DNA from: a virus
Direction: 5' to 3' (one strand)
IMG/VR virus record: IMGVR_UViG_3300044691_000355
Coordinates: 32,001-96,000 of that record
DNA: 64,000 bases
Shown: piece after piece, positions 1 through 64,000 of the stretch
How positions within the stretch are numbered: position 1 is the first letter of the stretch
Layout of the letters: the number at the start of each line of letters is the position of its first letter
Position numbers and translations under genes: made by a program
The notes under the pieces: model-generated
Told to the model about the DNA's origin: nothing
The model's input: the letters and a program-made list of their open reading frames with translations, nothing else
Databases searched by the model: none

Positions 1-186
1 GCCGGACTTATCGGCGTGCAGCGAGTGCATACCCTTGCCGTCCGCGCCGATCAGCATCGTGTTCTTATCCCCAGCCACATCGATGGAGATGCCCTCGTCG
101 GCCACGGATGAGCCGTAACCTAAATCAACGGTGCCGGTCGGCCCCGCGAGCGAGGCGGAAACATCCTTGAAGGAATACGTGTTCAT
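1..186 (-). CDS. Tail tube protein (DUF3277-like), truncated by window edge
   Basis: Not in ORF track; manual translation MNTYSFKDVSASLAGPTGTVDLGYGSSVADEGISIDVAGDKNTMLIGADGKGMHSLHADKSG; directly follows sheath. Confidence 0.85.
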   Translation of the reverse strand, partial: MNTYSFKDVSASLAGPTGTVDLGYGSSVADEGISIDVAGDKNTMLIGADGKGMHSLHADKSG

Positions 187-201
187 ACGAAAAGACTCCG
201 G

Positions 202-1686
202 TTACTGGTTGACGTTGAGGAGGACGCTCGCCGAATGAATGGCCCCCGCGAGCTTGATGGCGGCCGTGATGACGGTCGCTTTGCGCGCGGCGCGATCCGC
301 TTGTAATTGGGCTGCGACAGGTCCCGCGAACACGTAGTACCCGGCAGAGAGGGTCTGCCCCGTGACGATCACGCCGATGGGCGGACCGGTCCACACGCCC
401 GCTGCGACCAGGCCGTTATTCACGGAGATATCGAGCACCTGAGAAACGGTGGCGACGAGGCGCGTCATGCCGGGATCGGTCTGCGGGACTTTCCCCGAGG
501 TGAAAAGCACGTTGAAAAGCGCGGTTTGAATCGCGTTTTGCAGCCAGTCGGTGCCCTGCACGACATCGAAGAAATAGCCGTTCGACATCACGCCTTGCTG
601 CAAGATCGCGGTGTTGTTGTTGTACTGAACGAAGACGTTGCAATTCTTCGCCGCGCACGTCGCCGCTTGGCTCTCGGTCAAGACTTCCGGCTGTAGCCCG
701 CCCTCCACCTTGAACTTCAAAGTGATCGCCGTGCCGATGCCGTTGAAATTCACCGTGAAGGCGATGCCGAAGACTGCGGCCACCGCGTAGGGCGATGAGG
801 AGCTGAACTGCACGAAGCTTCGGCCTTGCGCCAATTGACTCGCGACATCGGCGCTTGAGCCTGCGTTGAAGACGGTCGCATCCTGCGTCGTGACACCCAA
901 GATGTGCGAGGTGGTAAGGCCCGCGATGAGCGCGGCCACCGCAACGTAATCGGCGGTGGCGGGCATCACGGAGGCGGCGAACATCAAGCCGTACCAGGCA
1001 CCCGACAAGGCCGCGAAGAGCGCGGCGCAGGCCGCTGCGGTCTCGGCAATGATGCCCGGAGCCACGAAGCCGCCTTGGAGCGCCTGGAATCCTAAGAGCC
1101 CGCCGATATCGGGCGATGGTGCCGTGGTTGAGAAACTGACCGAGGAGGTCGCGCCCGTGGTCGCGGAGGTGAGATTGAATTGCGCGTTCGCCGAATCCCA
1201 GGTGACGATGCCCGATGCGCCCAAAGCGGTGGTCAAGATTCCGGCGACCTGGCTCAAACTGGTGGCTGCGGATAAATTGATCGCGGCCAACGGATGCACC
1301 GTGCCATCGATGGTCACATTCAAAGTTCCGGCGACCACGGCGGTGAAGAGGGAAAGCACTTGCTGCGCGGAGCCACGGACAGCGCCGATCAAGCGCCCGG
1401 CCTGCGCGGTGCGCGCCCAGAGGCCGATGTAGAGCTGCTGCGGCTGCGGGGTCTGGCCAAAGAATAAAGAGGCGGCGAGATATTCAGGCGCTGTGGTGCC
1501 GAAGTCGGAGGCCACACCCGCAAGCCCTGAGTAGGAGCGCATGCGCGAGACCGAGTCGATCACGGGCGAGTCGCCCAAGATCAGAAGACTCCCGAAGTTT
1601 CGCTGCTGGGCAGCGGTCGGTGCCAGCGAGACATTGACACTGACAACGTCATTGACCGACAAACCGGTATTGAGAATGCTGCTCAT
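202..1686 (-). CDS. Tail sheath protein (DUF3383 family)
   Basis: VNVSLAPTAAQQRNFGSLLILG N-terminus, TLKFK, GTDWLQN, KVPQTD, KLAGAIH C-terminus; start set at MSSILN after GGAG. Confidence 0.88.
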   Translation of the reverse strand: MSSILNTGLSVNDVVSVNVSLAPTAAQQRNFGSLLILGDSPVIDSVSRMRSYSGLAGVASDFGTTAPEYLAASLFFGQTPQPQQLYIGLWARTAQAGRLIGAVRGSAQQVLSLFTAVVAGTLNVTIDGTVHPLAAINLSAATSLSQVAGILTTALGASGIVTWDSANAQFNLTSATTGATSSVSFSTTAPSPDIGGLLGFQALQGGFVAPGIIAETAAACAALFAALSGAWYGLMFAASVMPATADYVAVAALIAGLTTSHILGVTTQDATVFNAGSSADVASQLAQGRSFVQFSSSSPYAVAAVFGIAFTVNFNGIGTAITLKFKVEGGLQPEVLTESQAATCAAKNCNVFVQYNNNTAILQQGVMSNGYFFDVVQGTDWLQNAIQTALFNVLFTSGKVPQTDPGMTRLVATVSQVLDISVNNGLVAAGVWTGPPIGVIVTGQTLSAGYYVFAGPVAAQLQADRAARKATVITAAIKLAGAIHSASVLLNVNQ

Positions 1687-1706
1687 CGTGAGTAACTCCA
1701 AAAGAT

Positions 1707-2288
1707 TTAAGGCGTGGTGAAAGTCTCGGTAACCGTCGGCGCATCGCGCTCCAAGGTGACGGTGCTCGAAGCGAATGAAGTGATCGGGTAGGTGCGAGTC
1801 ACTTTGCGGCGCAGGTGCAGCGTCATATCGCGCCGCTTGATCCAGGTTTGATTGATCAGCTCATTGCCCGCGACAATCGGACCGGTCTCGATCAGGCCCA
1901 TCGCCAGCGTGATCAACGGTTCCAAGTTCTGCGGGACGGAGAGCCCATCGCGCGCAATCGCGGCGAAGGTTTTGGCGAGCGGGCCGTAGAAGCTCGCGAG
2001 CGCGAGGATGTCTTCGTGGCGCGTGAGAACGCCCACGTCGTTCACCGGATCGTAAGTGATCGACGGCCCATCATCGGGCGTGTCGGCGGTCACGCCGATG
2101 GCGCACCAATTGATATTCGCTTCGGGGCGCTTTTGCGGAATCGGCTGCCAGCGCGGGCGCACGAATTTCCCATCGAGCCCCGTCACGCCGACGATCAATG
2201 ATTGCAGCGCCGTGTCGAGCGCATCATCGTCAACTGGATAGGGCGTGGCGGGCGCAAGCGGCCCGCCCGTCGAGGATGTGTTGGGCAT
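1707..2288 (-). CDS. Tail terminator / neck protein
   Basis: VRPRWQP and NWCAIGV motifs; position just before sheath. Confidence 0.7.
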   Translation of the reverse strand: MPNTSSTGGPLAPATPYPVDDDALDTALQSLIVGVTGLDGKFVRPRWQPIPQKRPEANINWCAIGVTADTPDDGPSITYDPVNDVGVLTRHEDILALASFYGPLAKTFAAIARDGLSVPQNLEPLITLAMGLIETGPIVAGNELINQTWIKRRDMTLHLRRKVTRTYPITSFASSTVTLERDAPTVTETFTTP

Positions 2289-2660
2289 TTAGCCCGCCAA
2301 CTGTTGAAGTTCGGCGGTCGCCTGACAGAAGCCTGAGCCGTAGCGCGAATAGTCATCGATTTGCGTGACGGTGTAGGAGTTGCCGTTCCACACGACGACA
2401 TCGGCCGAGAGCGCGGTGTTGCCCGTGTAGAGCAAGAAACGCGTCACGATGCTGATCGTGCCTTGGTTGTATTCGCCATCGGGTTTGCGCAGCAGCTCCT
2501 GGCCGCTCATTGCCGTGACGACGCCGGAGAATGGGATCGGCACTGGCACTGAAATCGCGCGCCCGTCCTCGCCCATGGTCTGCGGATTGCGCATGCAGAT
2601 GAGCGAATCGTCCGCAAAGTCAGGATCATCGAGCACATCGGAGACATCGAGCAGCGGCAT
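2289..2660 (-). CDS. Head-tail adaptor / closure protein
   Basis: MPLLDVSDVLDDPDFAD start, YSRYGSGF motif; synteny. Confidence 0.72.
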   Translation of the reverse strand: MPLLDVSDVLDDPDFADDSLICMRNPQTMGEDGRAISVPVPIPFSGVVTAMSGQELLRKPDGEYNQGTISIVTRFLLYTGNTALSADVVVWNGNSYTVTQIDDYSRYGSGFCQATAELQQLAG

Positions 2661-3233
2661 TTACAGCTTGCCCACGTTCACTGATGAGGTGATCGCATCG
2701 CGCAACTCGCCGGAATTGATCAGCGGCTGAATACCCGCCATCGCCTGCGCTTCCGATGGCGGCGTGCCGCCCGCCACGAGGCTTAGATACTTGATCTCAT
2801 CGCGGCTGCGCGCCTCGCCGCGCGCGCGAGCGCGTCCCGCAATCGTCGCGGGTTGCAACGGCGCGTAAGCGGCGCTCGACATCTCGGTCTTGACACTCGC
2901 GACGCCAATGGCCCCGGCCCGCGTCAACGCGGCCAAGGCTTCGGGGCGCAGCCCGTTCAACATGGCCTTGGTGGCGCGCTCCACCTGCGGCAACATTTTT
3001 GGGATGGCTTTTTCCGTGCCGGGAACCAAAAAGGGACGCGCGGGAATGTTGTGTGCGGGGCTGCCTGTTTCCATGACGTAGCCGATCATGGCGTTGTGAA
3101 TTTCATCGCCGCTTAAGGTCGTGCGCTCGGAATTCTCAGGGATGCCGATGATCAGCGATGTACTGACAAGCGCGTGCAGACTCTTTAAAACCCCATCCTC
3201 TTCATCGATTTCGATCTCAACCCGTGAAGCCAA
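2661..3233 (-). CDS. Neck / tail completion protein
   Basis: GSPAHNIPARPFL and PLINSGELRDAIT motifs; TTG start inferred from upstream GAAGGA. Confidence 0.7.
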   Translation of the reverse strand: MASRVEIEIDEEDGVLKSLHALVSTSLIIGIPENSERTTLSGDEIHNAMIGYVMETGSPAHNIPARPFLVPGTEKAIPKMLPQVERATKAMLNGLRPEALAALTRAGAIGVASVKTEMSSAAYAPLQPATIAGRARARGEARSRDEIKYLSLVAGGTPPSEAQAMAGIQPLINSGELRDAITSSVNVGKL

Positions 3234-3663
3234 AGGGGAATCCTTCAGGACCTGGAAAACTTCGCGCGTCCACTTGCATGCCGCCCGCGCCCACCTGGCC
3301 CATGAGCTGATACAGCTCGATGCCGTAGCGGGTGAGATTCCATTGCCCGGCACCCTGCATGAGTATCGAGTTCACATCGTAGGAGACGGACACCTTATCC
3401 ACGCTCTTGGAGGTGGCGAGGCCGCTCACCAACCCCGGCGCGACGTTGCCCTTGCCCCGACTCGCCGCTATCGCTTCCTTGCGTGCCAAGGACATGAAAT
3501 GCGCGACGAACAGCGACACGCCGTAATCGAGCAGCGAGTCCCAGCGCTGCGCATCCAGGCGCAGCAGCGCGAGGGCGGAATACGCATTGATCGCAATGTC
3601 GGGGTACGCGCCCAGATCAGTGAACTCCGGGAACATCGCGCGGAAGGTGGCGTTTGCGAACAC
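3217..3663 (-). CDS. Head-tail connector (DUF4054 family)
   Basis: FRAMFPEF, SKSVDKVSVSYD, WNLTRYG motifs. Confidence 0.85.
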   Translation of the reverse strand: MFANATFRAMFPEFTDLGAYPDIAINAYSALALLRLDAQRWDSLLDYGVSLFVAHFMSLARKEAIAASRGKGNVAPGLVSGLATSKSVDKVSVSYDVNSILMQGAGQWNLTRYGIELYQLMGQVGAGGMQVDARSFPGPEGFPFGFTG

Positions 3664-4086
3664 TTACGCGCTCACGGACCGACCGCTTTTCTTTCCCTTC
3701 GCGCTTCCCACCTGTCGCGCACGCAAGATAGCAATCGGCGTATTCAATTCCTCTTCCGTGGCCTTGGAGGCTGCCACGCGCGGCGGCAACGTGCGCTCCA
3801 TGCGCTCGAAGTTCGCCTGCGCCTGCGCCTTCGCATTGATCGCATCGATGTTGGCCTGTTTGCGCTTCGCATCCGCGATTTTCTTGCGCGCCTTCGCCGC
3901 CGCTTCACTTTCAATGCAGCCATCGGCGAGATTTGGGGGAGCCATCCATGGATGCGCGGCGATTTCCTTGCTGATCTCGTGCTCGCCGACTGGGAAGATT
4001 TTCTCCATGGGGAGGGGCTGTCCCTTTTCACGGTTCGCGGGAACCGTGAAACGGAACGCTCTCAAGACATTGATCTTGATGCCCAT
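3664..4086 (-). CDS. Phage protein downstream of capsid gene
   Basis: GEHEISKEIAAHPW motif; tight packing in operon. Confidence 0.6.
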   Translation of the reverse strand: MGIKINVLRAFRFTVPANREKGQPLPMEKIFPVGEHEISKEIAAHPWMAPPNLADGCIESEAAAKARKKIADAKRKQANIDAINAKAQAQANFERMERTLPPRVAASKATEEELNTPIAILRARQVGSAKGKKSGRSVSA

Positions 4087-4091
4087 GGGCG

Positions 4092-4481
4092 TTACTTCCC
4101 GGCCGGAGCGGGCTTCTCTGCCGCCCTGGCGTCCCGATCTGCCTTGGCTTTGGCTTGCTCGGCTCGGGTAGCTGCGACCCTGGCCTGCGCGTCGGCAGCC
4201 GCCTTATCGATGGCCTCCTGATCGGTGCGGGCCTGCTTCTGATCCTCCGTTTCGATGGACCCGTCCGCGCCGTCCATGATCCACGGATGCTCGATCATCT
4301 CAGGCGTGGTCTCGTGCTCGCGAGCCTCGCCATTCGGGCCGACGCCAAACTCTTTGGCGTACCCCGGCGTCGCGTGCTGCGTGATCTTGTTCGTCGCTGG
4401 GTCCCTGATCGCCGCCGTGCCCGCATGGGAGAACGTGAAAGGCTTCACCACGACAATCGTCTTGCCTACTTTGCTGGTCAT
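4092..4481 (-). CDS. Phage protein, probable paralogue of 3664-4086
   Basis: REHETTPEMIEHPW motif; RBS GGAGA. Confidence 0.6.
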   Translation of the reverse strand: MTSKVGKTIVVVKPFTFSHAGTAAIRDPATNKITQHATPGYAKEFGVGPNGEAREHETTPEMIEHPWIMDGADGSIETEDQKQARTDQEAIDKAAADAQARVAATRAEQAKAKADRDARAAEKPAPAGK

Positions 4482-4565
4482 GAAAATCTCTCCGATTCAA
4501 AAAGTTGAAGACCGCCCCCACGAAATGCACGAATTGCCGTTCGTGCCTCATCGTGGAATTAGTGC

Positions 4566-5660
4566 TTACAGGTTGGAGCGACGAGCGCACACCTCGGGGT
4601 ACACCATCTCGACGCCGCCGATGCGACCGAAGTAGGTCGTGATCTGGCGGATGTCGCGGTACTCAATCGGTGTGCGCTGGAGCGGCACCAACGGCAGACG
4701 CACGCGCGTCGGGTCCTTGATGTAGGCGAACATCGAATTGGTCGCGATGCCGAGCGGGTTGGTCGGCTGCGTCGCGGTGCCCAGGAGCCACTTGCACGGC
4801 AGAATCTGGAACGGCGTTGTGGTCTGACCGACGGCAACGTTATTTTCCAGCAAGTACGTCAGGATCGACTGGCTGCCCGCTGTTGAAATCAGCGTCGAGC
4901 GCAAAATCGAATAGGACACCGGATCAATCAGCAGCCGGTCTGGCATCGCTGCGTAACCGCTCGCGGCCCATGCGCTGTTCAAGATCGCATTGACATCGGC
5001 GAGAATCAGCGCGGCGGTCGCGGACGCCCAGCCGCCCGTCACGGCATTGCCCGTGTTGGTCAAAGCGGCGTGATTCAGAAGACCGTTCATCCTCATGATC
5101 ACATCGCCCGTGTAGGCCTCTTCGTCCAAGTCCATGTTGTACTTGAGCATCATGGCGTCGAACTTCTGCTGATCGATGGGGCGGCCCAACTGCTGCGCGG
5201 AAATCAGTTCCGGCAACGTCCAGGTCAACTGCACCATCCACAGCGGCAACGCAGAAATCTGCTTACCGATGTCCAGCGACACGCCGACAATCGCATTCGC
5301 CTCCTTGCTCGCCCAGGCCTTATTCGAGCCCGCGATTCCCTGCCCGGACGCGAATGAGCTGTTCGTAAAGCTCGATTCCTCATCCCCCATCGTCACGTCT
5401 TCGCGAAGATCGATATCGCGCGCCCACGTGTAGGCGACCAGCGGCATGTGCAGCCGGGGGTCCAAGCGCTCCAGCTCGCTGAGCAAAAACACGCCCGCTG
5501 AATCAATGGTGTTGCGGTCGTAGGTTTGGAATGCATCGCGCGTGCGCGCATGCACACGATGGGTCAGCCGCGTATCAACGCCATGAACGACGTTTAATCC
5601 GTGGCCGTTCGCGCGGGCATTCGCCAGCGCCGTTTTTACGGACTGATTGAGACTTAGCAT
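4566..5660 (-). CDS. Major capsid protein (DUF2184 family)
   Basis: SAGVFLLSELERLDPRLHMPL, TWARDIDLREDV, GRPIDQQK, GGVEMVYPE motifs. Confidence 0.9.
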   Translation of the reverse strand: MLSLNQSVKTALANARANGHGLNVVHGVDTRLTHRVHARTRDAFQTYDRNTIDSAGVFLLSELERLDPRLHMPLVAYTWARDIDLREDVTMGDEESSFTNSSFASGQGIAGSNKAWASKEANAIVGVSLDIGKQISALPLWMVQLTWTLPELISAQQLGRPIDQQKFDAMMLKYNMDLDEEAYTGDVIMRMNGLLNHAALTNTGNAVTGGWASATAALILADVNAILNSAWAASGYAAMPDRLLIDPVSYSILRSTLISTAGSQSILTYLLENNVAVGQTTTPFQILPCKWLLGTATQPTNPLGIATNSMFAYIKDPTRVRLPLVPLQRTPIEYRDIRQITTYFGRIGGVEMVYPEVCARRSNL

Positions 5661-5727
5661 TGATGTTGCTCCGATGAAGGGAATGAAGAAACCAAAAAAG
5701 CGGCGCGGCGATGCAGCGCTGAGGCTT

Positions 5728-6225
5728 TTAGATGTTGAAGCGAATTTCCGCGTTGCCGCTCGGGTCGGAGGGCGTCATGAAGAACGCGTTGATGCCGATG
5801 TTGGTGCCCGAGATGAAAGCCGCCTCGATGCCGCCCAAGACCGCTGCGCCCGCCGCATTCGCGTAGCGCATGAACGCTTGACCGCCCTGCGCTGCGACGC
5901 CCGCCTGGCAGAACACATTCATGTAGCCGCGTACCATCACGTCGGCTTGTCGGCCCGCCGTGCACTTCGGCACCCCTGTGCCCAAAGGATCGGAGGCATT
6001 CAGGCCGGTGGTCGGATAGGGGCGCGCCAGGAAGCCATAGGCTGCGACATCGCCAACGACGGTCAGGGGAACGAACAGGCCGCCGACCATCTTGCCGGGA
6101 AAGCCAAAGGCGGAGAACGGCGTTGCTGGATTGAAGGCTTGCGGTTCCACCGTCGCGCCAGCCGCGTTGCGCGAGATGTCTCCAGGCACGCCGAAGTTCA
6201 TACGATACAAAATTGCGTTAGACAT
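5728..6225 (-). CDS. Capsid cement / decoration protein
   Basis: YRMNFGVPGDISR, VMVRGYMNV, EIRFNI; between protease and capsid. Confidence 0.8.
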   Translation of the reverse strand: MSNAILYRMNFGVPGDISRNAAGATVEPQAFNPATPFSAFGFPGKMVGGLFVPLTVVGDVAAYGFLARPYPTTGLNASDPLGTGVPKCTAGRQADVMVRGYMNVFCQAGVAAQGGQAFMRYANAAGAAVLGGIEAAFISGTNIGINAFFMTPSDPSGNAEIRFNI

Positions 6226-6304
6226 GAGTGTTCCTCAAATTGAATTGCTTAAGTGATCGATCCTGATTGCGAGCGCTTAAGCTCGCTCGAAAAGAGACGT
6301 GCGG

Positions 6305-7942
6305 TTAAACGCCGCCGCTGCGCGAGGCCCAGAATTTGCGATTGGTTTCATTCAAGGATGCGGTGGTGACCGCCTTGCCGAAATCCTTGACGGTGAGCTT
6401 GACGTTTGCGCCCGCCTTGTTATTGCGCTCGCGCATCAGCTCGGCGGCTCCAGTGAAGACGCCTGCAACGTTGTCGAGCGTCACTGCATCGATCTTCTCG
6501 CCAAGCAAGAAGGGCTCGATCACCGCTTTGCCGTCGTCGGTCGCATAGGCTGTCTGCACGGCTTTGAGCATCAGGGCTGGCAGCGCATCCTTGGCCTGCG
6601 CACTGTCGCCCGTCGGCACCGCGATACCGGGGCTCAAGATTTCCGCACGCGCGAAAATGTGCTTGGACACTTGCGCCGCATCGGAGGTGCCGAGCACGCC
6701 GACATTGCGGGTACGCGCGGCTTCAAGCGCGGCTGCGGAATCGGTGGCGGCCTTCGCGGCAACGGCGTCCTCGGCTGCCTTTTTCTTCATCGCACAGTCG
6801 GCCGCTTCCTGTTCTTCCTCGGCATCCTTCACCGCCTGGCGCTGCTCATCGACCCACGCGAGCGCGTCCTGGATGCGCTTATCCATGGCTGAGTCTGTCG
6901 TCCCGCCATCGTTGCCGCCCGTGTCATCATCGGCGAGTTCTTTATCGAGTGTTTCCGCGTCGCGCGCATTGAACGCCTGCATGACACGGATGAATTTATC
7001 GGCAAATTTCGATTTCATGATTGAACGGTCTCCTAACGGTTTATAAATGCGCGATTTCGCCGCGCTGCTGGGTCTGCTCGGTTTCGACTTGCGTTGCAGC
7101 GCTCGATAGGCCGCCATGTGCTCTTTGCTCTTCGCCGTGTGTACGGCGAAGGACTTCTGATTGCCTGCCGCATGCGCGGCGGTTGCGGCTTCGAGGTGCA
7201 GGCCAAGGGCATGCCAATGGGCTTCCTCATCGCCACTCGTTTGCGCCGCTGCACTCGCCGCATGCGCGGCGGCTGAGCGCAGGCTGGTGCCACCGCCGCC
7301 ACCACTCCAGCGCCCGGTCGCATCGCGCTTCTCGGTGGGGTTGAACTGATCCCACACGGAATCCTTGATGGCGCAGCGCGAGCCTGCGCGCCCGCGCCCG
7401 TCGAGTAGCGCCACGTGATTGCCGATGATGTTGTACTGCGTCGCGCGCCCCACGTCGGTCTGCTCATATTCCGCGTCATAGCCGCAGGAAAGTTCCGGGT
7501 GCTTGCGATTCACGAAGGCAATCGCCTCACCGTCGGTGATGATCAGATCGCCCACGAGCGTGTCATCTTCGATGCCGCTGCCACGGCGCACGTTGTGCAC
7601 GGTGCCCACGGAATGTTTCTTCCAACTGCCGGGGGTCACGAATTCGTTCGGATGCTCCAAGGTGACCGGCTTGCCCTCGAAGCTCGACATCGTCTTGTCG
7701 CTGAAAACCTCATCCGCGAGGCGCGTGACGATGATCTCGCCCGCGCCATTGGCATCCAAGGGCAGCTCGGATTTGTGGTAGCGCTGCTCGCCCGTGCGCG
7801 CAATCGCCACCCCCTCGCACACCATGTACCCTTCAGGCGTAAGCCTGCGGCTCTTGCCCACCGCGCCTGGCGCATAGAAAGCGGTTTTGTCGATGACCCC
7901 GACACGGTCGAACACATTGAAGCGCTCGCGCACTTTCTTCAT
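6305..7942 (-). CDS. Prohead protease/scaffold (DUF2213 family) with tagged His/Ala-rich insertion
   Basis: TPEGY, IARTG, SFEGKPVT, ELSCGYDAEY, GNHVALL, GRAGSRCAIKD motifs; ATGA overlap with upstream gene. Confidence 0.88.
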   Translation of the reverse strand: MKKVRERFNVFDRVGVIDKTAFYAPGAVGKSRRLTPEGYMVCEGVAIARTGEQRYHKSELPLDANGAGEIIVTRLADEVFSDKTMSSFEGKPVTLEHPNEFVTPGSWKKHSVGTVHNVRRGSGIEDDTLVGDLIITDGEAIAFVNRKHPELSCGYDAEYEQTDVGRATQYNIIGNHVALLDGRGRAGSRCAIKDSVWDQFNPTEKRDATGRWSGGGGGTSLRSAAAHAASAAAQTSGDEEAHWHALGLHLEAATAAHAAGNQKSFAVHTAKSKEHMAAYRALQRKSKPSRPSSAAKSRIYKPLGDRSIMKSKFADKFIRVMQAFNARDAETLDKELADDDTGGNDGGTTDSAMDKRIQDALAWVDEQRQAVKDAEEEQEAADCAMKKKAAEDAVAAKAATDSAAALEAARTRNVGVLGTSDAAQVSKHIFARAEILSPGIAVPTGDSAQAKDALPALMLKAVQTAYATDDGKAVIEPFLLGEKIDAVTLDNVAGVFTGAAELMRERNNKAGANVKLTVKDFGKAVTTASLNETNRKFWASRSGGV

Positions 7943-8268
7943 GTGTTCGCAATCGAGGGATAGGTGCGCACTGGCAGGATGCCCGACCAGTCCAAGATTT
8001 TTTCTGGGTTGCTCGTGGCGCACGACACGCCGATGGCGTAGTCGTTGTAATCCACGCCAGCCGATACCGGCAGCAGCACTTGTGTGCTGGTGGAGCCGAG
8101 CACGGCGGTGCCCAAGATCAAGCCAGCCCCGTTGGTGTCGGTGCCCCAGATATGATTGAGAACGACCGTCGGCGCGCCGGTCAGGGTTTCCCCAACCAGC
8201 AGCCCCAATGCAAAGTTGAACACCAGTTCAACCGCTTCCAGGGGTGCTTTTTCACTGAATCGCTGCAT
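7939..8268 (-). CDS. Putative fibre adaptor protein
   Basis: FSEKAPLE..FNF start and small beta-rich fold typical of fibre adaptors; follows repeat protein. Confidence 0.5.
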   Translation of the reverse strand: MQRFSEKAPLEAVELVFNFALGLLVGETLTGAPTVVLNHIWGTDTNGAGLILGTAVLGSTSTQVLLPVSAGVDYNDYAIGVSCATSNPEKILDWSGILPVRTYPSIANT

Positions 8269-8282
8269 GTCTTAATTCCTTT

Positions 8283-9860
8283 TCAAGGTGATCGCGTCCA
8301 CGTGACTTCACGCGCGGGCGCGCTCATCGCGGCTTCGGCGGGGGGCACGTAGGAGACGGTGAAATTTCGCGCACCGAGCTGTGCCTGCGCCGCCGCCTCA
8401 TACGAAGCGGTGAAATTTCGCGCAGGGATATCGATGACGAAGGGGCCTGGCCCTTGGCTGGTCGCGGTGGTCGATAAGATCGAATGCAGCGTGTCGGGCG
8501 CTTCATGCGCGCCCAAGGCCGCAGCCACGCTCAAGAGACTCTGCGCAATCAGCGCATCCGCCCCTTCCACCACAATCGCATTGGCGGCTTCGAGCAACTG
8601 CGCGAAACTCGTAATCGTATCCGGCGCTTCCGTGCGGGTAAGACTCGCGCCCACGGTGAGCGAGAGCGCGGCGGCGAGCGCATCAGGGCCTTCCGTTTTT
8701 GTCAGCAGCGCCGTGATCGGCACCGCACCTGAAACGGCGATGAGCGTATCTGCGCCTTCGAGAATCGCAGCGTTGATCACTTCGGGCAGCGTTGCCGCAG
8801 CACTGAGTGTGTCGCCGCCTTCGGTCTTCGCGAGGCTGATCGCTTCAGGCAGCGTGGCGGCGGCGCTGATCGTATCGGGCGCTTCGGTGATCGATGCATT
8901 GATCGGCGTGCCGCTCAGACTCGCCGCTGCGCTGATCGTATCGGCGGCCTCGGTCAAGGCCGCATTCAAACTTTCAGGCAGCGTGGCCGCCGCCGCAATC
9001 GAATCAGCACCTTCGGTCAGCGCGCAAGCAATCGCTTCGGGCAGCGTTGCGGCTGCGCTCGACGTGTCGGCCCCTTCGGTCACGCTTAAAGACGCAACCG
9101 ACACGGGCGCGCCTGCCGTTGCGCTTAAGGTATCTGCGCCCTCCGTCACCCCGGCGTTGAGAACCTCGGGCAACGTGACAGCGGATGCGAGCGTGTCCGC
9201 ACCTTCCGTATCGGTGAGCGCCATCGCTTCCGGCAGCGTGGCACTCGCTGCAATCGTGTCCGCACCTTCCGTTCTGCTCAGCGCTACCGCAACCGGCAGC
9301 GTGGCACTTGATGCAACAGTGTCAGCGCCCTCGGTGTCGGTGAGCGTGACGGCAGCGGGCAGCATCACCGCCGCACTCAAGGTGTCGCCGCCCTCGACTA
9401 TCGATGCGCTTACCACCTCGGGCAGCGTCGCGGTCGAGCTGCTGGTGTCTGCGCCTTCCGTCTTTGACAGGCTCACCGCAACCGGCAAGGTCGCGGCGGC
9501 ACTGATTGTGTCGGCACCCTCCGTGACGCCTGCGCTTGCGCCCGCTGGCGCTATTGCGGCTGCGGCAATCGTGTCCGCACCTTCGACAAGAGCGGCGGCA
9601 GCACCGGCTGGCGCGCTCGCGGCCGAACTGATCGAATCAGCACCTTCGGTGATGCTCGCGCTGATCGCTTCGGGGAGCGTCGCCCCCGCGCTTAAGGCAT
9701 CTGCGCCTTCAGTCTTCGCCAAGTTAACCGCAACCGGCAGCGTCGCAGCGGCGCTTGAAGTGTCCGCGCCTTCGGTGGCGGCAAGGGCCGCATTCGTGCC
9801 GCCCGATACGGCAGGCAAGTCCCAGTCGAACCACTTTTGAATGAGAAGATCGAGGCTCAC
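8283..9860 (-). CDS. Ala/Thr-rich protein with 21 copies of a ~21-aa repeat; putative fibre spine
   Basis: Repeat TEGADTxSAAATLPxAxxxxx counted 21 times; three ARNFT/AREVT repeats at C-terminus. Confidence 0.75.
   Translation of the reverse strand: MSLDLLIQKWFDWDLPAVSGGTNAALAATEGADTSSAAATLPVAVNLAKTEGADALSAGATLPEAISASITEGADSISSAASAPAGAAAALVEGADTIAAAAIAPAGASAGVTEGADTISAAATLPVAVSLSKTEGADTSSSTATLPEVVSASIVEGGDTLSAAVMLPAAVTLTDTEGADTVASSATLPVAVALSRTEGADTIAASATLPEAMALTDTEGADTLASAVTLPEVLNAGVTEGADTLSATAGAPVSVASLSVTEGADTSSAAATLPEAIACALTEGADSIAAAATLPESLNAALTEAADTISAAASLSGTPINASITEAPDTISAAATLPEAISLAKTEGGDTLSAAATLPEVINAAILEGADTLIAVSGAVPITALLTKTEGPDALAAALSLTVGASLTRTEAPDTITSFAQLLEAANAIVVEGADALIAQSLLSVAAALGAHEAPDTLHSILSTTATSQGPGPFVIDIPARNFTASYEAAAQAQLGARNFTVSYVPPAEAAMSAPAREVTWTRSP
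8490..9780 (-). repeat. Degenerate ~63-bp coding tandem repeat
   Basis: Recurrent gtgtccgcrccttcggt / ggcagcgt units at ~63-bp spacing. Confidence 0.85.
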
Positions 9861-9861
9861 G

Positions 9862-10572
9862 CTAGAACCACTCGGCTATGTTCAGCCCCATCGCTAATCC
9901 CCCTTGACGGCCGCGACGTTTCATCGCTCCAGGGGGTGGCTTGCCAGCGACTGCGGCGGACTTGAACGCAACCGTCGCAATGGTCCAAACATCAGATGAG
10001 GCCATCGTGGCCGTGGCGTTTGCGGTGCCCAGCGCTGAGGTCGTGGTCTGACTCATCGCGTAGAAGAAACCGGCGTGCTGGTCGAGGAGGACCGTGAACC
10101 CAGGTCCAGGGGTTATTGCCTCCCCGCTGCTCGGCTGGATGACGGAGAGGATGAGATCAGTGGCATTGGCCAGAGTCCCCATCGCCATCGATATGGCCGT
10201 GGTCGCGCCGACCGTGAGGGCGCTGGCAACAGCGCCAGGGGTGCCGTCCGTGTAGCCACTGGTCGGACAACCGGCCAGCTCATATGCAATTGCCTCACAC
10301 GCGATGCTCGGGTTGATGGTGAACGTGCCGGAGGAAGTCACCACGGGGGCGACAAAAATCCACGAACCATTGTTATTTGCTGTGTCGATGCAGCTAGCAA
10401 CATTCGCGTAGCTGTTTGGGGGCGACTGGTTGTCGGAACACGACTCAGACGGCTGGACGTTGGTCGCCAACACCACAATCAAGTTGCCGACCGTGGGGGC
10501 CGATGGGAACGAGATACCCCCGCCCCCTGCGATAAAACCTGTCTGTTGAACGATGCTCGGTGCGCCGCTCAC
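9862..10572 (-). CDS. Putative virion fibre / adhesion protein
   Basis: Beta-rich, FPSAPTVGNLIVV motif; within fibre cluster. Confidence 0.5.
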   Translation of the reverse strand: MSGAPSIVQQTGFIAGGGGISFPSAPTVGNLIVVLATNVQPSESCSDNQSPPNSYANVASCIDTANNNGSWIFVAPVVTSSGTFTINPSIACEAIAYELAGCPTSGYTDGTPGAVASALTVGATTAISMAMGTLANATDLILSVIQPSSGEAITPGPGFTVLLDQHAGFFYAMSQTTTSALGTANATATMASSDVWTIATVAFKSAAVAGKPPPGAMKRRGRQGGLAMGLNIAEWF

Positions 10573-11607
10573 CTAGATGCTCGCGTTAATGCATTCCGCC
10601 GCGACAATCGTGTTCGTGCCCGAGAAGGAGGTTCCGCCGTTGACGGAAACTCCCAAAATAGAACCTGCTGGCGTCGAGTTAAATCCGCTGGATACGGTTG
10701 TTATTAGTCTAATGCCTCCGACATTGACAGGAGTCGATGCGAGACCCGTTACCGCTAGAAAGCTAAGTAGCTTCAAGTTTCCAACCACTACGGCTGAGGT
10801 ACCCGAACCCACCGTGCGGAAATGTAATTCCAATTCAAATTTACCGGTGTCCGCAACAGCGGTGCCTGCGCCGAATGTAAAGGTCAGAATAGCTGTATCG
10901 GCAGTGGTTCCTGCTGTGCCATAACGCACAGTGACAACGAACGCCGCTGTGCCCGCAGCGGTCTTCACCATATCGAATATGAGTCGATACTTAGTCCCCA
11001 CCACAGGGCCGCCCGCACCCAACGCAATCGCCGATCCCGCCAGATATGTGTCGGCGGCAAAGCCCGCGCTGACCGTGGATACAGAACGATTCGACAGGGT
11101 CGCGAGCGCATACTTCACGCCCAATGCGGCCGATGCAGCGGCCATGAGCGAGGTGCCATCTGCGCCAACCGGAATGCGGTCAGGGCCGGTGTCAAAGCCG
11201 ATCAAGTCGCCCTTCGTCGTCAAGGGCAATCCCAGCGTTTCAACCAGGCCCGCAGCGCTGTACTTAGTCCACACGCCCAGCTCATCGAAGATTACTGACT
11301 CACCGGGCAGCAGCGTACCGTTCCACAGGCTTTCCGCCGTTGTGCCGTCGAAATGCTCTACCAGAACCGTGGTTGACACCGTCGCATGCGTGTTGTTGAT
11401 ATCGAGCAGCTTGACGTTGCGCTGCACGCTTGAGCCAGGAGAGCCGACAACCGTCGTCGTGGTGGCAGTCGAGATACTCGCGGTGTTCGTGCGCCCCGGC
11501 GTAATGACCCCGGAGGCATTGTCCATATGCGATTCGTGAACATCGAGCGCCGCCGCCGATCCGGTCGTGACACGGACGATGTCGGAGACCGAGGTAAGCA
11601 GCAGCAT
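10573..11607 (-). CDS. Putative virion fibre protein
   Basis: MLLLTSVSDIVRVTT start, LTTKGDL and RIPVGADG fibre-type motifs. Confidence 0.55.
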   Translation of the reverse strand: MLLLTSVSDIVRVTTGSAAALDVHESHMDNASGVITPGRTNTASISTATTTTVVGSPGSSVQRNVKLLDINNTHATVSTTVLVEHFDGTTAESLWNGTLLPGESVIFDELGVWTKYSAAGLVETLGLPLTTKGDLIGFDTGPDRIPVGADGTSLMAAASAALGVKYALATLSNRSVSTVSAGFAADTYLAGSAIALGAGGPVVGTKYRLIFDMVKTAAGTAAFVVTVRYGTAGTTADTAILTFTFGAGTAVADTGKFELELHFRTVGSGTSAVVVGNLKLLSFLAVTGLASTPVNVGGIRLITTVSSGFNSTPAGSILGVSVNGGTSFSGTNTIVAAECINASI

Positions 11608-11615
11608 GAGAGCTT

Positions 11616-11804
11616 TTACGCCTTCGGCGCGAGGGCTGCGGCAGCGTCGTCGTGGGCTTTCTTCTCAACCGCGATCTGCGCGTCGAGTACGATCTTCTCC
11701 ACCGCACTGAGCGCGGCGAGCAGAACGACCGAGTCCTCATCCGTGTGAGTCGCGATAGAGGCGATCCCTTCCGCCACGATCTGAATCTTTTTTGCGATAT
11801 CCAT
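11616..11804 (-). CDS. Small hypothetical protein
   Basis: RBS AAGGAAG; in operon. Confidence 0.55.
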   Translation of the reverse strand: MDIAKKIQIVAEGIASIATHTDEDSVVLLAALSAVEKIVLDAQIAVEKKAHDDAAAALAPKA

Positions 11805-11816
11805 GGGCTAACTTCC

Positions 11817-12221
11817 TTACGCGTTCGCGGAGGTGAGGGTGAAGGTGTTGACCGTCCAGGCCTGCGCGCTCGCAGCGACCGGATTGTCCATGGTCATATC
11901 CCCACCGCCGCCCGTGGCGGTCACGCTGCCTTGAACGTGGCACGTCGTTCCGGTGCTGTCATAAATACGGAAGTATCCGACCGTTCCCGCAGCGCTAAAT
12001 GTGCCGGTCCATGTGCCCGCTTTCGCCTTCGCGCCAGCAGAGGCATTCGCCAGCCAGTCAGAGGGCAACGCCTGCGAGGCGAGGTTGGTGCCGCTCGCAG
12101 CGGTCGCGCACGTGGCTGGCTCCGCGCCCGTGTAGAACTTGAGCAACGGCGCAGTGCTGATCGTGGTCTCGATTTGATCGAGCTTGGCGTTGAGCACTGT
12201 TTGGCTGTATTGCAGGGCCAT
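11817..12221 (-). CDS. Small beta-sandwich structural protein; putative repeating fibre subunit
   Basis: LKFYTGAEP, GTVGYFRI, QGSVTATGGGGDM motifs; RBS GGAGA. Confidence 0.65.
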   Translation of the reverse strand: MALQYSQTVLNAKLDQIETTISTAPLLKFYTGAEPATCATAASGTNLASQALPSDWLANASAGAKAKAGTWTGTFSAAGTVGYFRIYDSTGTTCHVQGSVTATGGGGDMTMDNPVAASAQAWTVNTFTLTSANA

Positions 12222-12245
12222 GAATACGTTCTCCGGTGAAATTCT

Positions 12246-13079
12246 TTAAACGATGATTTCTGCCCAGCAGCGGCATTCCCAAATGCACCCAGGATGAAAG
12301 CGCATCAGTCGGCCGCTCTCTTCGATCTCGGGCGGGTTGGCCCACTCGCATACGCGGCCGTCCATCGCGCGATGATTCGGGCGAGTCACATGATCTTTGG
12401 TCGCGCGCCAGCGGTAGGTCGGAAGCCCGGCGATGCTCGCGCGTGCTTGGGTCAAATTCGATGCGGTGCGCGACACCTCGGTGCGTGCGATCAGCCGCGC
12501 GTGCGCTGCGCTCACCTCGCCTGAGCGCTCGATCTCGCGCACGATCCTTCCTAATCGCTCGCCCTCGATCAGGCCGGTCAAGGTGAGGCGTTGCACACGC
12601 TGCGCAGCTTCGATGGGCAAGGAGGCAATCAATTCGGTTTGCTCGGCCATGAGTTTGGCCATCACTGCGCCGACTTGCGTGTCACGGATTTCTTGCGCGA
12701 CGCCAGCGGACATGCTCTTGGCCAGCGCGCGCCAGGTTTCGATATCGCGCGCGTTGACTTCCTCGATCATCCTGGCCGATGCTTTTTTGGCCCATGGCCG
12801 AAGCACCTGGCTGTAGGCGTGCAGCACCGAGACCAGCTCTTCGTTACCCGCCCTTTGGGCGGCGGGGAACGCATTGATCAGATGCCCGATGTGTTCACCC
12901 ACCTTGCCGAGCGAACGCTCGAATTCTTCCGTCGCGCGGCCGATCCGTGGCTTGCCTCGCGCTCGCTTCGCGCGCGCATCCATGGCGCGGTGACGCTGCG
13001 CCCGCGAGCCAAGGGAGTACGTTAGGTGGCCGCACGTGAGCAGCGGCACGAATTTCGGTTTCGGTTTCGCCGCGATCAC
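12246..13079 (-). CDS. Head morphogenesis protein (MuF / SPP1 gp7 family), short form
   Basis: ARLIARTEVSR, YRWRAT, RPNH, HPGCIWECRCWAE motifs; GTG start overlapping upstream TGA. Confidence 0.88.
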   Translation of the reverse strand: MIAAKPKPKFVPLLTCGHLTYSLGSRAQRHRAMDARAKRARGKPRIGRATEEFERSLGKVGEHIGHLINAFPAAQRAGNEELVSVLHAYSQVLRPWAKKASARMIEEVNARDIETWRALAKSMSAGVAQEIRDTQVGAVMAKLMAEQTELIASLPIEAAQRVQRLTLTGLIEGERLGRIVREIERSGEVSAAHARLIARTEVSRTASNLTQARASIAGLPTYRWRATKDHVTRPNHRAMDGRVCEWANPPEIEESGRLMRFHPGCIWECRCWAEIIV

Positions 13080-13258
13080 GGCGTTGTCGGCGGCGTCACC
13101 ACGGCATTGATCAGTGCATCGGCGTACCCGACGCACACTCGCGCAAGGTCTGCGGGATCATTGCGTGCGCCGCGCACGATGGCAGCGGTCAGGAAGACCC
13201 CCGCGAGCGCGAGGCGCAAGACTTGATCGCGATCTTCAAAATCGATGGGCTCACTCAT
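13076..13258 (-). CDS. Small hypothetical protein
   Basis: Start/stop overlaps with both neighbours. Confidence 0.5.
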   Translation of the reverse strand: MSEPIDFEDRDQVLRLALAGVFLTAAIVRGARNDPADLARVCVGYADALINAVVTPPTTP

Positions 13259-13389
13259 TCCGTCTCATCCTCGTCTTCGTCGATGGGCTCATCATCAAAC
13301 GGATACTCCATGCCCTCGGGCAGATGCGCTTCGACCGGCTGATAGTCGTTCAAGCGCTTGATGAAATCCTCGGAGACTTTCTCGGTCAT
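13255..13389 (-). CDS. 44-aa acidic protein following the ART gene
   Basis: Not in ORF track; MTEKVSEDFIKRLNDYQPVEAHLPEGMEYPFDDEPIDEDEDETE; abuts ART stop and overlaps next start. Confidence 0.6.
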   Translation of the reverse strand: MTEKVSEDFIKRLNDYQPVEAHLPEGMEYPFDDEPIDEDEDETE

Positions 13390-15764
13390 AACAGCGCTCC
13401 TTGAGCGGGGGCCTTCACGCGCGGCTTGCGTAGCTTCGGCGGTTGCACCGATGAACTGACCGCCGTGGCATGCACCACGATTCGCGCGAGTTCGCCCTCG
13501 CCTTTCGTGACCTTGGTGATTTTGAAGACCGTGCCCCGTGGCAGCAGCGCTTCGGCCTCGCCGTCGGCGAATGGCACGTCAGTGCCGTTATGCTGATTGG
13601 CCAATTTGCCGAAGGTGGGGATGGATAGGAACTTGAATCCCTTCGGGATGGTGATATGCATCAGCCCGTCTTTACTGAACACGTGCGCCACGCTCTTGGC
13701 GAACGAGGTGGAGCAATACGCGTGATCCATCATCGTGTCACCGACGCCGATGGATTCAACAAGGATGCGGGGAAGGCCGCGCGCGACCAGCAGCTTGCGC
13801 GGCGAGCCCTTCACGGCCTGCATGGCTGTATCGATGCCACGGATGTACGTCTGCATGTAGCTCGACACTGCGTCGAGATTGCCTTGGCTACGACGCAAAT
13901 CATCGTTGATCGAAGAACCTCCGGTGTACTTGACGACCCCGTCGATGATCTCGGGCGTAGGATCTGGCGGCGGCATCTTGAATGCGCGCTCGGCGAGGCG
14001 TGAGGCCTCTGTGCCGCTGCTGCCGCGCATTTTTATCAACATTTCAGGCAACGTCTTCGGATCAACGGGCTCAGGCGGCGCGTTGTTCGCTGCGGATGAC
14101 GCCGCGTAAGCCTGCGCTTCGGCCGTCGAGGCCTTCGTGTATTCCGCTTGCCACGTCGCTTTCTCAGCCCCAGTCATGCTGGTGGAGGCGTACACGGTCG
14201 ATGCCATGTTGGTGAAGGCATCGAGCTTTTCGACGGCGGCGAAGTGTGCGGCCTTGAGTTTGTCCAGCTCCGTTTGCGGCTTCGCCGACATCTTTTGCGC
14301 GAGCTTCTGCTTCTCCAGCGCCGCATTCAGCGCAGCCTCTGCTGCGTTTTCGTTGAACTGCGCTTCACTCACCAGCGCTTTCAGATGCGCGAGCTGCTCG
14401 GGGATGGCAGTCCCTGACGTGAACGCTTGAACGAGCCGCATGACAGCCGCTTCGTTCTCGGCGCGCGCCTCCAGATGCGCCGCCTGCAACTCCTGCAACG
14501 GCGTGAGAGGCGCGGGCGCATTCATCTGATTGACGTAGGTTTGCATCACTGAGCCGAAATGCGCGAGCGTCGCGGGCCCATCGGCCTGCGCGGCGTTCAT
14601 GATCTGAAGGAATTTCTTCGGTGAAGATTTGCCGTACAGGTACAGCTCGTGCACGCCGTATTGCAGATTGCCGACCCACAGCTTGGTCGCCTCGGTCACC
14701 TCGAAATTTTCCTGCACGTGCTTGAGCGAGCCCGCTTCGGCGGAATACGTGAAATCGAGTTTCTGCGCCGCCTGGGTGTCGAGTTGCTCCAACTCCAACA
14801 CCTTATCGGTCTCGGCATCTGCCTTGTACGCGGCTTGAAGCGCCTCTTGAATACGCTTCTTCTCCAGCACCGCTGCCTGATGCAGCGCCGCTTTCTCTTT
14901 CGCATACGCCATCGCGGTGCCTGTCACCGTCGGCGGGAAGAGCTGATTGAAACTGCCTTTGGTCCACTTGCCGGTCGCGTCGCGCTTCTGATCGGGGTCG
15001 AAATGATTCTTCTCATCATCGCGAGTCACACCGATCAATGCGGCGCGGCGCGCAAAGAACGTGCGCGCCAGCGTCGCGGAATTCTTCAAGCCGGAGGCGA
15101 CGAATGCGCCCTCAATGGCATTGCTATCAAGGCCGCGCACGCGCTCAAGCGCCGTATCAAAGGCCTTCGGGTCCAAGCGGCGCAACTGATTGAACACGGC
15201 ACCGGAGGGTAAATGCTCGCGCATCAGGCTCGACTTCTCGCTCACATCGGCGTCGTAGTCCTTATGCTGCCCCTGCGCGCGAAATTCAAACGCGCCGCCC
15301 AGATCGAGCTGCACCAAGTGACCTTGCGCGTCTTGCGCGATGTTCGAGTAATCAATTCCCAGCACGTCCCAGTTTTTGGTGAGCACGGCCGCGTAATACA
15401 TGGTCGCCAAGTCCACGCGCCGCTCAGCGTCGAGGAGCTGCACCGCGCCGGGCCACTTCACGGGCTTCGCCTCAATCCACGGGGAGACCAAGGCCTCCTT
15501 GCCGTGCACGGATTCGACATGCGGCATCGTGGTGCGCACACCCAACTGTCCGACCAGCGCGCTGGCGAGCGCCTCGCTGCGGCCCTGATCGGGGTTTGCG
15601 TAGAATTTGATGTAGTGCTTCTGACCCGCACTCGTGAACACGCCGCCGGGGTTTGAACCTAACTGCGCGCCGCTCTTCGTCCAGCGGCCTTGCGTGTCGC
15701 GCTTCTCAGCAGGATCAAAGCCGTCGTATGCCCTCGCGACGCGCGCATCCCACTGAGCGCTCAC
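13386..15764 (-). CDS. Multidomain protein: tag + HipA/PI3K-like kinase + tag + coiled coil + VIP2/Alt-like ADP-ribosyltransferase
   Basis: Kinase: GSNPGG, YIK, SEALAS, NWDVLG..N, LDLGG; ART: YT..S..IN..LR, VARGL, CSTSF, EAEALLPRG (R-S-ExE). Confidence 0.8.
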   Translation of the reverse strand: MSAQWDARVARAYDGFDPAEKRDTQGRWTKSGAQLGSNPGGVFTSAGQKHYIKFYANPDQGRSEALASALVGQLGVRTTMPHVESVHGKEALVSPWIEAKPVKWPGAVQLLDAERRVDLATMYYAAVLTKNWDVLGIDYSNIAQDAQGHLVQLDLGGAFEFRAQGQHKDYDADVSEKSSLMREHLPSGAVFNQLRRLDPKAFDTALERVRGLDSNAIEGAFVASGLKNSATLARTFFARRAALIGVTRDDEKNHFDPDQKRDATGKWTKGSFNQLFPPTVTGTAMAYAKEKAALHQAAVLEKKRIQEALQAAYKADAETDKVLELEQLDTQAAQKLDFTYSAEAGSLKHVQENFEVTEATKLWVGNLQYGVHELYLYGKSSPKKFLQIMNAAQADGPATLAHFGSVMQTYVNQMNAPAPLTPLQELQAAHLEARAENEAAVMRLVQAFTSGTAIPEQLAHLKALVSEAQFNENAAEAALNAALEKQKLAQKMSAKPQTELDKLKAAHFAAVEKLDAFTNMASTVYASTSMTGAEKATWQAEYTKASTAEAQAYAASSAANNAPPEPVDPKTLPEMLIKMRGSSGTEASRLAERAFKMPPPDPTPEIIDGVVKYTGGSSINDDLRRSQGNLDAVSSYMQTYIRGIDTAMQAVKGSPRKLLVARGLPRILVESIGVGDTMMDHAYCSTSFAKSVAHVFSKDGLMHITIPKGFKFLSIPTFGKLANQHNGTDVPFADGEAEALLPRGTVFKITKVTKGEGELARIVVHATAVSSSVQPPKLRKPRVKAPAQGALL

Positions 15765-18628
15765 GGCCCAAACATTTCCGCATACACGGAATCGAAATCC
15801 TCATCGCCGTCATCATCGTCATCGCCGGGGTCAACGCTTTGCCAATCTGGCGTCTCGCCCACATAGCCATGCGTCTCTAAGAAATCGGTCATCGCTTGCT
15901 CACTCGTCACGGCTGCATCGGCGGCAAACAGGCGGCCGATCCAGTCCTTGACCTTGGATTTTTTCACTGGGGCTGTTGCACTCCAGGCTTTCCACACCAT
16001 CGGATCGATGTAGGACTTCAAGGCCTGCGCGGGCTTGTTGCCGAGCTTATCGCTGACCTTTTCAGCGATGGCGGCCACAGAGGCCTTGTGCTCTTTCGCA
16101 TCCATCGGCACCGGCATTTTCTTGACCTGCGCGCGCGCCATGTCGGTGGCGACCCATGTGCGCATGTCCTTCAAATCGAATTCTGAAGCCCCAATGCCGT
16201 GGAAGTAATCGCGCACGTGGGTTTCGCTCACCTGGAAAATCTGCTTATTCTCGCCCGTCGCACGCTGGCGTAGGAAGGTCGCGACCTTCGCATCCTTGAC
16301 GATGTGATGCTGCGTAACGCCGCTCTTGCCGGGGAAATCGAACGTGGTCGAATCGCCTGAGACCTTGACGTGCTGGCCTTCCAACTGCGTCGCCCCATGG
16401 GCTTTGACATCCGCGCCCGTGTCCTTTTCGGAGCCGGGACGAAAGCCAGTCTGCGAGACCAAGTACACGACTGCGGCGGCATCCTGTACCGCGCGCGGCA
16501 GCTTCGGATCGTTCATGTCGGCGGCGGCCTTGGCAACCACGCGATCCCGTACCTTATTGAAGGCGACGAGGCGCGAGAATTTCTCCACGTCCTGCTCGCC
16601 GCGATGGCCCGGCAGCTCGCGTGACTGTGAGCGGCCCTTGACATCGCGCCCCGTCACTTGCTTGCCTTCGGTCGGATCGGGATTCAAGCGAATGTCGGTC
16701 CACGCGGGCGGTATTTTCAGCGCCTTCAATCGCGCGTGCTCTTCGGGCGTGCCGCCATGCCACTTCTCATTTGCGCCGTACACGGTGTGCGCTGGCACCA
16801 TCTCGCCCTTGACGAGCTGCGCGGGGATGAGCGTGCCGCCGGAGCGCGTGAACACCTTGCTCGATGTGCTCCAGCGATTCGCAATTGGATTCTTGGACAC
16901 GTAGGACTTTTCAGGCACCGCTGCCTTGCCCTGATTGCCTATCGTCCATTTGCCTTCGGGGTCGCGCTTCTCCTGCGGATTGAACCCGTGGTGCGGCTGA
17001 CCGCCTGACGTGACGTGCTTCAACTTATCGAAGTTCGGGATATTCTCGAAGCGGTCAAAGAAATCCGCGTCGCGGCCTTTCTTGGTCTTCGGCGGCGGCT
17101 TCTTCGCGACCTTGGAGGCCTTGCTCTTCGCGCCCGGCGCTTTGGCAGCGCCTGACTCTGAGCCACGGCCGGGACGCGCGGGCGTCTTGCCCTTTGCGCC
17201 GGGTTTCGCAGCGCCCGGCGGTGCACCGGGGGCGGGCTTCGGCAGCACCAGGCCCAGCGCTTCGGGCGTGGGATCGGGCAGCGACTCGGCGTTTTTGATG
17301 TCCTCATCCGCGATATTCGAGAACGCGCCGGTAATGAGCGACATCGCCTTGAGTTCCTTCAGGCCCGTCGCTTTGTTGATGAGCTGCGCGGAGAAGGCCT
17401 CGGTAACGGCCGCCACCGTGGTGTTGGTGACCTGGGATTTCTCCGTGTCGGACAACTGCCACAGGGATTTGAACTCTAAGGTGAATTCTTTCGGCGGCTC
17501 GGTGCCGAATTTGCTGATGTACGCCAGGCGATACACCGTCTCGATGCCATCACCCAGCCACGTGACTTGCTGCTGCTTCACTGAATCGTGATAGCCGCGA
17601 ATGTCGGCATCCCCGGTCGAGAACCCGGCAGGCGATTGACCGAAGAGGCGCACCAGCGGTATTTCAACGGCCCCCGCCAACTGCTCGCCGAACTGCGACA
17701 GGATCACATCGAGACCGGCAAATGCGTACTGGTGCGTCTCAAAAGTGTCGCGCGTATCCAAGAGGGTGAGGCCCTCATTGGTTTGCATCGCGCGAATCAT
17801 GTTGATGTTGGCGAGCAAGCCTTTCATCGCGGCCGATGTGCCGCCGATGATTTCGCGCAGGCCCTCCACCGACAGCGTGCGCAAATGCGCCTTGTAGACC
17901 ATCTGCGAGATGCCAGCGGTGGCCGAGTCATACGCGATCAGCCGATCCCACATCCGCTCGATCACTGACTGGCCCCACAGGTTCTCACCGATGCGCTGCC
18001 AGTACGGCAGCTCCACGCCCTCGATGCGGATCACGCGCGAGTAGTGGATTTTCATGCGCGGCATGCCGCCCGTGTCGGTGATCGTGTCGTAGAAGCGCGG
18101 TTTGCCGAAGTACGGCCCCATGTCATCGACCAAGTCGGTCAAGGAGGGCTGCAACACCCACCGATCCAGCGGCATCAAACCTTTGAATTGCCCCTGGCGA
18201 ATGCGATCCAATTTCAATGGCGTCGCGGGGTTTTGCCCATCGATCATCATGAAGGCGACAGCGCCGCCATAGAGGCGCGCCCACTTAATCGTGTCGCGCA
18301 GTTGCTTCCACAATTGCAGGCGCGCGATTTCCTTATTGAAGTCCGCGATCTTTGACGGCTTATCGCTCGTGGTGATTTCCATGCCCTCGCGGGTCATGTC
18401 CTGCGCGTAGACATCGACCACGCGACCGGCGATCCAAGAGCCCCGGTACACCATCTCCATCTGCATGCGGTTGCGCGAGATGGGATTAAACCCATACGCG
18501 CCGCCATCGCCCTGATTGCCCGTGCCGCGCCCCACGTGCGCAAGAAAATTCTGAAAAGTATCGTGAGTTTGGGCGGCCTCCGCGTCTGCGAACTTCTTGA
18601 CCAGTCGCGGACTGCGCCGATTGCTCAT
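15761..18628 (-). CDS. Portal protein (DUF1073 family) fused to tag and DNA topoisomerase IB
   Basis: Portal: YRGSW, WARLYGGA, IHYSRVIR, IPLVRLFGQSPAGF; TopIB: KIPPAW, GRDVKGR, GFRPGS, FPGKSG, KDMRT, LGN, SYIDP. Confidence 0.88.
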   Translation of the reverse strand: MSNRRSPRLVKKFADAEAAQTHDTFQNFLAHVGRGTGNQGDGGAYGFNPISRNRMQMEMVYRGSWIAGRVVDVYAQDMTREGMEITTSDKPSKIADFNKEIARLQLWKQLRDTIKWARLYGGAVAFMMIDGQNPATPLKLDRIRQGQFKGLMPLDRWVLQPSLTDLVDDMGPYFGKPRFYDTITDTGGMPRMKIHYSRVIRIEGVELPYWQRIGENLWGQSVIERMWDRLIAYDSATAGISQMVYKAHLRTLSVEGLREIIGGTSAAMKGLLANINMIRAMQTNEGLTLLDTRDTFETHQYAFAGLDVILSQFGEQLAGAVEIPLVRLFGQSPAGFSTGDADIRGYHDSVKQQQVTWLGDGIETVYRLAYISKFGTEPPKEFTLEFKSLWQLSDTEKSQVTNTTVAAVTEAFSAQLINKATGLKELKAMSLITGAFSNIADEDIKNAESLPDPTPEALGLVLPKPAPGAPPGAAKPGAKGKTPARPGRGSESGAAKAPGAKSKASKVAKKPPPKTKKGRDADFFDRFENIPNFDKLKHVTSGGQPHHGFNPQEKRDPEGKWTIGNQGKAAVPEKSYVSKNPIANRWSTSSKVFTRSGGTLIPAQLVKGEMVPAHTVYGANEKWHGGTPEEHARLKALKIPPAWTDIRLNPDPTEGKQVTGRDVKGRSQSRELPGHRGEQDVEKFSRLVAFNKVRDRVVAKAAADMNDPKLPRAVQDAAAVVYLVSQTGFRPGSEKDTGADVKAHGATQLEGQHVKVSGDSTTFDFPGKSGVTQHHIVKDAKVATFLRQRATGENKQIFQVSETHVRDYFHGIGASEFDLKDMRTWVATDMARAQVKKMPVPMDAKEHKASVAAIAEKVSDKLGNKPAQALKSYIDPMVWKAWSATAPVKKSKVKDWIGRLFAADAAVTSEQAMTDFLETHGYVGETPDWQSVDPGDDDDDGDEDFDSVYAEMFGP

Positions 18629-18908
18629 TCAGGATTCCTTTTCGGGGTTAATATCCACGTCGGTGCCACGGGACATTCCCGTTATAAACGCCCCTCGGAC
18701 ACAGTTCCGTTGTGCGCCGATGATTCAACATCGCGCGAGGGGCGGGCCAGAAAAAAGGGCCGGTGCTTTGATCGGGCGTCCTTCCCACACGCCCTAAGCG
18801 TGACGGCGCACCAATCCGTGTTTCTCGCTGGTAGTCCCCCGCGCAAAAATTTGTGCTGGGCATTTTTGGCCGGTGCCCCAACCTCACCGATCTCTTTCGA
18901 GAGCCGGT

Positions 18909-19004
18909 CTACTTGATGATGTCGCCAGCCAGGCGCTTGCAGCGCATACAGATCGCTTTCAAGGGGCTGCGCTTATGGCCGAAGAAAAAGCAAAGAATGT
19001 TCAT
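18909..19004 (-). CDS. 31-aa Cys/His peptide
   Basis: MNILCFFFGHKRSPLKAICMRCKRLAGDIIK; ATGA overlap with terminase stop. Confidence 0.5.
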   Translation of the reverse strand: MNILCFFFGHKRSPLKAICMRCKRLAGDIIK

Positions 19005-20347
19005 TCGCCCAACTTCTCCCACTGCGCACCGACGCCGCGCCTTTGGATGTAGCCATCGAGCCCGTAGCGAACCGCGTCCCATCCATGGTTGTGTGCATCG
19101 ACGATGATGGGCAACACATCGCCCGTGATCCGGTCCACCTTGTAAGCGTACAGACGCGCCTCTTCCTGCATGTGCTTGCAGCGCTCGTGAATATGGATGC
19201 GGACGAAGCCTTTTAAATGCGCAACGCCGTCCTCTAACGACCCCGGCCATTTATCGGCGGCCGAAATGTTGAAGGACTTGCGCGCCATGTAGGAAATCGT
19301 CTCAGGGCGCGCGCAGTCGGCCCTGATCGGCCAGGCCCTTGAGCCGGGCACGGAGTCAAACAATTGCGGGGTCTCATCGATCTCCACGCGGTAGCCGAAG
19401 GCCTCGTGACTGATCCACAACTCCTGACTGTGATCAGGATTCTCAGTGACCCAGAAACGAATGAGCGCGGTAGGATCATTTGCAAAACCCCAGTCTGCGC
19501 CGTAAAAAATGCGGGTGTCTTCATGGGGATTGCCAAAGGATTCTACGAGGACCCGACGGCGGAACACCGCCGCATTGGAATTCTTTTGAAGCTTGCCTTC
19601 CCAGACGTGATCGTAATCGGCCTGTAACTGGGAGCGCTCATCATCATCGGTAGCCTCGGCGATGCGCCGCCAGTCATTCTCGCGCTCGGCCTTCAGCTCA
19701 TCGGGGAACCATGGATTGTCGTTCCAGTTCACCTCGACGCTGCGCATGTCCGGGCGCGTCGCGAGCACGAAGCGCTCGTACGTCGGGTCCGTCTCATCGC
19801 GCGGGTTGAACACCACCCAGATTTCGGATGAGCCCAACTTGGTGCGAATGGTGGGAATCAAATATTTCCAGGACGCATCGGAGACGCGCTCCGCTTCCTC
19901 GACCAGGCAGATATCAATCGCTTCGAGCGACTTGATCTTGAGCGGGTCCGTCTTGATCCCCGCGAAAATAAACTCGGTGCCGTTGACCCCAAAGATGGCC
20001 TGCGCCTGAATCTCGTAGAAGCGCGTGAGGCCCATCTGTTCGATGCGATCCGTGATCAGTTTGTAGATCGAATCGCGAATCGAGGTCTGGTACTCGCGCG
20101 CGCAGAGGATGCGCAGCCGGTGCTGCGTGCCCAACACGGCGCATAGGCCTGCAAAGCTCCAGCTCTTCCCCGATCCGCGCCCCCCGTAGGCCACCTTGTA
20201 GCGGCTCGGAATAAACACGGGCATGCCGCCGGGGCCCGGCCTGAAAAAGAGGTCCCGCAGTTTTGGCGGGAGAAAATCGTTAGTGGGTGAGTTGCGGCTC
20301 GGGGTCCTCATCCGTTGCTTCGGGTTTCTCAGCGGCTCCGGGTTCAT
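19001..20347 (-). CDS. terL: Terminase large subunit (PBSX family)
   Basis: YGGRGSGKS Walker A, CAREYQTSI, VEEAE Walker B, GADWGFANDP, NHGWDAVRY. Confidence 0.95.
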   Translation of the reverse strand: MNPEPLRNPKQRMRTPSRNSPTNDFLPPKLRDLFFRPGPGGMPVFIPSRYKVAYGGRGSGKSWSFAGLCAVLGTQHRLRILCAREYQTSIRDSIYKLITDRIEQMGLTRFYEIQAQAIFGVNGTEFIFAGIKTDPLKIKSLEAIDICLVEEAERVSDASWKYLIPTIRTKLGSSEIWVVFNPRDETDPTYERFVLATRPDMRSVEVNWNDNPWFPDELKAERENDWRRIAEATDDDERSQLQADYDHVWEGKLQKNSNAAVFRRRVLVESFGNPHEDTRIFYGADWGFANDPTALIRFWVTENPDHSQELWISHEAFGYRVEIDETPQLFDSVPGSRAWPIRADCARPETISYMARKSFNISAADKWPGSLEDGVAHLKGFVRIHIHERCKHMQEEARLYAYKVDRITGDVLPIIVDAHNHGWDAVRYGLDGYIQRRGVGAQWEKLGE

Positions 20348-20735
20348 AGATCAATGCCTTTTTCGGAAGGCCTGGACCGCCATCGGCGAAGGAGATACCA
20401 AGCTTCGGGTGATCGACCGGCCTGCCCTGCGCATCGAGCAATTGGTTTTGCACCACGTTGACCTCGCGCCAACCGGCTTGGGATTTCATCCAGAAAATCG
20501 CAGCGCCCAGGTTCATATCCACGGTGGCCATAGTGAAGAGCGTCTTGGCCACGGTCGCATTGCCGCGCGCCTTGCCCTGGTCTAATTCCAATTTGTAATA
20601 CTTGAGCAGCGTCGGGGTCGAGATGTTCATCAGCAGCGCGATGTCGTGATGAGGGGTGCCGACCGTGGCATACGCGCGCGCTTCGAGTGAATCCTTCTCC
20701 GTCTTGATGTGCTTCTTACCCCGCGTGCCCGCCAT
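20280..20735 (-). CDS. terS: Terminase small subunit
   Basis: HTH (IALLMNISTPTLLKYY), AAIFWMK..GW motif; directly upstream of terL. Confidence 0.8.
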   Translation of the reverse strand: MAGTRGKKHIKTEKDSLEARAYATVGTPHHDIALLMNISTPTLLKYYKLELDQGKARGNATVAKTLFTMATVDMNLGAAIFWMKSQAGWREVNVVQNQLLDAQGRPVDHPKLGISFADGGPGLPKKALIYEPGAAEKPEATDEDPEPQLTH

Positions 20736-20736
20736 T

Positions 20737-21006
20737 TTATTTGCGCGCTACCAGCGAGGCGGCCACGGTGACGGAGGCTTGCTGCACGCCTTGATCCGAT
20801 TGCCACAAGGAGCCGTTCATGCTCACCCCAACATCGCGGGCGTCATCGTCGGCAAGAATACCGACGAAGGCATCGGCTGCGGCCTGCGCCTGGACGGCAT
20901 CCGCCGCGTGCACCGACTGCGCGACAACGGTCGCATGCAGTGCTTCGGCGACTTTGTCTAAGGCCTCGGCTTTGGTTGCGCCGGTAACCTGGAATGAATA
21001 GGACAT
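20737..21006 (-). CDS. Hypothetical protein
   Basis: MSYSFQVTGATKAEA start; RBS GAGG. Confidence 0.6.
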   Translation of the reverse strand: MSYSFQVTGATKAEALDKVAEALHATVVAQSVHAADAVQAQAAADAFVGILADDDARDVGVSMNGSLWQSDQGVQQASVTVAASLVARK

Positions 21007-21011
21007 TGCAA

Positions 21012-21326
21012 TTACCTCGTTAGATGCTTGACGGCCCACATGACCGCCTCTTCGATTTTCGTCTTCGCCACCGACATCTCGCGGCTCGTGCCCAAGGAGT
21101 CGAAATACCCGTGCATCTGAAGGCCCAGGTCCTTGACCTTTTGCATCGCGATCTTTTCGGCATCGCTCAAGACCCGGTACTCGTGGCGCATGACGTTGTT
21201 GACGGTGCGTGCATCCGAGGCCGAATGCACGCTCTGCGCGGGACCGCCGAAGGCCGGGCTTGAGCGCGCGGCCTCCGGGATGTCGGCAGGCTTCGCGGCG
21301 TTTGCGATTTCGCGGGCGCTGTTCAT
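21012..21326 (-). CDS. Acb2/Tad1-like nucleotide-signal sponge, putative anti-defence protein
   Basis: YRVLSDAEKIAMQKVKDLG and SREMSVAKTKIEEAVMWAVKHLT resemble Acb2 and Tad1 helices. Confidence 0.68.
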   Translation of the reverse strand: MNSAREIANAAKPADIPEAARSSPAFGGPAQSVHSASDARTVNNVMRHEYRVLSDAEKIAMQKVKDLGLQMHGYFDSLGTSREMSVAKTKIEEAVMWAVKHLTR

Positions 21327-21634
21327 GCGGCGGGCGCGGGTGCAGCCGGAGTGTTGGCGGTGACGGCGGCGGCGAGCTTCGTGGACTCGGCAGTCAAGGA
21401 ATCCGACAAGGCTTGCAGCGCGGTGCCATCACCAGCGGCGTTCGCGGCAATCGCGGCATCGAGCTGCGTCTTCAATCCGGCGAGCAAGGTGATCGCAGAA
21501 TCTGCGGCGGTGGTGTTGGCGGCGACGGCGGCCGTTAATGCGTCGAGTTGTGTGCTCATGTTTTCCTGTCCTATGATCAGAGTGGATAGAGATGCGGCGA
21601 TGTAGCGCCACGCTTGAAATATGTTCATTCGCAT
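21323..21634 (-). CDS. Ala-rich coiled-coil protein
   Basis: LDALTAAVAANTT...LAAAVTANTP; true start may be MSTQLD. Confidence 0.6.
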   Translation of the reverse strand: MRMNIFQAWRYIAASLSTLIIGQENMSTQLDALTAAVAANTTAADSAITLLAGLKTQLDAAIAANAAGDGTALQALSDSLTAESTKLAAAVTANTPAAPAPAA

Positions 21635-21673
21635 TTAGGAGTACAATGTACGTCTTACTTGGAGGTACGCTAA

Positions 21674-22012
21674 TTGATACAAGAAGATTTACTCCGTGCG
21701 ATTTCGATTCGTCAGCCCTTGGTCGAGCTGATCCTGACGGGGGAGAAGGACATCGAATTCCGTTCACGCCCAACCAACATCCGCGAGCGCGTGTATCTGT
21801 ACGCCTCGCGCTCACTCACCACGGTGGATGGCTATCCAGAGGCCCAGGCGCAGCTACTTCCGCGCGGCCTGATCGTGGGCTCGGTCGAGATCATCGATTG
21901 CTTATGCGATGAAGAGGGCTGCGGCTACATTCTCGCGAGCCCCGTCCGCTATCTGAAACCATGGCGGCCACACGGCGTGCCACAGCCTTGCTTCTGGCGG
22001 CCTACGCGCTAG
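21674..22012 (+). CDS. ASCH domain protein
   Basis: AISIRQP..ELILTGEKDIEFRS (GxKxxExR), GLIVGSVEIIDC. Confidence 0.88.
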   Translation: MIQEDLLRAISIRQPLVELILTGEKDIEFRSRPTNIRERVYLYASRSLTTVDGYPEAQAQLLPRGLIVGSVEIIDCLCDEEGCGYILASPVRYLKPWRPHGVPQPCFWRPTR

Positions 22013-22778
22013 GGACTTCGATCCCAAACTCTTCGAGTAGCGCGGCTCCGTTCTGGTAGCGGTTCGCCTCCCAGCCTTTCGCCTTGATCAACGCATCGAC
22101 GGCATCGCCGGTCGCAAACACGAACACCAAATAGTTCTCTGACTCGCCCTTGCGCTTATTGGCCTCGGCGACCTTGGTGTATTTCTCGGAGATTTCCGCG
22201 AGGTGCGTGGCGAAGTCGGACAAGTCCTTGTCGCGGTTGTCGAACACCCCGGTGCCAAACATCTGCACCATGTCATTCTGCGTAAACCCTGCGCCCAGGA
22301 TCGACACTTCCGCATCGGAGAACACCGATTGCAGCAGGTCCAAGTCAAACGTGCCCATCGCCTGGGAGTTGTTCAACAGCACGTTCAATTCTTTTTCGCG
22401 CGCTGCCTCGACATCGATGACCGACACTTGCATCGTGTAGTCCTGCGTGCCCATCAGCGAATCCATGATCGAGATGCGCTGATGCCCGCCCACCAGATTG
22501 CCGGTGCGTTTATTCCACGTCACGGGGGCGACCAGGCCGTGGCGCTTGAGCGCGGCCTTCAACTTGTCGCGTTCCTGATCAGTGATCTTGCGCGGGTTGT
22601 ACGCGGCGGCCGTCAAGGTGGCGCGCGGCATCTCCTCGACGATGAAATTCTCAAGGCCTGCGGCTTTGAGCGAGGTGAACTTTTCCTTCACCGGCTTGCG
22701 CGGCTTGCTCGGCGTGGGCGGCGCATCGACGACCGGCGGCAGCACCTCGTTCAGCAGCACGTTGCCCTCGCCGCTCAT
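22002..22778 (-). CDS. ParB/Srx-like N-terminal domain protein
   Basis: YNPRKI, GLVAPVTWNKRTGNLVGGHQR; ATGA overlap with upstream gene. Confidence 0.85.
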   Translation of the reverse strand: MSGEGNVLLNEVLPPVVDAPPTPSKPRKPVKEKFTSLKAAGLENFIVEEMPRATLTAAAYNPRKITDQERDKLKAALKRHGLVAPVTWNKRTGNLVGGHQRISIMDSLMGTQDYTMQVSVIDVEAAREKELNVLLNNSQAMGTFDLDLLQSVFSDAEVSILGAGFTQNDMVQMFGTGVFDNRDKDLSDFATHLAEISEKYTKVAEANKRKGESENYLVFVFATGDAVDALIKAKGWEANRYQNGAALLEEFGIEVPSA

Positions 22779-23458
22779 GCGTGCCCCGTCTCGGGGAACC
22801 AGCGCTCGTGCAGCACCACGGTTTCGATGTACGGGAAGTATCCGCGCATGACTTCGTAATCCTCGCGATGATTGTGGTAGGCGTGTAAGATTTCGGAATT
22901 CATCAGCGAGAACCCGCCATTGTCGCCACGCCCCACGTCGGGGATCGGGATTTTGGCGGCCTTCAAGTACGACAGCACTTCCCATTTCAGCCAGTCCGAC
23001 AGCGGATGGATGACATCGGCCATCGTGTTTTTCTGATTCGACATGCGGCGGCGGCGAAAGATGCCGTCGGCTTTCTTCTCGCCATCGAGGATCAGCGTGG
23101 CCCCTGTGTCGGCCTTGATCCAGTTGTAGAGCGTGCGCCGGTCCAAGCTCGGCAGCGCATCCAGCTCAGGCAGCTCGTCGCAAAATAAACCGATGCGCAG
23201 AGCGTCGATGCCATCGGTCGAAGGGTATTTGCGGACGTTCAATCCATACCGCTCTTTGGCGAAGTAAATCTTCGACTCCTCGTGTTTCAGGCCTGGCACG
23301 AAGTAATAAAAATACGGGATGACGACTTTAAAAAACTTCACGGCGAGATCGAGGGTCGCGAGTGAATCCTTGCCGCCGGAGAAACCGACCGCCACGGTGC
23401 TGTGCGACTTGGCCAGCTCCGTCAATCGGTCGAAGGTTTCTTGCAGGTGCTCAGCCAC
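22775..23458 (-). CDS. PAPS-reductase-like PP-loop ATPase
   Basis: VAVGFSGGKDS PP-loop, GEKKADG, HPLSDW; only one Cys. Confidence 0.85.
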   Translation of the reverse strand: MAEHLQETFDRLTELAKSHSTVAVGFSGGKDSLATLDLAVKFFKVVIPYFYYFVPGLKHEESKIYFAKERYGLNVRKYPSTDGIDALRIGLFCDELPELDALPSLDRRTLYNWIKADTGATLILDGEKKADGIFRRRRMSNQKNTMADVIHPLSDWLKWEVLSYLKAAKIPIPDVGRGDNGGFSLMNSEILHAYHNHREDYEVMRGYFPYIETVVLHERWFPETGHA

Positions 23459-23653
23459 CTAGAAACTCGACTTCGCCCCGCGCGAGGTGCGCCTGTTGCC
23501 TTTCATAGCTGCCCGGCGCGCCTTCAATTTGCCGCGCTTGGCTGCCTTTTTGCGCAAGGATGCCAAGGCCTGCGGCGTGAGGGGTGCGCCCGCGCGCTTG
23601 CCCCTGACGCCGTGCATCCGCCGGAGCACCGCGAAGCTCTTGGCGGATGCCAT
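23459..23653 (-). CDS. Basic peptide B ending RGAKSSF
   Basis: 64 aa, Arg/Lys/Ala/Gly-rich with no acidic residue; stop abuts PP-loop gene start. Confidence 0.7.
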   Translation of the reverse strand: MASAKSFAVLRRMHGVRGKRAGAPLTPQALASLRKKAAKRGKLKARRAAMKGNRRTSRGAKSSF

Positions 23654-23664
23654 GGGTCATCGCC

Positions 23665-23895
23665 TTAGTAGCTCGACTTCGCGCCGCGCGCCATCGAGCG
23701 CTTGCCTCGAAATCCTGCGCCCTTGCCCGACCGCACGAAGCCGCGTCGGCCGCCCTTGCCTGCGGCGCGCTTGCGGATCAGGTCGCCCAAGTTGCCCGTG
23801 GTGCGCGCGTTCTTCGCGCTGCGGGCCTGCGCGCCCTTGCTGATTTTGCGGGTGCCCGCCTTCTTCTTCGCTGCCTTTTTCTTCGCCTTCGCCAT
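23665..23895 (-). CDS. Basic peptide A ending RGAKSSY
   Basis: 76 aa from MAKAKKK; RBS GAGGA; Arg/Lys/Ala/Gly-rich. Confidence 0.75.
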   Translation of the reverse strand: MAKAKKKAAKKKAGTRKISKGAQARSAKNARTTGNLGDLIRKRAAGKGGRRGFVRSGKGAGFRGKRSMARGAKSSY

Positions 23896-24187
23896 AAATA
23901 AAATCCTCGGTGGGTGAATCAACAACGCCGACCGTTCGGCACGCGCACGCGCGCAAGACCTCAAAGAGGTTTTGGCCTCTTAAGAACCTTGTAGGCGTAA
24001 GAACTTGAGGTGTTTGCCGCGATTTGCAGCGATTGAGCCGGTGCCTGATGGGCGCAGCTCGCAAACATTGACGTATCAGGCGCGAAAGTACGCCATGTTG
24101 GACCCCAAATGCAAGCGGCTACCAAGCAAAACGCCCACGAATTTGTCTACCGAGACAATGTGCGATGCAGCACGCGAGTTGGTGGAG

Positions 24188-24673
24188 TCAAACGTAGCGC
24201 ACCGCCACGGGTGATTTTGCCAGTCGATAGCCCACCTCTTCGGCGTCGCGATTGTGCTGCACGTACCCGGCAAGGTGCGACTTGAGCAACTCCAGTTGCT
24301 TCCAATAATCGTGCTCAGGGATCGGGATCACCGGGGCCTTGATGCGCACTGGGATTTCCCGCCACACGTAGTGCGCGTCTTGAATCAGCCGCCAGACTTG
24401 ATTCGGCATCGAGTACCAGGCGCGGTGCACGAGCAGCCCCATGCCGCTGTACACCTCGGGCCAATTCTGGTTCACGACCCCCATGGTGGATGCGCCCTCG
24501 GCTTCCTCCTTGATCCGTCCCAGCGTGCATGCGAGTTTGCCCAGACGTTCACTCGGCTCCAGCATCGATGCCAGAGTGATGCCGTGAATCTTGCGACGCG
24601 TCTGCGCCCAAGCCTTACACCAAATATCCACCTCATCGTCTTTCCAGCGCACGGCGTTTCTCCCTGGCGACAC
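24188..24673 (-). CDS. Putative late-gene regulator (antiterminator Q position)
   Basis: WCKAWA N-terminal motif, helical C-terminus; last early gene before late operon. Confidence 0.4.
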   Translation of the reverse strand: MSPGRNAVRWKDDEVDIWCKAWAQTRRKIHGITLASMLEPSERLGKLACTLGRIKEEAEGASTMGVVNQNWPEVYSGMGLLVHRAWYSMPNQVWRLIQDAHYVWREIPVRIKAPVIPIPEHDYWKQLELLKSHLAGYVQHNRDAEEVGYRLAKSPVAVRYV

Positions 24674-24787
24674 TCAAGCAAACCGAACAAATAAACTTGC
24701 CGCGCACCAAGCGGCTATCGATGGCGCTGCGCGGATGGTGGCAGCGCGTGCAGATGCGCAGGAAAGTGATGCCGCGCGTGACGCCCG

Positions 24788-25330
24788 TCATCGCAGCCAC
24801 CGACGCATGGCATCGGGCGTCATGACCTCGGGCGGACGCACGGGCTGCGGCGCAGCGCCGACCACGCTGATGTCATCCAGTCTGAAAACCGGATACGGAG
24901 TTAGTGACGCGCGTGCAACCAGCAACTGCCGCGTGAGGCGAATCGCCGTGCCGTTCTTCACGAGCGCCTGATTGAAGCGCAGCACATGCCAGCCCAGGAG
25001 CGCCGCGTTCGCGTACTTGATGCAATCGGCCTCGAAGCCCACGAACGTGCAGTGACGGCCCAGGGCATAGGGCACGCCCTTGATGTAGCTCTTGCGCAGG
25101 CCCTCGATCTCCACGCCGACCTTCAACTCAGGCCACGCAAAATCCATTTTCCAGCGGCGGCTGTTATCGAATCGGAATTCGCGTACGCACGTCGGGAGTC
25201 GATAGCCCGCGTTGCAAACCTGCAACCAGAACATCTCCTCGCCCTTGGACTTCGCACGCGGTTGGCGCTTCGCCTTCGGGATGTTGGCCTTTGGAAATGC
25301 CGTGCGGGCCTGGGCGACGCTCATGCGCAT
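24788..25330 (-). CDS. PD-(D/E)XK endonuclease (DUF559/Vsr-like, possible resolvase)
   Basis: REFRF..RRWKMDFAWP..KVGVEIEG, DCIKY.NAALLGWHVLRF. Confidence 0.8.
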   Translation of the reverse strand: MRMSVAQARTAFPKANIPKAKRQPRAKSKGEEMFWLQVCNAGYRLPTCVREFRFDNSRRWKMDFAWPELKVGVEIEGLRKSYIKGVPYALGRHCTFVGFEADCIKYANAALLGWHVLRFNQALVKNGTAIRLTRQLLVARASLTPYPVFRLDDISVVGAAPQPVRPPEVMTPDAMRRWLR

Positions 25331-25656
25331 CAGAACCCCATCCGATTTTCGAGGAGCGTTACCAGCCGCTCCAACAATTCACGCACCTGCTCTAACCGCG
25401 TGTCGATGCTCGCGAGCACCTCCAGGCTTTGCAGTTGAATCCGCGCGGATACGATGGCCGCTTCGACTGGAGTATGCGGATCGTCCATCATGGACGGCGT
25501 CGCTTACCGCTAAGCTTGCGTTGCCAGGCGACTCCGGCTTTCCAAAACGGCCAGCATCCAAACCAGGCGGAGGGCTCGATCCGGTTCTTGCGCATGTACG
25601 CCTCGAAGGCCTTGCGGGAACTGATAGGCGGGATTCTCGTCATCGGTTTTCTCCAG

Positions 25657-25968
25657 TTACTTCCGTATCGCTGTGCGCCGTCCCTTGCGCTGTCTTGATG
25701 GGGCGCATGGCGCTACCTGAACCTTCGCGTAACCACGCTCGAAGGCGTCGCCCCAAGTCTGCCGCTCGACACCGTAGCGGGCCTTGGGGTTGATGAACTC
25801 TTCGGTGAGCCCATTCGCGAGGATGAAAGCTCCGATACGCTGCTCGCGTTCCTCGGGAGTCGTGACCCCACGGAATAGATCAACGCCAAACGCGCGAAAT
25901 ATTCTTTCGTGGAAATAGTCATCGACCGCCATGCGCGCGAACAGCGCCTCATTGCTCGGGCCAGACAT
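25657..25968 (-). CDS. Hypothetical protein
   Basis: Start at MSGPSNE; resembles 47026-47271. Confidence 0.5.
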   Translation of the reverse strand: MSGPSNEALFARMAVDDYFHERIFRAFGVDLFRGVTTPEEREQRIGAFILANGLTEEFINPKARYGVERQTWGDAFERGYAKVQVAPCAPSRQRKGRRTAIRK

Positions 25969-26686
25969 CAGCGTCATCGAAGAAGTTTGCGGCGGCTTCG
26001 GTCTCGGCAGGCGAGGCTTCCCAAAAGATGCCATCTTTCGGCCGGAACTGCGCATCCTCGATGCTGCCTGACACTTCGAGCGGTGGCACATTGGGCGCAA
26101 CTAGCAAGCCGGTCTTCTGCGCCGCAATCTTTTTCGCAAGGCCGGTCTGTTCATTGATGCCGCCGCGTGTCGCGATGCGCTTGAACATCGCCATGACTCG
26201 CGCGTGGCGTTCCGTATCGGCGAACATCTCGGCGACGGTGACGCGTGTGACGGTGAAGTCATCGCGCGTGATGCACACGGCCGACAGCGCGGAGTTGCGT
26301 TGCTTATCGACCCACCACTCCCGGAAATCATATTCCCAGGGGGCTGCGATCTCGCGCGGTGTCAGATGCAGCCGATCCATCGCGTAGGCGCAGAGCTGCT
26401 CTTGCAGTGAGGCAATCGGCTTCTCACCGGGCGGCGCGTCCTGCACGGCATTGGGTCCAACCCGGCGCAGCTCGCGGTGCAGGTTCCACACCTGCGGCAC
26501 GTTCGGCATCTTCTCAGGCCCGTCCTCGGATAACGCCCGCTCCATCACGCGCCCGAGCTGCACGAGGGTGAGCTTCTGCAATCCGATCCAGTACGCCTCG
26601 ATTCGATCAGGCGAGGGGAAGTCCCCGTATGCGCCGAAGAATTTACGCATCTGCGAATTGAATTCATCGCGGTCATTGCTTTGCAC
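25949..26686 (-). CDS. Putative helicase loader / replication protein
   Basis: Follows initiator; IEAYWIGL, KMPNVPQV motifs. Confidence 0.5.
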   Translation of the reverse strand: MQSNDRDEFNSQMRKFFGAYGDFPSPDRIEAYWIGLQKLTLVQLGRVMERALSEDGPEKMPNVPQVWNLHRELRRVGPNAVQDAPPGEKPIASLQEQLCAYAMDRLHLTPREIAAPWEYDFREWWVDKQRNSALSAVCITRDDFTVTRVTVAEMFADTERHARVMAMFKRIATRGGINEQTGLAKKIAAQKTGLLVAPNVPPLEVSGSIEDAQFRPKDGIFWEASPAETEAAANFFDDADVWPEQ

Positions 26687-27689
26687 GTTCGGCCTCCTCC
26701 GCTTCGTCCGCTTCGAGTTGTGCCAAGGTCTTCGCCACGCGCGGTGCTGGTTTGCCTGCGCGCTTCTCGGGGATCGTCCAGGGCATCGACCAGGGCCGGT
26801 CATCGGCGTGAAAGAATTTCGATGGGTTCATGACGAACGCGCCGGTCCCCTGCACGTAGAGCTTGTAACGCATCACGGCGGCGTAGAGTTCCGCCCACGT
26901 GGCGAGGCCATCGTCCACCAGCTTGCTCGCGAATCTCTCGGCTCCGATCCAATCGACGCGCCCGCCGCCGTCCGGGTAGTCGGCTCGACACATGCTCCAC
27001 CTGCGCTTGCGCTCGATCTCGGAGTTGAGCTGCGGGACGTGCGGGATCGCGGCCGTCGGGAAATCATCCCATCCGCTCGATGCACCGTGCCCGTTCTGTA
27101 ACGCCGTTACATCGCCGTTACCGGGAGGGGGTCTCTTCTCTTCCTCTTTTCTTTTGTCTTTTTCTTTCTTAAGGTCTGGGTCTGGGTCTACCACTTTAGT
27201 AACGGTGGTTTCTGACTTTGTAACGGTGCTAGTCTCTGTTACATGAGCGTTACCGCCGACCTTTTTCTTGGCCCTGAAATTCGCTACGCGCGCGTTACTC
27301 TTGGCGGTGGCATTCTTCTTTGCAATCAAGGAGTTCTTTTCGCAATAGCCCGGCAGTGTCAGTGTCCCATCGTCGAGTTCGTCCACCCAGTCACGCGAGA
27401 TGACATCAAAGAATCCGGCGATTCCGACCAACGCATCGAGCGCGGCGGCCTGCATCGGTAACGAATTATCTTTGCGCAAATGCACGTCGGCGTATTTCCA
27501 CAGCGTTACAACACCCCCGGTAATGGCGTTACATTGGAAGCGCAATTGGTCCCCCGGCGAGAGCGGGCGTTCACCCTGCGGTGTGATTTCCATGACGGTG
27601 TAGCGCTTGGTCAGCTCCTGCGCCGCGTTCAACAGGCGCGGGTCCTCGGCCATATCCTTGTCGAACTTGATGTAGCCGCCACGCTTCAT
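26673..27689 (-). CDS. Replication initiator (O-like)
   Basis: Downstream of cro; NARVANFRAK, Thr-rich linker, DPDPDLKKEKD, FVMNPSKFF C-terminal motif. Confidence 0.72.
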   Translation of the reverse strand: MKRGGYIKFDKDMAEDPRLLNAAQELTKRYTVMEITPQGERPLSPGDQLRFQCNAITGGVVTLWKYADVHLRKDNSLPMQAAALDALVGIAGFFDVISRDWVDELDDGTLTLPGYCEKNSLIAKKNATAKSNARVANFRAKKKVGGNAHVTETSTVTKSETTVTKVVDPDPDLKKEKDKRKEEEKRPPPGNGDVTALQNGHGASSGWDDFPTAAIPHVPQLNSEIERKRRWSMCRADYPDGGGRVDWIGAERFASKLVDDGLATWAELYAAVMRYKLYVQGTGAFVMNPSKFFHADDRPWSMPWTIPEKRAGKPAPRVAKTLAQLEADEAEEAERAKQ

Positions 27690-27842
27690 GGCAGCAGTAC
27701 CGGCTTTCGGCTACTTTTTTCCCACGCGAAGATTTGATACAGTTTCCTGTACCACCCATGGGGCAAGTTGAACAGGAGGTACAGCGTGATGGATTTTCCT
27801 TCGCCGCCCACGCGACAATCAGAAGCTGATCGAGCAGATCGG

Positions 27843-28088
27843 TTACTTGGCCCGGTGTCGCGCGGCGCGACTTTGCCGCTCTTGCTTCATCCGCAGTCGC
27901 TGCATGCGCAGGCGCGTGTAGTGCAAGGGCTTTACTTGCAGCGCGCCATCCGTGATCGTTTGAAGTTTGTAGGCGTGCCCCTCGGGCACCAATTTCGGCC
28001 ACATCCAAACACCCTGCTTGGAAATGCCGACCGCTTTACCGACCGCCTCTAGGGTTCCAAAATGAGCGTGTGCATCGGACTTCAACAT
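27843..28088 (-). CDS. cro: Cro-like repressor
   Basis: MLKSDAHAHFGTLEAVGKAVGISKQGVWMWPKLVPE; divergent from cI. Confidence 0.85.
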   Translation of the reverse strand: MLKSDAHAHFGTLEAVGKAVGISKQGVWMWPKLVPEGHAYKLQTITDGALQVKPLHYTRLRMQRLRMKQERQSRAARHRAK

Positions 28089-28095
28089 GGCCCGG

Positions 28096-28153
28096 ACGGT
28101 ACAGCTTGTGATACCAGCAAGTCAAGACTAATGTACGCAACATGGGGTACAAT
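28096..28153. promoter_or_regulatory. Divergent cro/cI promoters with two operator-like sites
   Basis: Minus strand TTGACT-N18-TACCGT 7 nt before cro ATG; plus strand TACAAT 6 nt before cI ATG; GTACA-N6-TGTAC-like sites at 28099-28114 and 28121-28136. Confidence 0.65.
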
Positions 28154-28159
28154 GCTGTG

Positions 28160-28444
28160 ATGCCAGAAGAAACGATAGGGCAAAGAATTCGCATCCGACG
28201 CGAATCCATGCGCCTCACCCAGACTGACCTCGCCGAAGCCGTCGGTGTGACGAAGACGGCGGTGTCAGCCTGGGAGACGGGCTATGCTGAGAATATCAGG
28301 CTGCACACCTTCGGGATGCTGTGCAAGGTGCTGGCCGTGAACTATGAGTATCTGATCTGGGGGGCGGACCGCAACAAGAGCGGGCAACCGCCCCCGGTGG
28401 TTCCGGTGGCTCGGAGGCGGAAGAAGTCTCCGCCCACCAATTGA
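28160..28444 (+). CDS. cI: CI-like XRE HTH repressor without peptidase domain
   Basis: IGQRIRIRRE..LTQTDLAEAVGVTKTAVSAWETG. Confidence 0.85.
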   Translation: MPEETIGQRIRIRRESMRLTQTDLAEAVGVTKTAVSAWETGYAENIRLHTFGMLCKVLAVNYEYLIWGADRNKSGQPPPVVPVARRRKKSPPTN

Positions 28445-28696
28445 CATAAATAACGTTCTCGATCTGCTTTGTTGGCGGCAACTTAAACATTTCCGGTGAT
28501 TCCCTTACGGGTTGCGTTTCTTCATGCAATCGCCAACTACTCCCTTCCAACCGGCAATTGCGACGTGCGAGATTTTTACCTCGTATGACCGTTCGATGCC
28601 TTGATTTTTAAACTACAGCCCCTCCCTTTAAGCTCTGACGCTCAAACTGGGTCGGTAACGATTCCATACCATAATACTCCTCGTCTGTGCGGTAGC

Positions 28697-28792
28697 GTAC
28701 ATTAAGATGTACTTGCGCCTTTCCCCGACAGCCCGGTGCTAATTCGGCGTTCCAAGTTCAACATGGTGGACAAGAAGTCCAATTAGTTGTAC
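28697..28792. promoter_or_regulatory. Three operator-like palindromes ahead of the early rightward operon
   Basis: GTACATTAAGATGTAC 28697-28712, GTTCAACATGGTGGAC 28756-28771, GTCCAATTAGTTGTAC 28777-28792. Confidence 0.65.
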
Positions 28793-28844
28793 TCTAGGCA
28801 CTTCCTCAAGGGTCTCATGGACCCTATCACGGGAGTGCCTAAAA

Positions 28845-29099
28845 GTGTACGTCTATCTACCGAACCCTTGCGCGACCCACGCCAGCAACGCGCGCTTCAC
28901 CGTCGGCTTCTTCGATCCCTTTGGGGCCTGGCGACCGGAAAGCGATTACCCCTCTGCGGAGGCAGCCTCGCAGCGCGTGCACTTCATGAACGGCGGCGCG
29001 GGTAAACGCACCCTGAATGGGATTCGCGCGCTCGAATTCCACTTCCACGCACAGCAGGCAGACGGCCACGCCCCTGCCATCGTGGCGGCGGGACCATGA
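28845..29099 (+). CDS. Small phage protein
   Basis: YVY...FTVGFFDP.G.WRPESD...AASQRVHFMNGG pattern. Confidence 0.6.
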   Translation: MYVYLPNPCATHASNARFTVGFFDPFGAWRPESDYPSAEAASQRVHFMNGGAGKRTLNGIRALEFHFHAQQADGHAPAIVAAGP

Positions 29100-29282
29100 G
29101 AAAGAAACACGGCGTTGCAACCCCGGAAGAAACGCGCCTGATGAATGAGTGGCAGGCGCGGCACGATGCGGCCATGAAGGATCACGCGCTACGGCGGCAA
29201 CGCGAGGCTTCCGGCCTGCCTGATAAAGACTTTTCGGTGCATCGGCTCAACGGCGATCCGGTGCCCTCAACGTAATCCAAGT

Positions 29283-29310
29283 TTGACGTAGTACGTGAAA
29301 CCTGTATAAT
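29283..29310 (+). promoter_or_regulatory. Sigma70-type promoter for recombination operon
   Basis: TTGACG-N16-TATAAT, then RBS GAGGA and ATG at 29351. Confidence 0.7.
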
Positions 29311-29350
29311 GTCTTTGGGTCTATTTCAATCAACGCGAGAGGACATCTAA

Positions 29351-30433
29351 ATGAGCGTCGAACGACGGGACATGGAATTGGAGACCAGCACGCAAGACTC
29401 CCCGATGGCGATGGCCATTATCAGCGCCACCATGAAGGCGGAGCTTGACCAGCAAATTGTGACGGCGCGCGCCAATCCGCGCAGCATCAAACACTTCGTG
29501 ACGGAGTGCATGGACTTGGCGTGTCTCTCGGAAGAGGTGGCGAGTGAGTGCTACTTCGTACTGCCCAGAGCGAAAAAGAATATCGAAGGCCCCGCCGTTC
29601 GGCTCGCTGAGATTGTGCAGTACGCGTGGGGCAATTCCCAATCTGGTTCCCAGGTCATCGATGAGGGGGAGGAGTTCGTCACGGCACAAGGCGTCTTCTA
29701 CGACATGGAGCGCAACAACCGCGTTACCGCCATCGTCAAGCGGCGCATCATCGATAAGGACGGGCATCGCTTCAATATCGACATGATCGGGGTCACCGGC
29801 ATGGCGGCGTGCAGTATCGCGCGGCGCAACGCCATTTTTCAGGGCATCCCTAAAGCGCTGTGGAACAACATTTATCTGGCTGTGCGCAAGTGCGCGGCGG
29901 GCAATATCAAGTCCCTCGTCACCAATCGCACGGAGGCCTTGAACTATCTTGCGCGCAAGGGCGTGACCGAGGCGGTGGTGATCGCGGCATTGGGTGTCGG
30001 CGGCATCGAGGACATCGGCTTAGATGAGCTGGCGACCATTCGCGGCATGATCACGGCAATCAAGGATGAGGGCGTCACCATCGAGGATGCGTTCGCGCCG
30101 AAAGAGGCGGCGGTGGGCAAGCCCAGGACTGCGGAGCCCAAGGCGAGGACCAGCGCGAAGACCACGGACCCAGACGCCTTCAAAGTCGAGCGCGAGCCCG
30201 GCACGGATGATGAGCCGCCCCCGCCCGCCGGTCGCGTGCGGGCTCGCACGCAAGATGCCCAGCCTGTGGTGACTGCCTCGCAGCGCGGCAAGCTTGAGGC
30301 CAAGGCCACGGCTGAGGGGATCGATATCAAGGCGCTGTGCACACATTTCCGAGTGGAGGTTTTAGATGACTTGCCTCAATACCAGTACGCGGCGGCATAC
30401 ACCTGGCTTGGAAGTGTCGCAGCCCCTGCTTGA
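29351..30433 (+). CDS. Putative single-strand annealing / recombination protein
   Basis: ELDQQIVTARANPRS, IEGPAVRLAE, SIARRNAI motifs; paired with exonuclease. Confidence 0.6.
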   Translation: MSVERRDMELETSTQDSPMAMAIISATMKAELDQQIVTARANPRSIKHFVTECMDLACLSEEVASECYFVLPRAKKNIEGPAVRLAEIVQYAWGNSQSGSQVIDEGEEFVTAQGVFYDMERNNRVTAIVKRRIIDKDGHRFNIDMIGVTGMAACSIARRNAIFQGIPKALWNNIYLAVRKCAAGNIKSLVTNRTEALNYLARKGVTEAVVIAALGVGGIEDIGLDELATIRGMITAIKDEGVTIEDAFAPKEAAVGKPRTAEPKARTSAKTTDPDAFKVEREPGTDDEPPPPAGRVRARTQDAQPVVTASQRGKLEAKATAEGIDIKALCTHFRVEVLDDLPQYQYAAAYTWLGSVAAPA

Positions 30434-31043
30434 TTTCGACGAGGCAACACACACCTACCGCGATTCGCGCGGTGTGGTGGTGCCTGGCGTCACCTCGGTG
30501 CTGGAGCCCTTGCAGTTGTACGACTGGGAGGACAACCCCTTCATCACCCCCGATGTGCTTCAGCGGGCGCGTGACTTCGGGCGGCACGTGCACTTAGCGG
30601 TGCACCTCTTCAATATTGGCGAGCTGATCGAGGAGGAGTTGGACCCGGCGCTGGTTCCATACCTTGCGGGCTGGAAAGCGTTTCTCTTTGAGACGGGCTG
30701 CACCATCACGCATTCCGAGCAGATCGTGCATCACAGACGCTACGGCTACGCGGGCATGCTCGATTCGCGCGGCCTTCTGTCGAAGCGGCATTGGCTTATC
30801 GATGTGAAAACGGGGAGCGTGATTCCCTGGACGGTCGGCTACCAGACGGCGGCGTATCAAGAGGCGCTGCCACCCGATGAGCGGCCGAAGAACCGGCTCG
30901 CCGTGCAGCTACTTGAGAATGGGCGATTTCGCATCCATGAGCAAAAGGATCAAGGCGATTTTCAGATTTTTTTGAGTGCGTTGAACATTTTCAAAGCGAA
31001 GGCGCGCAAAAGGGTACCTATCAATGTCAGCGAATACTGTTAG
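30414..31043 (+). CDS. PD-(D/E)XK exonuclease
   Basis: FDEATHTY, VPGVTSVL, GYAGMLD, LIDVKTG, QTAAY. Confidence 0.85.
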   Translation: MSQPLLDFDEATHTYRDSRGVVVPGVTSVLEPLQLYDWEDNPFITPDVLQRARDFGRHVHLAVHLFNIGELIEEELDPALVPYLAGWKAFLFETGCTITHSEQIVHHRRYGYAGMLDSRGLLSKRHWLIDVKTGSVIPWTVGYQTAAYQEALPPDERPKNRLAVQLLENGRFRIHEQKDQGDFQIFLSALNIFKAKARKRVPINVSEYC

Positions 31044-31851
31044 AGAGCCACCTGTCAGGGTGGAACTCCACGATAAGCATGGCTATGTCGCGCCGTTCAC
31101 CCCGGACCTCGCCTCAGACCCCACGGTGGTGGCACTGCGCCCGGCCTTGGGCTCGAAGACTCTGCTGATCAAAACGGCGGACGATTACGAGTGCGCGTCC
31201 ATGGTGCTGATGCAAGTGAAGACCTCGCTCGACATCATCGAGACGGCGCGCCTGAAAATCACGGTGCCCTTGAATGCGGCCTTGAAGGCGGCGAACGAAC
31301 AGGCGCGAACGGCGAAGGCTCCGTACCTCAATGAAGAGCAGATCATCAAGACGGCGCTGCTTGCCTACGATGATATCGAGGAAGAGGCGCGCGAGGATGA
31401 GCAGCGCAAGGCCAATGCCATCGCACGGGCGGAACAGGATCGCTTGGAGGCGATTGCCGATGCGGCCCGAGAGAAAGCGGACACGGCGGCGCGCGAGCTG
31501 CGCGAACAGGCGGAGGCGGCGCAGGCCAAGGGCGATGTGCGGGCGGCCGAGAAACTTTTAGGGCGCGCCTCAACGATTGAGAGCACGGGGGAAGCCAAGG
31601 CGGACCTGTACAACGAGCGCGCGTCCCAAGTGGTTGCGATGGTCTCCAGTCGTGCACCGCCGAAGGTGACCGGCATCGCGATCCCGAAAGTCTGGGACTT
31701 CGAGGTGATGGAGGAGGACAAGGTGCCCCTCGCCTACCGCCCGGTCGATGAGACGCTGATTCGCAAAGTGGTGACGGCCTTGAAGGGCCTCACCAACATT
31801 CCCGGCGTGCGCGTGTTTGAGCGCAAGCGCATCTCGGCGGGACGCGCCTAA
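31024..31851 (+). CDS. Coiled-coil phage protein
   Basis: Long helical region; WDFEV..DKVPLAY and IPGVRVFE C-terminus. Confidence 0.65.
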   Translation: MSANTVREPPVRVELHDKHGYVAPFTPDLASDPTVVALRPALGSKTLLIKTADDYECASMVLMQVKTSLDIIETARLKITVPLNAALKAANEQARTAKAPYLNEEQIIKTALLAYDDIEEEAREDEQRKANAIARAEQDRLEAIADAAREKADTAARELREQAEAAQAKGDVRAAEKLLGRASTIESTGEAKADLYNERASQVVAMVSSRAPPKVTGIAIPKVWDFEVMEEDKVPLAYRPVDETLIRKVVTALKGLTNIPGVRVFERKRISAGRA

Positions 31852-32100
31852 ATGGGTGATGTCGCTGACATGGTGCTCGATGGCACGCTGTGCGAGGGCT
31901 GCGGCGTGTACATCGAGGGCCCGTCCGATGGCGTCCCACGCCTGTGCTCATCGTGCGATAGCGAGGGCGCGCTCGTCGAGGAGGGCTGTCCGGGGCCTGG
32001 GTGGACTGAAAAGATATTCCATTGGGCCAAGTGCACGGTGTGCGGCAGAACCGTCAAGGCCGTCGGCCTGGCTCAACACATGAGCGCCAAGCACCCGTAA
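31852..32100 (+). CDS. Small zinc-finger protein
   Basis: CEGC, CSSC, CTVC..H...H motifs. Confidence 0.65.
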   Translation: MGDVADMVLDGTLCEGCGVYIEGPSDGVPRLCSSCDSEGALVEEGCPGPGWTEKIFHWAKCTVCGRTVKAVGLAQHMSAKHP

Positions 32101-32150
32101 TACTTTTGTCACTCGGCAGGGATCGCCAACAAACTCGAAAGGGAACTTGT

Positions 32151-32528
32151 ATGGCGACTGTCGAAGATGAGACCCGCGCGCGGGCTCGCAATTCCGACCC
32201 CTCCTCCAGCCACCTAGCTGCTGGTGATATGAACGCCACGGGACGCGCCAAGCGACAGCGCGCGCAGGCCTACAACGTCGTGCACGAACATGACGGCCTC
32301 ACCTCGCGCGAACTCGCCCGCTTCATGGCGAGCGATCAGGTAGGCGTGATGAAAAAACACGATCTTCTGCACCGTCGCTTGCCGGAGCTGCGCGAGGAGG
32401 GCTGGATCAAGAACGGCAAACACTTGCGCATGTGCGCGGTCTCCAAGCGGCGCGCGATGACGTGGTGGCTGGTGGTCCCGCGCCCGGATCGGCAAATGGA
32501 TTTCTTCGATGATGGGTCGCGGCTGTGA
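32151..32528 (+). CDS. Winged-helix DNA-binding protein
   Basis: ARNSDPSSSHLAA, GLTSRELA, RRLPELREEGWI. Confidence 0.7.
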   Translation: MATVEDETRARARNSDPSSSHLAAGDMNATGRAKRQRAQAYNVVHEHDGLTSRELARFMASDQVGVMKKHDLLHRRLPELREEGWIKNGKHLRMCAVSKRRAMTWWLVVPRPDRQMDFFDDGSRL

Positions 32529-32887
32529 AGCCAGTACGTTATGCGGATCGACGCGTTGCCCTCATCGCACTCCTGCGTGGCGAGAAAATCCCGCCACGAA
32601 TTGCATGCAAGGGCTTGCGACCGAAACTCGCGTCCTATCTGTTGGACCTCGTTTTAGAAGAAGAGCACCTGAGCGACGCTATCCTGTTCGACCTAGAGTT
32701 AGCGTATCGCGACGTTTGCGAGGATGAGTTGGTCTATGCGCTGCGTCGCCCGAAGGAACGCGCCTGGCGTCGGCATTGCGCAAACATCAGCGGGGCGAAT
32801 GCCACTCATCGCGTGGGCCGCCCCATTCTTGACGCGCAGGGATTCGTGCTGATCTATCCCACGGAATCTACTGTAGGTTCCACGTGA
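32525..32887 (+). CDS. Hypothetical protein
   Basis: GTGA overlaps at both ends. Confidence 0.55.
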   Translation: MKPVRYADRRVALIALLRGEKIPPRIACKGLRPKLASYLLDLVLEEEHLSDAILFDLELAYRDVCEDELVYALRRPKERAWRRHCANISGANATHRVGRPILDAQGFVLIYPTESTVGST

Positions 32888-33498
32888 AGCAAGTTTATCC
32901 CTTGAACTGGCCGCCATCGTGGAGGCGCACGCTCGCCGATCAGCGCACGCACGCACGCTTCAACAGCACCAGGGATGGGGGCGGCAGGAATGACGTGACG
33001 ATGCGCGGCGCGCTGGAGCGGATCGAATACGAGATGAGCATGATGCGCATCTTGCTCGCGGATGTGGTCGTGACCACGAATCATGCCGTGCGCCGTGACG
33101 GCTCGGACTACGCGAAGCCCCCGCCCCTCACTGATCCGGGCGTTGCTGTGTACTGGAAACACAAGGGCAAGCACGAGCGCTGCATGGCGATTGATCGATA
33201 CGACACTATCGCCGGGAACCTCGCGGCCGTCGCTGCATCCCTGTATGCGCTGCGCGCGGTCGAGCGTCACGGTGGAGCTGAGATCATGGACCGTGCCTTC
33301 ACCGGCTTCGCCGCGCTGCCATCGATTGAGCAATGGTTCCAAGTCCTGGGCGTGAGCGCGAACGCCAACAAAGAGGAAATCGACCGAGCATTTCGCCGCC
33401 TCGCGAGCGCCCATCACCCCGACAGGAGCGATGAGAATGATTCCGTGATGGGGCGCATCAACCGCGCCCGCGATCAAGCCATGGAGCAATTTGAATGA
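32884..33498 (+). CDS. J-domain (DnaJ-like) protein
   Basis: YPLNWPPSWRRT, DPGVAVYW, C-terminal WFQVLGV...AFRRLASAHHPDR. Confidence 0.85.
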   Translation: MKQVYPLNWPPSWRRTLADQRTHARFNSTRDGGGRNDVTMRGALERIEYEMSMMRILLADVVVTTNHAVRRDGSDYAKPPPLTDPGVAVYWKHKGKHERCMAIDRYDTIAGNLAAVAASLYALRAVERHGGAEIMDRAFTGFAALPSIEQWFQVLGVSANANKEEIDRAFRRLASAHHPDRSDENDSVMGRINRARDQAMEQFE

Positions 33499-33905
33499 AC
33501 CCAGCCGTCAAAGCACAGGTGCGCGCCCGCGCCACCTCGAAAATCGATTTGAAAGCCATCACGCCGGAGCAAGCGATCTATGCGGTCTTGGATCGCGCGC
33601 TGCTGTGGGCGGTGCTTGAAAATTCCTGGTGGCGCAATGCCCTGCCGGGTTTTATCTACGTTCTCCTCCCCGCCTCCATGCTCTCTGCGTCGCTCTGGGC
33701 ACTGCAAGTGCGTGGCTGGGCCGCCTGCATACCGCTAGGAGCTGCAATTCTGCTTCTCGGCGCGCTATGGCTGAACTATTTGATCACCCTCGCGCACGAA
33801 GGCGTCGAGGCGCGCATCGTGGCCAGCATGCACCGCGCGGTGCAGCCAGCGGTGTATGAGTTTCCGGCTACACCGCCGGGAAACTTCGGTGAGCCCACCC
33901 CATGA
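33495..33905 (+). CDS. Membrane protein
   Basis: Two hydrophobic segments; ATGA overlaps. Confidence 0.55.
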   Translation: MNPAVKAQVRARATSKIDLKAITPEQAIYAVLDRALLWAVLENSWWRNALPGFIYVLLPASMLSASLWALQVRGWAACIPLGAAILLLGALWLNYLITLAHEGVEARIVASMHRAVQPAVYEFPATPPGNFGEPTP

Positions 33906-34159
33906 TCAAGCACAAAGAAATAGCCGGTCCCTCCTGCCTCACGCGCGCCGACATCAATGAGCCGCTCTTCGTGCTGCGCGCCAATGATGAGCTTGCGCCG
34001 CTGATCGTGCGCCGCTGGGCGAACCTCTACATCTCCTCCAAGGGCGTGTTTGCGACGGAAAGGCAGATCGCCAAGTTCAGCGAAGCGATGGCGCTCGCCA
34101 TACAGATGGAGAGCTGGAGGGCGGCGCGCAACATTCGCGATGCGGCCGCGAGCAAATGA
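33902..34159 (+). CDS. Small phage protein
   Basis: EPLFVLRANDELAPLIVRRWA motif. Confidence 0.6.
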   Translation: MIKHKEIAGPSCLTRADINEPLFVLRANDELAPLIVRRWANLYISSKGVFATERQIAKFSEAMALAIQMESWRAARNIRDAAASK

Positions 34160-34386
34160 CGATGCGCACGATGATCTTCGGCACCTACACGGCGGCGCAA
34201 AACTACGCTCGCGAGCACAGCCTATCGCCAAAAGACTGGTTGCACGGATCGAGCCGCGCCCGCGTCATGGGCCTCAACACCAATGAGTTTCATACCGTAA
34301 TCGTCGGCACCGAACTGGACGCGGCGGCAACCGAAGCGCTACGGGCATGGAATTTACGAAAGAGCATGTACGCAGGTGCCAAATGA
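34156..34386 (+). CDS. Hypothetical protein
   Basis: Coupled start/stop overlaps. Confidence 0.5.
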   Translation: MTMRTMIFGTYTAAQNYAREHSLSPKDWLHGSSRARVMGLNTNEFHTVIVGTELDAAATEALRAWNLRKSMYAGAK

Positions 34387-34632
34387 GACCGGACTTTTCC
34401 AGCAAGCGCTTGAGCACGGCGGGGGAATGGTCGCTGATCAGGGACCTATATGCCGAAACGTATCCGGTGCGGCCCTTGCTGAATCACGTTGACGAACTGG
34501 CGGCGGCGCTGAGAGAAATAGGCGACAAGGTGCCGTGCATCAACCAATTCGGGTTTTGCGCTTCGTGCAGCGCACGAGCTGCCCTCGAACGGGCAGGATT
34601 GCCGGTTACAACTGCCGATACAGGAGAGAAGC

Positions 34633-34914
34633 ATGCGAGTTAACGTCTACGCCGAAGAGATGACCGATAAAATCGAGATCATCGAAAAAACCACCGCCGA
34701 TGGAATGTTCACCGGCCTGCGCTTCTACTTGGAGCTTCCCGTCACTGTTCCCCAGAGTCATGGCGGGTACACGGTCCACAAGGGTCCGTTCATGCACAAC
34801 CCCAGCGACAACGACTCGGCCGCCGTGACCTTTTGGGGTAAGCAAGACTTGCGCAACGTGCTGCGGATCGCGCTCGAAAAGCTCGACGCACACTACGGCC
34901 CAGACAGGCCATGA
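34633..34914 (+). CDS. Hypothetical protein
   Basis: RBS GGAGA; MRVNVYAEE start, DSAAVTFWG. Confidence 0.6.
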   Translation: MRVNVYAEEMTDKIEIIEKTTADGMFTGLRFYLELPVTVPQSHGGYTVHKGPFMHNPSDNDSAAVTFWGKQDLRNVLRIALEKLDAHYGPDRP

Positions 34915-35089
34915 AAATCATCATCACCGATGATCGCGTGGAAATTTATCGCGAGGGCTTGCCATATGGAGACTCGCCCGGTAATTCGTGCCGCGAGTTT
35001 GCGGAGTGGGCCATGCAGTGGGGAATCAAGCGGCTCGCTACGGAGACGGCGGCCGGAATCGCGGTGCCCGGCACACAGAGGTCACAGCT

Positions 35090-35413
35090 ATGCGATTGAT
35101 GACGGAGCACTTCAATGCACTGACGCCTGCCGAGGCCGAACGCCTGGCGCTGCTGGCCGAAGAATGCGGTGAGTGCATTCAGGCTGTCGGTAAGATTCTG
35201 CGCCACGGCTACGAGTCGCAGCACCCGGAAGGAATTCACCACGGGGCGACGAACCGGCAAAGGCTCGTTGAGGAAATGGGCGACGTGCAGGCCGCAATGC
35301 TGATGCTTTGCGAGGGCGGCGATGTGAAGCATGCCGACATCCACATGGCCTGCGTTGAAAAGCTCGTGCGCGTGCGGCGTTACCTACATCATCAAGATGC
35401 ATTGCACCTATGA
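35090..35413 (+). CDS. MazG-like nucleotide pyrophosphohydrolase
   Basis: LAEECGECIQA..KILRHG, EEMGDV. Confidence 0.8.
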   Translation: MRLMTEHFNALTPAEAERLALLAEECGECIQAVGKILRHGYESQHPEGIHHGATNRQRLVEEMGDVQAAMLMLCEGGDVKHADIHMACVEKLVRVRRYLHHQDALHL

Positions 35414-35785
35414 AGCGGTTCCTGATCATCCACGTCATGCCCGGCGGCAGCGAAGAGCGCTATGAGATCACGGCGCGCAACTACCGCACGGCGTGGCGCA
35501 ATCGCGCCGAGCACGCCATGCACCTGGAGGATACCCGGTGCATCGTGATCCATGAAATCCACGAACCCGCCGAGGCAACGCCATGAGCAGCATCACCATG
35601 CGGATCACTATCAACGATGTCGATGGCGAGCGATGCGGCGTGACTGTCTCTACCGAGTCGTTTACCCCGAGCGATACACCCGACCATGTGGGCGAGTGCT
35701 GGGTCGGAATCTGCACGGCAATCAATCTGTACATGCGTGAGAACGGCTCCCCTCTCTTTAATTGCTTGAAACCCGAGGTACGTCA

Positions 35786-36040
35786 ATGAACATTCTGCAA
35801 AAGATCGTTACGCCGGGATTCATCGCGTTCAACGCGCATTGCTGGGCTGCCTACGCGCTCGTGTTCACGTTTCATCACTGGTGGGTGGTGGCCGCTGTGA
35901 TTGTGAGTGCAGGCATCAAGGAGTTCTACATCGACAAGCACGATGAAGTTGCGCAAAGTTTTCGTGACAACCTGACCGACTTTGCGGGCTATATGACTGG
36001 TGTGGTTGCGGCTCTGGCCATGCTGCGGGTGATGTCATGA
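35786..36040 (+). CDS. Small membrane protein
   Basis: Hydrophobic helices with H, KEF..D and D motifs. Confidence 0.5.
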   Translation: MNILQKIVTPGFIAFNAHCWAAYALVFTFHHWWVVAAVIVSAGIKEFYIDKHDEVAQSFRDNLTDFAGYMTGVVAALAMLRVMS

Positions 36041-36450
36041 GCCGCTCCGGGTACAGCGACGATTGCGAAAACGTGGCGATGTGGCGCGGCGCGGTGCTAA
36101 GCGCGATCCGGGGCAGGCGCGGGCAGGCATTCCTTCAGGAAATGATGGAGGCATTGGACACGCTGCCGGAAAAAACTCTTGCTGCGAATAGCTTCACCAA
36201 AGAGGGGGTCTGCGCACTCGGGAGTGTGGCGCTGAAGCGCAAGCTCGATGTCAGCGCACTGGAGCCGGATCACTACGGCGACGTTAATCGCGATGCGGTC
36301 GCCGACGTGTTCGGCATCGCGCCAGCGATGGCGGCCGAGATCATGTACGAGAATGACGAAGAATCCCGCTGGCACAATGAAACGCCGGAGGAGCGCTTCT
36401 GGCGCGTGAGGACCTGGGTTTTGAGCCAAATTAAAGCAAGTACAGCTTGA
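36037..36450 (+). CDS. Phage hypothetical protein
   Basis: MSRSGYSDD, SAIRGRRGQAFL, EIMYENDE, ETPEERF motifs. Confidence 0.7.
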   Translation: MSRSGYSDDCENVAMWRGAVLSAIRGRRGQAFLQEMMEALDTLPEKTLAANSFTKEGVCALGSVALKRKLDVSALEPDHYGDVNRDAVADVFGIAPAMAAEIMYENDEESRWHNETPEERFWRVRTWVLSQIKASTA

Positions 36451-36455
36451 TGTAC
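36440..36455. promoter_or_regulatory. Operator-like palindrome ahead of xis/int cassette 1
   Basis: GTACAGCTTGATGTAC followed by TATAAT at 36464-36469. Confidence 0.6.
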
Positions 36456-36457
36456 TT

Positions 36458-36700
36458 TTGGGGTATAATGTGAGGCTAGCGACACTCGCGGAATATCGGC
36501 GACTGGTGTACGCGGAAGGCAGCGGCCCCGCCTTGAACACACTGCGCAAGCGCATCAAAGATATTCCCGGCGGGCGCATGGAGTTGGGTCGCTACTATGT
36601 GGACCTCGATGAGAACGAGCGTCAGCGGGGGATCAAGAACCCGACGGCAAAACGAATTGCCGAACTGCGCGCGAGTCCTCTGTTGAAGAACCTGCTGTGA
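36458..36700 (+). CDS. Putative excisionase 1
   Basis: Small basic protein, TLAEY..PALNTLRKRI..GRYYVD; directly upstream of integrase. Confidence 0.65.
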   Translation: MGYNVRLATLAEYRRLVYAEGSGPALNTLRKRIKDIPGGRMELGRYYVDLDENERQRGIKNPTAKRIAELRASPLLKNLL

Positions 36701-36708
36701 GGATCGCG

Positions 36709-37872
36709 ATGGCACGACCGAGAAAACCGGGGACAGATTTCCCGCCGAACATGTACCGGGATGGCAGCGGCTTTCGCGTCGTCAATCCGCTCACGGAGAA
36801 GAAAATTCGCGTGCCTGACGAGGCCACGGCGCGCGCCATCGCTGAGCAGTTCAATGAGCTGCGCTGCATGGAGCATAAGCAAACCGTAGAGCGCCGCTAC
36901 GGTAAAAAAACCGCCGCCGATGTCGTTGACATGTTTCTCGCCGATGAGGTGCCCGGCAAACCGTGGAAGAATGGCACGCGCGCCAATCATGTGTACAAGC
37001 TCAAGCGCTTTAAGAGGCAATTTGGCGAGCATGAATTCGCACGGGTCGATTGTGTGATGCTGCGCGACTGGCTCAAGAGCTTCGTCCGCTCGGCAGGCCT
37101 GTGGGGCAAATACCGCGACACCTTAAGCCTGATGTGGGCGTTTGCCATCAGCGTCAATCTCGTCGGGGAGAACGAGCCGCTCAAGGTTCTGGCAAAGTAC
37201 ACCGGCCCGAAGGTGGCCGCGAACCGCACCCAGCGCCGCCCGCTCGATGTGGCTGCCTACAAAGCGATCTATGAGCACGCCCCGGCGTACCTGCGCCTCG
37301 CCATGGACTTATCGCTTTTGACCCTCCAGTCGCGCAATGAAATCATCAACATGGAGCACACCGATTTCGATGATGGCTACCTGTTCGTGATCCGGGAGAA
37401 GACCGCCTACAAATCGAACATGGCTTTCATCAAGATCGCCCTGACCGAGGAGTTGAAGTACCTGCGCCAGCGCGGCCGGATGCTCGACAATGCCGCAAGC
37501 CCGTACCTCGTCCATCGCAAGCCGTTCAAGAAGTACAAGCGCGCCCCCAGGGAGGGTGAGACCGCCATGCCGCATTGGACGTGGATCACCCCGAACTTCC
37601 TCTCCAAGGCGTTCAAAAAGGCGCGCAACAAGACTGGGCTCTGGGAGGGGGTGCCACAGGTGGAGCAGCCGGGCTTTCATATGATCCGCAAATTGGGTGC
37701 CCAGCTTGCCGAGGACCGTGGCGTGCCCACCGGGGTCATTCAGGCCCTCATGACGCACTCCAGCCCCGAGACCACGATGATCTACCTCGACCGGGGAGAG
37801 GCGGCGCTGACGGCCTCTGACTTCGTTCCCACGGCCACCCTGTTCACCCTCAAGGAGGCGCTGGGCCGATGA
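36709..37872 (+). CDS. int: Tyrosine integrase 1
   Basis: QSRNEI (R), EKT (K), FHMIR (HxxR), MTHS (H), MIYLD (Y); lambda-like N-terminus. Confidence 0.9.
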   Translation: MARPRKPGTDFPPNMYRDGSGFRVVNPLTEKKIRVPDEATARAIAEQFNELRCMEHKQTVERRYGKKTAADVVDMFLADEVPGKPWKNGTRANHVYKLKRFKRQFGEHEFARVDCVMLRDWLKSFVRSAGLWGKYRDTLSLMWAFAISVNLVGENEPLKVLAKYTGPKVAANRTQRRPLDVAAYKAIYEHAPAYLRLAMDLSLLTLQSRNEIINMEHTDFDDGYLFVIREKTAYKSNMAFIKIALTEELKYLRQRGRMLDNAASPYLVHRKPFKKYKRAPREGETAMPHWTWITPNFLSKAFKKARNKTGLWEGVPQVEQPGFHMIRKLGAQLAEDRGVPTGVIQALMTHSSPETTMIYLDRGEAALTASDFVPTATLFTLKEALGR

Positions 37873-37940
37873 TCATCATGGTGTACTTGGGACGCGCTCA
37901 ATTGAGGCGCGCTGAGCCCTCAAAAGCGGGTCGGTACATC

Positions 37941-37972
37941 TGGGTAAAACGTTTTACCCATAGTTTTACCCA
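37941..37972. repeat. Putative integrase arm-type sites
   Basis: GTTTTACCCA three times: inverted 37941-37950, direct 37951-37960 and 37963-37972. Confidence 0.65.
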
Positions 37973-38029
37973 GGCATTTTTCGCGCCGTCGAAAATCGCG
38001 GCCAACTACATGAATTTGATCGAGAAAAG

Positions 38030-38074
38030 TGGTGCGCGCTAGTGGGATCGAACCACTGACCCCCACCATGTCAA
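38030..38074 (-). other. attP core 1: 3' half of tRNA-Val(GAC)
   Basis: TTGACATGGTGGGGGTCAGTGGTTCGATCCCACTAGCGCGCACCA: anticodon loop, T arm, CCA; no D arm. Confidence 0.85.
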
Positions 38075-38198
38075 AATTGGCGCGCACGGCGGGCAATGCC
38101 ACGGATTCTATAGTAATAGTGGTATTTAGCGCCAGGCTCAAAAGTAACTTGCGTATCCCTAAATTGTCGTTTAGAAACCATCACGAACAAAGGACACC

Positions 38199-38894
38199 AT
38201 GATGGACACAGCCACATCAATTTCACACCCCCACCTCCTGCGCCCTGGCATGCCCCCAGTGCCGCGCCGGATGAAAGGCCTACGCATCAGCGACAAGGGG
38301 TATCCCGTGCCCTGGTTCGTCGAGTGGATCGACGGCAAGCCGGATTTTCGCGTGATGAGCGCAGAGAAGATGCTGACCTCTATCAGGTTCGGGAACTGCT
38401 GGCTATGCGGCATCCCCGTGGGGGTACACAAGACCTTCGTCATTGGCCCCATGTGCGTGGTCAACCGCACCACGGCCGAGCCACCTAGCCACCACGACTG
38501 CGCGGCGTTCGCTGCAATGGCCTGCCCGTTCCTGACCCTCCCGAAAGCGAAGCGCCGCGAGGCAAACCTACCCAACCACGTGGCCCCGGCGGGCTTCATG
38601 ATCGCTCGCAATCCGGGTGCAACATGCTTGTACACGACGAATTCTTTCAAGCCCTACAAGGCGCACACCGAGACCGGTGGCGGCAGTGGCATCCTCATGG
38701 AGCTGGGCGAGCCTACCTCCGTCGAGTGGTACGCCCTGGGCCAGCGCTGCGGGCGCGCGGCGGTGCTGGAGTCAATCGACAGCGGGATGCACCTCCTATG
38801 GGCGGCAGCGCACATGGACCGCGACATCATTCAATCGCTGGTGGACCTTGAGAATGCCTACGCGCGCGCGATGTCGCTGCTGCCAGCCGAATGA
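38199..38894 (+). CDS. Cys/His-rich hypothetical protein
   Basis: PVPWFV, KPDFR, CWLCG, EPPSHHDC, ACPFL; RBS AAGGA. Confidence 0.7.
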   Translation: MMDTATSISHPHLLRPGMPPVPRRMKGLRISDKGYPVPWFVEWIDGKPDFRVMSAEKMLTSIRFGNCWLCGIPVGVHKTFVIGPMCVVNRTTAEPPSHHDCAAFAAMACPFLTLPKAKRREANLPNHVAPAGFMIARNPGATCLYTTNSFKPYKAHTETGGGSGILMELGEPTSVEWYALGQRCGRAAVLESIDSGMHLLWAAAHMDRDIIQSLVDLENAYARAMSLLPAE

Positions 38895-39184
38895 GCGCCT
38901 ACGTGATGCAACTGGTCTGCCTGGCTAACGGCGAGGCATCACCGCACGATGGCACGTACCTAGTGCGGTACGAACCTCCGGCGATGCGCCCCGATGCCTC
39001 GGGCTACGAAGGTGGGACGCTCGTCACCACGCGCGTCGTCGCGGAAGCGCATAAATTTTCCGACTCGGTTGAGTTGCTTGAGTGCTGGCGCAAAGCCAAC
39101 GGGACCCGCCCGTATGACGGCAAACCGAATCGGCCGCTGACGGCATACACGGTTGAGGCCGTGCCACTGGACGAGCTGAAATGA
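38891..39184 (+). CDS. Hypothetical protein
   Basis: RPYDGKPNRPLTAYTVE C-terminus; coupled overlaps. Confidence 0.55.
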   Translation: MSAYVMQLVCLANGEASPHDGTYLVRYEPPAMRPDASGYEGGTLVTTRVVAEAHKFSDSVELLECWRKANGTRPYDGKPNRPLTAYTVEAVPLDELK

Positions 39185-39417
39185 TCGCGAAGTGCCAGCG
39201 TTCGCTTTCGACTAACGAACCGGATGGCCCGCAGCTTCTGATCTACAACCATGCCAGAGATTTAATGTGGATGGGCGCAATCCCGGATGAGTGGAACGAT
39301 CTATTCGGACCGACCATCGCGCCGTGGGACAATCGTTTCTTTGCTGAGGTCCGGTGGGCTGACCTTGTTCGCCCGCCACTATTCGTCCGTAAGCTACCGG
39401 AGCAAGACTGGAAATGA
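39181..39417 (+). CDS. Hypothetical protein
   Basis: Coupled ATGA overlaps. Confidence 0.55.
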   Translation: MIAKCQRSLSTNEPDGPQLLIYNHARDLMWMGAIPDEWNDLFGPTIAPWDNRFFAEVRWADLVRPPLFVRKLPEQDWK

Positions 39418-39917
39418 CCCCTGAGTTCCGCAAGTTCTACGATTCCATGCTCGAATGCGTCGGCGCGCTGATCGCGCTTGACCCGCCAGCCGATTCCCCC
39501 GAGGGGCGGTTGCTCGTCGGGCTAGCCACGTCGCTGGAGGAGTTTGAGAAAACCGAGTTCCCGTTCACTGAACGGGATGTGCGGACAGCGACAGGGGCGC
39601 ACCTTGACGCGCTGATGGGTATCCGACCGCCGGGGGTGACTGACGCCGAAGTGCGCAGCCTTTCCGGCATGGAGGCAATTCTCGCGATTGCCGATCTGCG
39701 CGCTCCTGACGGGACCGTGTACCCAGCCGAAGAATTGAAAAGGACGGCTAATGGCCGGACAACATTCTGGGACGAAGCGCGCCAAGCATTGATCTATCGC
39801 GGGCCGGTGCCGCCACCCTCCTACACCTGCCGGTTCTGCCAGCGCGTCAGCTACAACGGGAACGACATCGCGCAGCGCTATTGCGGGCACTGCCACAAGT
39901 TCGCAATCAACCAATGA
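39414..39917 (+). CDS. Mosaic protein with C-terminal zinc ribbon
   Basis: N-terminal PPADSPEGRLL..LEEFE helix; C-terminal CRFC...YCGHCH. Confidence 0.55.
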   Translation: MTPEFRKFYDSMLECVGALIALDPPADSPEGRLLVGLATSLEEFEKTEFPFTERDVRTATGAHLDALMGIRPPGVTDAEVRSLSGMEAILAIADLRAPDGTVYPAEELKRTANGRTTFWDEARQALIYRGPVPPPSYTCRFCQRVSYNGNDIAQRYCGHCHKFAINQ

Positions 39918-40001
39918 GCGCCGCTGGATGGAACTTGAATACTACCGCGACAAAAGCCACGTGATCGTCATCGGGCTATTCGAGGATGGTGCCCTGGTTA
40001 C

Positions 40002-40346
40002 ATGGGCGATCTTTTGGAATGGGAAGCCGCGCTCAGGCCGATGGCCGAAACGTCGTACTCCCAGCGGAGAGGTGAAGCCGTGAAGCTACCGGAAGTGGAT
40101 GCCGTCAATATCAATGAGCTATCGACGGAGGCGCGCACCGCGATTACCGATGCGCTCTTTGATGACGGCTGGGACGTTGGCAAGTCGTGGATTGACTTCG
40201 ATATGTGCTGCGGCATCTGGTTCCGATTGAAGTACGCGAAGGATGACCCTGACCTATTCCCCAAGGGCAAGTGGGCTACCTTGCAGCGTTTCGAGCAATT
40301 GATTGAGCAGGCAGTACGCTCACAATCTGATGCCGGGGTGAAGTGA
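40002..40346 (+). CDS. Hypothetical protein
   Basis: In operon; start uncertain. Confidence 0.45.
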   Translation: MGDLLEWEAALRPMAETSYSQRRGEAVKLPEVDAVNINELSTEARTAITDALFDDGWDVGKSWIDFDMCCGIWFRLKYAKDDPDLFPKGKWATLQRFEQLIEQAVRSQSDAGVK

Positions 40347-40624
40347 TGGCCATACATATCAAGACGGTCGAAGACTTGACGAAAGCCCTGGCATTGTTCG
40401 ATCCGCAGACGCCTATCATATCCGTGTTCGAGGGTATCTTTGGGCCGATCACTGTCTATCGTAGCGACCCGCAATCCTGGTACGGAAAGCATTTGCCGGG
40501 GCCGGTAGCGCATTGTGTGCTTGAGCCGGAGAATTTGACTTACGAGAGCGACACGTCGGACGGGTTCATTCCTATTGATGATCCTGATGCCGCAACGGTC
40601 AAGGCTCCAGGGACTTCGCCATGA
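40343..40624 (+). CDS. Hypothetical protein
   Basis: KTVEDLTKALALFDPQTPI pattern. Confidence 0.5.
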   Translation: MMAIHIKTVEDLTKALALFDPQTPIISVFEGIFGPITVYRSDPQSWYGKHLPGPVAHCVLEPENLTYESDTSDGFIPIDDPDAATVKAPGTSP

Positions 40625-40805
40625 GATCCCAATACTCAGCCTTTTCAGCAGCGTCCATCCCGGCTTCATCCTTACCCTTGGCAAGCAGCTCGATCGCGCG
40701 TCGCGCCCACTTGTCACGCTTGACGCTGTATTCGACGTGGCGGCGGAAGCGCTCTACGAGGTCTGTTTTTGGGCGCATGGCTGATTATGCACACGGAAAA
40801 TTATA

Positions 40806-42638
40806 ATGAAGCAAATACGGATTGGCTCTGTTTCTATCCCGCTCGATAGCTATGTCGTGGGAGGAACTGCGTTATTGGGAATCAGGGAATCTGGAAAAAC
40901 CTACGCGGCCAAGGGCATCGCTGAACAACTCCTTGATTATAAGATACCGATTGTCGTCTTCGACGCCATTGGCGTCTGGAGGCACTTAAAAGTCGCGCGC
41001 CCCAGCGCTGGCGGCCGGGGCTTCAAGATCGTCATTGCTGGCGGCGAGAGCGCTGATCTACCACTGACGCCGGCCAGCGCACCGGCTATTGTTCGCGCCG
41101 CGATCGCTGAGAACATCCCGCTCGTCATCGATTTGTACGATCACAAGCTGTCGAAGGCTGACTGGCGTCGCATCGTGCAGCATTGCTTCCGCACGTTGCT
41201 CTACGAGAACAAGGGGCTGCGCCATATTTTCCTCGAGGAAACCGCGGAGTACGCGCCTCAAAAGGTCATGGACGGCGAGACCTATGCCGAGGTAGAGAAA
41301 CTTGTGCGCATGGGCGGCAACAAGTCGCTTGGTATCACGCTGATCAATCAGCGGGCACAGGAAGTCAACAAGGCTGTCTTGGATCTCTGCGAAAATCTCG
41401 TGCTGATGCGCCAACGCGGCGCCCACGCCATCGGGGCGCTGGAGAAGTGGATCGACAAGCTGGAACCTGATATCGCCAAGACCATCGCAACCGAGATGCC
41501 GCACATGGAAGCCGGTGACGCCTGGGTATTCAGCGGCAGCGCCGAAACCGCCAAGCGCACACACACTGCGCATATCCTTTCGTATCACCCGGATCGCCGC
41601 AAACCACAGACGAAGGCGACAGCGCCCGATCGTATTGCTGACACCGTCGACTTTGTGTCGAAGCTCGCTGGAGAGTTGAAATCGCTGACGGCTGAGGCGG
41701 CGGCAAACGATCCATCGACGCTCAAGCGGCGTATAGCCGAGCTGGAGCGCCAGGTGAAGGCGGCGCCCGCCAAGGCGACAGCAGCGGTCACTGATTCGGC
41801 CACCGGCAGACGTCATGCCGCTCAGCTCGTAAAACTCACTGCATTGATCGAGGAGCTTATGAAATTCGTCGTCACGATCAACGCCAAGGACTTCACGGCC
41901 AAGGCCGGCGAGAACGTCGACGGAGATGCGCTACAGAAGGCGATCGAGGCGGCCGTGGTCCGCGCTCGGCAACTGATTGAGCAAAGCATGGAGGCGCGTA
42001 ACCGTGAGCTGCAGGCGCTGCAGCGAGACGGCGGCCGACTGGTGGCACGCGTGCAAAAGCTGCTCGAATCCCAGGACGTCAAGATCGACGTCGACGTAAA
42101 GCACAATGAACCATTCACCGTGGCGCCGACGCAGCGGCCAGCGCCGGCAGCCAGAAAGACCAATGGGTCATCCAGCGATATTGGCTCTGGCGGCAAGCGT
42201 CGAATGCTCACCGTACTGGCGCAGTACCCTGAAGGTATGCACCACGGCAAGCTGTCGATTCTTACGGGCCTTTCGTCGCGCTCCGGCACCTGGAGCACCT
42301 ATCTGGGAGAACTTCGCACCAAAGGATGGGTGGAGGGGCGCGACCATCTGAAAGTCACGGAAGACGGATTGCAGGCGCTAGGCGATTGGCAGCCACTGCC
42401 GACAGGCCAACAATTGATTGAGTATTGGCGGCAACGGCTGGGCGACAGCGGCAAGCGAAAGATATTTGATGTCGCAGTAGCGGCCTATCCGAATGCTGTC
42501 GTCACCGAAGAGGTAGCCGAGCAAACCGGTTTATCTGCGCGCAGCGGAACGTGGAGTACATATCTCGGCGAGCTGCGCACGCTCGGGCTCATAACCGGCC
42601 GCGGCGAAGTGCGCGCCAGTGAGGATTTGTTCTCATGA
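40806..42638 (+). CDS. HerA/DUF87-like P-loop ATPase with coiled coil and two winged-helix repeats
   Basis: GIRESGKT Walker A, IFLEE Walker B, INQR; duplicated TGLS.RSGTWSTYLGELRT.G. Confidence 0.8.
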   Translation: MKQIRIGSVSIPLDSYVVGGTALLGIRESGKTYAAKGIAEQLLDYKIPIVVFDAIGVWRHLKVARPSAGGRGFKIVIAGGESADLPLTPASAPAIVRAAIAENIPLVIDLYDHKLSKADWRRIVQHCFRTLLYENKGLRHIFLEETAEYAPQKVMDGETYAEVEKLVRMGGNKSLGITLINQRAQEVNKAVLDLCENLVLMRQRGAHAIGALEKWIDKLEPDIAKTIATEMPHMEAGDAWVFSGSAETAKRTHTAHILSYHPDRRKPQTKATAPDRIADTVDFVSKLAGELKSLTAEAAANDPSTLKRRIAELERQVKAAPAKATAAVTDSATGRRHAAQLVKLTALIEELMKFVVTINAKDFTAKAGENVDGDALQKAIEAAVVRARQLIEQSMEARNRELQALQRDGGRLVARVQKLLESQDVKIDVDVKHNEPFTVAPTQRPAPAARKTNGSSSDIGSGGKRRMLTVLAQYPEGMHHGKLSILTGLSSRSGTWSTYLGELRTKGWVEGRDHLKVTEDGLQALGDWQPLPTGQQLIEYWRQRLGDSGKRKIFDVAVAAYPNAVVTEEVAEQTGLSARSGTWSTYLGELRTLGLITGRGEVRASEDLFS

Positions 42639-42801
42639 TGTTCGACGCCCGCCTACGCGAGATCAAAAAACGCAACCTTGAGCATTTCAAGAAGTTCGGG
42701 GCGCTGTCTTCCGATCCGCAGGCCAACGATATCCGCGACATATTGGAGCATGTTGATGAGTTGAATGAGGAATTGGACCGCGTTGGTGAGGAGTATTAGA
42801 G

Positions 42802-43299
42802 GTGACGGGATTCCTCACTGATGAACAAGTGCGGGACTACACCGGGAAGTTGCAGCCAGCAGCTCAAGTGCGCGTGTTGAACAAGCACGGCATCCGGCAC
42901 AAGGTAACGGACTTCAATCGCGTTCTAGTCACGTGGAATGCCGTCAACGGGATAGAGGACGAGCCCATGCCAAACGCCGCGACCGAGGCCGCGCGCGCAC
43001 CGCTACTGAGCTTGGATGCGCTACGCGTGTTGCCCACTGATCTTCATCATGTCGGGAGCGGCGTGTATTTTTTGTGGGATCAAGAGTGGCTTGTGTACGT
43101 TGGGCAATCTAATTGCATTCCAGATCGAATCCGCGCGCATCGCAACGCGAGGAACGGTCTGCGCCCAGGCAGGGTTATTCACTTCGACAGGCACACCTAT
43201 CTGCTGCTTGAGAGCGCTGGCGATATGGATACCGTCGAGGCTCGGTATATCCATCATTACAATCCTGAGTTCAATGTGCATTGCCGAAGTGACACATGA
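42802..43299 (+). CDS. DUF4224-like HTH fused to GIY-YIG nuclease domain
   Basis: FLTDEQVRDYTG...AAQVRVL..HGI; GVYFL..VYVGQS..RIRAH..EARYI..YNPEFN. Confidence 0.7.
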   Translation: MTGFLTDEQVRDYTGKLQPAAQVRVLNKHGIRHKVTDFNRVLVTWNAVNGIEDEPMPNAATEAARAPLLSLDALRVLPTDLHHVGSGVYFLWDQEWLVYVGQSNCIPDRIRAHRNARNGLRPGRVIHFDRHTYLLLESAGDMDTVEARYIHHYNPEFNVHCRSDT

Positions 43300-43314
43300 A
43301 CGAAGAAAACCCTA

Positions 43315-43676
43315 TGAGCGAAAATCACACGATGAGTTTGGCGCAAGCCGCTGAATTCCTGCGGATTCACCCTGAGACTCTTGCGGCTCGCGCCAGGGCT
43401 AACGAGATCCCTGGTTGCAAGGTTGGCAGGTCCTGGGTTTTCATGCCTGAATTATTGAGGGAGTACCTGAGATGTCGATCTACCGCCGCAAAGGAACGCC
43501 CAACTGGTGGATCAGCATCAGCGTCGCTGGCCGAAAGACTCGCCGGACGACTGGCACAGCGGACCGCGAAAAAGCAAAGGAGTTCGAGACAAGCGAGCGC
43601 GAACGGCTCTGGCGAGTCCACAAGCTCGGTGATACAGGTTACGTTCGGTGGGCCGAAGCGGCAGCAAGATGGTTAG
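43315..43676 (+). CDS. Excisionase-like HTH protein 2, overlapping integrase 2
   Basis: MSLAQAAEFLRIHPETL..RARANEIPGCKVGRSWVF. Confidence 0.8.
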
Positions 43677-44506
43677 CCGATGTTCCAGAGTCATCGAAGG
43701 CGAAAGAGCTTTCGGTACTCAACTGGTTCAAACAGCACCTTGAGCATGAGCCGCTACGCGCGATCGACCGCGACGCCATCCAGGTGCTCCGTGAGCTCTG
43801 CCTCGACGGCCGCGCCAAATCCACGGTCGATAGACATATGGCCATCCTCCGCGCGGTACTTCGTAAGTGCGTCGAGTGGGGATACCTCGAGGCTGCGCCG
43901 CCGGTTCCGATGTACAACGCGCGCCAGGGAGATTTTCGTTGGCTCACTCATGCAGAGTTCGACGCCCTACATAAGGAACTGCCTCCACACCTTCAGCTTG
44001 CAGCTGACTGCGCCGTACGCACCGGCCTGCGGATGCGCTCCATGCTTCGGCTCACGTGGGACCGTATCGACCTTCGCAAGAAACGGTTTTGGGTACCAGG
44101 CATGCAAATGAAAGGCAAGTTCGCCCACGGCATGCCGATCAATCGTGAGATGGCCAAATTGTTCCGCAAGCTCAAGACCGCGAACCCATCTGGCGATCGC
44201 GTCTTTCAGTTCAACGGCGAACCCATCGATGATTGCAACACGGAGGCGTTTAAGAAGGCCGTGGCGCGGTCCGGCGTCGGGCCGCTACGTTGGCATGACC
44301 TACGCCACACGTTCGCTTCGTGGGCTGTGCAGAATGGCGTTACGCTGCAAGAACTCATGCAGCTCGGCGGCTGGAAAACGTTCTCGTCGGTCCTTCGATA
44401 CGCGCATTTGGCGCCGGATCACCTAGCTGAAGCAGCAGAACTGGTGCGACATTCAGGACACAGTAGACACAGGAGTTCTCCACGTGGAACGCGAAAAACT
44501 CCTTAA
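43472..44506 (+). CDS. int: Tyrosine integrase 2
   Basis: TGLR (R), MKGK (K), WHDLRH (HxxR), GGW, RYAH (Y). Confidence 0.92.
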   Translation: MSIYRRKGTPNWWISISVAGRKTRRTTGTADREKAKEFETSERERLWRVHKLGDTGYVRWAEAAARWLADVPESSKAKELSVLNWFKQHLEHEPLRAIDRDAIQVLRELCLDGRAKSTVDRHMAILRAVLRKCVEWGYLEAAPPVPMYNARQGDFRWLTHAEFDALHKELPPHLQLAADCAVRTGLRMRSMLRLTWDRIDLRKKRFWVPGMQMKGKFAHGMPINREMAKLFRKLKTANPSGDRVFQFNGEPIDDCNTEAFKKAVARSGVGPLRWHDLRHTFASWAVQNGVTLQELMQLGGWKTFSSVLRYAHLAPDHLAEAAELVRHSGHSRHRSSPRGTRKTP

Positions 44507-44512
44507 GAATCA

Positions 44513-44560
44513 TGGTGGAGGAGAAGGGGATCGAACCCTCGACCTTCGCATTGCGAATGC
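44513..44560 (-). other. attP core 2: 3' half of tRNA-Ala(CGC)
   Basis: GCATTCGCAATGCGAAGGTCGAGGGTTCGATCCCCTTCTCCTCCACCA; no D arm upstream. Confidence 0.85.
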
Positions 44561-44584
44561 TATCTGGCGTCCGCTTGATAAGCA

Positions 44585-44597
44585 AATCAATCACTTA
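44585..44597 (+). promoter_or_regulatory. IHF binding site in attP2
   Basis: AATCAATCACTTA matches WATCAANNNNTTR, 25 bp from the core. Confidence 0.7.
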
Positions 44598-45097
44598 TGG
44601 ATGGTCAAAACAGTAGTATCCAGCGTATTCCAGTCAAGCAATAGCACGATCCGGCCACACCAAAAAGGGACGCGAATCAGGGGCACCCTGCACACCGTCC
44701 ACGGCTAGAATGCGCACCATCGCAGGGACATGGAGAATCGCGATGCTTGAAACGGAACCCAATAAAGGGAATCTCCGCCGCCGTGACTACGTGTTTTTAA
44801 TTATCGCCATCGCAATTCTTGCGTGGTTTGGGATCACGCTTCCGTGAGCGACGCAGTGTGGGCTAAAAAGCTCTGCATCGGATGCTGATCGGAAAAAAAC
44901 CGGTTGACATTTCGCGACCGCTGTTTTGGAGCGGTGGTATAATTGCGGGCAACGCGGTGTAACAAGCACCGCGCGCCCTAAGCACAACGATCTGGATTGG
45001 AGAACGCCATGCCTGCCTCGAAGAATATCACCAACTGTTTTCTCCACCGGCATTTGTCGGCCGATGGCACGTTGCTGTAAAAAGACAGAAGCGAATC

Positions 45098-45907
45098 ATG
45101 GCGCATAACTCCACAGTGCCCGAATGTCTCAGCGACTGGTCTAAGCACCAATGGGAAAATTCCTCCAACCCGAATCACAAGCATATCTGCAAGCTGTGCG
45201 GCACTTACGAATTGAAGCCCGTAAGGACTTGGGAAGCGAGTCTCGAAGCATGCGCTAGTAGCGTGACCGTCAAGCCGGGCGATACCGTCGAAGCTGTGCT
45301 TGAGTTCACCGAAGGTGATTGCGTCGCCAAGGTCGTGGGAATCAGTGTTAAAGAACAGCGGGCGCCTAAAACCGTGGCAACGCCTGAGCGATTGAAGCTC
45401 GAACAGCAGGCCGAAGCGCTGTACGAGTTCTATCGCAAAGAGCATCAGGGCACGTGCCCTGACGTTCCGTGGATTGGCCTGTTTGGCGATACGCAGGAAA
45501 TGTGGATAAAGGAAGCTGAGAAGGCGAATAAGCTGTCGATAAGCGATGACGCGGCGGCGGAAGCGGATATCAGACGCGGCGAACAGACCTTACGCTATCA
45601 CCTTAAATTCGGCGTGGATGAATATGAGCAGGTATCGCGTTCGGCTTACGAGTACGCGCTTGCCTACATCGCAACTTTAGAATCGACGTTGCGCAAAGAA
45701 TGGCAGTCGATTCAGACCGCGCCGAAAGATCAAACAGACGTGCTGGTTTGGCTGCGCGGCAATCGCTCTGAGCAATTCAACGAGCGCGCCATGGTATGCC
45801 GCCACGATGGCTATTCTGGCTGGTGCATCCCAGGAGTCGGCGGCTTGTCGGCGTCGCATTGGATGGCTGCTCCGTGCGCGCCAGACGCAGCGGTTAAGCA
45901 GCCGTGA
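45098..45907 (+). CDS. Mosaic accessory protein with DUF551-like C-terminus
   Basis: WQSIQTAPKD..VLVW...SHWM. Confidence 0.65.
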   Translation: MAHNSTVPECLSDWSKHQWENSSNPNHKHICKLCGTYELKPVRTWEASLEACASSVTVKPGDTVEAVLEFTEGDCVAKVVGISVKEQRAPKTVATPERLKLEQQAEALYEFYRKEHQGTCPDVPWIGLFGDTQEMWIKEAEKANKLSISDDAAAEADIRRGEQTLRYHLKFGVDEYEQVSRSAYEYALAYIATLESTLRKEWQSIQTAPKDQTDVLVWLRGNRSEQFNERAMVCRHDGYSGWCIPGVGGLSASHWMAAPCAPDAAVKQP

Positions 45908-46212
45908 GCGAAGACATCGAGAAACTTAGAGCGTTCGCCGAAGCGTTGGCCGCTCCTGAAAAGCTATCGCGACTTTTCACAGCGGTTTGCAATGAGAACG
46001 CCGAGCTGAAACGCCTGTTGGTTGCCGCCATCGAGCACTTGAATTTTTGCGTGCGTGGCTATGAGCGTGGATATCCCAAGTTTAAGGATTCCTGCACGCG
46101 CGAGGTAATCAAACACTGGGAAGTTGAGGCGAGAAAATTGGCTCCGAAAGATTCGAGTCACGTTATTCTCGAAGACTGCGCTGGCGATACAGGAGCGGGT
46201 CATGCCGATTGA
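45904..46212 (+). CDS. Hypothetical protein
   Basis: GTGA overlap. Confidence 0.45.
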   Translation: MSEDIEKLRAFAEALAAPEKLSRLFTAVCNENAELKRLLVAAIEHLNFCVRGYERGYPKFKDSCTREVIKHWEVEARKLAPKDSSHVILEDCAGDTGAGHAD

Positions 46213-46399
46213 CAATGCTGCTTTTACGAAGTGGCTGACTGAGTTTGAGGCTGCTCTGATTGAGAGTGGTATGCCGGAACCGCAGGCCAAGCGCTTCCGC
46301 GGCGAGTACTTCAACGACGCACTGGCGCATTTCGCAGCGGGCGACAGTCCATCCGATGCCGCCGTCAAACAACTGCTTGGTTAACGACGCAGGCAGCAA

Positions 46400-46597
46400 A
46401 TGACCCAAGTCCATCAATGCGGTTGCTATCACTGCGCGAGCGGCAGGACCGATCCAACCTCAGGATGGCCAGAGACCATGACTCGCATGATCGTATGCGC
46501 GACCTGCGGCAACAAGCGGTGTCCTAAATCAACTCACCACAAAAACGCCTGCACCAATTCTAACGATGCAGGTCAACCGGGAAGTCGATACGCATGA
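46400..46597 (+). CDS. Small Cys-rich protein
   Basis: CGCYHC, MIVCATCGNKRCPKSTHH..CTNSN..GQPGS. Confidence 0.65.
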   Translation: MTQVHQCGCYHCASGRTDPTSGWPETMTRMIVCATCGNKRCPKSTHHKNACTNSNDAGQPGSRYA

Positions 46598-46797
46598 CCG
46601 ACGAAGAGGCATTTTTTGAGGTTTGGTTCCAACTTTACCGGCGCGACCAGTGGAAGATATCTCGACCGGATCGGGCCAACGAGCCGCCTAGCGAAGCCTT
46701 TTGCATGGGGCTGCGCGGGCATTACCTTACTGGTTGGCTGGCCCGCGCGTCGCTACACGTGACACAAGCAGAACGAGCTATCCCCAAGGCTTCTTGA
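46594..46797 (+). CDS. Hypothetical protein
   Basis: ATGA overlap; last gene of rightward operon. Confidence 0.45.
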   Translation: MTDEEAFFEVWFQLYRRDQWKISRPDRANEPPSEAFCMGLRGHYLTGWLARASLHVTQAERAIPKAS

Positions 46798-47025
46798 ATA
46801 TCCGCAGGATATTTGATGCGGTCGTGTCGGTCTCTTCGACCTGCACGCCTGTCTGACGCGCATCGATCGGCTGGGTTCTGTCGAAGTTCGGCATGCGCTG
46901 TTGAGTAGGCGGCGGATTCGGCGCGGCTTTCTTGGACTGATAGTCAAACCAATCCTGCGACGTCACGGAGCTGGGCCGCGCCCTGGCATCCCTGACTGAA
47001 GTCCTGCGGTTCGTGGCGATGGGTT

Positions 47026-47271
47026 TCATGCGGCGGCCTTGCGCGCCACGCTACGCATTTCGATCGGCCTACCGAAACAGCGGGCAAAGGCTTGGCCGTA
47101 ATCCATGCCGCTATCGCGGAACGGCGCGCGCACGAGTTTGCCTGCATAGATCGCGACGCGGATGCGTTCGCTGCGATCGATTAGGCTCAAGCCTGTTAGG
47201 CAGCCGCCGACAGAGAATTCCCTGATGAAGTCTATCTCCAGATCGCGGTCAATATGCGTGAGGCGGATCAT
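47026..47271 (-). CDS. Hypothetical protein
   Basis: Start at MIRLTH; resembles 25657-25968. Confidence 0.5.
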   Translation of the reverse strand: MIRLTHIDRDLEIDFIREFSVGGCLTGLSLIDRSERIRVAIYAGKLVRAPFRDSGMDYGQAFARCFGRPIEMRSVARKAAA

Positions 47272-47425
47272 GCAGCCAGCCGTCGCATGGGTTCCGGCAG
47301 ATAGGCGCGCGGCGGCACTACCTGCGTTCGCGCCGCATAGATGGCCTCGATACGCGCATACCAACGGGCAACTTCCGCGGCGCTCAAATAGCATATGTGG
47401 TAGCGCGTCGAGCGCTCGCGCGCAT

Positions 47426-47926
47426 TCAAGACTTGCCGCCACACAGCTTGTACTGGGCCTCGAGCAAACTATGGAGGTAGGTTACTTCGGCGTCGGCGTT
47501 GTGTCCGGACTGCACGTCGGATCGCTCAATGGCCTTCCAGTCAGGTTGCACCACGCTTGGCGTCTCTGGAGTTCGTAGGACGGCGGCTGGAGCGCTCGGG
47601 CTGGAATGGCTTCGGGCAGCGGGCACGGCGCTTGGACAAGCCTGGGGCTGCACGCTTGGAGGCAGGGAAGGCAAAGCGCCAATAGGATCTGATAGGGACG
47701 CATCAAGTTTAGCTCCTGCTTTCTTGTCGTCGGCCGATTGCGTGGCCTCGACCTGGGTGTTATGAACTTCCGCCTTGGCGACGACGGTCGCATCGGCCTT
47801 TTCGATCTTCTGCTCCCCCACCGATCGCTCGTGGAGCGTGTATACGCCAAATGCCGCCAGCAGCACCGCTACCGCGGCGATCTTGATGTACGTGAGGTAC
47901 GGATTGATCAGCGTTGCAATGCTCAT
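47426..47926 (-). CDS. i-spanin (Rz-like)
   Basis: N-terminal TM helix then helical periplasmic region; end of lysis cassette. Confidence 0.75.
   Translation of the reverse strand: MSIATLINPYLTYIKIAAVAVLLAAFGVYTLHERSVGEQKIEKADATVVAKAEVHNTQVEATQSADDKKAGAKLDASLSDPIGALPSLPPSVQPQACPSAVPAARSHSSPSAPAAVLRTPETPSVVQPDWKAIERSDVQSGHNADAEVTYLHSLLEAQYKLCGGKS
47482..47703 (-). CDS. o-spanin (Rz1-like) lipoprotein embedded in i-spanin
   Basis: MRPYQILLALCLPCLQAC lipobox, Pro-rich mature part, alternate frame inside Rz. Confidence 0.75.
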   Translation of the reverse strand: MRPYQILLALCLPCLQACSPRLVQAPCPLPEAIPARALQPPSYELQRRQAWCNLTGRPLSDPTCSPDTTPTPK

Positions 47927-48324
47927 TGCGTGTCGTCCTTCAATTTAGCCTTCGGCGCATCCTTCGGCGGGTTGACGATTTTGATGAGCATCTTGACCAT
48001 GCTGTCATACAGCCCGAACAGGCCATACAGCAGCCCCTTATTCATCTCAGTCTCGTGGGCGAGGCTGCCAAACGTGTTGGTGACATGCTGCCGGGTCATC
48101 TCTTGCTGGTCGGCGACGATTTTGTGAAGCGCGCCGACATCTCCCTGCGGAATGCCGCCGATGTGCGCGCCTAGCCTATCGATGTGGTGCTTGTACCAAA
48201 ACAGCCCCACCAGCAGGCATAGCAACAGGAAGACGCTCAAGCCTGAAAGCCAGAGTGTCAATTCTGCGTGGTCTGTCATCATCGGCGTCTCCTTCCTGCT
48301 TCGTATTCTATTTTTTCGCGCCAC
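47923..48324 (-). CDS. Single-pass membrane protein in lysis cassette
   Basis: One strong TM segment; start uncertain. Confidence 0.5.
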   Translation of the reverse strand: MARKNRIRSRKETPMMTDHAELTLWLSGLSVFLLLCLLVGLFWYKHHIDRLGAHIGGIPQGDVGALHKIVADQQEMTRQHVTNTFGSLAHETEMNKGLLYGLFGLYDSMVKMLIKIVNPPKDAPKAKLKDDTQ

Positions 48325-48653
48325 TCACGCTGGCGGTCAACCTCTGTTTTGATGGTGTCCACTGAGCCATTCATGACGGCCTGCCCGGTAACGAGCTGCT
48401 GCAACAGTTCGTCGGTTTTCTGTTCATGCGCTTGCTGCTGAGCGGATAACTCTTGAAGGTGCGCAATGTTCTTTTGCGTCCCCACCCACGCCGTGACGGC
48501 AAACACGAGCATCCCGCCAGTGCCGACAATGGCGCCCCACGCAGCCGCAGGGGTGAGGCGGTCCCTGACGATCCTAGGCAGCCAGGCGAGGCCTGGAGCG
48601 TAGCGTTGGACCGCCGCGGTGGCGCCAAAGTCGTGCTCGCCATTCTCACTCAC
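48279..48653 (-). CDS. Membrane protein with coiled coil (holin/antiholin candidate)
   Basis: One TM segment, coiled coil, basic C-terminus. Confidence 0.5.
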   Translation of the reverse strand: MSENGEHDFGATAAVQRYAPGLAWLPRIVRDRLTPAAAWGAIVGTGGMLVFAVTAWVGTQKNIAHLQELSAQQQAHEQKTDELLQQLVTGQAVMNGSVDTIKTEVDRQREWREKIEYEAGRRRR

Positions 48654-48678
48654 GGCCGCCCTCGATCGCTGCGCGCCG

Positions 48679-48942
48679 TTACGCGGCTGGCGGTTGAGCG
48701 GCTTGGATCTGCTTTGCCTTTTTCCCCGTAAACCAGCCGCGCAGAATCACCAGCCCGAACAACGCAATCCCGATCTTTGGCGCCCACTGCTGGCCCAGGT
48801 ACGTCTGCGCCGCATCCCGTATCGGCGCGGGGTCCATCAGCGCGACCGTCATGGTGCCGCCGCCGAGTGCGCCCAGTGCTTTGGTGAGGTGATCGGCAAT
48901 ATATCGGTAGACAGTTTTCAGCGCATTCATGGAACACCGCAA
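48679..48942 (-). CDS. Holin candidate
   Basis: Two TM segments, basic tail, adjacent to endolysin. Confidence 0.6.
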   Translation of the reverse strand: MRCSMNALKTVYRYIADHLTKALGALGGGTMTVALMDPAPIRDAAQTYLGQQWAPKIGIALFGLVILRGWFTGKKAKQIQAAQPPAA

Positions 48943-48996
48943 GTGAGAACGACGCTGCGTTATAGCGTCCCGCGACGTGTGTTGCCATGCCGTGGT

Positions 48997-49548
48997 TCAC
49001 GCAATCGCCTCGACGAATTGCGCGATTCTGTTGGCCCATCCCAAGGCGTTGTCGGCCTGCAATTCAAAGCCCGCCAGCTTTGCCAGCGCCAGTTTGGCGT
49101 CATGCGTCACCAGCGCGCCGTAGAGGCGGATCCGCGCACCGCACACCAGCATGCGCAGCGCCAAAGGGTCATGAGAATTGATCGCCGACAGCGAGACAGG
49201 GCCCAAATGGCCATCGGGAAATACGCCAACCGCACGCTGCACCATCTTGGACGCCTCTTCCTGGCTATGCTGGACCCCGGCATCGACCACCAGCGCCTGC
49301 AGGTTGTGGTCCGTAATCTGGCCGAACCCTGGCGCGTCGACGTACATGTGCTGGTAGATGCTGCGCGCCGTCTGTGGGTCCAGCTTCCTGAGGTCGTCCA
49401 CCGACGTAGCCGCTGGCGCACGGTAGGCGCGTAGCGTCGCGAGCGTGATGCCGCAGCACGTGGGACCCCCTTTGTCGTCCGGCCGGTCGGTGAACTTCAC
49501 GCCTTCGGCAACCAGGATCGCGTCGATGATGTCGCTGGCCAGGATCAC
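48997..49548 (-). CDS. Endolysin, glycoside hydrolase family 108 with peptidoglycan-binding region
   Basis: EG..FTDRPDDKGGPTCCGIT, QRAVGVFPDGHLGP, GWANRI. Confidence 0.88.
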   Translation of the reverse strand: MILASDIIDAILVAEGVKFTDRPDDKGGPTCCGITLATLRAYRAPAATSVDDLRKLDPQTARSIYQHMYVDAPGFGQITDHNLQALVVDAGVQHSQEEASKMVQRAVGVFPDGHLGPVSLSAINSHDPLALRMLVCGARIRLYGALVTHDAKLALAKLAGFELQADNALGWANRIAQFVEAIA

Positions 49549-49736
49549 GCGTGCGGTCCACGAATCACGTACCCAAGCAGCGTTCCGATGAGTAGCCCAA
49601 CTGCCAGCGCTATGCATACGAGCACGATCGCTTCCTCGCGATTCGCCGCGAACCACAGTTTTGCTTTCGACGTTTGCTTGTCGAGTTCGGCTTTGGCCGC
49701 TGCCTCAGCCTTTTTTTCCAAGTCAGATAAGCCCAT
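49545..49736 (-). CDS. Small membrane protein
   Basis: Charged N-terminus, C-terminal TM helix. Confidence 0.55.
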   Translation of the reverse strand: MGLSDLEKKAEAAAKAELDKQTSKAKLWFAANREEAIVLVCIALAVGLLIGTLLGYVIRGPHA

Positions 49737-49737
49737 T

Positions 49738-49899
49738 TTACAATCTCCCTGCGAGTAACAAAATTATCAGGATCAGCAGCAATAGCCCACCGCCGCAGAA
49801 TCCATAGGTATGCGGGTAAAATCCGCCGAAGCCGCCCGCAAGAATGAGCACGATCAGCACGATCAGCACAATGGTGAGTGCGCTTGTTCTGATTTTCAC
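49738..49899 (-). CDS. DUF3309-like small membrane protein
   Basis: Not in ORF track; MKIRTSALTIVLIVLIVLILAGGFGGFYPHTYGFCGGGLLLLILIILLLAGRL. Confidence 0.6.
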   Translation of the reverse strand: MKIRTSALTIVLIVLIVLILAGGFGGFYPHTYGFCGGGLLLLILIILLLAGRL

Positions 49900-49911
49900 G
49901 GTAAGTTCTCC

Positions 49912-50077
49912 TTATATAAAAAATGGGAACAAAAACGCCACCACCACGGAGGCGTAGCCTAGCGAATCCCAATTAGGTGTAGTGCGTGGCGCTGCAAATG
50001 CAAACCTAAAACCGTTGAACAAGAAAAACACGAACGCGAGAACCAAGAAACCATTATGAACATAGGTCGTATGCATG
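49912..50077 (-). CDS. Small membrane protein
   Basis: Two hydrophobic segments; RBS AAGGAG before MHTTY; start approximate. Confidence 0.5.
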
Positions 50078-50086
50078 GAATTCTCC

Positions 50087-50929
50087 TTACGTTGCCGTGA
50101 AAACAATCGACTGTGAGGCGCCTCCCGCACCAGCCGCCTGGATGACGCCCATCGTGCGCAGCTGCGACTTTCTCCGGAACAGCTGCAGGCGGTCCTGGTA
50201 GAGGCTCAGGATCTCGCCAGGGGTTAGCATGCGACGCCAGATGGCGATTATCTCGACCTGCTCTGTCAACGATACCGCGCCGCTCATGCCGGACTGATTG
50301 CCGCCGAGATAGAGCGTCTGCGCGGCGTCGGACCCCTGAATGCCGGAACCGGCGGACAGGGTTATAGAAGATGCCTGTCGGCCATTGATGTAGGGAATGC
50401 CGCAGCCAGCCGTGGCGGTGTCAGTGCCGTCATTGACTACGCATGCGTGAACCACTTCGCCGGTTACACCGGCGAGACTCGTCGCACACAGCCAGTTAGA
50501 GGCAGCATGTTCTTTTCGTAGCCGTATCGCGGCGCCGCTGATATCAAAATCCCAACCCGCGTTGACCGAGTTGTTATCGTTGCGCGCGGCCAAAGGGCCT
50601 GACTGAGTATTGTACTTAAACACGGCATAGGCAGTCATCGGCGCATTGCGCCCAATGTCCACGTTCTGCGAATTGGCGCCCAGGGCGATGTAGCTCGCCG
50701 TAGCGCTCGCGCCACCGTTGAACTTCATAACGCGCCCACCGCCAGCGCCGCCAGCGTTAACCGCCATAAAGTCCTGCGTCGGTGGCGTTGTCCCGGAGAG
50801 CACGCCGAAAGCGCCGCTGATCAGCTCGCGGTTGCCTGCACCGTGCCACAAGATCGCAAGCTGGTCACAGATAGGACTCGCTCGATCGAACCAGAAGGGT
50901 GAGAAAGAATCGCGTTGTAAGCCGCGCAT
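50087..50929 (-). CDS. LamG/ConA-like lectin-fold virion protein
   Basis: HACVVNDG, PYING, LYLGG, IWRRMLTPGEI. Confidence 0.7.
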   Translation of the reverse strand: MRGLQRDSFSPFWFDRASPICDQLAILWHGAGNRELISGAFGVLSGTTPPTQDFMAVNAGGAGGGRVMKFNGGASATASYIALGANSQNVDIGRNAPMTAYAVFKYNTQSGPLAARNDNNSVNAGWDFDISGAAIRLRKEHAASNWLCATSLAGVTGEVVHACVVNDGTDTATAGCGIPYINGRQASSITLSAGSGIQGSDAAQTLYLGGNQSGMSGAVSLTEQVEIIAIWRRMLTPGEILSLYQDRLQLFRRKSQLRTMGVIQAAGAGGASQSIVFTAT

Positions 50930-50932
50930 CGC

Positions 50933-51397
50933 TTAGCCCACCGTGCCCCAAACTTCGGTCGTCGTGCAGCTATTGCCGCTCCCTGATAAGGCCGCGCCAG
51001 AGTCGTTCTTAACTACAATCTTGAAGTACGGTGGTGGCGTACCGCCAAAAGCCGCGGCAACAGAAAACTGTCGGCGCACTAACTCTGAGTTGTTCGGGCA
51101 AGGCATCACGCCGAGTACCTGCATCATCGTATCGTGCGTCGTGTCGGTGACGCCGGAATTCGCGGTGTCGTAATTAGTGCCGTCGCGACTGCCGATGATA
51201 AAGATAATGATCTGCTTGTTGCCGGCAACCGTGCCGACGGTAACGCCCAACTCGAGGATCACGTCCAGCGGATTATCAGTGCTGATCTGAAATGCGCTAC
51301 TGGTCGCATAGTTTGGACCTGCCGCCAGCGAATTGAGCGTGATCGTCAACGCCGCCGCCACGCTGTTATAACTAGCTTTTACTGCACTGCTTGGCAT
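50933..51397 (-). CDS. Putative structural fibre subunit
   Basis: TITLNSLA, FSVAAAFGG..PPYFKIVVKNDSGAAL. Confidence 0.55.
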   Translation of the reverse strand: MPSSAVKASYNSVAAALTITLNSLAAGPNYATSSAFQISTDNPLDVILELGVTVGTVAGNKQIIIFIIGSRDGTNYDTANSGVTDTTHDTMMQVLGVMPCPNNSELVRRQFSVAAAFGGTPPPYFKIVVKNDSGAALSGSGNSCTTTEVWGTVG

Positions 51398-51421
51398 AAA
51401 TAAAACCTCTTTAAATGATGA

Positions 51422-52975
51422 TTACCGTGTTCCAGCGAAGGCCCAGCCCATATTGTCGGCCGTCACATCTGGCGTCGCTGGCAACACAAGGTCGAACGTA
51501 TCGCCTGCAGCAAAGGTTTTCGACGTGCCGCCGCTCGTCACGAACGTTGCCACGCTACCGCCGATGGCGAAAGTGGCCGTGCCGATCGACGAGCCATTTT
51601 TCTGCACGTCAACAGCGAGCGAGGCGGTTGCCGTCGTGCCGCGTAACTTCATGTAGCAACCTGCGAAGTTCGCCGCAAACGTCACCGCTTGCAAGATGGG
51701 AACCGACATGATGACTTTACTTGCCGCCGCGGTCGGCATTCCTGAAAAGAAACCACTTGGTGCATACGGCGCGCTCACCCACAGCGGATCTGCGCCAGTT
51801 CCCTGCGTTTGCAGGAACTGCCCTTGCGTACCAGCAGCGAGCGCAGCCCACGCCGAGGCGCCGCGATAGAGCGTCATGCCGCGCGTCGAGCCTAAGATGT
51901 GATCGAGGATCGCGGTCAGTGTGCCGGCGGCGGCGGCCGCGGAACCGCCTGACACATTGGCAAGAATCGTGCTGTCAGCTTGTGCCGCAAGCGTAGGATT
52001 TGGGTACGTCCCCGCCAATGCGCCACCCGCCGCGCCACTCGGTGCCGCGCCCGTGATGGCAACAGACGCCGCAGCCGTTAAACGCCCTGCCGCGTTGACC
52101 GTGAACTGCCCGACGTGCGTGCCGTCGCCATAGGAGGCGGCGGTTACAGTGGTTGCTGCCAGCGTGGGGTTAGGGTAGGTGCCGGTGAGCTCACCGCCTG
52201 CTGACCCGCTCGGGGCTGCTCCAGTAATCGCTACAGAAGCTGCGGCGGTCAGTCGTCCATCGGCGTCGACCGTGAATTGACCGGTGTGGGTTCCGTCTCC
52301 GTAACTGCCCGCCGTGACTGCGGTAGCCGGTAGATCCGCCGCAACCAGTGACCGAAATGCCGGTGTGGCAGAGGCGCCGGTAGTAGGCCCTGCGTAAATC
52401 TTATTGGCAGTCTGATTGCCGGTGACGCCGACAATCAACGTCTCATCGGCTTCGAGACGATCATCGAGCGAATCGTAAGTGGCGCTCAACGCAGTGCTCG
52501 ATTGCGCGTCTTCCCAATCCTGGTAACTCCACACGATCGGCGCTATCGCAGTGATCGCGCCAAATGCCGTGCCGGTCCATACGACGGAATACAGCGCCAA
52601 TATTGATGTCGCTTGAATGGACGGCGAACCGACCGCATCGACTCCGATGTAATAAGTGCCAGCCGCCTGGCCGCTGAAATTAATATCTGTCGTGCTGAAT
52701 TTATTGACGATCTTGCCAAGGTCTGGACGCCACACATAGCCTGCCTGCAATGTCATGATCGTGGTGGCAGTCGTTTGAGCGTAGCTGTTTGAACCGATAA
52801 ATGCGGTTTGTATGCCGAACAGTGCATTCAAATATGGACCGGGACTGGCGCCTGTGACTGAGATCGCCATCTGTAGCGCGTTGATCGACAACCGCAAAGC
52901 GGCATTGTTGGCGTCGTGCTTGGCAATATAGTTGATGTCACCATTGGCAAAGTCTTGGAGCACGATATCCGTCAT
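51422..52975 (-). CDS. Tail fibre protein
   Basis: [12 protein letters not shown], duplicated 54-aa unit [21 protein letters not shown]...[10 protein letters not shown]. Confidence 0.75.
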
Positions 52976-53490
52976 GAGGTAATTTCCTTGAGTACGCCGC
53001 CTTGAAATAAGCCGACAGCCCCGTAGGGGATGATTCCGTAAGTGCCGTAAATCATGAGTTCGCCGTAGGTGAGCGGTCGCGCCACGAGCGAAAGGTCTTG
53101 AATCGTGCCGAAAGCGAAGGTGTCTAGGTTCACTGTGAACCGCGTATAGGTACCCGGCATCTCACTTGAGAAGCCCACCACCTGATAGAAGCCGTTGGCC
53201 GTGCGCCTCAAAGTCACCGCGCTCCCGGCATCAGCAAAAATCAAGTCGCGGTTATTGCGAGCGATCTGCACATTGCGCAGAATCGCATCGAGCCCAACCC
53301 CTTCTGTGGTGATGGGATTTCCGAGACTGTCAAACCCAGCCGGAGGTTGTAACCCGATATCCACGTCAACGACGTACACGACGTTAGTGCCATCCGTGGT
53401 CAGCAGCGCAGGTCGCGACAGCACCTTGCCCTGAATCTCCGTGGCCGACTCGGTGATCTGGTTTTGGGTCAGGTAGGTGAGAACTGACAT
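52972..53490 (-). CDS. Tail tip protein
   Basis: Position; short OB-like beta region. Confidence 0.45.
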
Positions 53491-54963
53491 TTAAGCCCTA
53501 AAGCCATTGATGTTTAGCAGCGCTGAAGCGCCATACGTTAAATTGCGCTGGTAGTCCGTCACGTAAATGCGTGAACCGTCCGGCAGCTCCACGATGTCGC
53601 CGGGCTCGATGCGCGGGTCATCGAGGATCTGCGCGTTATAGGTCGCAGACGCGCGGAACAGGTAGATCAGTTCACGCGCGGCAAACGCCCTGGCGTGCGC
53701 TTCATTCATCACGAAATCATTCGCGATATCCTGATTCTGAATCAGCCAATCTGGCACACCGGACGCGATCGCTTCTGTCGTATTGCGCGCATTGACAAAA
53801 TCGTACGGCACCCCGCGTATCTCATATATGCCTGTGCCCAAGCTCATCATGGTGAGCAGCACGGCGACAGTACCAAGCGTTTCGATTAGACGCCCTATCG
53901 GTATGGTGAAACCGGCAGACGCAATAAATCCGCCGACAACCACACCGTCAGGAATGAATGACGAAGCAATCATGGCGCCTAGCCCAACCGTTGCAAGTGT
54001 CGGTGCCCATGCCGACGTGTGGACTTGTATCTGCCCATGAACCTGATCAAACACGACATAATTTTCTGAGCAAAACGAAAACAATCCAGAATTAGCAGAC
54101 TGCCTGATGACCAGATAGGTATTTTTGGCGCGCTGCGTATGATCCTGACTGAACCATATGTCCAAATTCTGATGTAGTTGAAAAAATCCGGCCGTGATGT
54201 TGGCCGTAGCGATCACCTGATCCTGATGCACGACTTCAGACAGATTAGGATCGAGCCACAGAATCCGCACAGACGTAAACGCGGTGGTCTTCTTTGACCC
54301 GGTGATAGCGATCACGCGGTCTTGCGTCAGCACAATATCGGAAGCCCTCGCAAGGTTGCGCGAGATGCCTTTGAGCACGCCGCGCGCGTCCACGAAGGGA
54401 TCGATGCCAGATGAGAGCAATGCGCCCGTCAGCATGCCCCAAGCGTCCATGTTGGATAACTGCAAGTTGGTGTGCACAGTGTAGATGCTCGTCATCGGTA
54501 GCGCTATTTCGAGCGGCGTCAATCCGACCGATGCCGCGATGTCTGTGGCGATCTGGATGACGGGCGTTCCGGCGGCATATAGGTTGGTGACACGCTTGAT
54601 GCTCTTCCACGCCGGTGTGTTGTCGCGCGAGTACGCCTTGATGCTCAGCAAGTGATTGCCGCTCTCCATGGTGTAATTGCTGATCGAGTCGATGATGCCG
54701 ACCCACAGCGTTTGTCCGAGCATCTGCACCTCGATCAGTTCGCCGGTCTGCGGCTGGTTGGTGCCGTTTAATTGCGTGTGATAGGTGAATTTGATATCGG
54801 CGTCTTTGGAGGTGTGCTTGCTTCCCGCAGACACGTATGCCGTTAAGTCGATGGCATCTGTCGCGGTGCCATTGATAATTTGCGCAAACGTCGCCGTGGG
54901 GTGGCGGATCACGCTGAATGAGCGATTAGAGTCTTTCGGGAATGGCTGCCAGCGCGGGTCCAT
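53491..54963 (-). CDS. Tail hub-like protein
   Basis: WVGIIDSI and DPRIEPGDIVEL motifs typical of hub/Tal proteins. Confidence 0.55.
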   Translation of the reverse strand: MDPRWQPFPKDSNRSFSVIRHPTATFAQIINGTATDAIDLTAYVSAGSKHTSKDADIKFTYHTQLNGTNQPQTGELIEVQMLGQTLWVGIIDSISNYTMESGNHLLSIKAYSRDNTPAWKSIKRVTNLYAAGTPVIQIATDIAASVGLTPLEIALPMTSIYTVHTNLQLSNMDAWGMLTGALLSSGIDPFVDARGVLKGISRNLARASDIVLTQDRVIAITGSKKTTAFTSVRILWLDPNLSEVVHQDQVIATANITAGFFQLHQNLDIWFSQDHTQRAKNTYLVIRQSANSGLFSFCSENYVVFDQVHGQIQVHTSAWAPTLATVGLGAMIASSFIPDGVVVGGFIASAGFTIPIGRLIETLGTVAVLLTMMSLGTGIYEIRGVPYDFVNARNTTEAIASGVPDWLIQNQDIANDFVMNEAHARAFAARELIYLFRASATYNAQILDDPRIEPGDIVELPDGSRIYVTDYQRNLTYGASALLNINGFRA

Positions 54964-55529
54964 CAGGGTGCTCTTCCTAAGATGCGCATGGTCAAGGTCA
55001 CTGGCTCCGTCACCCAATTGTCATCGTTGGCGTAATGGTTGAGCACCGTGCCGTCGTAGCGCTCGCGGATGTTTTTTAAGCCTGAGCCAACGCACACATT
55101 GATCATGATCACTTGAAAGCCAAGCGTTGTCGCGTAGTTGGGCCACCACTGCACGGGTGTACCTGTCACAGGGTCAGGTGGGTTTTGCCAGAATGCGAGT
55201 ACATGACGCAGCCACGTGGCGCTGACGTTAGGGTCATTAATCCAGTGCTCCTCGACGATTACGTCGCGGATATCGCCCTGCCACAGCGTGTTGATGGCGC
55301 CTTGCAGCGTCTTCTGCGTGCTCCACGTCGGCGCGATGATCACGTCCTGGTCGAGATTCACCCACTCATCCGGCGAGTAGTCGTAGTCAAGGGTGCCAAG
55401 CGTCGGATGAATCAGCCGACCGAGGCCGGTGCCAGGCGAGATGAGCGGCAGGATCGGAATCGGTACGGTTTCGGTGACGACAGAACCCGCACCGATGGTA
55501 AAGGTAGAGGAACTTGAAAGTGTGCTCAT
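54963..55529 (-). CDS. Distal tail-like protein
   Basis: Size and position before hub; TQKTLQG motif. Confidence 0.4.
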   Translation of the reverse strand: MSTLSSSSTFTIGAGSVVTETVPIPILPLISPGTGLGRLIHPTLGTLDYDYSPDEWVNLDQDVIIAPTWSTQKTLQGAINTLWQGDIRDVIVEEHWINDPNVSATWLRHVLAFWQNPPDPVTGTPVQWWPNYATTLGFQVIMINVCVGSGLKNIRERYDGTVLNHYANDDNWVTEPVTLTMRILGRAP

Positions 55530-57097
55530 GAGTGGTGTGCCGGTGCTGATAGGTAGGCCACGTTCGTCGTGTTGCCGCTGTTGTCTTCAATGCTCAAGCC
55601 GCCGATCGTCGCGCCGCTGACACCAAGATCAGCCAACGGAATCTCATACACGGTGTAGTTAGGCGAACCGCTGCTCCAGTTGATGCCGTAGTCCGCATCG
55701 CAGTAGGTGAGGCTTCCCGCGGAGATCGTGATCGGTGTGCCGGTGGGTGAACCTGAAGTGTCGTAATACTGAACTTTCCAGTCATTGCCGGTCAGTGTCG
55801 GCGTGATTGCGAAGGTCAAATGAGTATGCGGCGTAAGATCGAAGCCGCCCGCAAAGTTCACGCGCCACTTGGCGTGGGCGGCGGTCATGGTGAGTTTGAT
55901 CGCCTGCATCTGCGTTTGCAGCCAAGTACTGCAACAGCTTTGGCCGGTGAAATTGCCGCCCGGCGAGCTGACCGTCCACGACGTACCGGAACCGCTGGCT
56001 ATCGTGCCCCACACGACGGGCTGTGCGCCGGTCTGGAAGTAGACTAATTGCTCACCGATGACGGGCGTAGAGCCTGTCAACCCCGATATCGTCAAAGCCG
56101 AACCGATTAGCGTGCCGGTGAAAGAATTGGCCTTTGGCGGCTGATTGCACGAGTACAGCGCGGAGTTGACGGTGGTCGGATTGAACGCATAGTTCGCGGT
56201 TAGGCCTGTGCTCGCATCCGTCCATCCCGCTTGAAGTCCCGCAACGTTCGGATCACCGTTGTGAATCCACGAAAGATTTCCGGCGACAAACTGAACGTTG
56301 TCCAATTGAAAACTTAGGCCAGTCGGGAAATTGCCATTGTCTTGCATCGCGAACTTGTAGTAGTTTCCCGAACCCAGCACGCCGAAAAATGACAGCGGGA
56401 CCTTCAAGCCGGTAAGCCACGTGTTAGGCGTCAGCGTGCCGATGCCGGGAACGTTTGGCAGCGAGTTGCAGTAGGCGCAGACATTGATGTCGTTGCCAGT
56501 CGAGCGGGTTGCGTGGCCGCTGACGCCGATGTTCGACCCAGTGGCGCAGTACAGGTCAAACTGCAGGTACGTATACTGAGATATGTCCTGTCCGTTCGGG
56601 GGCGACACCGCCCAGTTGGTGGCCTGCTGCCAGCCGCTAGCCGGATGCACCAAATTAGATTGGGTATGACCAGGTTGCGGATTCCCGGTGTAATTATAAT
56701 CGTGCGCCGGTGTGGCGCCGTACGAGTAATCAGTAAACGCAGGCCACTTGCTCGTATCAATCACGCCGTTCGAGTACATCATCAAATTGCCGCCGCCGCC
56801 GATGATGTATGAGGCGCTGCCGATGGAACTTGGCGTATGGCCCGGCGCGGTTGCGAGCACTCTAAGGATTTGGCTTGAACTCACCGTGATCGGTGTCGCA
56901 TACACCGTACTTCCGGTTGTCGGCGTCGAACCGTCGACGGTGTAGTACATCGTGTTACTTGGCGTCGCACACGATGGTGTCACGGTCTGCGCAGTTAAAT
57001 ATGAACCGGCAGCTGGCGAGAACGTGGGTGTCGCCGTTTGCGGAAGCGATGCCGCGACCACGTTTAAGTGATACGTCTTCGTGATCGAGCTTGGCAT
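55526..57097 (-). CDS. Tail-associated protein with Fn3-like domain and carbohydrate-binding-like modules
   Basis: TATPTFSPAAGSY..YYTVDGSTPT; DISQYTYLQFD and DLTPHTHLTF CBM-like motifs. Confidence 0.65.
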   Translation of the reverse strand: MPSSITKTYHLNVVAASLPQTATPTFSPAAGSYLTAQTVTPSCATPSNTMYYTVDGSTPTTGSTVYATPITVSSSQILRVLATAPGHTPSSIGSASYIIGGGGNLMMYSNGVIDTSKWPAFTDYSYGATPAHDYNYTGNPQPGHTQSNLVHPASGWQQATNWAVSPPNGQDISQYTYLQFDLYCATGSNIGVSGHATRSTGNDINVCAYCNSLPNVPGIGTLTPNTWLTGLKVPLSFFGVLGSGNYYKFAMQDNGNFPTGLSFQLDNVQFVAGNLSWIHNGDPNVAGLQAGWTDASTGLTANYAFNPTTVNSALYSCNQPPKANSFTGTLIGSALTISGLTGSTPVIGEQLVYFQTGAQPVVWGTIASGSGTSWTVSSPGGNFTGQSCCSTWLQTQMQAIKLTMTAAHAKWRVNFAGGFDLTPHTHLTFAITPTLTGNDWKVQYYDTSGSPTGTPITISAGSLTYCDADYGINWSSGSPNYTVYEIPLADLGVSGATIGGLSIEDNSGNTTNVAYLSAPAHHS

Positions 57098-57107
57098 TAG
57101 ATATTCC

Positions 57108-59885
57108 TCATGAACTGTCCGTGAGCGTCACAGCAATGGTGTTCATCGATGTGCTCATCGGCGGCATACCGGTTATCGTCCATGTCGTCGTATCGCTACT
57201 AATCGTCGGCGGCGTTGCCCATGACGGAACCCCTGTAGCGCCCCATACATACGGCTTCACGCCACCACTGCCGGTGAGCGTTTGCGTATACGCCACGCCT
57301 TCTTCTGCATCGGGGAAATCTGGCGATGGCTCCATATCCAATGGATCTGGCGTCGGCGCGACACTGCCGCTCCAATAGGTGTAGTCGAGCGTGCCCGCAG
57401 GATCGCCCGCAGATCCAAATATCTGCACGGCAGCCGATGCAGAAATAACCGTGGTCGTGCCGCGATTCAGTTTCAGTATCGGAGTACCGGCTGCGAGCGG
57501 CATCGTGTACACGCTCAATCCGGCAGCAGCCGCGAACGTTGCGGATGCCGTCCCCACGCTGATCGTGATCGTGCCCGGCGCCGTCAGCATCGCGACCACT
57601 TCTATCAGATCGGACGGCGTACCAGCGACGCACGTGAAGTTGTCCACTTGACTCGGATGCGCGGCGCCGATCGGCATGCGTCTATAAAAATAGTACAGCC
57701 GATCTGCAACAATGGTCGGTGGCGATCCGGTCAAATACGATGCGGCGTAATACGCGCCCAGGTCTGAAAACCCATTGCCCATGTTTGGATTCAGCGTCGC
57801 ATCCGTGCACGGCTGGATTTGGCTTGACTCTGAGAAGTCGCTCCACGTCACATACTGCACCCAGTCCGAGCCGCCATTAATCGCGCTCTCCCACGACTTG
57901 CGCATGGTTTGGCTATTGTTAGCTTCCCAAAATATTTGGTCTTTCGACCTGAATTGCTGCATCGAAATCGGCATCATGTACTTGAGGCCGTTGCCGTGGG
58001 CGATCGTAGGATTCGGCTGTAGCGCGATCGCGGCACTCGGTATCGCGGTTCCCCATGCGCCGAGGCCATAGCTCACCGGATCAAGAGAACCCGCATCGGA
58101 CGGACCACCGAGCAACACAGGAATGAATTTGGTGGTGATGCCAGCGCCAGCCAAAGTGGTCATCATCGACGTCCAATACGATGCCGCCTGCAGGTCTGCC
58201 TTATAGGCCGCGAATAAAATCTCACCGGTCGATAGCGTGTAGATGCATGGCTTGCTGGCGACCGCTTCAATAATCGACGCTGCGTCTGCCGCGCTGATCG
58301 CGCCCAATGACACCATGTCGAGCATGACCATAATCATGAATCGAGCGTCAACCACCGCAGCCGCCGCCAACAACGTTTGCAGTTTGCCGGTAGGGCTCAA
58401 GGCATCGGCGAGATTTAAGACATCGAATGCGAACGCCGTGATGCCGCGCGCCATCGCCATGCGAACTTCAGTTTCCATGTTGTCTTGCACGTAGGTGCTT
58501 GGCGACCCAGGCACTACCGGCAGCGGCCGCTGCCGCAAATAGCCGCCGTATGCCTCGTGACTGCCTGCCTCGCCCAGGGGGTCAAGAAACTGATTGTTGT
58601 AGTAGTCCATCGCCGCTGGCAGGTTGTCGAACGACAGTGGGAAGAAACCAAAATAATGGGCAAATACGACTTTGGATGACCCGAACATCGTGGCCAAATC
58701 CGGCATCAGGAAGGGCAAGCCAGCGACAACTCCACCTCCGCCGCCACCACCTCCGCCGCCACCACCTCCGCCGCCACCACCTCCGCCGCCGCCCGTTCCA
58801 TCATCGAGCGACGCCGTCACGACTACAGTTCCCGAGTCTAGGTCCGTCATCATGGAAACCGCCTCACCATCGCCATCGGTGATTGCCGGGAAGCCCACGA
58901 ATTCGACGATATCGGTACTCGGCGTGAAATCGATGATGGCACCGCCGATCGGTTCTCCAAGATCACCGAACAGGCGTGTCAACACCGGCACTGAGTTGTA
59001 TTTGCGCGGTGCTGCTAGCGGAATCGGGTCCATCAAGCCGGTAGCAATCGGCATCGGAAAATAGCCGTTGATCGTGCTGGTGTTTTGCCCAGTGGTATCT
59101 GGCGGCGTGTAAACCCAGGATAAAAAGCGTCGATACTTCGTGTCCCACGTGACGGTGACGCCAGGTAGCGCTGGATTGAACGCATCTTGAATCCGAAAGG
59201 AGGACAGCACGATGCCTAACGTGTAGTCGATCAAGCACATCACATGATCCGCGGTCATCACGTAGCAGCGGCCCGTGGACTCAGGCATGATCTGCACCAG
59301 ATTGGCGGGCAGCGTGACGGTGCTAATCAATGCGCCTGTGGCCAAATTGTGGATACGCAACTGATTGGCGACGTTCGCGCCCAGCAGCACTAAGTTATTG
59401 GAGGCGTCAATATTGAAAGCATCCACCGACGTAATGCCCGCGAACAACGAGAAGTCAAAAGCCACGACGCCATCGCTGGTGACGCCAAGCACAGGGTCCA
59501 CCTGGCACTTGAAGACTTTAAACGTCTCATCACAGCGGTAGATGGTGCCGTCGAGCGCTTGCGCGAATCGCGAGAAAATAAACAGCGTTGCTGTCGAATC
59601 GATGCGGCCTAAGTATTCACCTGTGGTCGCGTTGAAGCGATACAGCGTGTAGTTAAAGCCTGGAAAGAACACCATGTTTTGCGTAAGCCACAAGTAGATC
59701 ACTTCGTAGCCGTCAACCAATTGCTCTTGGTTCAAGAAAATGACCGTGACACCTAAGCCGTCATACTCTTCGCCATAGATGCGCGGCGGCGTGGTCAACT
59801 CGGAGTGATAGATTTGCGCGCCGCCCGAGATGTTTCCTGGCAAGCGGTAAGCGAAGGGCTGAGATTGAAAGGTTTCGAGCAGCAT
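57108..59885 (-). CDS. Tail protein: beta-propeller-like + Ig + poly-Gly + GH71-like alpha-1,3-glucanase + Ig
   Basis: KVVFAHYF, YGGYLRQRPL, AMARGITAFAFDVL, SWESAI, VQYVTWSDFSESS, YYFYR. Confidence 0.72.
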   Translation of the reverse strand: MLLETFQSQPFAYRLPGNISGGAQIYHSELTTPPRIYGEEYDGLGVTVIFLNQEQLVDGYEVIYLWLTQNMVFFPGFNYTLYRFNATTGEYLGRIDSTATLFIFSRFAQALDGTIYRCDETFKVFKCQVDPVLGVTSDGVVAFDFSLFAGITSVDAFNIDASNNLVLLGANVANQLRIHNLATGALISTVTLPANLVQIMPESTGRCYVMTADHVMCLIDYTLGIVLSSFRIQDAFNPALPGVTVTWDTKYRRFLSWVYTPPDTTGQNTSTINGYFPMPIATGLMDPIPLAAPRKYNSVPVLTRLFGDLGEPIGGAIIDFTPSTDIVEFVGFPAITDGDGEAVSMMTDLDSGTVVVTASLDDGTGGGGGGGGGGGGGGGGGGGGGVVAGLPFLMPDLATMFGSSKVVFAHYFGFFPLSFDNLPAAMDYYNNQFLDPLGEAGSHEAYGGYLRQRPLPVVPGSPSTYVQDNMETEVRMAMARGITAFAFDVLNLADALSPTGKLQTLLAAAAVVDARFMIMVMLDMVSLGAISAADAASIIEAVASKPCIYTLSTGEILFAAYKADLQAASYWTSMMTTLAGAGITTKFIPVLLGGPSDAGSLDPVSYGLGAWGTAIPSAAIALQPNPTIAHGNGLKYMMPISMQQFRSKDQIFWEANNSQTMRKSWESAINGGSDWVQYVTWSDFSESSQIQPCTDATLNPNMGNGFSDLGAYYAASYLTGSPPTIVADRLYYFYRRMPIGAAHPSQVDNFTCVAGTPSDLIEVVAMLTAPGTITISVGTASATFAAAAGLSVYTMPLAAGTPILKLNRGTTTVISASAAVQIFGSAGDPAGTLDYTYWSGSVAPTPDPLDMEPSPDFPDAEEGVAYTQTLTGSGGVKPYVWGATGVPSWATPPTISSDTTTWTITGMPPMSTSMNTIAVTLTDSS
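58731..58793 (-). repeat. 15-bp tandem repeat encoding a 21-Gly linker
   Basis: ccacctccgccgcca about four times. Confidence 0.9.
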
Positions 59886-60811
59886 CAGAAGTTAAACTGC
59901 GCGTCGACGGCGACGCTTCCCGATGAGCCCACAGGGATGATCAATGTGTTGATGGCGGTCCCAGTGGCATCGGTCGCGCTTTGTGGTTCAGCCAATGTTC
60001 CGGTACCCGACCCAATTGACCAATTGATCAATTCGCCTACACACGGCTCACTTTGCGCGCCGAGTAATTGCACGCTGACTTGAGAGGCGATACCTGCCCC
60101 GACAGAAGGTGAGGCAACAGGGTTTGATAACGAATCCGGTGCCGTCGCATCCGCCAAGATTTTTATCTGCTGAGATTTCATCTCGACAAAGACATCGTAC
60201 TTCGGCACATACCAACAGCCGTCTGGCGCCTCACCGATAAATAACGTCGCGCCAATTTGCGTTTTTAAGGACACATCATAAAAGCGTATCTGCCCGGCAT
60301 TGAAGATGAGGCAAATTTCGGTGGTCGAGCGCCCGCGCGACACATTGACCAGCGTGCCGCCCGTGAAAGGTGCGGCAAAGGTGTACTCAGGCGTAAACGT
60401 CGTGCCGTCGTGCGTGGCCAGCACTTGCACATCGGAACCGGTGTTATAGAAAGCCAAATACCGATCCGCTGCGATCACCTTGATGCGAAATACTGAAACG
60501 CCCGTGAGCAAAGAAACTGGGTCCGGATTGCCAGCCAGATAATTGAAGTTGAAAAGATCCGTGACCGTGGCGACCGCAAGACCGCGGACACTGCGAAGGT
60601 CGAGGACGGGGCTAAAGCTCGAGCCGTTGAAAGTGCTGCGCGGACCTTGCGCATTGCCGTCCATCTGCACCGCGTAGAATCCATAGGCTGAAACAGGATT
60701 TACTACTGCCAGCAGCCCCAACCCCCGCATCCACGTATAGCCGGTGACGGATGCGACCGGCACACCGCCGACGTTGACATTCACAGGTCCGTATAAGACC
60801 TCAAGCGCCAT
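59885..60811 (-). CDS. Tail protein with C-terminal Ig-like domain
   Basis: SATDATGTA Big-1-like motif. Confidence 0.55.
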   Translation of the reverse strand: MALEVLYGPVNVNVGGVPVASVTGYTWMRGLGLLAVVNPVSAYGFYAVQMDGNAQGPRSTFNGSSFSPVLDLRSVRGLAVATVTDLFNFNYLAGNPDPVSLLTGVSVFRIKVIAADRYLAFYNTGSDVQVLATHDGTTFTPEYTFAAPFTGGTLVNVSRGRSTTEICLIFNAGQIRFYDVSLKTQIGATLFIGEAPDGCWYVPKYDVFVEMKSQQIKILADATAPDSLSNPVASPSVGAGIASQVSVQLLGAQSEPCVGELINWSIGSGTGTLAEPQSATDATGTAINTLIIPVGSSGSVAVDAQFNF

Positions 60812-61022
60812 ACTGCGCCTCGATCACCGCCGTGGTGCCGGATGTACCTGGGACGTACTTCGCCGCAGCTCGCCCCTGGGCATCGGTGAAATGAGTGATC
60901 GGCGTTAAGGTGCCGTCTCCGGAGGCGATCGACCACGTAACCGCTCGATTCGGCAAGCCTGACAGCACCACCATAGCCCCGGTCGAATCGGCGTAGACGC
61001 TGGACGGATAGACGGTCAGCAT
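60801..61022 (-). CDS. Small Ig-like tail protein
   Basis: VTWSIASG, FTDAQGRA motif. Confidence 0.55.
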   Translation of the reverse strand: MLTVYPSSVYADSTGAMVVLSGLPNRAVTWSIASGDGTLTPITHFTDAQGRAAAKYVPGTSGTTAVIEAQYGA

Positions 61023-64000
61023 CAGCGTTTCGCGTACGCGTCGACGATGTAGCGGTCGATGAAATCCTGCATCGTCATGTTCGCGTGTTCAGACGACAGG
61101 ACCAAATTGACAGCGGTCGGAGCGCCCTGGCCGGCGTAGCGTGGCGCGCCGACGCCTCCAGACACTTGCCCAGCCGCTCGTGGCATCGACACGCTTGGCG
61201 TGTTCGTGGCGGGCGCCGCAGGTAGCACGATGCCGCCGTCGGCATAGCCTTGCGCAGAGAACATCCGTGGCACGGCGTAAGCGCTGCCGAGCTGCGCCAG
61301 CCTGCCGGTGCTTTCAGGCCCGGTCGGGCCGCCCGGATAGACGAAGCCGCCGCTGGAATAGCCGCCCTCGCCCCAGGACGACACCGCGGCCATGCCCTTG
61401 TCATTGAAGGCGGTCAGGAACTGCATGGCCCCTGGCTGACTCACCACTTCGGCCCGATGCACGAATTCACCGGCATGCACGACGCCTGCAGGCTCGTATT
61501 TGCCGCCGGCCCCGGTGTAGCCGCCGGCGTCGTAAACCGGTGGCAACGTCGAGGCAAGGCCTGAGATGGTAGTGGGATCCAAGGCTGGCGCGGTGGCTGA
61601 GATGGCGCCGCTAGTCAGGTCCGGACCCGCACCGCTCGAGGGTCCTTTGAGCCCCTTCGTCGCTATGCCCGCGAGGCCCATCACCAATGAAAAAATGCCC
61701 TTATCGCTGTTCGTTTTGCTGTAGGTATTACTGCCGCCCGCAGCCAAGCCCGTGCCCGGTTGTGTCGCGGCGTTACCCAGGCTGGCGATAAATTGGGTGA
61801 TCGTCTGTCCGGCGATCTGCCCGCCTTGCGCCATCGAGGCGGTAAGCGTGCTACCCGCTTGGTTGCCGCCCGTGTTGAGCGCCGTGTTGATCGTGGCGCC
61901 GACCTGATTGACCGATGTCGGCGAGATTGTGGCGGCCGGCGCATCCGCGGGGGTCAATCCCGAAAAGGCAGGCGATTTGACCGCGCCGCCATCGGCGTAG
62001 CCAGCTCCCTTGACGAACCCGCCGCCCGCGTAACCAGCGACAGCTTGCATGCCGCGATCGTTGAAGTCAGACAGGAATGACAGCGCGCCGGGCTGCCTGA
62101 CGACCTCAGCGCGGTGCACGAACTCCTGGCCATGCACGATGCCCGCCGGTTCTCGCGTACTACCTGAGCCCGTGTAGCCGCCCGTGGCAAGGGGCACCAA
62201 CAGCGATGTAGCGTCCGGGCTTACCGCAGGCGTCCCGCCGCCAAGCCCGAACAGAGGGCCTAAGTCGCTTCCGCCGACAGAGCTCGGATTGGCGCCCGAC
62301 AGCGATTCGGTGATGGCGGTCGCCAAGGTGGTCGCGCCGGTCGCGAAAGATGCGCTTAAGGCCGTCGACACGGTGCTCGAGCCAGCGGTGAACGCCGCTG
62401 AGATGGGCGCCGCGCTGGCCGCCGCACCCGCGATCCCCGTGGCACCGGCAACGCCAGCCGTCGGCGGTTTGATACCGAAAAACCCAGCAACGGACGGCAG
62501 CACGCCTGCAAAGCCACTCGGCTGCGCGCCACCTGGAGCCGATCGAGGGCTGAACAGTGACGTGCTCAAATCGTTGACCAGCCCCTTGGTGAACGTCGAG
62601 ACAAAGGCATGCTCCAGCGACTTCTCGATATTCTTGACCGCTTGATTGGCCGTCTCGGTTTTCTCGATCACGCCATCGAGCGCGGAGGACACAGAGCTTT
62701 CAAACGCGCCCTTCATCGCGGCGGTCAGTTCGCTTGTGTGCGTCTTAAGCTCAAGTATCTTGAGGCTTAGCTCACCGATTTTTTCACGGTACGCATCGGC
62801 CGCTGGTCCGCTTTGCGCATTGGCCAATGCCTGGTAGATCGGGATTTGTTTAGCGAGTGATTCAGCTTCGGCATCGTTAGCGGCGATGATTTTTTGTTGA
62901 GCCGCGGCGTGCGAGATTAACCCGGCAGACTCTTCGATCTGCACGGTCTTGGACACCGTGGCGTTGGCCTTTTCCGAAACAGAGATGGCTTTGTCAGCCT
63001 CGGTGGCCTTATCGGCAAGCTGAGCCACCGCTTGTAATTGCGTGGTCGCATCCTTCAACTGACCCACAAGTCCGATAAACGCGGCCTTGCCGGAAGCCTG
63101 GGATTCGGCTTCCAAGTCCTTGAGCGTCCTATCCCACTGTTTATGAAACGCATCGATTTCGGATTGCGCCGTGTTGCCTTGAAGCCGGGCGGTCTGCGCC
63201 TGCACACCTTCGATCTGGCCCGGCAATGTGGCCTGATCTTTTTCGGCACGAAGGTCGGCCGCTGCCTTGTCGGCCGCTGCGGCGTCGGCGAGATACTTAG
63301 TTCGCAGCGACAGGGCGGTATTGATGCCTGCGGCGGTTTTTAAGTACTCATTCGCAGCGTCAACGTTTTTAGTTTCCGCAGAAGCAAGGCCCGCGGCGAC
63401 GGCGAGGCGCTCAGATTCCGTGCGACTGATTTCCTCTTGCAAGGTAAGGTCTTTGGCATTTAGCGATTTGTCTGCGGTGGCACCTTGCTCGGCGACATCG
63501 GCACGCGTGGCCTTTTGAAACAGCACCGCGCGTTCCGGCTGGCTGATCTTGGAGGCTTTGGTGGCATCCGCGAGGTATATCTTCAACGCCTCGACGTTCT
63601 TATTCTCATCCGCGACCAGACCTTGGGAGATGTTGCGCCGCTCGTTTTGCGCGCGGTTGATCGCTTCATCCAACTGCAGGCTCTTTTCCTTGAACGTGTT
63701 TTCCTGCTTGCCGAGCTGCTGGTTGATCGCGGTAATACGATCTTGGAATACCGCGCGATTCGCAGGATCAGTGATTTCACCCGGCGTATTCAGGGCCTTT
63801 TGCAGCGCCTCACGCTTTACGATCAGTTCTTGTATGACGGCTGATTGCGAGCGCAAGCCTTGCGTCAATTTATCGACGCGCTGAAATTCTTGGGCGAGCG
63901 ATGCTGCGGTGGCTTGTGATTGCGCGGTAGCGGCTGCTTTCGAGGCGGTGTTGGCTTGCTCGGTACCGGTGCTTGCCGTGACACGACCCGGGCCGCCTGC
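61022..64000 (-). CDS. Tape measure protein, N-terminus beyond window
   Basis: Frame open to 64000; long Ala-rich coiled coil; two GGYTG...EPAG.VH..EFV motifs. Confidence 0.88.
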   Translation of the reverse strand, partial: AGGPGRVTASTGTEQANTASKAAATAQSQATAASLAQEFQRVDKLTQGLRSQSAVIQELIVKREALQKALNTPGEITDPANRAVFQDRITAINQQLGKQENTFKEKSLQLDEAINRAQNERRNISQGLVADENKNVEALKIYLADATKASKISQPERAVLFQKATRADVAEQGATADKSLNAKDLTLQEEISRTESERLAVAAGLASAETKNVDAANEYLKTAAGINTALSLRTKYLADAAAADKAAADLRAEKDQATLPGQIEGVQAQTARLQGNTAQSEIDAFHKQWDRTLKDLEAESQASGKAAFIGLVGQLKDATTQLQAVAQLADKATEADKAISVSEKANATVSKTVQIEESAGLISHAAAQQKIIAANDAEAESLAKQIPIYQALANAQSGPAADAYREKIGELSLKILELKTHTSELTAAMKGAFESSVSSALDGVIEKTETANQAVKNIEKSLEHAFVSTFTKGLVNDLSTSLFSPRSAPGGAQPSGFAGVLPSVAGFFGIKPPTAGVAGATGIAGAAASAAPISAAFTAGSSTVSTALSASFATGATTLATAITESLSGANPSSVGGSDLGPLFGLGGGTPAVSPDATSLLVPLATGGYTGSGSTREPAGIVHGQEFVHRAEVVRQPGALSFLSDFNDRGMQAVAGYAGGGFVKGAGYADGGAVKSPAFSGLTPADAPAATISPTSVNQVGATINTALNTGGNQAGSTLTASMAQGGQIAGQTITQFIASLGNAATQPGTGLAAGGSNTYSKTNSDKGIFSLVMGLAGIATKGLKGPSSGAGPDLTSGAISATAPALDPTTISGLASTLPPVYDAGGYTGAGGKYEPAGVVHAGEFVHRAEVVSQPGAMQFLTAFNDKGMAAVSSWGEGGYSSGGFVYPGGPTGPESTGRLAQLGSAYAVPRMFSAQGYADGGIVLPAAPATNTPSVSMPRAAGQVSGGVGAPRYAGQGAPTAVNLVLSSEHANMTMQDFIDRYIVDAYAKR

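What the first reader, a model, noticed from the sequence alone, without database searches (positions are those of the whole stretch)
7307..16984. Four copies of a 13-aa tag mark passenger domains across the head module: candidate capsid-loading system for injected effectors
Seen: FNPTEKRDATGRW (7307-7345, protease/scaffold), FDPDQKRDATGKW (14964-15002) and FDPAEKRDTQGRW (15681-15719, both in the kinase-ART protein), FNPQEKRDPEGKW (16946-16984, portal). Consensus F[DN]Px[EQ]KRDxxG[KR]W[TS]. Each copy lies N-terminal to a different non-structural module: a His/Ala helical insert, a coiled coil plus ART, a kinase, and topoisomerase IB. Codons differ between copies, so conservation is at peptide level. 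I saw no copy outside the head module. Established analogy: T4 loads Alt and internal proteins into the prohead and its protease processes them. Inference: the tag is a portable address that docks cargo on the inner capsid surface or DNA, letting the phage attach swappable effectors to core head genes for delivery at infection.
Basis: partly seen in the sequence, partly recalled or inferred. Interest (0 to 1): 0.92.

Follow-up and report, generated by a model that had tools for sequence, protein, structure and literature searches.

The report
Conserved header tag on phage cargo
A short, strongly conserved peptide marks the start of each add-on enzyme module in three head genes of this phage and in over a thousand other phage protein families; it is probably a handling label for proteins carried in the capsid, but its job is untested.

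Summary
All four copies of F[DN]Px[EQ]KRDxxG[KR]W exist at the stated coordinates on the minus strand. They are the only copies in the 132.8-kb virus genome, and 100 shuffles gave none. They precede a 3-helix insert in a gp21-fold protease-scaffold, a kinase-like domain, a coiled coil plus C3/Vip2-type ADP-ribosyltransferase, and topoisomerase IB on the portal.

The tag is not peculiar to this phage. A profile of it finds 1112 protein clusters, with up to 8 copies per protein spaced about 250 residues apart. It heads ARTs, kinases, Zeta toxins, NUDIX, TopoIB and other enzymes. These are often fused to MuF, a portal or a protease, or stand free with the tag at the true N-terminus.

The tag is common near N-termini (61 of 184) and absent near C-termini (0 of 184). 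Pfam, NCBIfam, the PDB and the papers I searched do not describe it.

The function is not settled. A capsid-cargo address is my best guess (0.45). Against it, tags sit on already anchored cargo, most homologous cargo lacks them, and no partner was found.

Earlier agents of this scan reported what appears to be the same tag on other DNA.

The parts
16946..16984 (-). Tag copy FNPQEKRDPEGKW, aa 549-561 of the portal-TopoIB protein. It lies after a Pro/Lys/Ala linker and before the TopoIB module.
15681..15719 (-). Tag copy FDPAEKRDTQGRW, aa 16-28 of the kinase-ART protein. It lies directly before the kinase-like domain.
14964..15002 (-). Tag copy FDPDQKRDATGKW, aa 255-267 of the kinase-ART protein. 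It lies between the kinase-like domain and the helical region plus ART. It is modelled as a low-confidence beta-hairpin.
7307..7345 (-). Tag copy FNPTEKRDATGRW, aa 227-239 of the protease-scaffold protein. It lies just after the protease domain and before the 3-helix insert. It is disordered in the model.
15761..18628 (-). Portal (Phage_portal_3, aa 56-409, nt 17402-18463) fused to topoisomerase IB (aa 628-868, nt 16025-16747); 955 aa.
   Evidence: Relatives' portals are 493-513 aa and have no extension.
13386..15764 (-). 792-aa cargo protein. It holds tag 1, a kinase-like domain (aa 30-245, nt 15030-15677), tag 2, long helices, and a C3/Vip2-type ADP-ribosyltransferase (aa 604-770, nt 13455-13955). 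Its GTG start overlaps the portal stop by 4 nt.
   Evidence: In relatives the same kinase-ART unit is fused to the portal.
6305..8023 (-). Prohead protease-scaffold fusion. It holds a gp21-fold DUF2213 domain (aa 55-210, nt 7394-7861), the tag, a 3-helix His/Ala insert (aa 244-311, nt 7091-7294) and a helical scaffold region. The likely start is the ATG at 7942 (545-aa form).
12246..13136 (-). Stand-alone MuF head protein without a tag (context).
4566..5660 (-). Major capsid protein, PF09950 (context).
19001..20347 (-). Large terminase (context).

Best explanation
The 13-14-residue peptide is one member (Lys variant) of a widespread short linear motif with consensus [FY][DN]Px[QE][PAK]RDxxG[RK]W[TS]xGG. 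This motif opens each accessory module of capsid-carried phage proteins. It occurs in this phage's portal-TopoIB, kinase-ART and protease-scaffold proteins, and in polyvalent, MuF-, portal- and protease-fused proteins of many other phages.

Shown here: the tag is real, under peptide-level selection, flanked by disorder or Gly-rich spacers, and placed N-terminal of a domain-sized unit. It is confined to head modules and moves together with its module as a cassette.

Inferred: the tag is a handling signal read by the head-assembly machinery. Most likely it is an address that brings or holds cargo in the procapsid. It may also serve as the mark for maturation by the gp21-fold protease, as the T4 capsid targeting sequence does for Alt and the internal proteins. 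Cargo would then leave with the DNA at infection.
For: Reality and spread:
- 4 copies in the genome against 0 in 100 shuffles.
- An IMG/VR pattern scan gave 33 matches in 32 loci, all in frame in ORFs of 157 aa or more. A position left free in the pattern is E or Q in 33 of 33, and T or S follows W in 31 of 33.
- The same pattern found only 7 matches in 596 Gb of prokaryote genomes. Three look real and four lie in short ORFs.
- A profile search found 1112 clusters at E<=1e-3.
- In 534 aligned instances R, G and W are at 100% and D is at 98%.

Header position:
- The first tag is within 30 aa of the N-terminus in 61 of 184 proteins.
- The last tag is within 30 aa of the C-terminus in 0 of 184.
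- Median spacing between tags is 248 aa.

Free-standing cargo:
- Four adjacent small genes in L004 begin M-x4-tag, followed by a G/S spacer and a glycine-zipper segment.
- Among kinase-like homologues, 3 of 10 with the domain near the N-terminus carry a tag, against 1 of 38 with an upstream anchor.

Head context:
- Carriers include MuF, three portal families, and S78 and DUF2213 proteases.
- Tags lie in or near the MuF gene in 13 of 13 MuF-bearing records.

Cassette behaviour:
- The closest portal relative (63% identity) has no tag, no TopoIB and no ART gene.
- Six of the nine closest protease-scaffold proteins have the tag plus a variable helical insert at one site, and three have neither.

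T4 parallel:
- The protease domain matches T4 gp21 (5JBL, Z 11.4, rmsd 2.5 A, 133 residues).
- The ART weakly matches the Alt-like PHROG family.
- The Pa193 homologue of the scaffold was found in the virion, bound under the five-fold vertex (passages of PMC11456595).
Against: - No packaging, binding or cleavage has been measured for any tag-bearing protein.
- An address is redundant where the cargo is already fused to a portal, MuF or scaffold, yet tags are common there. Several complete genomes have a single tag in exactly such a fusion (G007 MuF-tag-ART, G017 portal-tag-GNAT).
- The tag is dispensable for homologous cargo. 44 of 48 kinase-like homologues lack it, among them five of six portal fusions. 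79 of 80 IMG/VR and 17 of 17 metagenome DUF2213 loci lack it. Seven cultured phages with related proteins lack it.
- No receptor family is shared by tag-bearing records. Counts are MuF 13 of 22 (5 of 10 complete genomes), DUF2213 1 of 22, S78 1 of 22, S77 0 of 23, ClpP 0 of 23, JAB 2 of 23 and capsid PF09950 2 of 23.
- AlphaFold gives the tags low confidence (pLDDT about 36-64) and no contact with neighbouring domains.
Confidence: 0.45

Rival explanations
1. The tag is only a proteolytic processing mark. The prohead protease, or another peptidase, cuts at or next to the tag to separate modules from each other and from their portal, MuF or scaffold anchor. It has no role in loading.
For: - Tags lie at module boundaries and are spaced one domain apart.
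- They sit in disordered, Gly-rich, accessible sequence.
- In this phage one tag lies a few residues after a gp21-fold protease domain.
- Portal-fused TopoIB would have to be released in order to leave the capsid.
- Many carriers show a conserved K/A pair just upstream of the tag.
- Earlier notes of this scan read the motif this way (unchecked).
Against: - Tags start at residues 2-8 of free-standing proteins, where nothing needs removing.
- The commonest variant has Pro after the E/Q (60% of 534 instances), so a gp21-style cut after Glu would fall before Pro.
- T or S after W is not invariant.
- A 14-residue signature is conserved across records whose recognisable protease families differ or were not detected.
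- The four copies in this phage share no upstream cut-site pattern.
Confidence: 0.2
2. The tag acts at or after ejection. It could be a leader for threading each module through the portal and tail channel. It could equally be a site recognised in the host for refolding, localisation or cleavage.
For: - It is present whether or not the cargo is anchored.
- No conserved capsid partner was found.
- Small tagged proteins with glycine-zipper or membrane-like segments resemble membrane-acting ejection proteins.
- Hosts are diverse. They include a Micromonospora prophage and Gastranaerophilales-like MAGs, and this phage's relatives infect Bordetella, Burkholderia and Acinetobacter.
Against: - No conjugation-type domain appears among the 25 Pfam families shown (of 50 matched) in 62 carriers. 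A purely host-side signal should also serve conjugative polyvalent proteins.
- There is no direct evidence of any kind.
Confidence: 0.15
3. The tag is a self-associating sticker. Tags on the scaffold, portal or MuF bind tags on free cargo, so multivalent tagged proteins form an internal network without a dedicated receptor.
For: - Tags occur both on anchors (portal, protease-scaffold, MuF) and on free proteins within one genome.
- Many copies occur per protein, with Gly-rich spacers between them.
- No shared receptor family exists.
- Tagged and untagged scaffolds occur among close relatives.
Against: - Complete genomes exist with a single tag in a single protein.
- I could not fetch the contigs of the tagged versus untagged scaffold relatives, so the predicted co-occurrence with tagged cargo is untested.
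Confidence: 0.08
4. The tag is a passive joint. It would be a linker or a recombination scar that marks cassette boundaries and has no biochemical role.
For: - It lies at cassette boundaries.
- The tag plus insert is an indel polymorphism at a single site in close relatives.
- The system is present or absent as a whole among relatives.
Against: - R, G and W are invariant and D is at 98% in 534 instances.
- Conservation is at the peptide level, with nucleotide identity only 62-74% and random flanks.
- It occurs at the true N-termini of single-module proteins.
Confidence: 0.05

Closest known systems
Phage-type polyvalent proteins and MuF- or portal-fused virion effectors (Iyer, Burroughs, Anand, de Souza, Aravind 2017, PMC5512222; Jamet et al. 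2017, PMC5576092)
   Same: These are multi-enzyme polypeptides encoded beside portal, MuF and terminase genes. They carry ARTs, kinases, 2H, PBECR, GNAT and similar domains, sometimes fused to MuF or a portal, and are thought to be packaged and injected. This phage's portal-TopoIB and kinase-ART proteins fit that description.
   Different: The passages I could search in both papers do not mention a conserved peptide heading each module. Iyer et al. propose processing by zincin peptidases, and the tagged proteins here have none. Their supplementary alignments were not visible to me.
T4 capsid targeting sequence on internal proteins IPI-III and Alt, removed by prohead protease gp21
   Same: Both involve a short N-terminal peptide on head cargo that includes an ADP-ribosyltransferase. 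This phage has a gp21-fold protease. The concept is a portable address.
   Different: The T4 signal is a single N-terminal peptide that is cleaved at (L/I)xE (recalled; only a search listing was seen). The tag here also occurs internally, up to 8 times per protein, and on anchored cargo. It occurs across phages with different head-gene families. Neither targeting nor cleavage has been shown for it.
Cargo-loading peptides of encapsulins
   Same: Both are short conserved peptides that mark diverse enzymes for the interior of an HK97-fold shell (recalled knowledge).
   Different: Encapsulin peptides are mostly C-terminal and bind a defined pocket of a conserved shell protein. The tag here is N-terminal of its module, and tag-bearing phages do not share a capsid protein family. 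Binding to the capsid protein was not tested.
Pre-toxin junction motifs of polymorphic toxins (such as VENN in CdiA; recalled)
   Same: Both are short conserved motifs placed immediately before interchangeable C-terminal toxin or effector domains, and both mark cassette boundaries.
   Different: The polymorphic-toxin motifs occur once per secreted toxin and are linked to immunity genes. The tag here repeats before every module, occurs at true N-termini and sits in head modules.

Membership tests
Phage-type polyvalent / portal- or MuF-fused effector proteins | One polypeptide joins two or more unrelated enzymatic or effector domains | tested here: met
   The 792-aa protein joins a kinase-like domain and a C3/Vip2-type ART. 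The 955-aa protein joins a portal and TopoIB.
Phage-type polyvalent / portal- or MuF-fused effector proteins | Encoded in the head module beside portal, MuF and terminase genes | tested here: met
   The gene order is TerL, portal-TopoIB, kinase-ART, MuF, four unknown ORFs, protease-scaffold, small protein, capsid protein.
Phage-type polyvalent / portal- or MuF-fused effector proteins | Protein is present in the virion and delivered to the host | not testable with these tools
   The phage is uncultured and there are no proteomic data.
T4-type capsid targeting sequence | Short peptide at the N-terminus of head cargo | tested here: inconclusive
   One of the 4 copies here is N-terminal (aa 16-28) and three are internal. 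Elsewhere the first tag lies within 30 aa of the N-terminus in 61 of 184 proteins.
T4-type capsid targeting sequence | A gp21-type prohead protease is present to remove it | tested here: met
   The DUF2213 domain aligns to T4 gp21 (5JBL) with Z 11.4, rmsd 2.5 A over 133 residues. H124, S179 and H203 are invariant in 36 homologues. Whether these are the catalytic residues is my inference.
T4-type capsid targeting sequence | Necessary and sufficient for packaging; cleaved after use | not testable with these tools
   This needs packaging assays and N-terminal mapping.
Encapsulin-type cargo-loading peptide | Peptide binds the interior of the HK97-fold shell protein | not tested
The capsid family is not shared by tag-bearing records (2 of 23).
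Any curated family covering the tag itself | A Pfam or NCBIfam model, or a solved structure, that includes the motif | tested here: not met
   Pfam at E<=10 on six 43-aa tag segments gave only one weak GXWXG hit. NCBIfam found nothing over the tag. A PDB profile search gave only chance matches, to GFP and RPB10.

The most novel reading that the evidence does not exclude
The tag is a general, portable capsid-cargo address of tailed phages. Placed in front of any protein it suffices to load that protein into the procapsid, through a receptor-independent or structurally generic contact, and to have it delivered with the DNA. That would explain how phages swap injected effectors freely between portal, MuF, protease and free-standing genes.
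Probability: 0.3. Interest if true: 0.85.

Novelty: new variant of a known kind. Interest (0 to 1): 0.6.

Why it matters
Phages are believed to inject enzymes that disarm or reprogram the host. Outside T4 and a few other model phages, it is not known how such cargo is chosen for the capsid, held there and released.

This tag could be the handle for that question. It is 14 residues long and invariant at four positions. It heads unrelated enzymes in over a thousand protein clusters.

If it proves to be the loading or processing signal, it would give three things:
- A sequence rule for predicting injected effectors in metagenomes.
- A direct assay, using tag-reporter fusions and point mutants.
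- A tool for packaging chosen proteins into phage particles.

If it proves to be only a cut site or a spacer, the finding reduces to a useful annotation marker for module boundaries in polyvalent proteins.

Tried and rejected
Searches for a receptor or processing enzyme shared by tag-bearing virus records found none. I left out L009, L011, L015, L016, L018, L020, L025, L026, L028 and L032, which are duplicates by tag context, short contigs, or the same record as another locus. Results:
- Peptidase_S78: 1 of 22.
- DUF2213: 1 of 22.
- MuF: 13 of 22.
- Prok-JAB: 2 of 23. I followed this up because a JAB gene follows the tagged gene array in L004.
- Capsid protein PF09950: 2 of 23.
- Peptidase_S77: 0 of 23, but the control genomes did not ring either, so this result is uninformative.
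- ClpP: 0 of 23.

All-against-all BLAST of ORFs from the tag loci and this head module gave no shared extra gene apart from the MuF/ART cluster.

Self-cleavage at [DN]-P or at W-[TS] is rejected. Neither pair is invariant across variants. An isopeptide idea based on the Lys is rejected because Lys is Pro in 60% of instances.

A test of four copies of the tag peptide (complex prediction) returned 'no answer' with a score of 0.02. It is neither support nor evidence against.

I looked for a cultured, studied phage that carries the tag. tblastn of a 43-aa tag segment and of two multi-tag proteins against the phage collection gave nothing usable. Seven fetched records had no tag.

IMG/VR and metagenome scans did not return the 72-81% identical relatives.

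The kinase fold was not confirmed by structure comparison, because the ART domain filled the Foldseek list and the PDB sequence searches.

Literature: full-text searches for six 7-letter tag strings found 0 papers. 'DUF2213' found 7 papers, none relevant by title or abstract. Supplementary files of Iyer et al. 2017 could hold alignments that include the motif, and I could not see them.

Rows dropped:
- One search left out P0111, which has short-period repeats.
- One search left out P0098, P0111, P0129 and P0174 as NHL-repeat false positives. It also left out instances closer than 8 aa to the N-terminus or 22 aa to the C-terminus, and 3 of 537 that were out of register.
- One search scanned 62 of the 150 listed proteins, namely those of 1150 aa or less, taken in rank order up to the size limit.
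Full report
**Observation.** They lie inside three long ORFs:
- aa 227-239 of a 572-aa DUF2213 protein (6305-8023);
- aa 16-28 and 255-267 of a 792-aa protein (13386-15764);
- aa 549-561 of a 955-aa portal fusion (15761-18628).

A six-frame regex finds no other copy in the window. The back-translated DNA pattern gives 4 matches against 0 in 100 shuffles. The window belongs to a 132,772-bp virus record rated 96% complete, which holds these four matches and no more. A motif HMM over all six frames adds nothing. The only loose resemblance is an 'RDxxGRF' in a 1633-aa ORF beyond the window's end. The tag DNA is 62-74% identical between copies, the flanks are at random level, and 2-4 of the 8-9 shared residues per pair use different codons. 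Selection therefore acts on the peptide.

**The carriers in this phage.** Pfam and PHROGs give the following:
- terminase (19001-20347);
- portal of the Phage_portal_3 type plus topoisomerase IB in one ORF;
- an ADP-ribosyltransferase at the C-terminus of the next ORF;
- MuF (12246-13136);
- DUF2213, annotated as 'head maturation protease';
- capsid protein PF09950 (4566-5660).

An AlphaFold model of the DUF2213 protein, built on 36 homologues, has four parts. There is a confident N-terminal domain (aa 55-209), a low-confidence tag, a confident 3-helix bundle (aa 244-311) and a helical scaffold region. The N-terminal domain aligns to T4 prohead protease gp21 (5JBL) with Z 11.4, rmsd 2.5 A over 133 residues. 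It aligns to herpesvirus proteases at Z 6-6.7. By sequence the family is related to Pa193 gp24. That protein is a putative scaffold found in the virion, with a helix-turn-helix bound under the five-fold vertex (passages of PMC11456595). The label 'protease/scaffold' is therefore justified.

The model of the 792-aa protein, built on 45 sequences, shows a confident domain at aa 30-245, long helices, and a C3/Vip2-type ART at aa 604-770. I call the first domain kinase-like because a Gly-rich loop, K53, E64, D133, N141 and D154 are invariant in the alignment. Tagged relatives also carry DUF7178 and PI3/PI4-kinase matches. No structural match confirms the kinase fold. All three tags in these models have low pLDDT (about 36-64) and touch no neighbouring domain. 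Tag 2 is drawn as a small hairpin, with RDxxG as the turn.

**The tag elsewhere.** The strict DNA pattern found 33 matches in 32 IMG/VR loci. All are in frame in ORFs of 157 aa or more. They are also conserved at positions the pattern left free: E or Q in 33 of 33, and T or S after W in 31 of 33. In 596 Gb of prokaryote genomes the same pattern found 7 matches. Three look real (a Micromonospora costi prophage and two Gastranaerophilales-like MAGs) and four lie in short ORFs, which is about the chance expectation.

In the carriers the tag lies between an anchor or a preceding module and an enzyme. Examples are MuF-tag-ART, portal-tag-GNAT, tag-DUF7178, tag-PBECR3, tag-Zeta toxin and tag-2H.

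A local HMM showed that this phage's form is the rarer Lys variant of a broader motif. Large proteins carry 3-5 copies, one per domain boundary. A profile of 26 unique 43-aa segments gave two results:
- 45 proteins in the word-indexed search, with DUF7178 in 16.
- 1112 cluster representatives at E<=1e-3 and 187 at E<=1e-10 in the exhaustive search.

Of 185 stored carriers, 169 have 2-8 copies. In 534 aligned instances the consensus is [FY][DN]Px[QE][PAK]RDxxG[RK]W[TS]xGG. R, G and W are at 100% and D is at 98%.

A Pfam census covered 62 of the top 150 proteins:

| Family | Proteins |
|---|---|
| MuF | 14 |
| ADPrib_exo_Tox | 10 |
| Zeta toxin | 4 |
| ART | 4 |
| PARP | 3 |
| ART-PolyVal | 3 |
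| Tpt1 | 3 |
| ParB_N | 3 |
| GNAT | 3 |
| TopoIB | 2 |
| NUDIX | 2 |
| Acb1 | 1 |

None of the 25 families shown (of 50 matched) is a conjugation family. Three NHL-repeat proteins in the census are false positives.

**Where the tag sits.** The first tag is within 30 aa of the N-terminus in 61 of 184 proteins and within 60 aa in 101. The last tag is within 30 aa of the C-terminus in none and within 60 aa in 2. The median spacing is 248 aa. The tag therefore belongs to the module that follows it.

In L004, four adjacent small genes each begin Met, four residues, then the tag. A Gly/Ser spacer and a glycine-zipper-like segment follow. The tag can thus stand at the true N-terminus of a single-module protein. 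That rules out a role as a mere linker.

**Cassette behaviour.**
- The closest relative by portal (63% identity; terminase 67%, MuF 45%) has a plain 493-aa portal followed directly by MuF. It has no tag, no TopoIB and no ART gene.
- Cultured relatives (Bordetella IFTN9, Burkholderia Magia, Acinetobacter BUCTT20) likewise lack the tag and the insert.
- Among the nine closest protease-scaffold proteins, six carry a tag, sometimes degenerate, plus a variable His-rich helical insert at the same site. Three carry neither.
- Homologues of the kinase-like cargo are often portal-kinase-ART fusions. The closest one has a short tag variant directly before the kinase. The free-standing gene here therefore looks like a fission product of a portal fusion. 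Its start overlaps the portal stop by 4 nt.

**What argues against a loading address.**
- Tags are frequent on cargo that is already anchored. Complete genomes exist with one tag in one anchored protein.
- 44 of 48 kinase-like homologues have no tag. There is a mild excess of tags among the forms that start near the domain: 3 of 10 against 1 of 38.
- 79 of 80 IMG/VR and 17 of 17 metagenome DUF2213 loci have no tag.
- No protease, MuF, capsid or JAB family is shared by tag-bearing records.
- No extra gene is shared between their loci and this head module.

A receptor, if there is one, must therefore be structurally generic, or the tag itself, or DNA, or a host component.

**Reading.**
- Shown: a real, widespread header motif under peptide-level selection, restricted to head modules, that opens accessory modules of capsid-associated proteins.
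- Inferred: it is a handling signal for capsid cargo, most likely an address or retention signal that may also mark processing. The T4 capsid targeting sequence is the nearest precedent (T4 details recalled; only a search listing was seen).
- Rivals I keep open: a pure cut site, an ejection or host-side role, a self-associating sticker, and a passive joint.

**Comparison with what is known.** The proteins are members of the phage-type polyvalent and MuF- or portal-fused effector class (passages of PMC5512222). A search of PMC5576092 for six terms found none. The tag itself is not covered by Pfam, NCBIfam or any solved structure. Six tag strings occur in none of the searchable papers. I could not see supplementary alignments.

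Earlier agents of this scan reported what appears to be the same header tag in other genomes, also as undescribed. Those notes are unchecked and I did not rely on them. They prompted one check, for a cut-site pattern upstream of the tag. Such a pattern exists in many carriers (K or A at positions -2 and -1) but not in this phage's four copies.

**Verdict.** This is a new variant of a known kind, and its function remains to be shown.

Noticed in passing
window 8283-9860 (-): A 525-aa ORF between MuF and the protease-scaffold is built of about 20 tandem copies of a ~20-residue unit (TEGADTxSAAATLPEAx). It has no Pfam family and matches only PHROG 38872, which has unknown function.
   Followed up: partly
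window 9862-10572, 10573-11607, 11817-12221 (-): Three Thr/Ser/Ala/Gly-rich ORFs with no family match are also inserted in the head module. Magia-type relatives have nothing at this position. They may be head decorations or fibres.
   Followed up: no
window 15761-15764: The kinase-ART gene starts at a GTG that overlaps the portal-TopoIB stop by 4 nt. In relatives the same kinase-ART unit is the C-terminal extension of the portal (P0305, P0307-P0309, P0312, P0313). This looks like a gene fission caused by insertion of the tag-TopoIB cassette.
   Followed up: partly
window 7394-7861 (-): DUF2213 is listed in Pfam as uncharacterised. Its model has the T4 gp21 / herpesvirus assemblin protease fold (Z 11.4), and H124, S179 and H203 are invariant in 36 homologues.
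   Followed up: yes
L004 546-2067 (-) and 87-542 (-): This is a tandem array of four small genes, each starting with the tag and continuing into a glycine-zipper or membrane-like segment. A Prok-JAB metallopeptidase gene follows. JAB genes occur in only 2 of 23 tag-bearing records.
   Followed up: partly
genome 93025-97926 (-); the motif lies beyond the window's end: A 1633-aa ORF carries a loose 'RAGRDASGRF' at about aa 121. A weak tblastn hit of a tag segment also fell in Propionibacterium phage tape measure genes. Whether tape measure proteins carry a related motif was not examined.
   Followed up: no
window 12246-13136 (-): The MuF ORF has a long, basic N-terminal extension of about 50-85 residues before the region that matches other MuF proteins. 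Its true start is uncertain.
   Followed up: no
P0011 and two of the 62 proteins scanned: Topoisomerase IB recurs as tagged cargo in other phage polyvalent proteins. In P0011 it occurs together with ART-PolyVal. The portal-TopoIB fusion here is therefore not a one-off.
   Followed up: partly

Follow-up and report, generated by a model that had tools for sequence, protein, structure and literature searches.

A phage portal protein fused to a type IB topoisomerase, a candidate passenger of the phage head

Described relatives of the fused portal

Fusions of portal and MuF proteins to PBECR, 2H and InPase domains, as in BcepF1 gp124, have been described among the so-called polyvalent proteins (Iyer, Burroughs, Anand, de Souza and Aravind, 2017; PMC5512222). 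The protein considered here resembles them, as far as the main text of that paper goes, in placing an enzyme on a protein built into the head, in its position within a late block of head genes and in the shuffling of its domains among orthologues; relatives of the present type IB topoisomerase (TopIB) also adjoin the InPase, ART-PolyVal, 2H and NUDIX domains of that repertoire. The cargo differs, being here a TopIB: 'topoisomerase' occurs in the main text of PMC5512222 once, in the reference list, and the supplement might list TopIB. A 13-aa tag that marks module borders in the present proteins is likewise not mentioned in that text under the motif terms searched.

A virion-borne topoisomerase is known from poxviruses, where, according to passages of PMC12188299, vaccinia packages its type I enzyme in the virion, for a role chiefly in early transcription; none has been described from a bacteriophage in the literature searched. 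The poxvirus enzymes (vaccinia/variola; PDB 2h7f, 3igc) share with the phage domain a matching fold and a place in the virion, which for the phage we infer. Sequence identity is only 17%, however, and the poxvirus TopIB is a free core protein, its virus infecting eukaryotes and carrying out transcription within the core, whereas the phage enzyme would be loaded by covalent fusion to the portal. Stand-alone TopIBs of jumbo phages and other cultured phages (for instance PaBG and Motura, as covered in part of PMC7824862, and Bacteroides phage BS162P1) have the same tyrosine-recombinase superfamily fold as the domain found here, but are 25-29% identical to it and are encoded by genes of their own, away from the head module, BS162P1 being the one looked at in detail.

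The window, the whole stretch of 64,000 nt that was analysed, lies within a 132.8-kb virus record of an uncultured soil phage and carries a head-gene cluster (Table 1), in which portal-TopIB comes directly after TerS and TerL and before the MuF, protease/scaffold, cement and major capsid genes. The 'protease' label of the DUF2213 protein is a PHROG family label; Pfam does not annotate the family as a protease, and a PDB sequence search with this protein gave 0 matches. No tRNA was found near a 127-nt repeat.

Table 1. Coordinates of the portal-TopIB gene, its parts and its neighbours in the window
Feature	Position	Strand	Basis or remark
Large terminase, directly upstream of portal-TopIB	19001..20347	(-)	Pfam Terminase_3, Terminase_3C; PHROG terminase large subunit
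Portal-TopIB ORF, 955 aa	15761..18628	(-)	stop TGA 15761-15763; no internal stops
Portal domain PF06381 Phage_portal_3, aa 56-409	17402..18463	(-)	Pfam, PHROG, NCBIfam, solved portals
Linker, Pro/Lys/Ala/Gly-rich, aa 455-545	16994..17266	(-)	composition; ends in FFxxF junction
Tag FNPQEKRDPEGKW, aa 549-561	16946..16984	(-)	motif match
TopIB N-terminal (clamp) domain PF21338 Top1B_N_bact, aa 628-662	16643..16747	(-)	Pfam
TopIB catalytic domain PF01028 Topoisom_I, aa 676-868	16025..16603	(-)	Pfam, alignment, model
R730 (GFRPGS) codon	16439-16441	(-)	
K768 (PGKSG) codon	16325-16327	(-)	
R823 (KDMRTW) codon	16160-16162	(-)	
N864 (LGNKP) codon	16037-16039	(-)	
Nucleophile Tyr873 (KSYIDP) codon	16010..16012	(-)	column Y in 52/52 aligned proteins
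C-terminal acidic module, aa 900-955	15764..15931	(-)	composition, AlphaFold2 model
792-aa protein, two tags and C-terminal ADP-ribosyltransferase	13386..15764	(-)	GTG start overlaps portal stop (GTGA)
MuF-type minor head protein	12246..13136	(-)	Phage_Mu_F E 5e-17; PHROG 324 head morphogenesis
DUF2213 head protease/scaffold-type protein, tagged	6305..8023	(-)	DUF2213 aa 59-222; tag aa 226-238 right behind

Domains of the 955-aa protein

The ORF encodes in order a PF06381 portal, a linker rich in Pro, Lys, Ala and Gly, the 13-aa tag, a two-domain TopIB and a 56-aa acidic tail. A preliminary description, made from the letters of the window, had proposed a single ORF with a DUF1073-type portal of ~460 aa and a Pro/Lys/Ala linker; the frame stands without internal stop, the linker has the proposed composition and is Gly-rich besides (15 P, 15 K, 14 A and 12 G in 91 residues), and profile searches bear out the portal. 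PF06381 (formerly DUF1073) is matched at E 3e-103 (345.6 bits against a Pfam cut-off of 33.8), NCBIfam TIGR01555 at 245.5 bits (cut-off 196.25), and PHROG 146 'portal protein' at E 6e-133 over aa 15-494. Among solved dodecameric portals, that of Pam3 (8hds) is matched at E 2e-35 over aa 55-456, and there are further matches to E217 gp19, 9l01, 9jlf and 9b41. Set against the portals of Pam3/E217-type myophages (PDB 8hds, 8fvh), the N-terminal 460 aa are a normal member of the family, and the neighbours are of the same types: a cement protein (PF22758), a major capsid protein (PF09950) and a DUF3383 sheath. The difference lies at the C terminus, as portals of cultured relatives (e.g. Burkholderia phage Magia, 54% identity) match aa 14-456 only, the matches stopping at ~aa 456.

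The barrel and crown of a portal are formed by C-terminal parts of the chain. The present protein is the sole PF06381 match in the 132.8-kb record, in which PF04860, the other portal family searched, has none. Its closest solved homologue, Pam3 gp3, is described in passages of PMC9942802 as a dodecamer with barrel and crown inside the head; given this dodecamer and the single portal match, the earlier suggestion of about 12 topoisomerases per head is a fair one, and ~12 TopIB copies could be expected inside the head.

Both TopIB profiles score above their cut-offs, PF21338 with 33 bits (cut-off 27) and PF01028 with 74.2 bits (E 1e-20, cut-off 23.7; 78 bits in a search of the whole record), and the two-domain enzyme spans aa 628-880. 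The nearest characterized relative is the TopIB of D. radiodurans (PDB 2f4q, 3m4a), the best match both in sequence (phmmer to 2f4q, E 1e-21) and in fold, with which it shares the two-domain clamp and the R-K-R-N-Y pentad. R730, K768, R823, N864 and Y873 fall on chain positions 137, 174, 239, 280 and 289 of 2f4q, as counted from the printed alignment, which we take to be the catalytic residues of that enzyme. The cellular D. radiodurans enzyme, 346 aa long, stands on its own, however, whereas here TopIB occupies the C-terminal half of a structural protein of the virion, with the tag before it and the acidic module after it. The pentad Asn of bacterial TopIB is replaced by His in poxviruses and eukaryotes. 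All five motifs named in the preliminary description (GFRPG, GKSG, KDMRT, LGN, SYIDP) are present at confirmed codon coordinates, and none of the 52 related long TopIB-bearing proteins departs from the pentad. A second set, of 57 representative proteins, shows no variation in the R, R, N and Y columns and at least 90% conservation in the K column.

An AlphaFold2 model of aa 541-955 (mean pLDDT 77.7, pTM 0.73, 180 residues at or above 90) places the catalytic domain mostly above pLDDT 90 and the clamp region in three strands at aa 644-671 (model residues 104-131). Foldseek bears out the TopIB fold that had been supposed: 3m4a and 2f4q are matched at E 6e-15 and 5e-14, human Top1 is also among the top matches, variola TopIB-DNA (2h7f) aligns with TMt 0.67 and an rmsd of 3.4 A over 281 columns, and TopIB structures take 21 of the 22 top ranks, with tyrosine recombinases appearing from E 2e-4 on. 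Judged by its sequence, then, the TopIB is complete, with clamp, catalytic domain and R-K-R-N-Y active site, and it is apparently enzymatically active.

The tag that precedes it has the consensus F-[DN]-P-x-E-K-R-D-x-x-G-[KR]-W and stands at module borders. The window holds 4 copies of its RDxxG[KR]W core against 0.21 expected, always on the minus strand and always in head genes. Among 197 TopIB proteins, 70 contain the motif (110 matches, where 50 shuffles averaged 5.3) and 49 have it at most 110 aa upstream of TopIB; in several TopIB proteins of 300-400 aa it lies at the N terminus.

The acidic module counts 17 D/E and 0 K/R, with helices at aa 909-919 and 945-953, and is kept behind TopIB in P0004-P0007, P0099 and P0072, while three further proteins match it less strongly. 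A two-chain complex prediction of the TopIB core against aa 900-955 gave a median score of 0.68 over 3 runs, and none of 3 controls scored above 0.00; at least 65% of contacts recur between runs, with a partner pLDDT of at least 57. Of 80 solved complexes 58 attain the mark used for such predictions, as do 2 of 110 mismatched pairs; these counts hold roughly, our own alignments having been used here. The contacts are at aa 865-880, flanking N864 and Y873. The prediction sets the tail against the catalytic domain, about the helix of Tyr873, although the tail may be a mere structural extension of the TopIB domain, because both predicted chains belong to one polypeptide. An ESM Atlas look-up of aa 886-955 gave features scoring at best 0.82, 0.77 and 0.76, at TM of 0.42 or less; these values are below the reliability marks and carry no weight here. 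That the tail might be the original portal C terminus was also considered and set aside: an unfused portal (L003, below) ends within the linker, and the tail accompanies TopIB on non-portal proteins.

Carriers of the TopIB module

A search with the TopIB part recovered 52 long TopIB-bearing proteins (525-1672 aa), in 8 of which the domain positions were checked. Portals of four families account for 25 (PF06381 16, PF04860 5, PF06074 3, PF05136 1), MuF proteins for 5 and DUF2213 proteins for 2 (P0023 and P0032), and ART, InPase or NUDIX domains are found in others. Among the 150 best representative clusters 87 exceed 500 aa, and 57 scanned long representatives include 9 with portal_3, 9 with MuF, 5 with ART-PolyVal, 4 with InPase and 2 with Acb1. 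The domains that accompany TopIB include ART, Acb1, InPase, NUDIX and zeta toxin, and also 2H and GNAT. When the 52 TopIB domains are placed on a quick maximum-likelihood tree, the kinds of carrier intermingle: PF06381 has to change 8 times, starred branches forcing 3 or more of these changes, and PF04860 5 times, all of them forced.

Searching viral contigs with an alignment of five proteins turned up two portals without TopIB, which are the nearest viral portals at 63-64% identity: L003, unfused and 493 aa long, ends within the linker, and L002, of 762 aa, has a different, unrelated C-terminal extension. The same alignment scanned against isolate genome contigs gave 71 pattern stretches, none encoding a relative. 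A search of viral contigs with P0013 gave three TopIB loci, the two that were read (L004, L005) being portal-InPase-TopIB, while one with P0007 gave no relatives. In a collection of 50,697 cultured-phage records, none of the 1504 records matched by the whole protein covers at least 80% of it, and 11 records with a TopIB match show no portal fusion by annotation; BFVD has TopIBs from giant viruses of eukaryotes and from jumbo phages, as well as a 957-aa entry (G8DGZ0), with no evident portal fusion.

The preliminary description knew of no portal-TopIB fusion. This holds for the literature searched, in which titles and abstracts on phage, portal or MuF with TopIB describe no such fusion, but portal-TopIB proteins are common in metagenomes, a single search having recovered 24 others, and a class of portal-fused effectors is published (PMC5512222, main text). 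As in the definition given in that text, enzyme and virion-incorporated anchor are here one polypeptide encoded among late head genes, and the domains are shuffled, TopIB occurring on varied anchors and the related portals L002 and L003 lacking it. Portal-TopIB is best read as a member of the portal/MuF-fused effector class of Iyer et al. 2017, with TopIB as a cargo that the literature searched does not describe.

On this comparative evidence the tag-TopIB unit is mobile, being found on four portal families, on MuF and DUF2213 proteins and in tagged stand-alone proteins. By the same reasoning TopIB is not part of the portal mechanism in this lineage, because the module sits also on MuF, DUF2213 and stand-alone proteins, because it travels with effectors and because it is missing from portals at 63-64% identity.

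Proposed function and alternatives

We hypothesize, with somewhat better than even confidence, that the portal carries a passenger: a mobile cassette of tag, TopIB and acidic tail that is attached to procapsid proteins, loads the enzyme into the head and probably has it released with the DNA. Up to 12 copies of TopIB would be built into the procapsid interior if the C-terminal parts of the portal face inside. Because the portal is a fixed component of the vertex, the enzyme could not leave the head unless the linker were cut, and the head protease probably cuts TopIB free near the tag or the junction, the evidence for a cut site being motif conservation. Once freed, TopIB would probably accompany the DNA out of the head and remove supercoils from the entering genome, allowing early transcription and replication to begin, in parallel with the encapsidated TopIB of poxviruses; the acidic tail may hold it off the packed DNA until release. 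TopIB works without ATP or Mg2+, and for that reason suits working from the virion.

If the enzyme is truly loaded and delivered, DNA topology would join the controls that a phage exerts from the first second of infection, among which are the modification of RNA polymerase (Alt) and anti-restriction (DarB or Ocr). The fusion would then also be a natural example of loading a folded 45-kDa enzyme into a capsid via the portal. It is tempting to extend the reading to a capsid-loading system of many uncultured tailed phages, in which the tag marks passengers on any procapsid protein for trimming by the protease, and TopIB, one of the commonest passengers, latched by its tail at the Tyr helix, is co-ejected to relax the genome for early transcription, a phage counterpart of the poxvirus enzyme; we regard this wider proposal as possible but, taken whole, doubtful.

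Two mechanisms were offered in the preliminary description: relief of torsion at the portal during packaging or ejection, and cleavage followed by injection. The second fits the comparative data better. For the first, TopIB would remain attached to the portal and nick and reseal passing or adjacent DNA, releasing the twist of (headful) packaging or of ejection. Portals do make up 25 of the 52 carriers, in four unrelated families, the tether from portal core to TopIB fold (~aa 455-625) is long and flexible, the chemistry is free of ATP and Mg2+, and the record has no type IA or type II topoisomerase; that share of about half, together with the presumed location of MuF at the portal, leaves some probability for a portal-proximal job. 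A swivel specific to the portal nonetheless fits less well with a module that is found also on a DUF2213 protease/scaffold, on MuF and in tagged stand-alone proteins, that accompanies host-directed effectors (ART, Acb1, InPase, NUDIX, zeta toxin) and that is absent from the nearest portals at 63-64% identity, and we consider it unlikely.

That same company of conflict enzymes (ART-PolyVal, Acb1, InPase, 2H, NUDIX, GNAT, zeta toxin) could instead suggest that TopIB is itself an injected effector directed at the host, relaxing or nicking its chromosome to shut off the host, or undoing a defence nickase, with the tail as an inhibitor of the immunity type. The next gene does encode a tagged ADP-ribosyltransferase, and the tail is predicted beside the active-site Tyr helix with a score well apart from its controls (0.68 against 0.00 for the best of them). 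Yet a dozen or so molecules seem few against a whole chromosome with active gyrase, the literature searched on phage-, portal- or MuF-linked TopIB shows nothing alike, and we know of no TopIB toxin. Conservation of the pentad cannot separate a toxin from a relaxase, because the same residues cleave and reseal. We hold a host-directed role to be quite improbable, and retain the passenger reading.

The fusion itself is real and not an artefact, because four proteins from other metagenome contigs (P0004-P0007, 64-74% identity) share the entire co-linear architecture of portal, linker, tag, TopIB and acidic tail, and because GC3 remains in frame through the linker (0.65-0.93 over the full length of the ORF, 0.75-0.82 over the linker). 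The other two frames of the linker contain 2 and 3 stops, and no homopolymer of 6 or more lies within it. Among the five co-linear homologues the linker differs in length by whole codons, and F523, F524 and F527 of the FFxxF junction are invariant in their alignment; in the model of aa 541-955 the linker residues from aa 541 on are disordered. The chance, raised in the preliminary description, of a stop or frameshift hidden in the linker was checked at contig level, with a partial answer: a 59.8-kb contig from the probable source run covers the ORF with 0 differences but is for that reason not independent, and near-identical contigs of a second study, with one T>G at 17582, leave stretches including 16186-16764 and 17001-17477 bare. 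An assembly or sequencing error joining two genes, for which that gap in contig-based integrity evidence might be cited, or a decayed, DNA-binding-only TopIB remnant is barely credible and largely refuted already, given four co-linear fusions whose linkers vary in length yet keep frame, 24 further portal-TopIB proteins, unbroken GC3 periodicity in a linker without homopolymers, a pentad invariant in 52/52 proteins and a confidently predicted fold. One of the four co-linear relatives, P0007, has a tag and an ADP-ribosyltransferase of the kind seen in the 792-aa neighbour fused behind its portal-TopIB in one ORF.

Architecture and integrity of the fused protein

The portal and type IB topoisomerase (TopIB) halves lie in a single ORF, portal-TopIB, and every coordinate and motif in the preliminary description of it is correct. 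A profile search of the ORF matched both a portal (PF06381) and a topoisomerase (PF01028), and these two together with PF21338 all score above the curated Pfam cut-offs; the portal half is also recognised as such by TIGR01555 (NCBIfam) and by the 'portal protein' family PHROG 146.

Features of the portal-TopIB protein and of the head module that encodes it (aa, residues of portal-TopIB unless another protein is named)
Feature	Position	Strand	Remarks
portal-TopIB	15761-18628	minus	single ORF, 955 aa
Phage_portal_3 (PF06381)	aa 56-409		Pfam, E 3e-103
linker between portal and TopIB halves	aa 455-545		91 residues: 15 P, 15 K, 14 A, 12 G
tag FNPQEKRDPEGKW	aa 549-561 (16946-16984)		after linker
Top1B_N_bact (PF21338)	aa 628-662		Pfam
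Topoisom_I (PF01028)	aa 676-868		Pfam, E 1e-20
C-terminal tail			56 aa behind TopIB core; 17 acidic, 0 basic residues
TerS	20280-20735	minus	
TerL	19001-20347	minus	
792-aa protein	13386-15764	minus	two tags (cores at its aa 22 and 261); C-terminal ADP-ribosyltransferase (ART) PF03496 at its aa 610-767, E 2e-11
MuF	12246-13136	minus	
DUF2213 protein	6305-8023	minus	protease/scaffold-type, tagged
cement protein, major capsid protein, tail sheath		minus	further genes of head module

Sequence support across the ORF was judged from assembled contigs. The probable source run holds one 59.8-kb contig (depth 20) with 0 differences to the ORF stretch, which is not independent, and a second study holds near-identical contig fragments with one T>G at 17582 that leave 17001-17477 without cover. 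Independent support for the fusion comes from proteins of four other metagenome contigs (P0004, P0005, P0006 and P0007; 74, 72, 70 and 64% identical), all co-linear with portal-TopIB through portal, linker, junction, tag, TopIB and acidic tail, and with the phenylalanines of the FFxxF junction at the end of the linker (F523, F524, F527) invariant in the comparison. We regard it as very improbable that the fusion is an artefact or the TopIB a dead domain: against an artefact stand these four relatives from other contigs, whose linkers differ through whole-codon indels, and the linker itself, where GC3 is kept at 0.75-0.82 in the frame of the ORF, the other frames contain stops, and homopolymers of 6 or more are absent.

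Among solved structures, the C-terminal half is closest in sequence to D. radiodurans TopIB (2f4q; E 1e-21, aa 631-880 against chain 39-296), with R730, K768, R823, N864 and the nucleophile Y873 opposite chain positions 137, 174, 239, 280 and 289 (counted along the alignment), which we take to be the catalytic pentad of that enzyme. These columns read R, K, R, N and Y in 52/52 long TopIB proteins (MAFFT alignment of the TopIB parts), and a further alignment, of 57 representatives, shows no variation at R, R, N and Y and at least 90% conservation at K. Residues 541-955 were modelled with AlphaFold2 (38-row alignment; mean pLDDT 77.7, pTM 0.73): most of the core scores above 90, and disorder is seen at aa 890-904 and through the linker and tag. 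Foldseek matches this model in the PDB to 3m4a (E 6e-15), 2f4q (E 5e-14), variola TopIB on DNA (2h7f; TMt 0.67, rmsd 3.4 A) and then human Top1, with tyrosine recombinases only from E 2e-4 onward, behind TopIB structures. The earlier claim of a TopIB domain retaining its pentad is thus borne out by alignment, by conservation and by a predicted TopIB fold that matches solved members. As judged from profile matches, pentad conservation and modelled fold, the C-terminal half shows what is expected of an active TopIB in its profile, its two subdomains, its pentad and its predicted fold.

Carriers of the topoisomerase domain

Searching with the TopIB part within a length range of 525-1672 aa yielded 52 proteins, the query included, whose precomputed Pfam labels comprise the portal families PF06381 (16/52), PF04860 (5/52), PF06074 (3/52) and PF05136 (1/52), MuF (5/52) and DUF2213 (2/52), with ART, InPase, NUDIX and further domains among the remainder. 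The anchor, as we term the fusion partner, is N-terminal and TopIB C-terminal in 8/8 re-scanned proteins, among them two portal-InPase-TopIB proteins from IMG/VR loci (L004, L005). Run exhaustively with HMMER against 1.84 billion representatives, the TopIB part had 5066 matches at E 1e-3 or better; 87 of the best 150 are longer than 500 aa and 47 longer than 800 aa. When 57 of the 100 proteins longer than 450 aa among the best HMMER matches were scanned with Pfam, Phage_portal_3 was found in 9, MuF in 9, ART-PolyVal in 5, InPase in 4 and Acb1 in 2, and zeta toxin, NUDIX and 2H as single cases. The Acb1 matches (2/57) are to profile PF23474, and a portal-TopIB from an NCBI record of a MAG (P0029) bears the name 'anti-CBASS Acb1 family protein'; this could mean that some carriers have both domains or that the name is passed on through the portal part.

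In a quick maximum-likelihood tree built from the 52 TopIB domains, anchors are intermixed, with eight label changes for PF06381 (at least three forced by well-supported branches), five for PF04860 and three for PF06074, all forced in the latter two. The closest IMG/VR portals (63-64% identity) are L003, a plain 493-aa portal that ends within the linker, and L002:8001-10289 (64%), a 762-aa portal that has retained the linker, has an FSMFD junction with a degenerate stretch resembling the tag, and is extended by ~250 unrelated, Lys/Glu-rich, helical residues with no Pfam match. Cultured phages match the portal half at up to 54% identity (Burkholderia phage Magia), every match ending at about aa 456, and of the 1504 cultured-phage records with a match, none reaches 80% coverage of portal-TopIB; the TopIB half finds 11 records only (25-29% identity), by annotation stand-alone topoisomerase genes. 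Further portal-TopIB fusions, suggested earlier as a thing to look for, are many in metagenome proteins and were found in none of the cultured-phage matches; portal-TopIB is not a one-off. Given the many anchors, the interleaved tree and the closest portals without TopIB, the domain is a mobile passenger rather than a component of the portal.

The tag and the acidic tail

The core of the 13-aa tag, RDxxG[KR]W, has four occurrences in the window where 0.21 would be expected, 4/4 in head-module genes and on the coding strand. A slightly looser pattern has 110 matches in 70 of 197 TopIB proteins (mean 5.3, maximum 10, in 50 shuffles), counts that are valid for this TopIB family only, the 197 being drawn from two overlapping searches with one query. 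In 49/197 the tag precedes the TopIB fold by no more than 110 aa, several TopIB proteins of 300-400 aa start with it, and six copies, spaced as domains would be, occur in one protein of 2542 aa. We read it as a candidate module-border signal for loading or processing.

The acidic tail is kept behind TopIB in P0004-P0007 and in two further database proteins (P0099, P0072), with weaker matches in three more. Complex prediction of the TopIB core (aa 625-889) against the tail (aa 900-955) gave a score of 0.68 (median of three runs; best of three controls 0.00), a mark reached in 58/80 solved complexes and 2/110 mismatched pairs, counts that hold roughly since we used our own alignments. At least 65% of contacts agree between runs and partner pLDDT is at least 57. 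The confident predicted contacts, of tail helices 909-921 and 941-954 with aa 687-698, 825-833, 847-855 and 865-880, surround the helix with N864 and Y873. The prediction supports binding of the tail to the core; as both belong to one chain, however, the predicted docking may mean that the tail is simply a structural extension of the domain.

Genomic context and possible role

The IMG/VR record (132,772 bases, virus, soil metagenome), of which the window is bases 32001-96000, has the portal-TopIB gene inside a myophage-type head module with every gene on the minus strand. Since the whole record has one PF06381 and no PF04860 match, portal-TopIB is its only detected portal; neither type IA nor type II topoisomerases are matched by profile in the record. 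The GTG start of the 792-aa ART protein overlaps the portal-TopIB stop. The N-terminal third of this protein has no Pfam match, and P0007, one 1275-aa ORF, has a tag and an ART like that protein's fused behind portal-TopIB. In the DUF2213 protein the tag directly follows the DUF2213 domain and precedes a run of Gly and a long helical stretch rich in Ala and Glu, a layout that would suit a protease-scaffold fusion that processes itself; no solved relative able to confirm the protease fold of this 'head maturation protease'-type protein was found. Between its gene and that of a virion structural protein downstream of MuF (11817-12221) lie three ORFs of 525, 236 and 344 aa (8283-11607, minus strand), which have no Pfam match and, for the 525-aa ORF only, a PHROG match to a function-unknown family; they may be further cargo.

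Architecture, conservation, cassette mobility and head-module context are the observed basis for a mechanism. The barrel and crown, which are C-terminal parts of the portal chain, lie inside the head in solved portal relatives. A C-terminus so placed would put up to 12 TopIB copies in the procapsid interior, where TopIB would be head cargo that is cut free near the junction or tag, exits alongside the DNA and relaxes the genome as it enters. On balance we favour this role as cargo, because MuF and DUF2213 also carry the TopIB module, which occurs on its own too and is accompanied by host-directed enzymes. A portal-tethered swivel for packaging or ejection twist seems unlikely beside that spread of carriers, and an effector aimed at host DNA or a defence system, in keeping with the company of host-directed enzymes, slightly less likely still.

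Vaccinia topoisomerase is encapsidated and acts mainly in early transcription (PMC12188299); the proposed head-cargo TopIB would parallel it as a topoisomerase carried in the virion. The preliminary description knew of no portal-TopIB fusion, and in the literature searched on phage, portal or MuF with TopIB we likewise found no published description of TopIB as phage portal or MuF cargo; the wider class, however, of portal- and MuF-fused effectors and polyvalent proteins is already known (Iyer et al. 2017, PMC5512222), and in that paper's main text 'topoisomerase' occurs in the reference list only.

Bases 1-127 of the record recur exactly at window 40208-40334 (record 72208-72334), with no third copy and dissimilar flanks, and tyrosine integrase genes lie on both sides of this repeat (36697-37872 and 43472-44506). 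This repeat is perhaps the core of an att-like site or a node of the assembly graph, in which case the portal-TopIB phage could be an integrated element of ~72.2 kb followed by a second phage-like region, and not one 133-kb genome. Large ORFs at 55526-59885 (minus strand), with CHB_HEX_C/Fn3_assoc and with Big_1 and glycosyl hydrolase family 71 domains, probably encode tail-fibre depolymerases belonging to that second region.

Follow-up and report, generated by a model that had tools for sequence, protein, structure and literature searches.

A gene set that recurs in many unrelated phages joins one or two tiny basic proteins to a PP-loop enzyme and a ParB-fold partner ahead of the packaging genes, and the specific tie between the small basic open reading frame (ORF) and this PP-loop family is, at the level of sequence comparison, well supported. 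The module begins with the small basic tailed protein(s), which are followed by the PP-loop enzyme, the ParB/Srx-fold protein, often an ASCH-domain protein, and then the small (TerS) and large (TerL) terminase subunits. The locus described here, from a soil phage whose record comprises 132,772 bp (132.8 kb), is a non-glycine, twin-tail variant of this phage PP-loop/ParB module, its two small proteins ending in RGAKSS[YF]. The reading that explains the locus best is that these peptides are the protein partner of the enzyme, on which they would dock by a lineage-specific terminus, and that their C-terminus would be activated and then transferred, likely to DNA; we hold this proposal at slightly less than an even chance.

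Organization of the locus

All positions refer to the analysed stretch of 64,000 nucleotides, hereafter the window. Two small genes, pep1 (23665-23895, 76 aa) and pep2 (23459-23653, 64 aa), are followed on the minus strand by the gene for the PP-loop ATP pyrophosphatase-type enzyme (22775-23458, 227 aa) and by the ParB/Srx-fold gene (22002-22778, 258 aa), and this series lies upstream of the genes for TerS (20280-20735, minus strand; phrog_309, 2.8e-12) and TerL (19001-20347, minus strand; Pfam Terminase_3, 2.5e-35, together with Terminase_3C). The GTG start of the PP-loop gene at 23458 is the base right after the pep2 stop codon (TAGGTG), and the ATG of the ParB gene overlaps the stop codon of the PP-loop gene by 4 nt (ATGA, 22775-22778). 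The first-pass annotation of this DNA had placed the enzyme gene without a gap after the peptides and had coupled it to a ParB-like gene near the terminases, and both junctions, as well as the downstream position of TerS and TerL, bear this out. On the plus strand, an ASCH-domain gene (21674-22012; Pfam ASCH, E 1.7e-4) runs convergently to the ParB gene, with an 11-nt overlap of the 3′ ends; its score of 22.7 bits lies narrowly above the gathering cut-off of PF04266 (21.2). A scan of positions 20000 to 26000 against Rfam returned no match, and promoter and terminator scans gave no signal above shuffled sequence. Within the window, no gap between occurrences of a 3- or 4-mer is longer than 2.4 times the expected length. 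Contigs from a second soil run are identical to the record wherever they overlap it, with no variation.

Two small polycationic proteins

According to the ORF list and its translations, pep1 ends in SMARGAKSSY followed by TAA and pep2 in TSRGAKSSF followed by TAG, so that the two tails, each counted with its stop codon, occupy 23665-23688 (RGAKSSY) and 23459-23482 (RGAKSSF) on the minus strand. With 26 Lys and Arg residues against a single acidic one, pep1 has a net charge of +25, and pep2, with 20 and none, of +20; the earlier description of two adjacent Arg/Lys-rich ORFs of 76 and 64 aa with a common ending is thereby upheld. The protein Atlas's own model of pep1 has a pLDDT of 0.36. Both are intrinsically disordered polycationic proteins. 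In pep1, an N-terminal MAKAKKK and a central block TTGNLGDLIR precede the terminal MARGAKSSY. No Pfam, PHROG, NCBIfam or PADLOC family matches pep1, tblastn against the phage collection gave no hit, and a word-based search recovered only the protein itself. The neighbours given by the protein Atlas are all sub-threshold and unnamed.

Two metagenomic homologues are nevertheless informative. P0033 (64 aa) is 56% identical to pep1 (E 2.7e-4) and keeps TTGNMGDLIR and AMARGAKSSY, while P0031 (64 aa) is 86% identical to pep2 and keeps SRGAKSSF; in both, the substitutions are scattered along the length and the reading frame and the tail are kept. The two peptides of the window had been called dissimilar outside the tail. 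This holds for BLASTP, in which the tail alone is significant (E 0.002), but not for a full alignment, which gives about 39% identity and a common middle block (KGGRRG in pep1, KAAKRG in pep2). Judged by their sequences, pep1 and pep2 are genuine genes and diverged paralogues. Their reality as genes is accepted because of their peaks in third-position GC content (GC3; 0.87 in the pep1 frame and 0.85 in the pep2 frame, versus 0.73-0.83 for neighbouring genes), a ribosome-binding site (GAGGA) 8 nt ahead of the pep1 ATG, the tight junctions, and homologues that vary but preserve the tail. That they are instead chance ORFs of GC-rich DNA, their common 21-24 nt representing a repeat at the DNA or RNA level, for instance a duplicated ribosome-binding junction, can be given hardly any weight: the DNA likeness does extend about 10 nt beyond the stop codons (TA[AG]G..G.TGA) and other frames do hold overlapping ORFs, but the four rival ORFs lack the GC3 peak, which is confined to the peptide frames, the homologues preserve the frame, the tails differ by two synonymous codon changes (GGC/GGG, AGC/AGT) besides the Tyr/Phe exchange, and equivalent ORFs are found in AT-rich relatives with 34-46% GC.

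The PP-loop enzyme

The enzyme carries SGGKDS at residues 27-32, the signature of the PP-loop superfamily, and S27, G29, K30 and D31 are invariant in all 28 family sequences compared, as are G126, D131, P152, W156, D200 and P209. Its sole cysteine, C93, is present in about half of these 28 sequences, and no cysteine is conserved family-wide; the earlier remark that the enzyme lacks Fe-S and redox cysteines therefore stands. A search for homologues recovered 29. The structure model (pLDDT 89) has as its neighbours LarE (Z 13.8), NcsA (12.6), CysD (12.5), FAD synthase (12.4) and Cap9 (10.3), and Cap9 is also the best sequence-profile match in the PDB, a local one (E 1.6e-4). The Pfam PAPS_reduct profile scores above its gathering threshold (E 3e-7) but covers only residues 22-81, that is, positions 2-61 of 175 of the profile, and phrog_424 and phrog_2302 match at the PP-loop only. 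None of the NCBIfam models for CysH, CysD and DndC reaches its cut-off (best 24.8 bits versus 195), PADLOC matches to DndC (E 0.026, PP-loop only) and QueC (E 0.0077 over 26 residues) are short, and no QueC match to the enzyme (PF06508 or models) was returned by Pfam or NCBIfam.

On this evidence from motifs and profiles, the enzyme is best described as an adenylating-type PP-loop protein with an intact ATP-binding PP-loop, and not as a PAPS reductase. A catalytic cysteine close to the C-terminal end is conserved in PAPS reductases; the partial Pfam match, the lack of a conserved cysteine and the unreached NCBIfam cut-offs led to the rejection of a CysH identity. DndC was rejected on the single, non-conserved cysteine and the PADLOC value. 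A LarE-like sacrificial cysteine was discarded because C93 is not conserved. A TtuA/Ncs6-type thiolase was also set aside, since no cysteine is conserved and the candidate partners are low-confidence models that end in SSY or SSF. The enzyme does not fall within the QueC family (Cap9, QatC), the likeness to which is one of working mode. Finally, the peptides of loci L012 and L053 contain no lysine, and a lysine-linked, TilS-like mechanism is therefore excluded as the general one.

In databases, relatives of the enzyme are called 'PAPS reductase', and viral genes so named have been read as sulfur-metabolism genes in the accessible part of one source (10.1101/2021.07.29.453957). That the enzyme is a true PAPS reductase, encoded by an auxiliary sulfur-metabolism gene, or a Dnd-like phosphorothioation enzyme, with the small ORFs unrelated to it, is of almost negligible probability: the Pfam score speaks for it, whereas the span of that match, the fate of C93 in the family, the NCBIfam and PADLOC results and the absence of DndA, DndD or DndE nearby (among ORFs and Pfam and PHROG matches) speak against it.

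The ParB-fold partner

The protein encoded next to the enzyme has a ParB NTPase fold. It matches phrog_9353 (1e-44), the ParB-like phrog_620 (4.5e-23) and, in PADLOC, the ParB N-domain of type II methyltransferases (6e-17), and phmmer retrieves the ParB structure 4umk (E 0.0038). Its YNPR and GGHQR motifs, the latter providing the phosphate-binding GxxR of the ParB/Srx fold, are invariant in 18 of 18 aligned sequences. With the structure model (pLDDT 81), Foldseek ranks ParB-CDP (6sdk, E 6e-6) first, followed by Noc, KorB and sulfiredoxin (Srx). Canonical chromosome and plasmid ParB proteins also have an HTH domain for DNA binding, a dimerization domain at the C-terminus and ParA as a partner. 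Here the ParB matches span the N-domain only (query residues ~47-150), the rest of the protein is modelled as helical, and a reading of the region (ORFs, Pfam, PHROG) revealed no ParA.

The small proteins accompany one PP-loop family

A survey of gene neighbourhoods, which the first-pass annotation had proposed as a check, yielded a clear asymmetry. Under a strict rule, the PP-loop gene has a small basic ORF immediately ahead of it in 21 of the 30 family loci among the matches listed (25 of 30 when judged by eye), compared with 2 of 50 usable loci of more distant PP-loop families. These counts come from loci other than those of the closest homologues (P0002-P0025, 47-74% identical) and of P0031 and P0033. 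Both positives of the control, L019 and L020, are truncated family members, with a peptide that ends in GKGGGGGG. It is on this comparison, 21 of 30 versus 2 of 50, that the well-supported link between peptide and enzyme rests. The family loci came from profile searches and are mostly no more than 45% identical among the matches listed, a tighter profile adding only L085; a single-protein search found no relatives in genome contigs or viral contigs. The family set does not include L009, a duplicate of L008, or L014, whose contig has no DNA ahead of the gene; the control set does not include L045 and L073, whose matches are confined to the C-terminal part of the query, or three loci with too little upstream DNA.

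Among the matches listed, the ParB gene follows the PP-loop gene in 27 of the 30 family loci, and a reverse-oriented ASCH gene after ParB is also present in L012, L066 and L069. By eye, five of the 30 family loci (L013, L015, L068, L069 and L087, the last being Lactobacillus phage LR1) have no peptide, and therefore the PP-loop/ParB pair can exist without one. Across the family, the composition of the peptides is kept and their sequence is not.

A lineage-specific C-terminal tail

Within this lineage, the tail is the best-conserved part of the four known peptides (pep1, pep2, P0031 and P0033), more so than the N-terminus: RGAKSS represents six consecutive invariant residues in sequences that are 39-56% identical overall. 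The back-translated tail pattern occurs at the two peptide sites and nowhere else in the 132,772-bp record, and it had no match in 100 shuffles of the window. A search of the viral contigs collection with the tail DNA pattern gave 0 matches.

Beyond the lineage, the picture changes. Among the family loci in the matches listed, most peptides end in a glycine run, which pep1 and pep2 do not have; these agree with the Gly-tailed working class in position and composition, not in the glycine tail, and a weak TTG block is the only likeness in sequence seen by eye between the two kinds. The nearest relative among the matches listed, L085, has an enzyme that is 60% identical and a peptide that ends in KRR, and non-glycine tails require at least five changes on the enzyme tree. 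Twin peptides with matching ends also occur elsewhere, in L010 (LGGAG and LGGSG) and L012 (RRRAR twice). Tails are thus alike within one genome and unlike between genomes, and RGAKSS[YF] appears, from these comparisons, to be a lineage-specific motif. The proposal that the shared terminus is a recognition motif stands in part: its conservation in the four peptides favours it, but it does not extend to the family, given the empty search of the viral collection, the glycine runs of most relatives and the KRR end in L085.

Comparison with known systems

In phages and prophages, gene pairs annotated as 'PAPS reductase family protein' and 'ParB-like nuclease' are found just ahead of the terminase; among them are gp33/gp32 of Riemerella phage RAP44, gp54/gp55 of Bacteroides phage BS-TP2 and a pair in Lactobacillus phage LR1. 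Their PP-loop enzymes are homologues that share 27-32% identity with the query across 86-95% of its length, and the PP-loop, ParB, TerS and TerL genes have the same order as here. RAP44 has an unannotated basic ORF of 44 aa directly upstream of the PP-loop gene, BS-TP2 has gp53 (53 aa, ending in NGSNG) in the upstream position, and LR1 has no basic peptide. BS-TP2 also has an ASCH gene, which is annotated upstream of the peptide. The doubled RGAKSS[YF] tail distinguishes the present lineage from all three phages. No paper on the function of the module or its peptides was found in the literature, in a search of texts other than supplementary files.

Three better-known arrangements resemble parts of the module. 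The TtuA-TtuB pair, and Ncs6/NcsA with Urm1/SAMP, combine a PP-loop tRNA thiolase with a small protein that works via its C-terminal tail, and structural comparison ranks TtuA and NcsA with the top neighbours of the enzyme. TtuB is a folded beta-grasp protein that serves as a Gly-Gly-tailed carrier, unlike the peptides described here, which are disordered polycations without a Gly-Gly end; in addition, TtuA and NcsA hold Fe-S clusters by cysteines, according to PDB titles, whereas this enzyme family has no conserved cysteine.

In Cap9-CdnD, a QueC-family PP-loop enzyme acts on a disordered protein terminus, as stated in the accessible part of 10.1101/2025.04.06.647259, and the accessible part of PMC13279940 describes PP-loop enzymes acting on disordered N-terminal Gly tails in both Cap9-CdnD and QatC-QatB. 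Those systems, of which Cap9-CdnD performs type IV CBASS deazaguanylation, belong to host defence and involve an N-terminal glycine and 7-deazaguanine chemistry, whereas the present module is encoded by phages and has a conserved C-terminal tail.

A third likeness, to DndC-DndB and to IbrA-IbrB/YbdN-YbdM, consists in the combination of a PAPS-reductase-like PP-loop protein with a ParB-superfamily partner. The first-pass annotation had named IbrA/IbrB and DndC-like pairs as comparisons; membership of DndC did not hold up, and the enzyme could not be placed with IbrA. IbrA, compared by description, is longer, its PAPS-reductase-like domain being followed by a further C-terminal one, while the enzyme of 227 aa has a partial PAPS_reduct match and no second domain in Pfam. 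For DndC, the accessible part of PMC10853773 describes the pairing with DndB, a 4Fe-4S centre bound by three cysteines and, in addition, a cysteine dyad; these cysteines are absent from the enzyme. Neither DndC-DndB nor IbrA-IbrB is described with a small basic peptide.

How the module may work

In the favoured reading, the small proteins would dock on the PP-loop enzyme through their lineage-specific terminus. The chemistry judged most likely is an ATP-dependent activation of the C-terminal carboxylate of the peptide to an acyl-adenylate, followed by transfer of the peptide to an amine, the acceptor probably being phage DNA that the ParB-like protein keeps in place ahead of packaging, and the ASCH protein might serve as a reader or an amidohydrolase. 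In this lineage, RGAKSS[YF] would stand in place of the usual glycine run, accompanied by gene duplication. By analogy, the action of PP-loop enzymes on disordered termini in Cap9-CdnD and QatC-QatB may be counted as a precedent for such a working mode. Against the proposal, tails already differ where the enzymes are 60% identical, one active site for C-terminal carboxylates would have to take Gly mostly and Tyr or Phe here, and the strong positive charge by itself could explain plain DNA binding. The same scheme in its most explicit form, in which a PP-loop ligase without a conserved cysteine, acting on a ParB-like clamp, would join the polycationic peptides by their C-terminal carboxylate to phage DNA bases, as a peptidyl-DNA hypermodification made before packaging and removable by ASCH, with tail and enzyme co-evolving as lineage pairs (mostly Gly runs, RGAKSS[YF] here), is quite unlikely to hold in full.

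Non-covalent action of the peptides as polycations is rather unlikely and deserves attention all the same. They would act as protamine-like proteins that bind DNA or neutralize its charge, or as a DNA tether for the enzyme pair, the tail serving to dock them on ParB, terminase or portal, without any chemistry on the peptide. The high net charges with almost no acidic residues, the low-confidence model of pep1, the position of the peptide genes just ahead of TerS and TerL, and the conservation of composition rather than sequence, with tails that vary freely between lineages, are all consistent with such a role. What it does not readily accommodate is that the small ORF follows one PP-loop family rather than packaging operons at large, in a survey that covered PP-loop loci and not ParB-TerS phages lacking a PP-loop gene, and that charge alone hardly accounts for glycine runs at the terminus or for twin tails that match.

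A reaction at the other end of the peptides, as in Cap9 and QatC, seems distinctly improbable. The enzyme would then adenylate a small-molecule carboxylate and join it to the amine of Ala2 after removal of the initiator Met, leaving the C-terminal tail to another partner. Most listed peptides, including pep1, pep2, P0031 and P0033, begin with MA by reading, and Cap9 is both the best PDB profile match and a structural neighbour; the modification or binding of N-terminal Gly motifs of disordered tails by Cap9 and QatC, as given in the accessible parts of 10.1101/2025.04.06.647259 and PMC13279940, provides the model. However, many proteins of all kinds have a small second residue, the conservation peak of the four peptides lies at the C-terminus, the QueC signal is limited to the PADLOC match without Pfam or NCBIfam membership, and a reading of the region brought up no 7-deazaguanine genes.

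It is very improbable that the module follows a RiPP-like scheme, modelled on Asn-synthetase-like lasso cyclases, in which the PP-loop enzyme would turn the peptides, as precursors, into a processed bioactive product that might be exported: small, sometimes twin, precursor-like genes directly upstream of an ATP-dependent enzyme would suit it, but there is no protease, transporter or immunity gene alongside (ORFs, Pfam, PHROG), the peptides show no leader/core structure and no Cys, Ser or Thr pattern, and the constant partners ParB, ASCH and terminase all act on nucleic acid.

Significance for phage biology

Many phage genomes carry a pair of genes annotated as 'PAPS reductase' and 'ParB-like nuclease', in most cases assigned to sulfur metabolism. 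The enzyme described here is a PP-loop protein of apparently adenylating type, without a conserved cysteine, that is accompanied by one or two very small polycationic proteins which gene annotation mostly overlooks, and the locus gives a loose annotation the form of a system of three or four genes that can be tested. The terminal tail of the small proteins is under selection, yet exchangeable between lineages, and the non-glycine twin tails offer a natural specificity contrast between them. If the peptides are substrates, the module would represent a new ATP-dependent peptide-conjugation chemistry in phages and possibly a new DNA modification, which would be relevant to packaging density or to the escape from host defence.

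Organization of the locus

The viral record from which the window (positions 32001-96000) is taken measures 132,772 bp and is rated 96% complete. On the minus strand, pep1 (23665-23895, 76 aa), pep2 (23459-23653, 64 aa), the PP-loop gene (22775-23458, 227 aa) and the ParB-like gene (22002-22778, 258 aa) form a gene run without gaps, in which the TAG stop of pep2 directly precedes the GTG start of the PP-loop gene, and the start of the ParB-like gene overlaps the PP-loop stop as ATGA. A plus-strand ASCH gene (21674-22012) is convergent with the ParB-like gene and overlaps its 3′ end. Past ASCH lie three small genes, followed by TerS and TerL. The product of one of the three (21012-21326, minus strand; 104 aa) carries an Acb2/Tad1 hairpin domain (Pfam, 2.7e-16) and is likely a sponge for host immune signalling nucleotides; its gene lies between the module and TerS. 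Directly ahead of pep1 there is a 290-nt non-coding gap (23896-24187) with no Rfam match. A search of the window for a stretch purged of a short word came up negative. Upstream of the module, a minus-strand gene (24788-25330) encodes a 180-aa protein matching phrog_503 (7.7e-25), whose function is listed as unknown. Stretches of the ParB, PP-loop and peptide genes (22574-23743) also recur as identical short contigs in a second soil metagenome (run X2) from another study, and it seems that the same phage is present in both.

Two related basic peptides

The first-pass annotation had described two adjacent basic ORFs ending in RGAKSSY (pep1) and RGAKSSF (pep2), and their coding nature is confirmed. 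GC3 in the peptide frames reaches 0.87 and 0.85, respectively, with flanking genes at 0.73-0.83, and this peak is absent from the four rival ORFs overlapping the peptide genes. In addition, an RBS-like GAGGA lies 8 nt upstream of the pep1 ATG. Metagenomic homologues also keep the tails. P0031, a pep2 homologue from another metagenome, is 86% identical: its ten substitutions are scattered, and the SRGAKSSF end is intact. An exhaustive HMMER search of 1.84 billion representatives returned a single pep1 homologue, P0033 (E 2.7e-4, 56% identical), which shares with pep1 a central TTGN[LM]GDLIR block and the AMARGAKSSY end. RGAKSS is the longest invariant run in the alignment of these four proteins. 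The tail pattern occurs at only two sites in the window (0 matches in 100 window shuffles), and was found neither elsewhere in the 132,772-bp record nor in the viral collection. The two tails differ in two synonymous codons and in Y/F, which speaks for selection at the protein level and against recent copying of the DNA. As initially noted, the peptides are otherwise divergent (~39% identity when aligned), but they have a KGGRRG/KAAKRG block in common and, judged by their sequences, are diverged paralogues rather than unrelated proteins.

Linkage of basic peptides to the PP-loop enzyme

The family set comprised 30 loci with clear enzyme relatives, among the matches listed, from viral, genome and metagenome collections plus three isolated phages; the control set consisted of 53 loci whose PP-loop proteins are more distant, 50 of these loci being usable. 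Under a rule set in advance (ATG ORF of 18-130 aa, same strand, ending -200 to +45 nt from the enzyme start, net charge of 0.15 or more per residue, no Cys and no Trp), an upstream ORF was found in 21 of the 30 family loci among the matches listed versus 2 of the 50 usable controls. Both of these control loci (L019 and L020) carry a truncated member of the family, with a peptide that ends in GKGGGGGG. Reading by eye added L002, L008, L066 and L089, so that upstream basic peptides are present at 25/30 family loci among the matches listed; none was found by eye in L013, L015, L068, L069 and L087 (5/30). ParB follows the enzyme in 27/30 (again among the matches listed). A reverse-oriented ASCH gene follows ParB, as in the window, in L012, L066 and L069, and lies upstream in L067. 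The same order is found in the isolated phages RAP44, with an unannotated 44-aa basic ORF, and BS-TP2, with gp53.

Several loci depart from this layout. In L019 (about 3900-4210) and L020 (1811-2119), a 102-aa truncated PP-loop ORF still lies behind the peptide; decay or a frameshift may be affecting the enzyme in loci that have kept the peptide. In L013 (2021-2792), the PP-loop frame continues into a basic segment that closes with a run of glycines, and a separate basic, Gly-tailed ORF (25 aa) is located downstream, not upstream; either a variant gene order or a break in the assembly would account for this. In L085, the nearest relative among the matches listed, ~550 nt without a clear gene (1766-2317) separate the PP-loop and ParB genes, unlike in the window, where they overlap. 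Four close enzyme homologues (P0008, P0013, P0016 and P0020) carry Lys/Arg-rich C-terminal extensions, e.g., ending in KKKRAGATA-like stretches, and in some cases the basic segment may be part of the enzyme itself.

Variation of the C-terminal tail

RGAKSS[YF] had been postulated to be a recognition motif, a notion that fails at the level of the family: a run of glycines closes most peptides of the family (e.g., GGGGGG, GGMGG, GGSGG or GGKGG), and the window clade (the window copy, L085 and L066; support 99/97 in the enzyme tree) has no such tail, with SSY and SSF in the window and KRR and KDG in its clade mates. At least five changes are needed to account for the non-glycine tails on the enzyme tree. 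Twin peptides with matching ends are also present in L010 and L012. Thus, peptides of one genome share their end, and the ends change from one genome to the next. This pattern is in keeping with a terminus that is recognised by a partner evolving along with it, but it also makes RGAKSS[YF] a local solution rather than a motif of the family.

The enzyme and the ParB-like protein

The Pfam PAPS_reduct match covers only residues 22-81 of the PP-loop protein, the nucleotide-binding loop, and no curated NCBIfam or PADLOC family was reached. Structural comparison, Foldseek included, places its confident model (pLDDT 89) about equally close to many PP-loop enzymes: LarE (Z 13.8), NcsA (12.6), CysD (12.5), FAD synthase (12.4), QueC (11.8), TilS (11.1-11.7) and Cap9 (10.3). 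In 28 family sequences, the PP-loop residues S27, G29, K30 and D31 are invariant, as are G126, D131, P152, W156, D200 and P209. The earlier description of an enzyme with one cysteine and without Fe-S or redox motifs is borne out. Since this residue, C93, is found in only about half of the 28 sequences, Fe-S, thiol-redox and sacrificial-sulfur reactions are not the general chemistry of the family; the predicted chemistry that remains is ATP-dependent adenylation. In the ParB-like protein, the YNPR and GGHQR motifs are invariant. The best structural matches to its model (pLDDT 81) are ParB with bound CDP, Noc, KorB and sulfiredoxin, and the profiles nearest to its sequence belong to phage ParB families and to the ParB N-domain present in methyltransferase fusions.

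A proposed role before packaging

Carboxylate adenylation is established for the PP-loop enzymes NAD synthetase, QueC and LarE, and YqfB, acting on N4-acetylcytidine, provides an amidohydrolase precedent for ASCH proteins. Most likely, the module enzyme would adenylate the C-terminal carboxylate of the peptide, and the adenylated C-terminus would then be transferred to an amine. For Cap9 and QatC, it is documented that a PP-loop enzyme can act on the disordered end of a protein (10.1101/2025.04.06.647259; PMC13279940), which would be a precedent for the action proposed here. Viral 'PAPS reductase' genes have been read as sulfur-metabolism genes (10.1101/2021.07.29.453957). Our literature search turned up no account of what the module or its peptides do. 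Against adenylation and transfer stand the five family loci without a peptide, the variable tail and its aromatic terminal residue (Y/F) in the window. The main rival explanation is that the peptides are plain non-covalent DNA binders. Our preferred reading is that the peptides are the protein partner of the enzyme in a DNA-directed step that precedes packaging.
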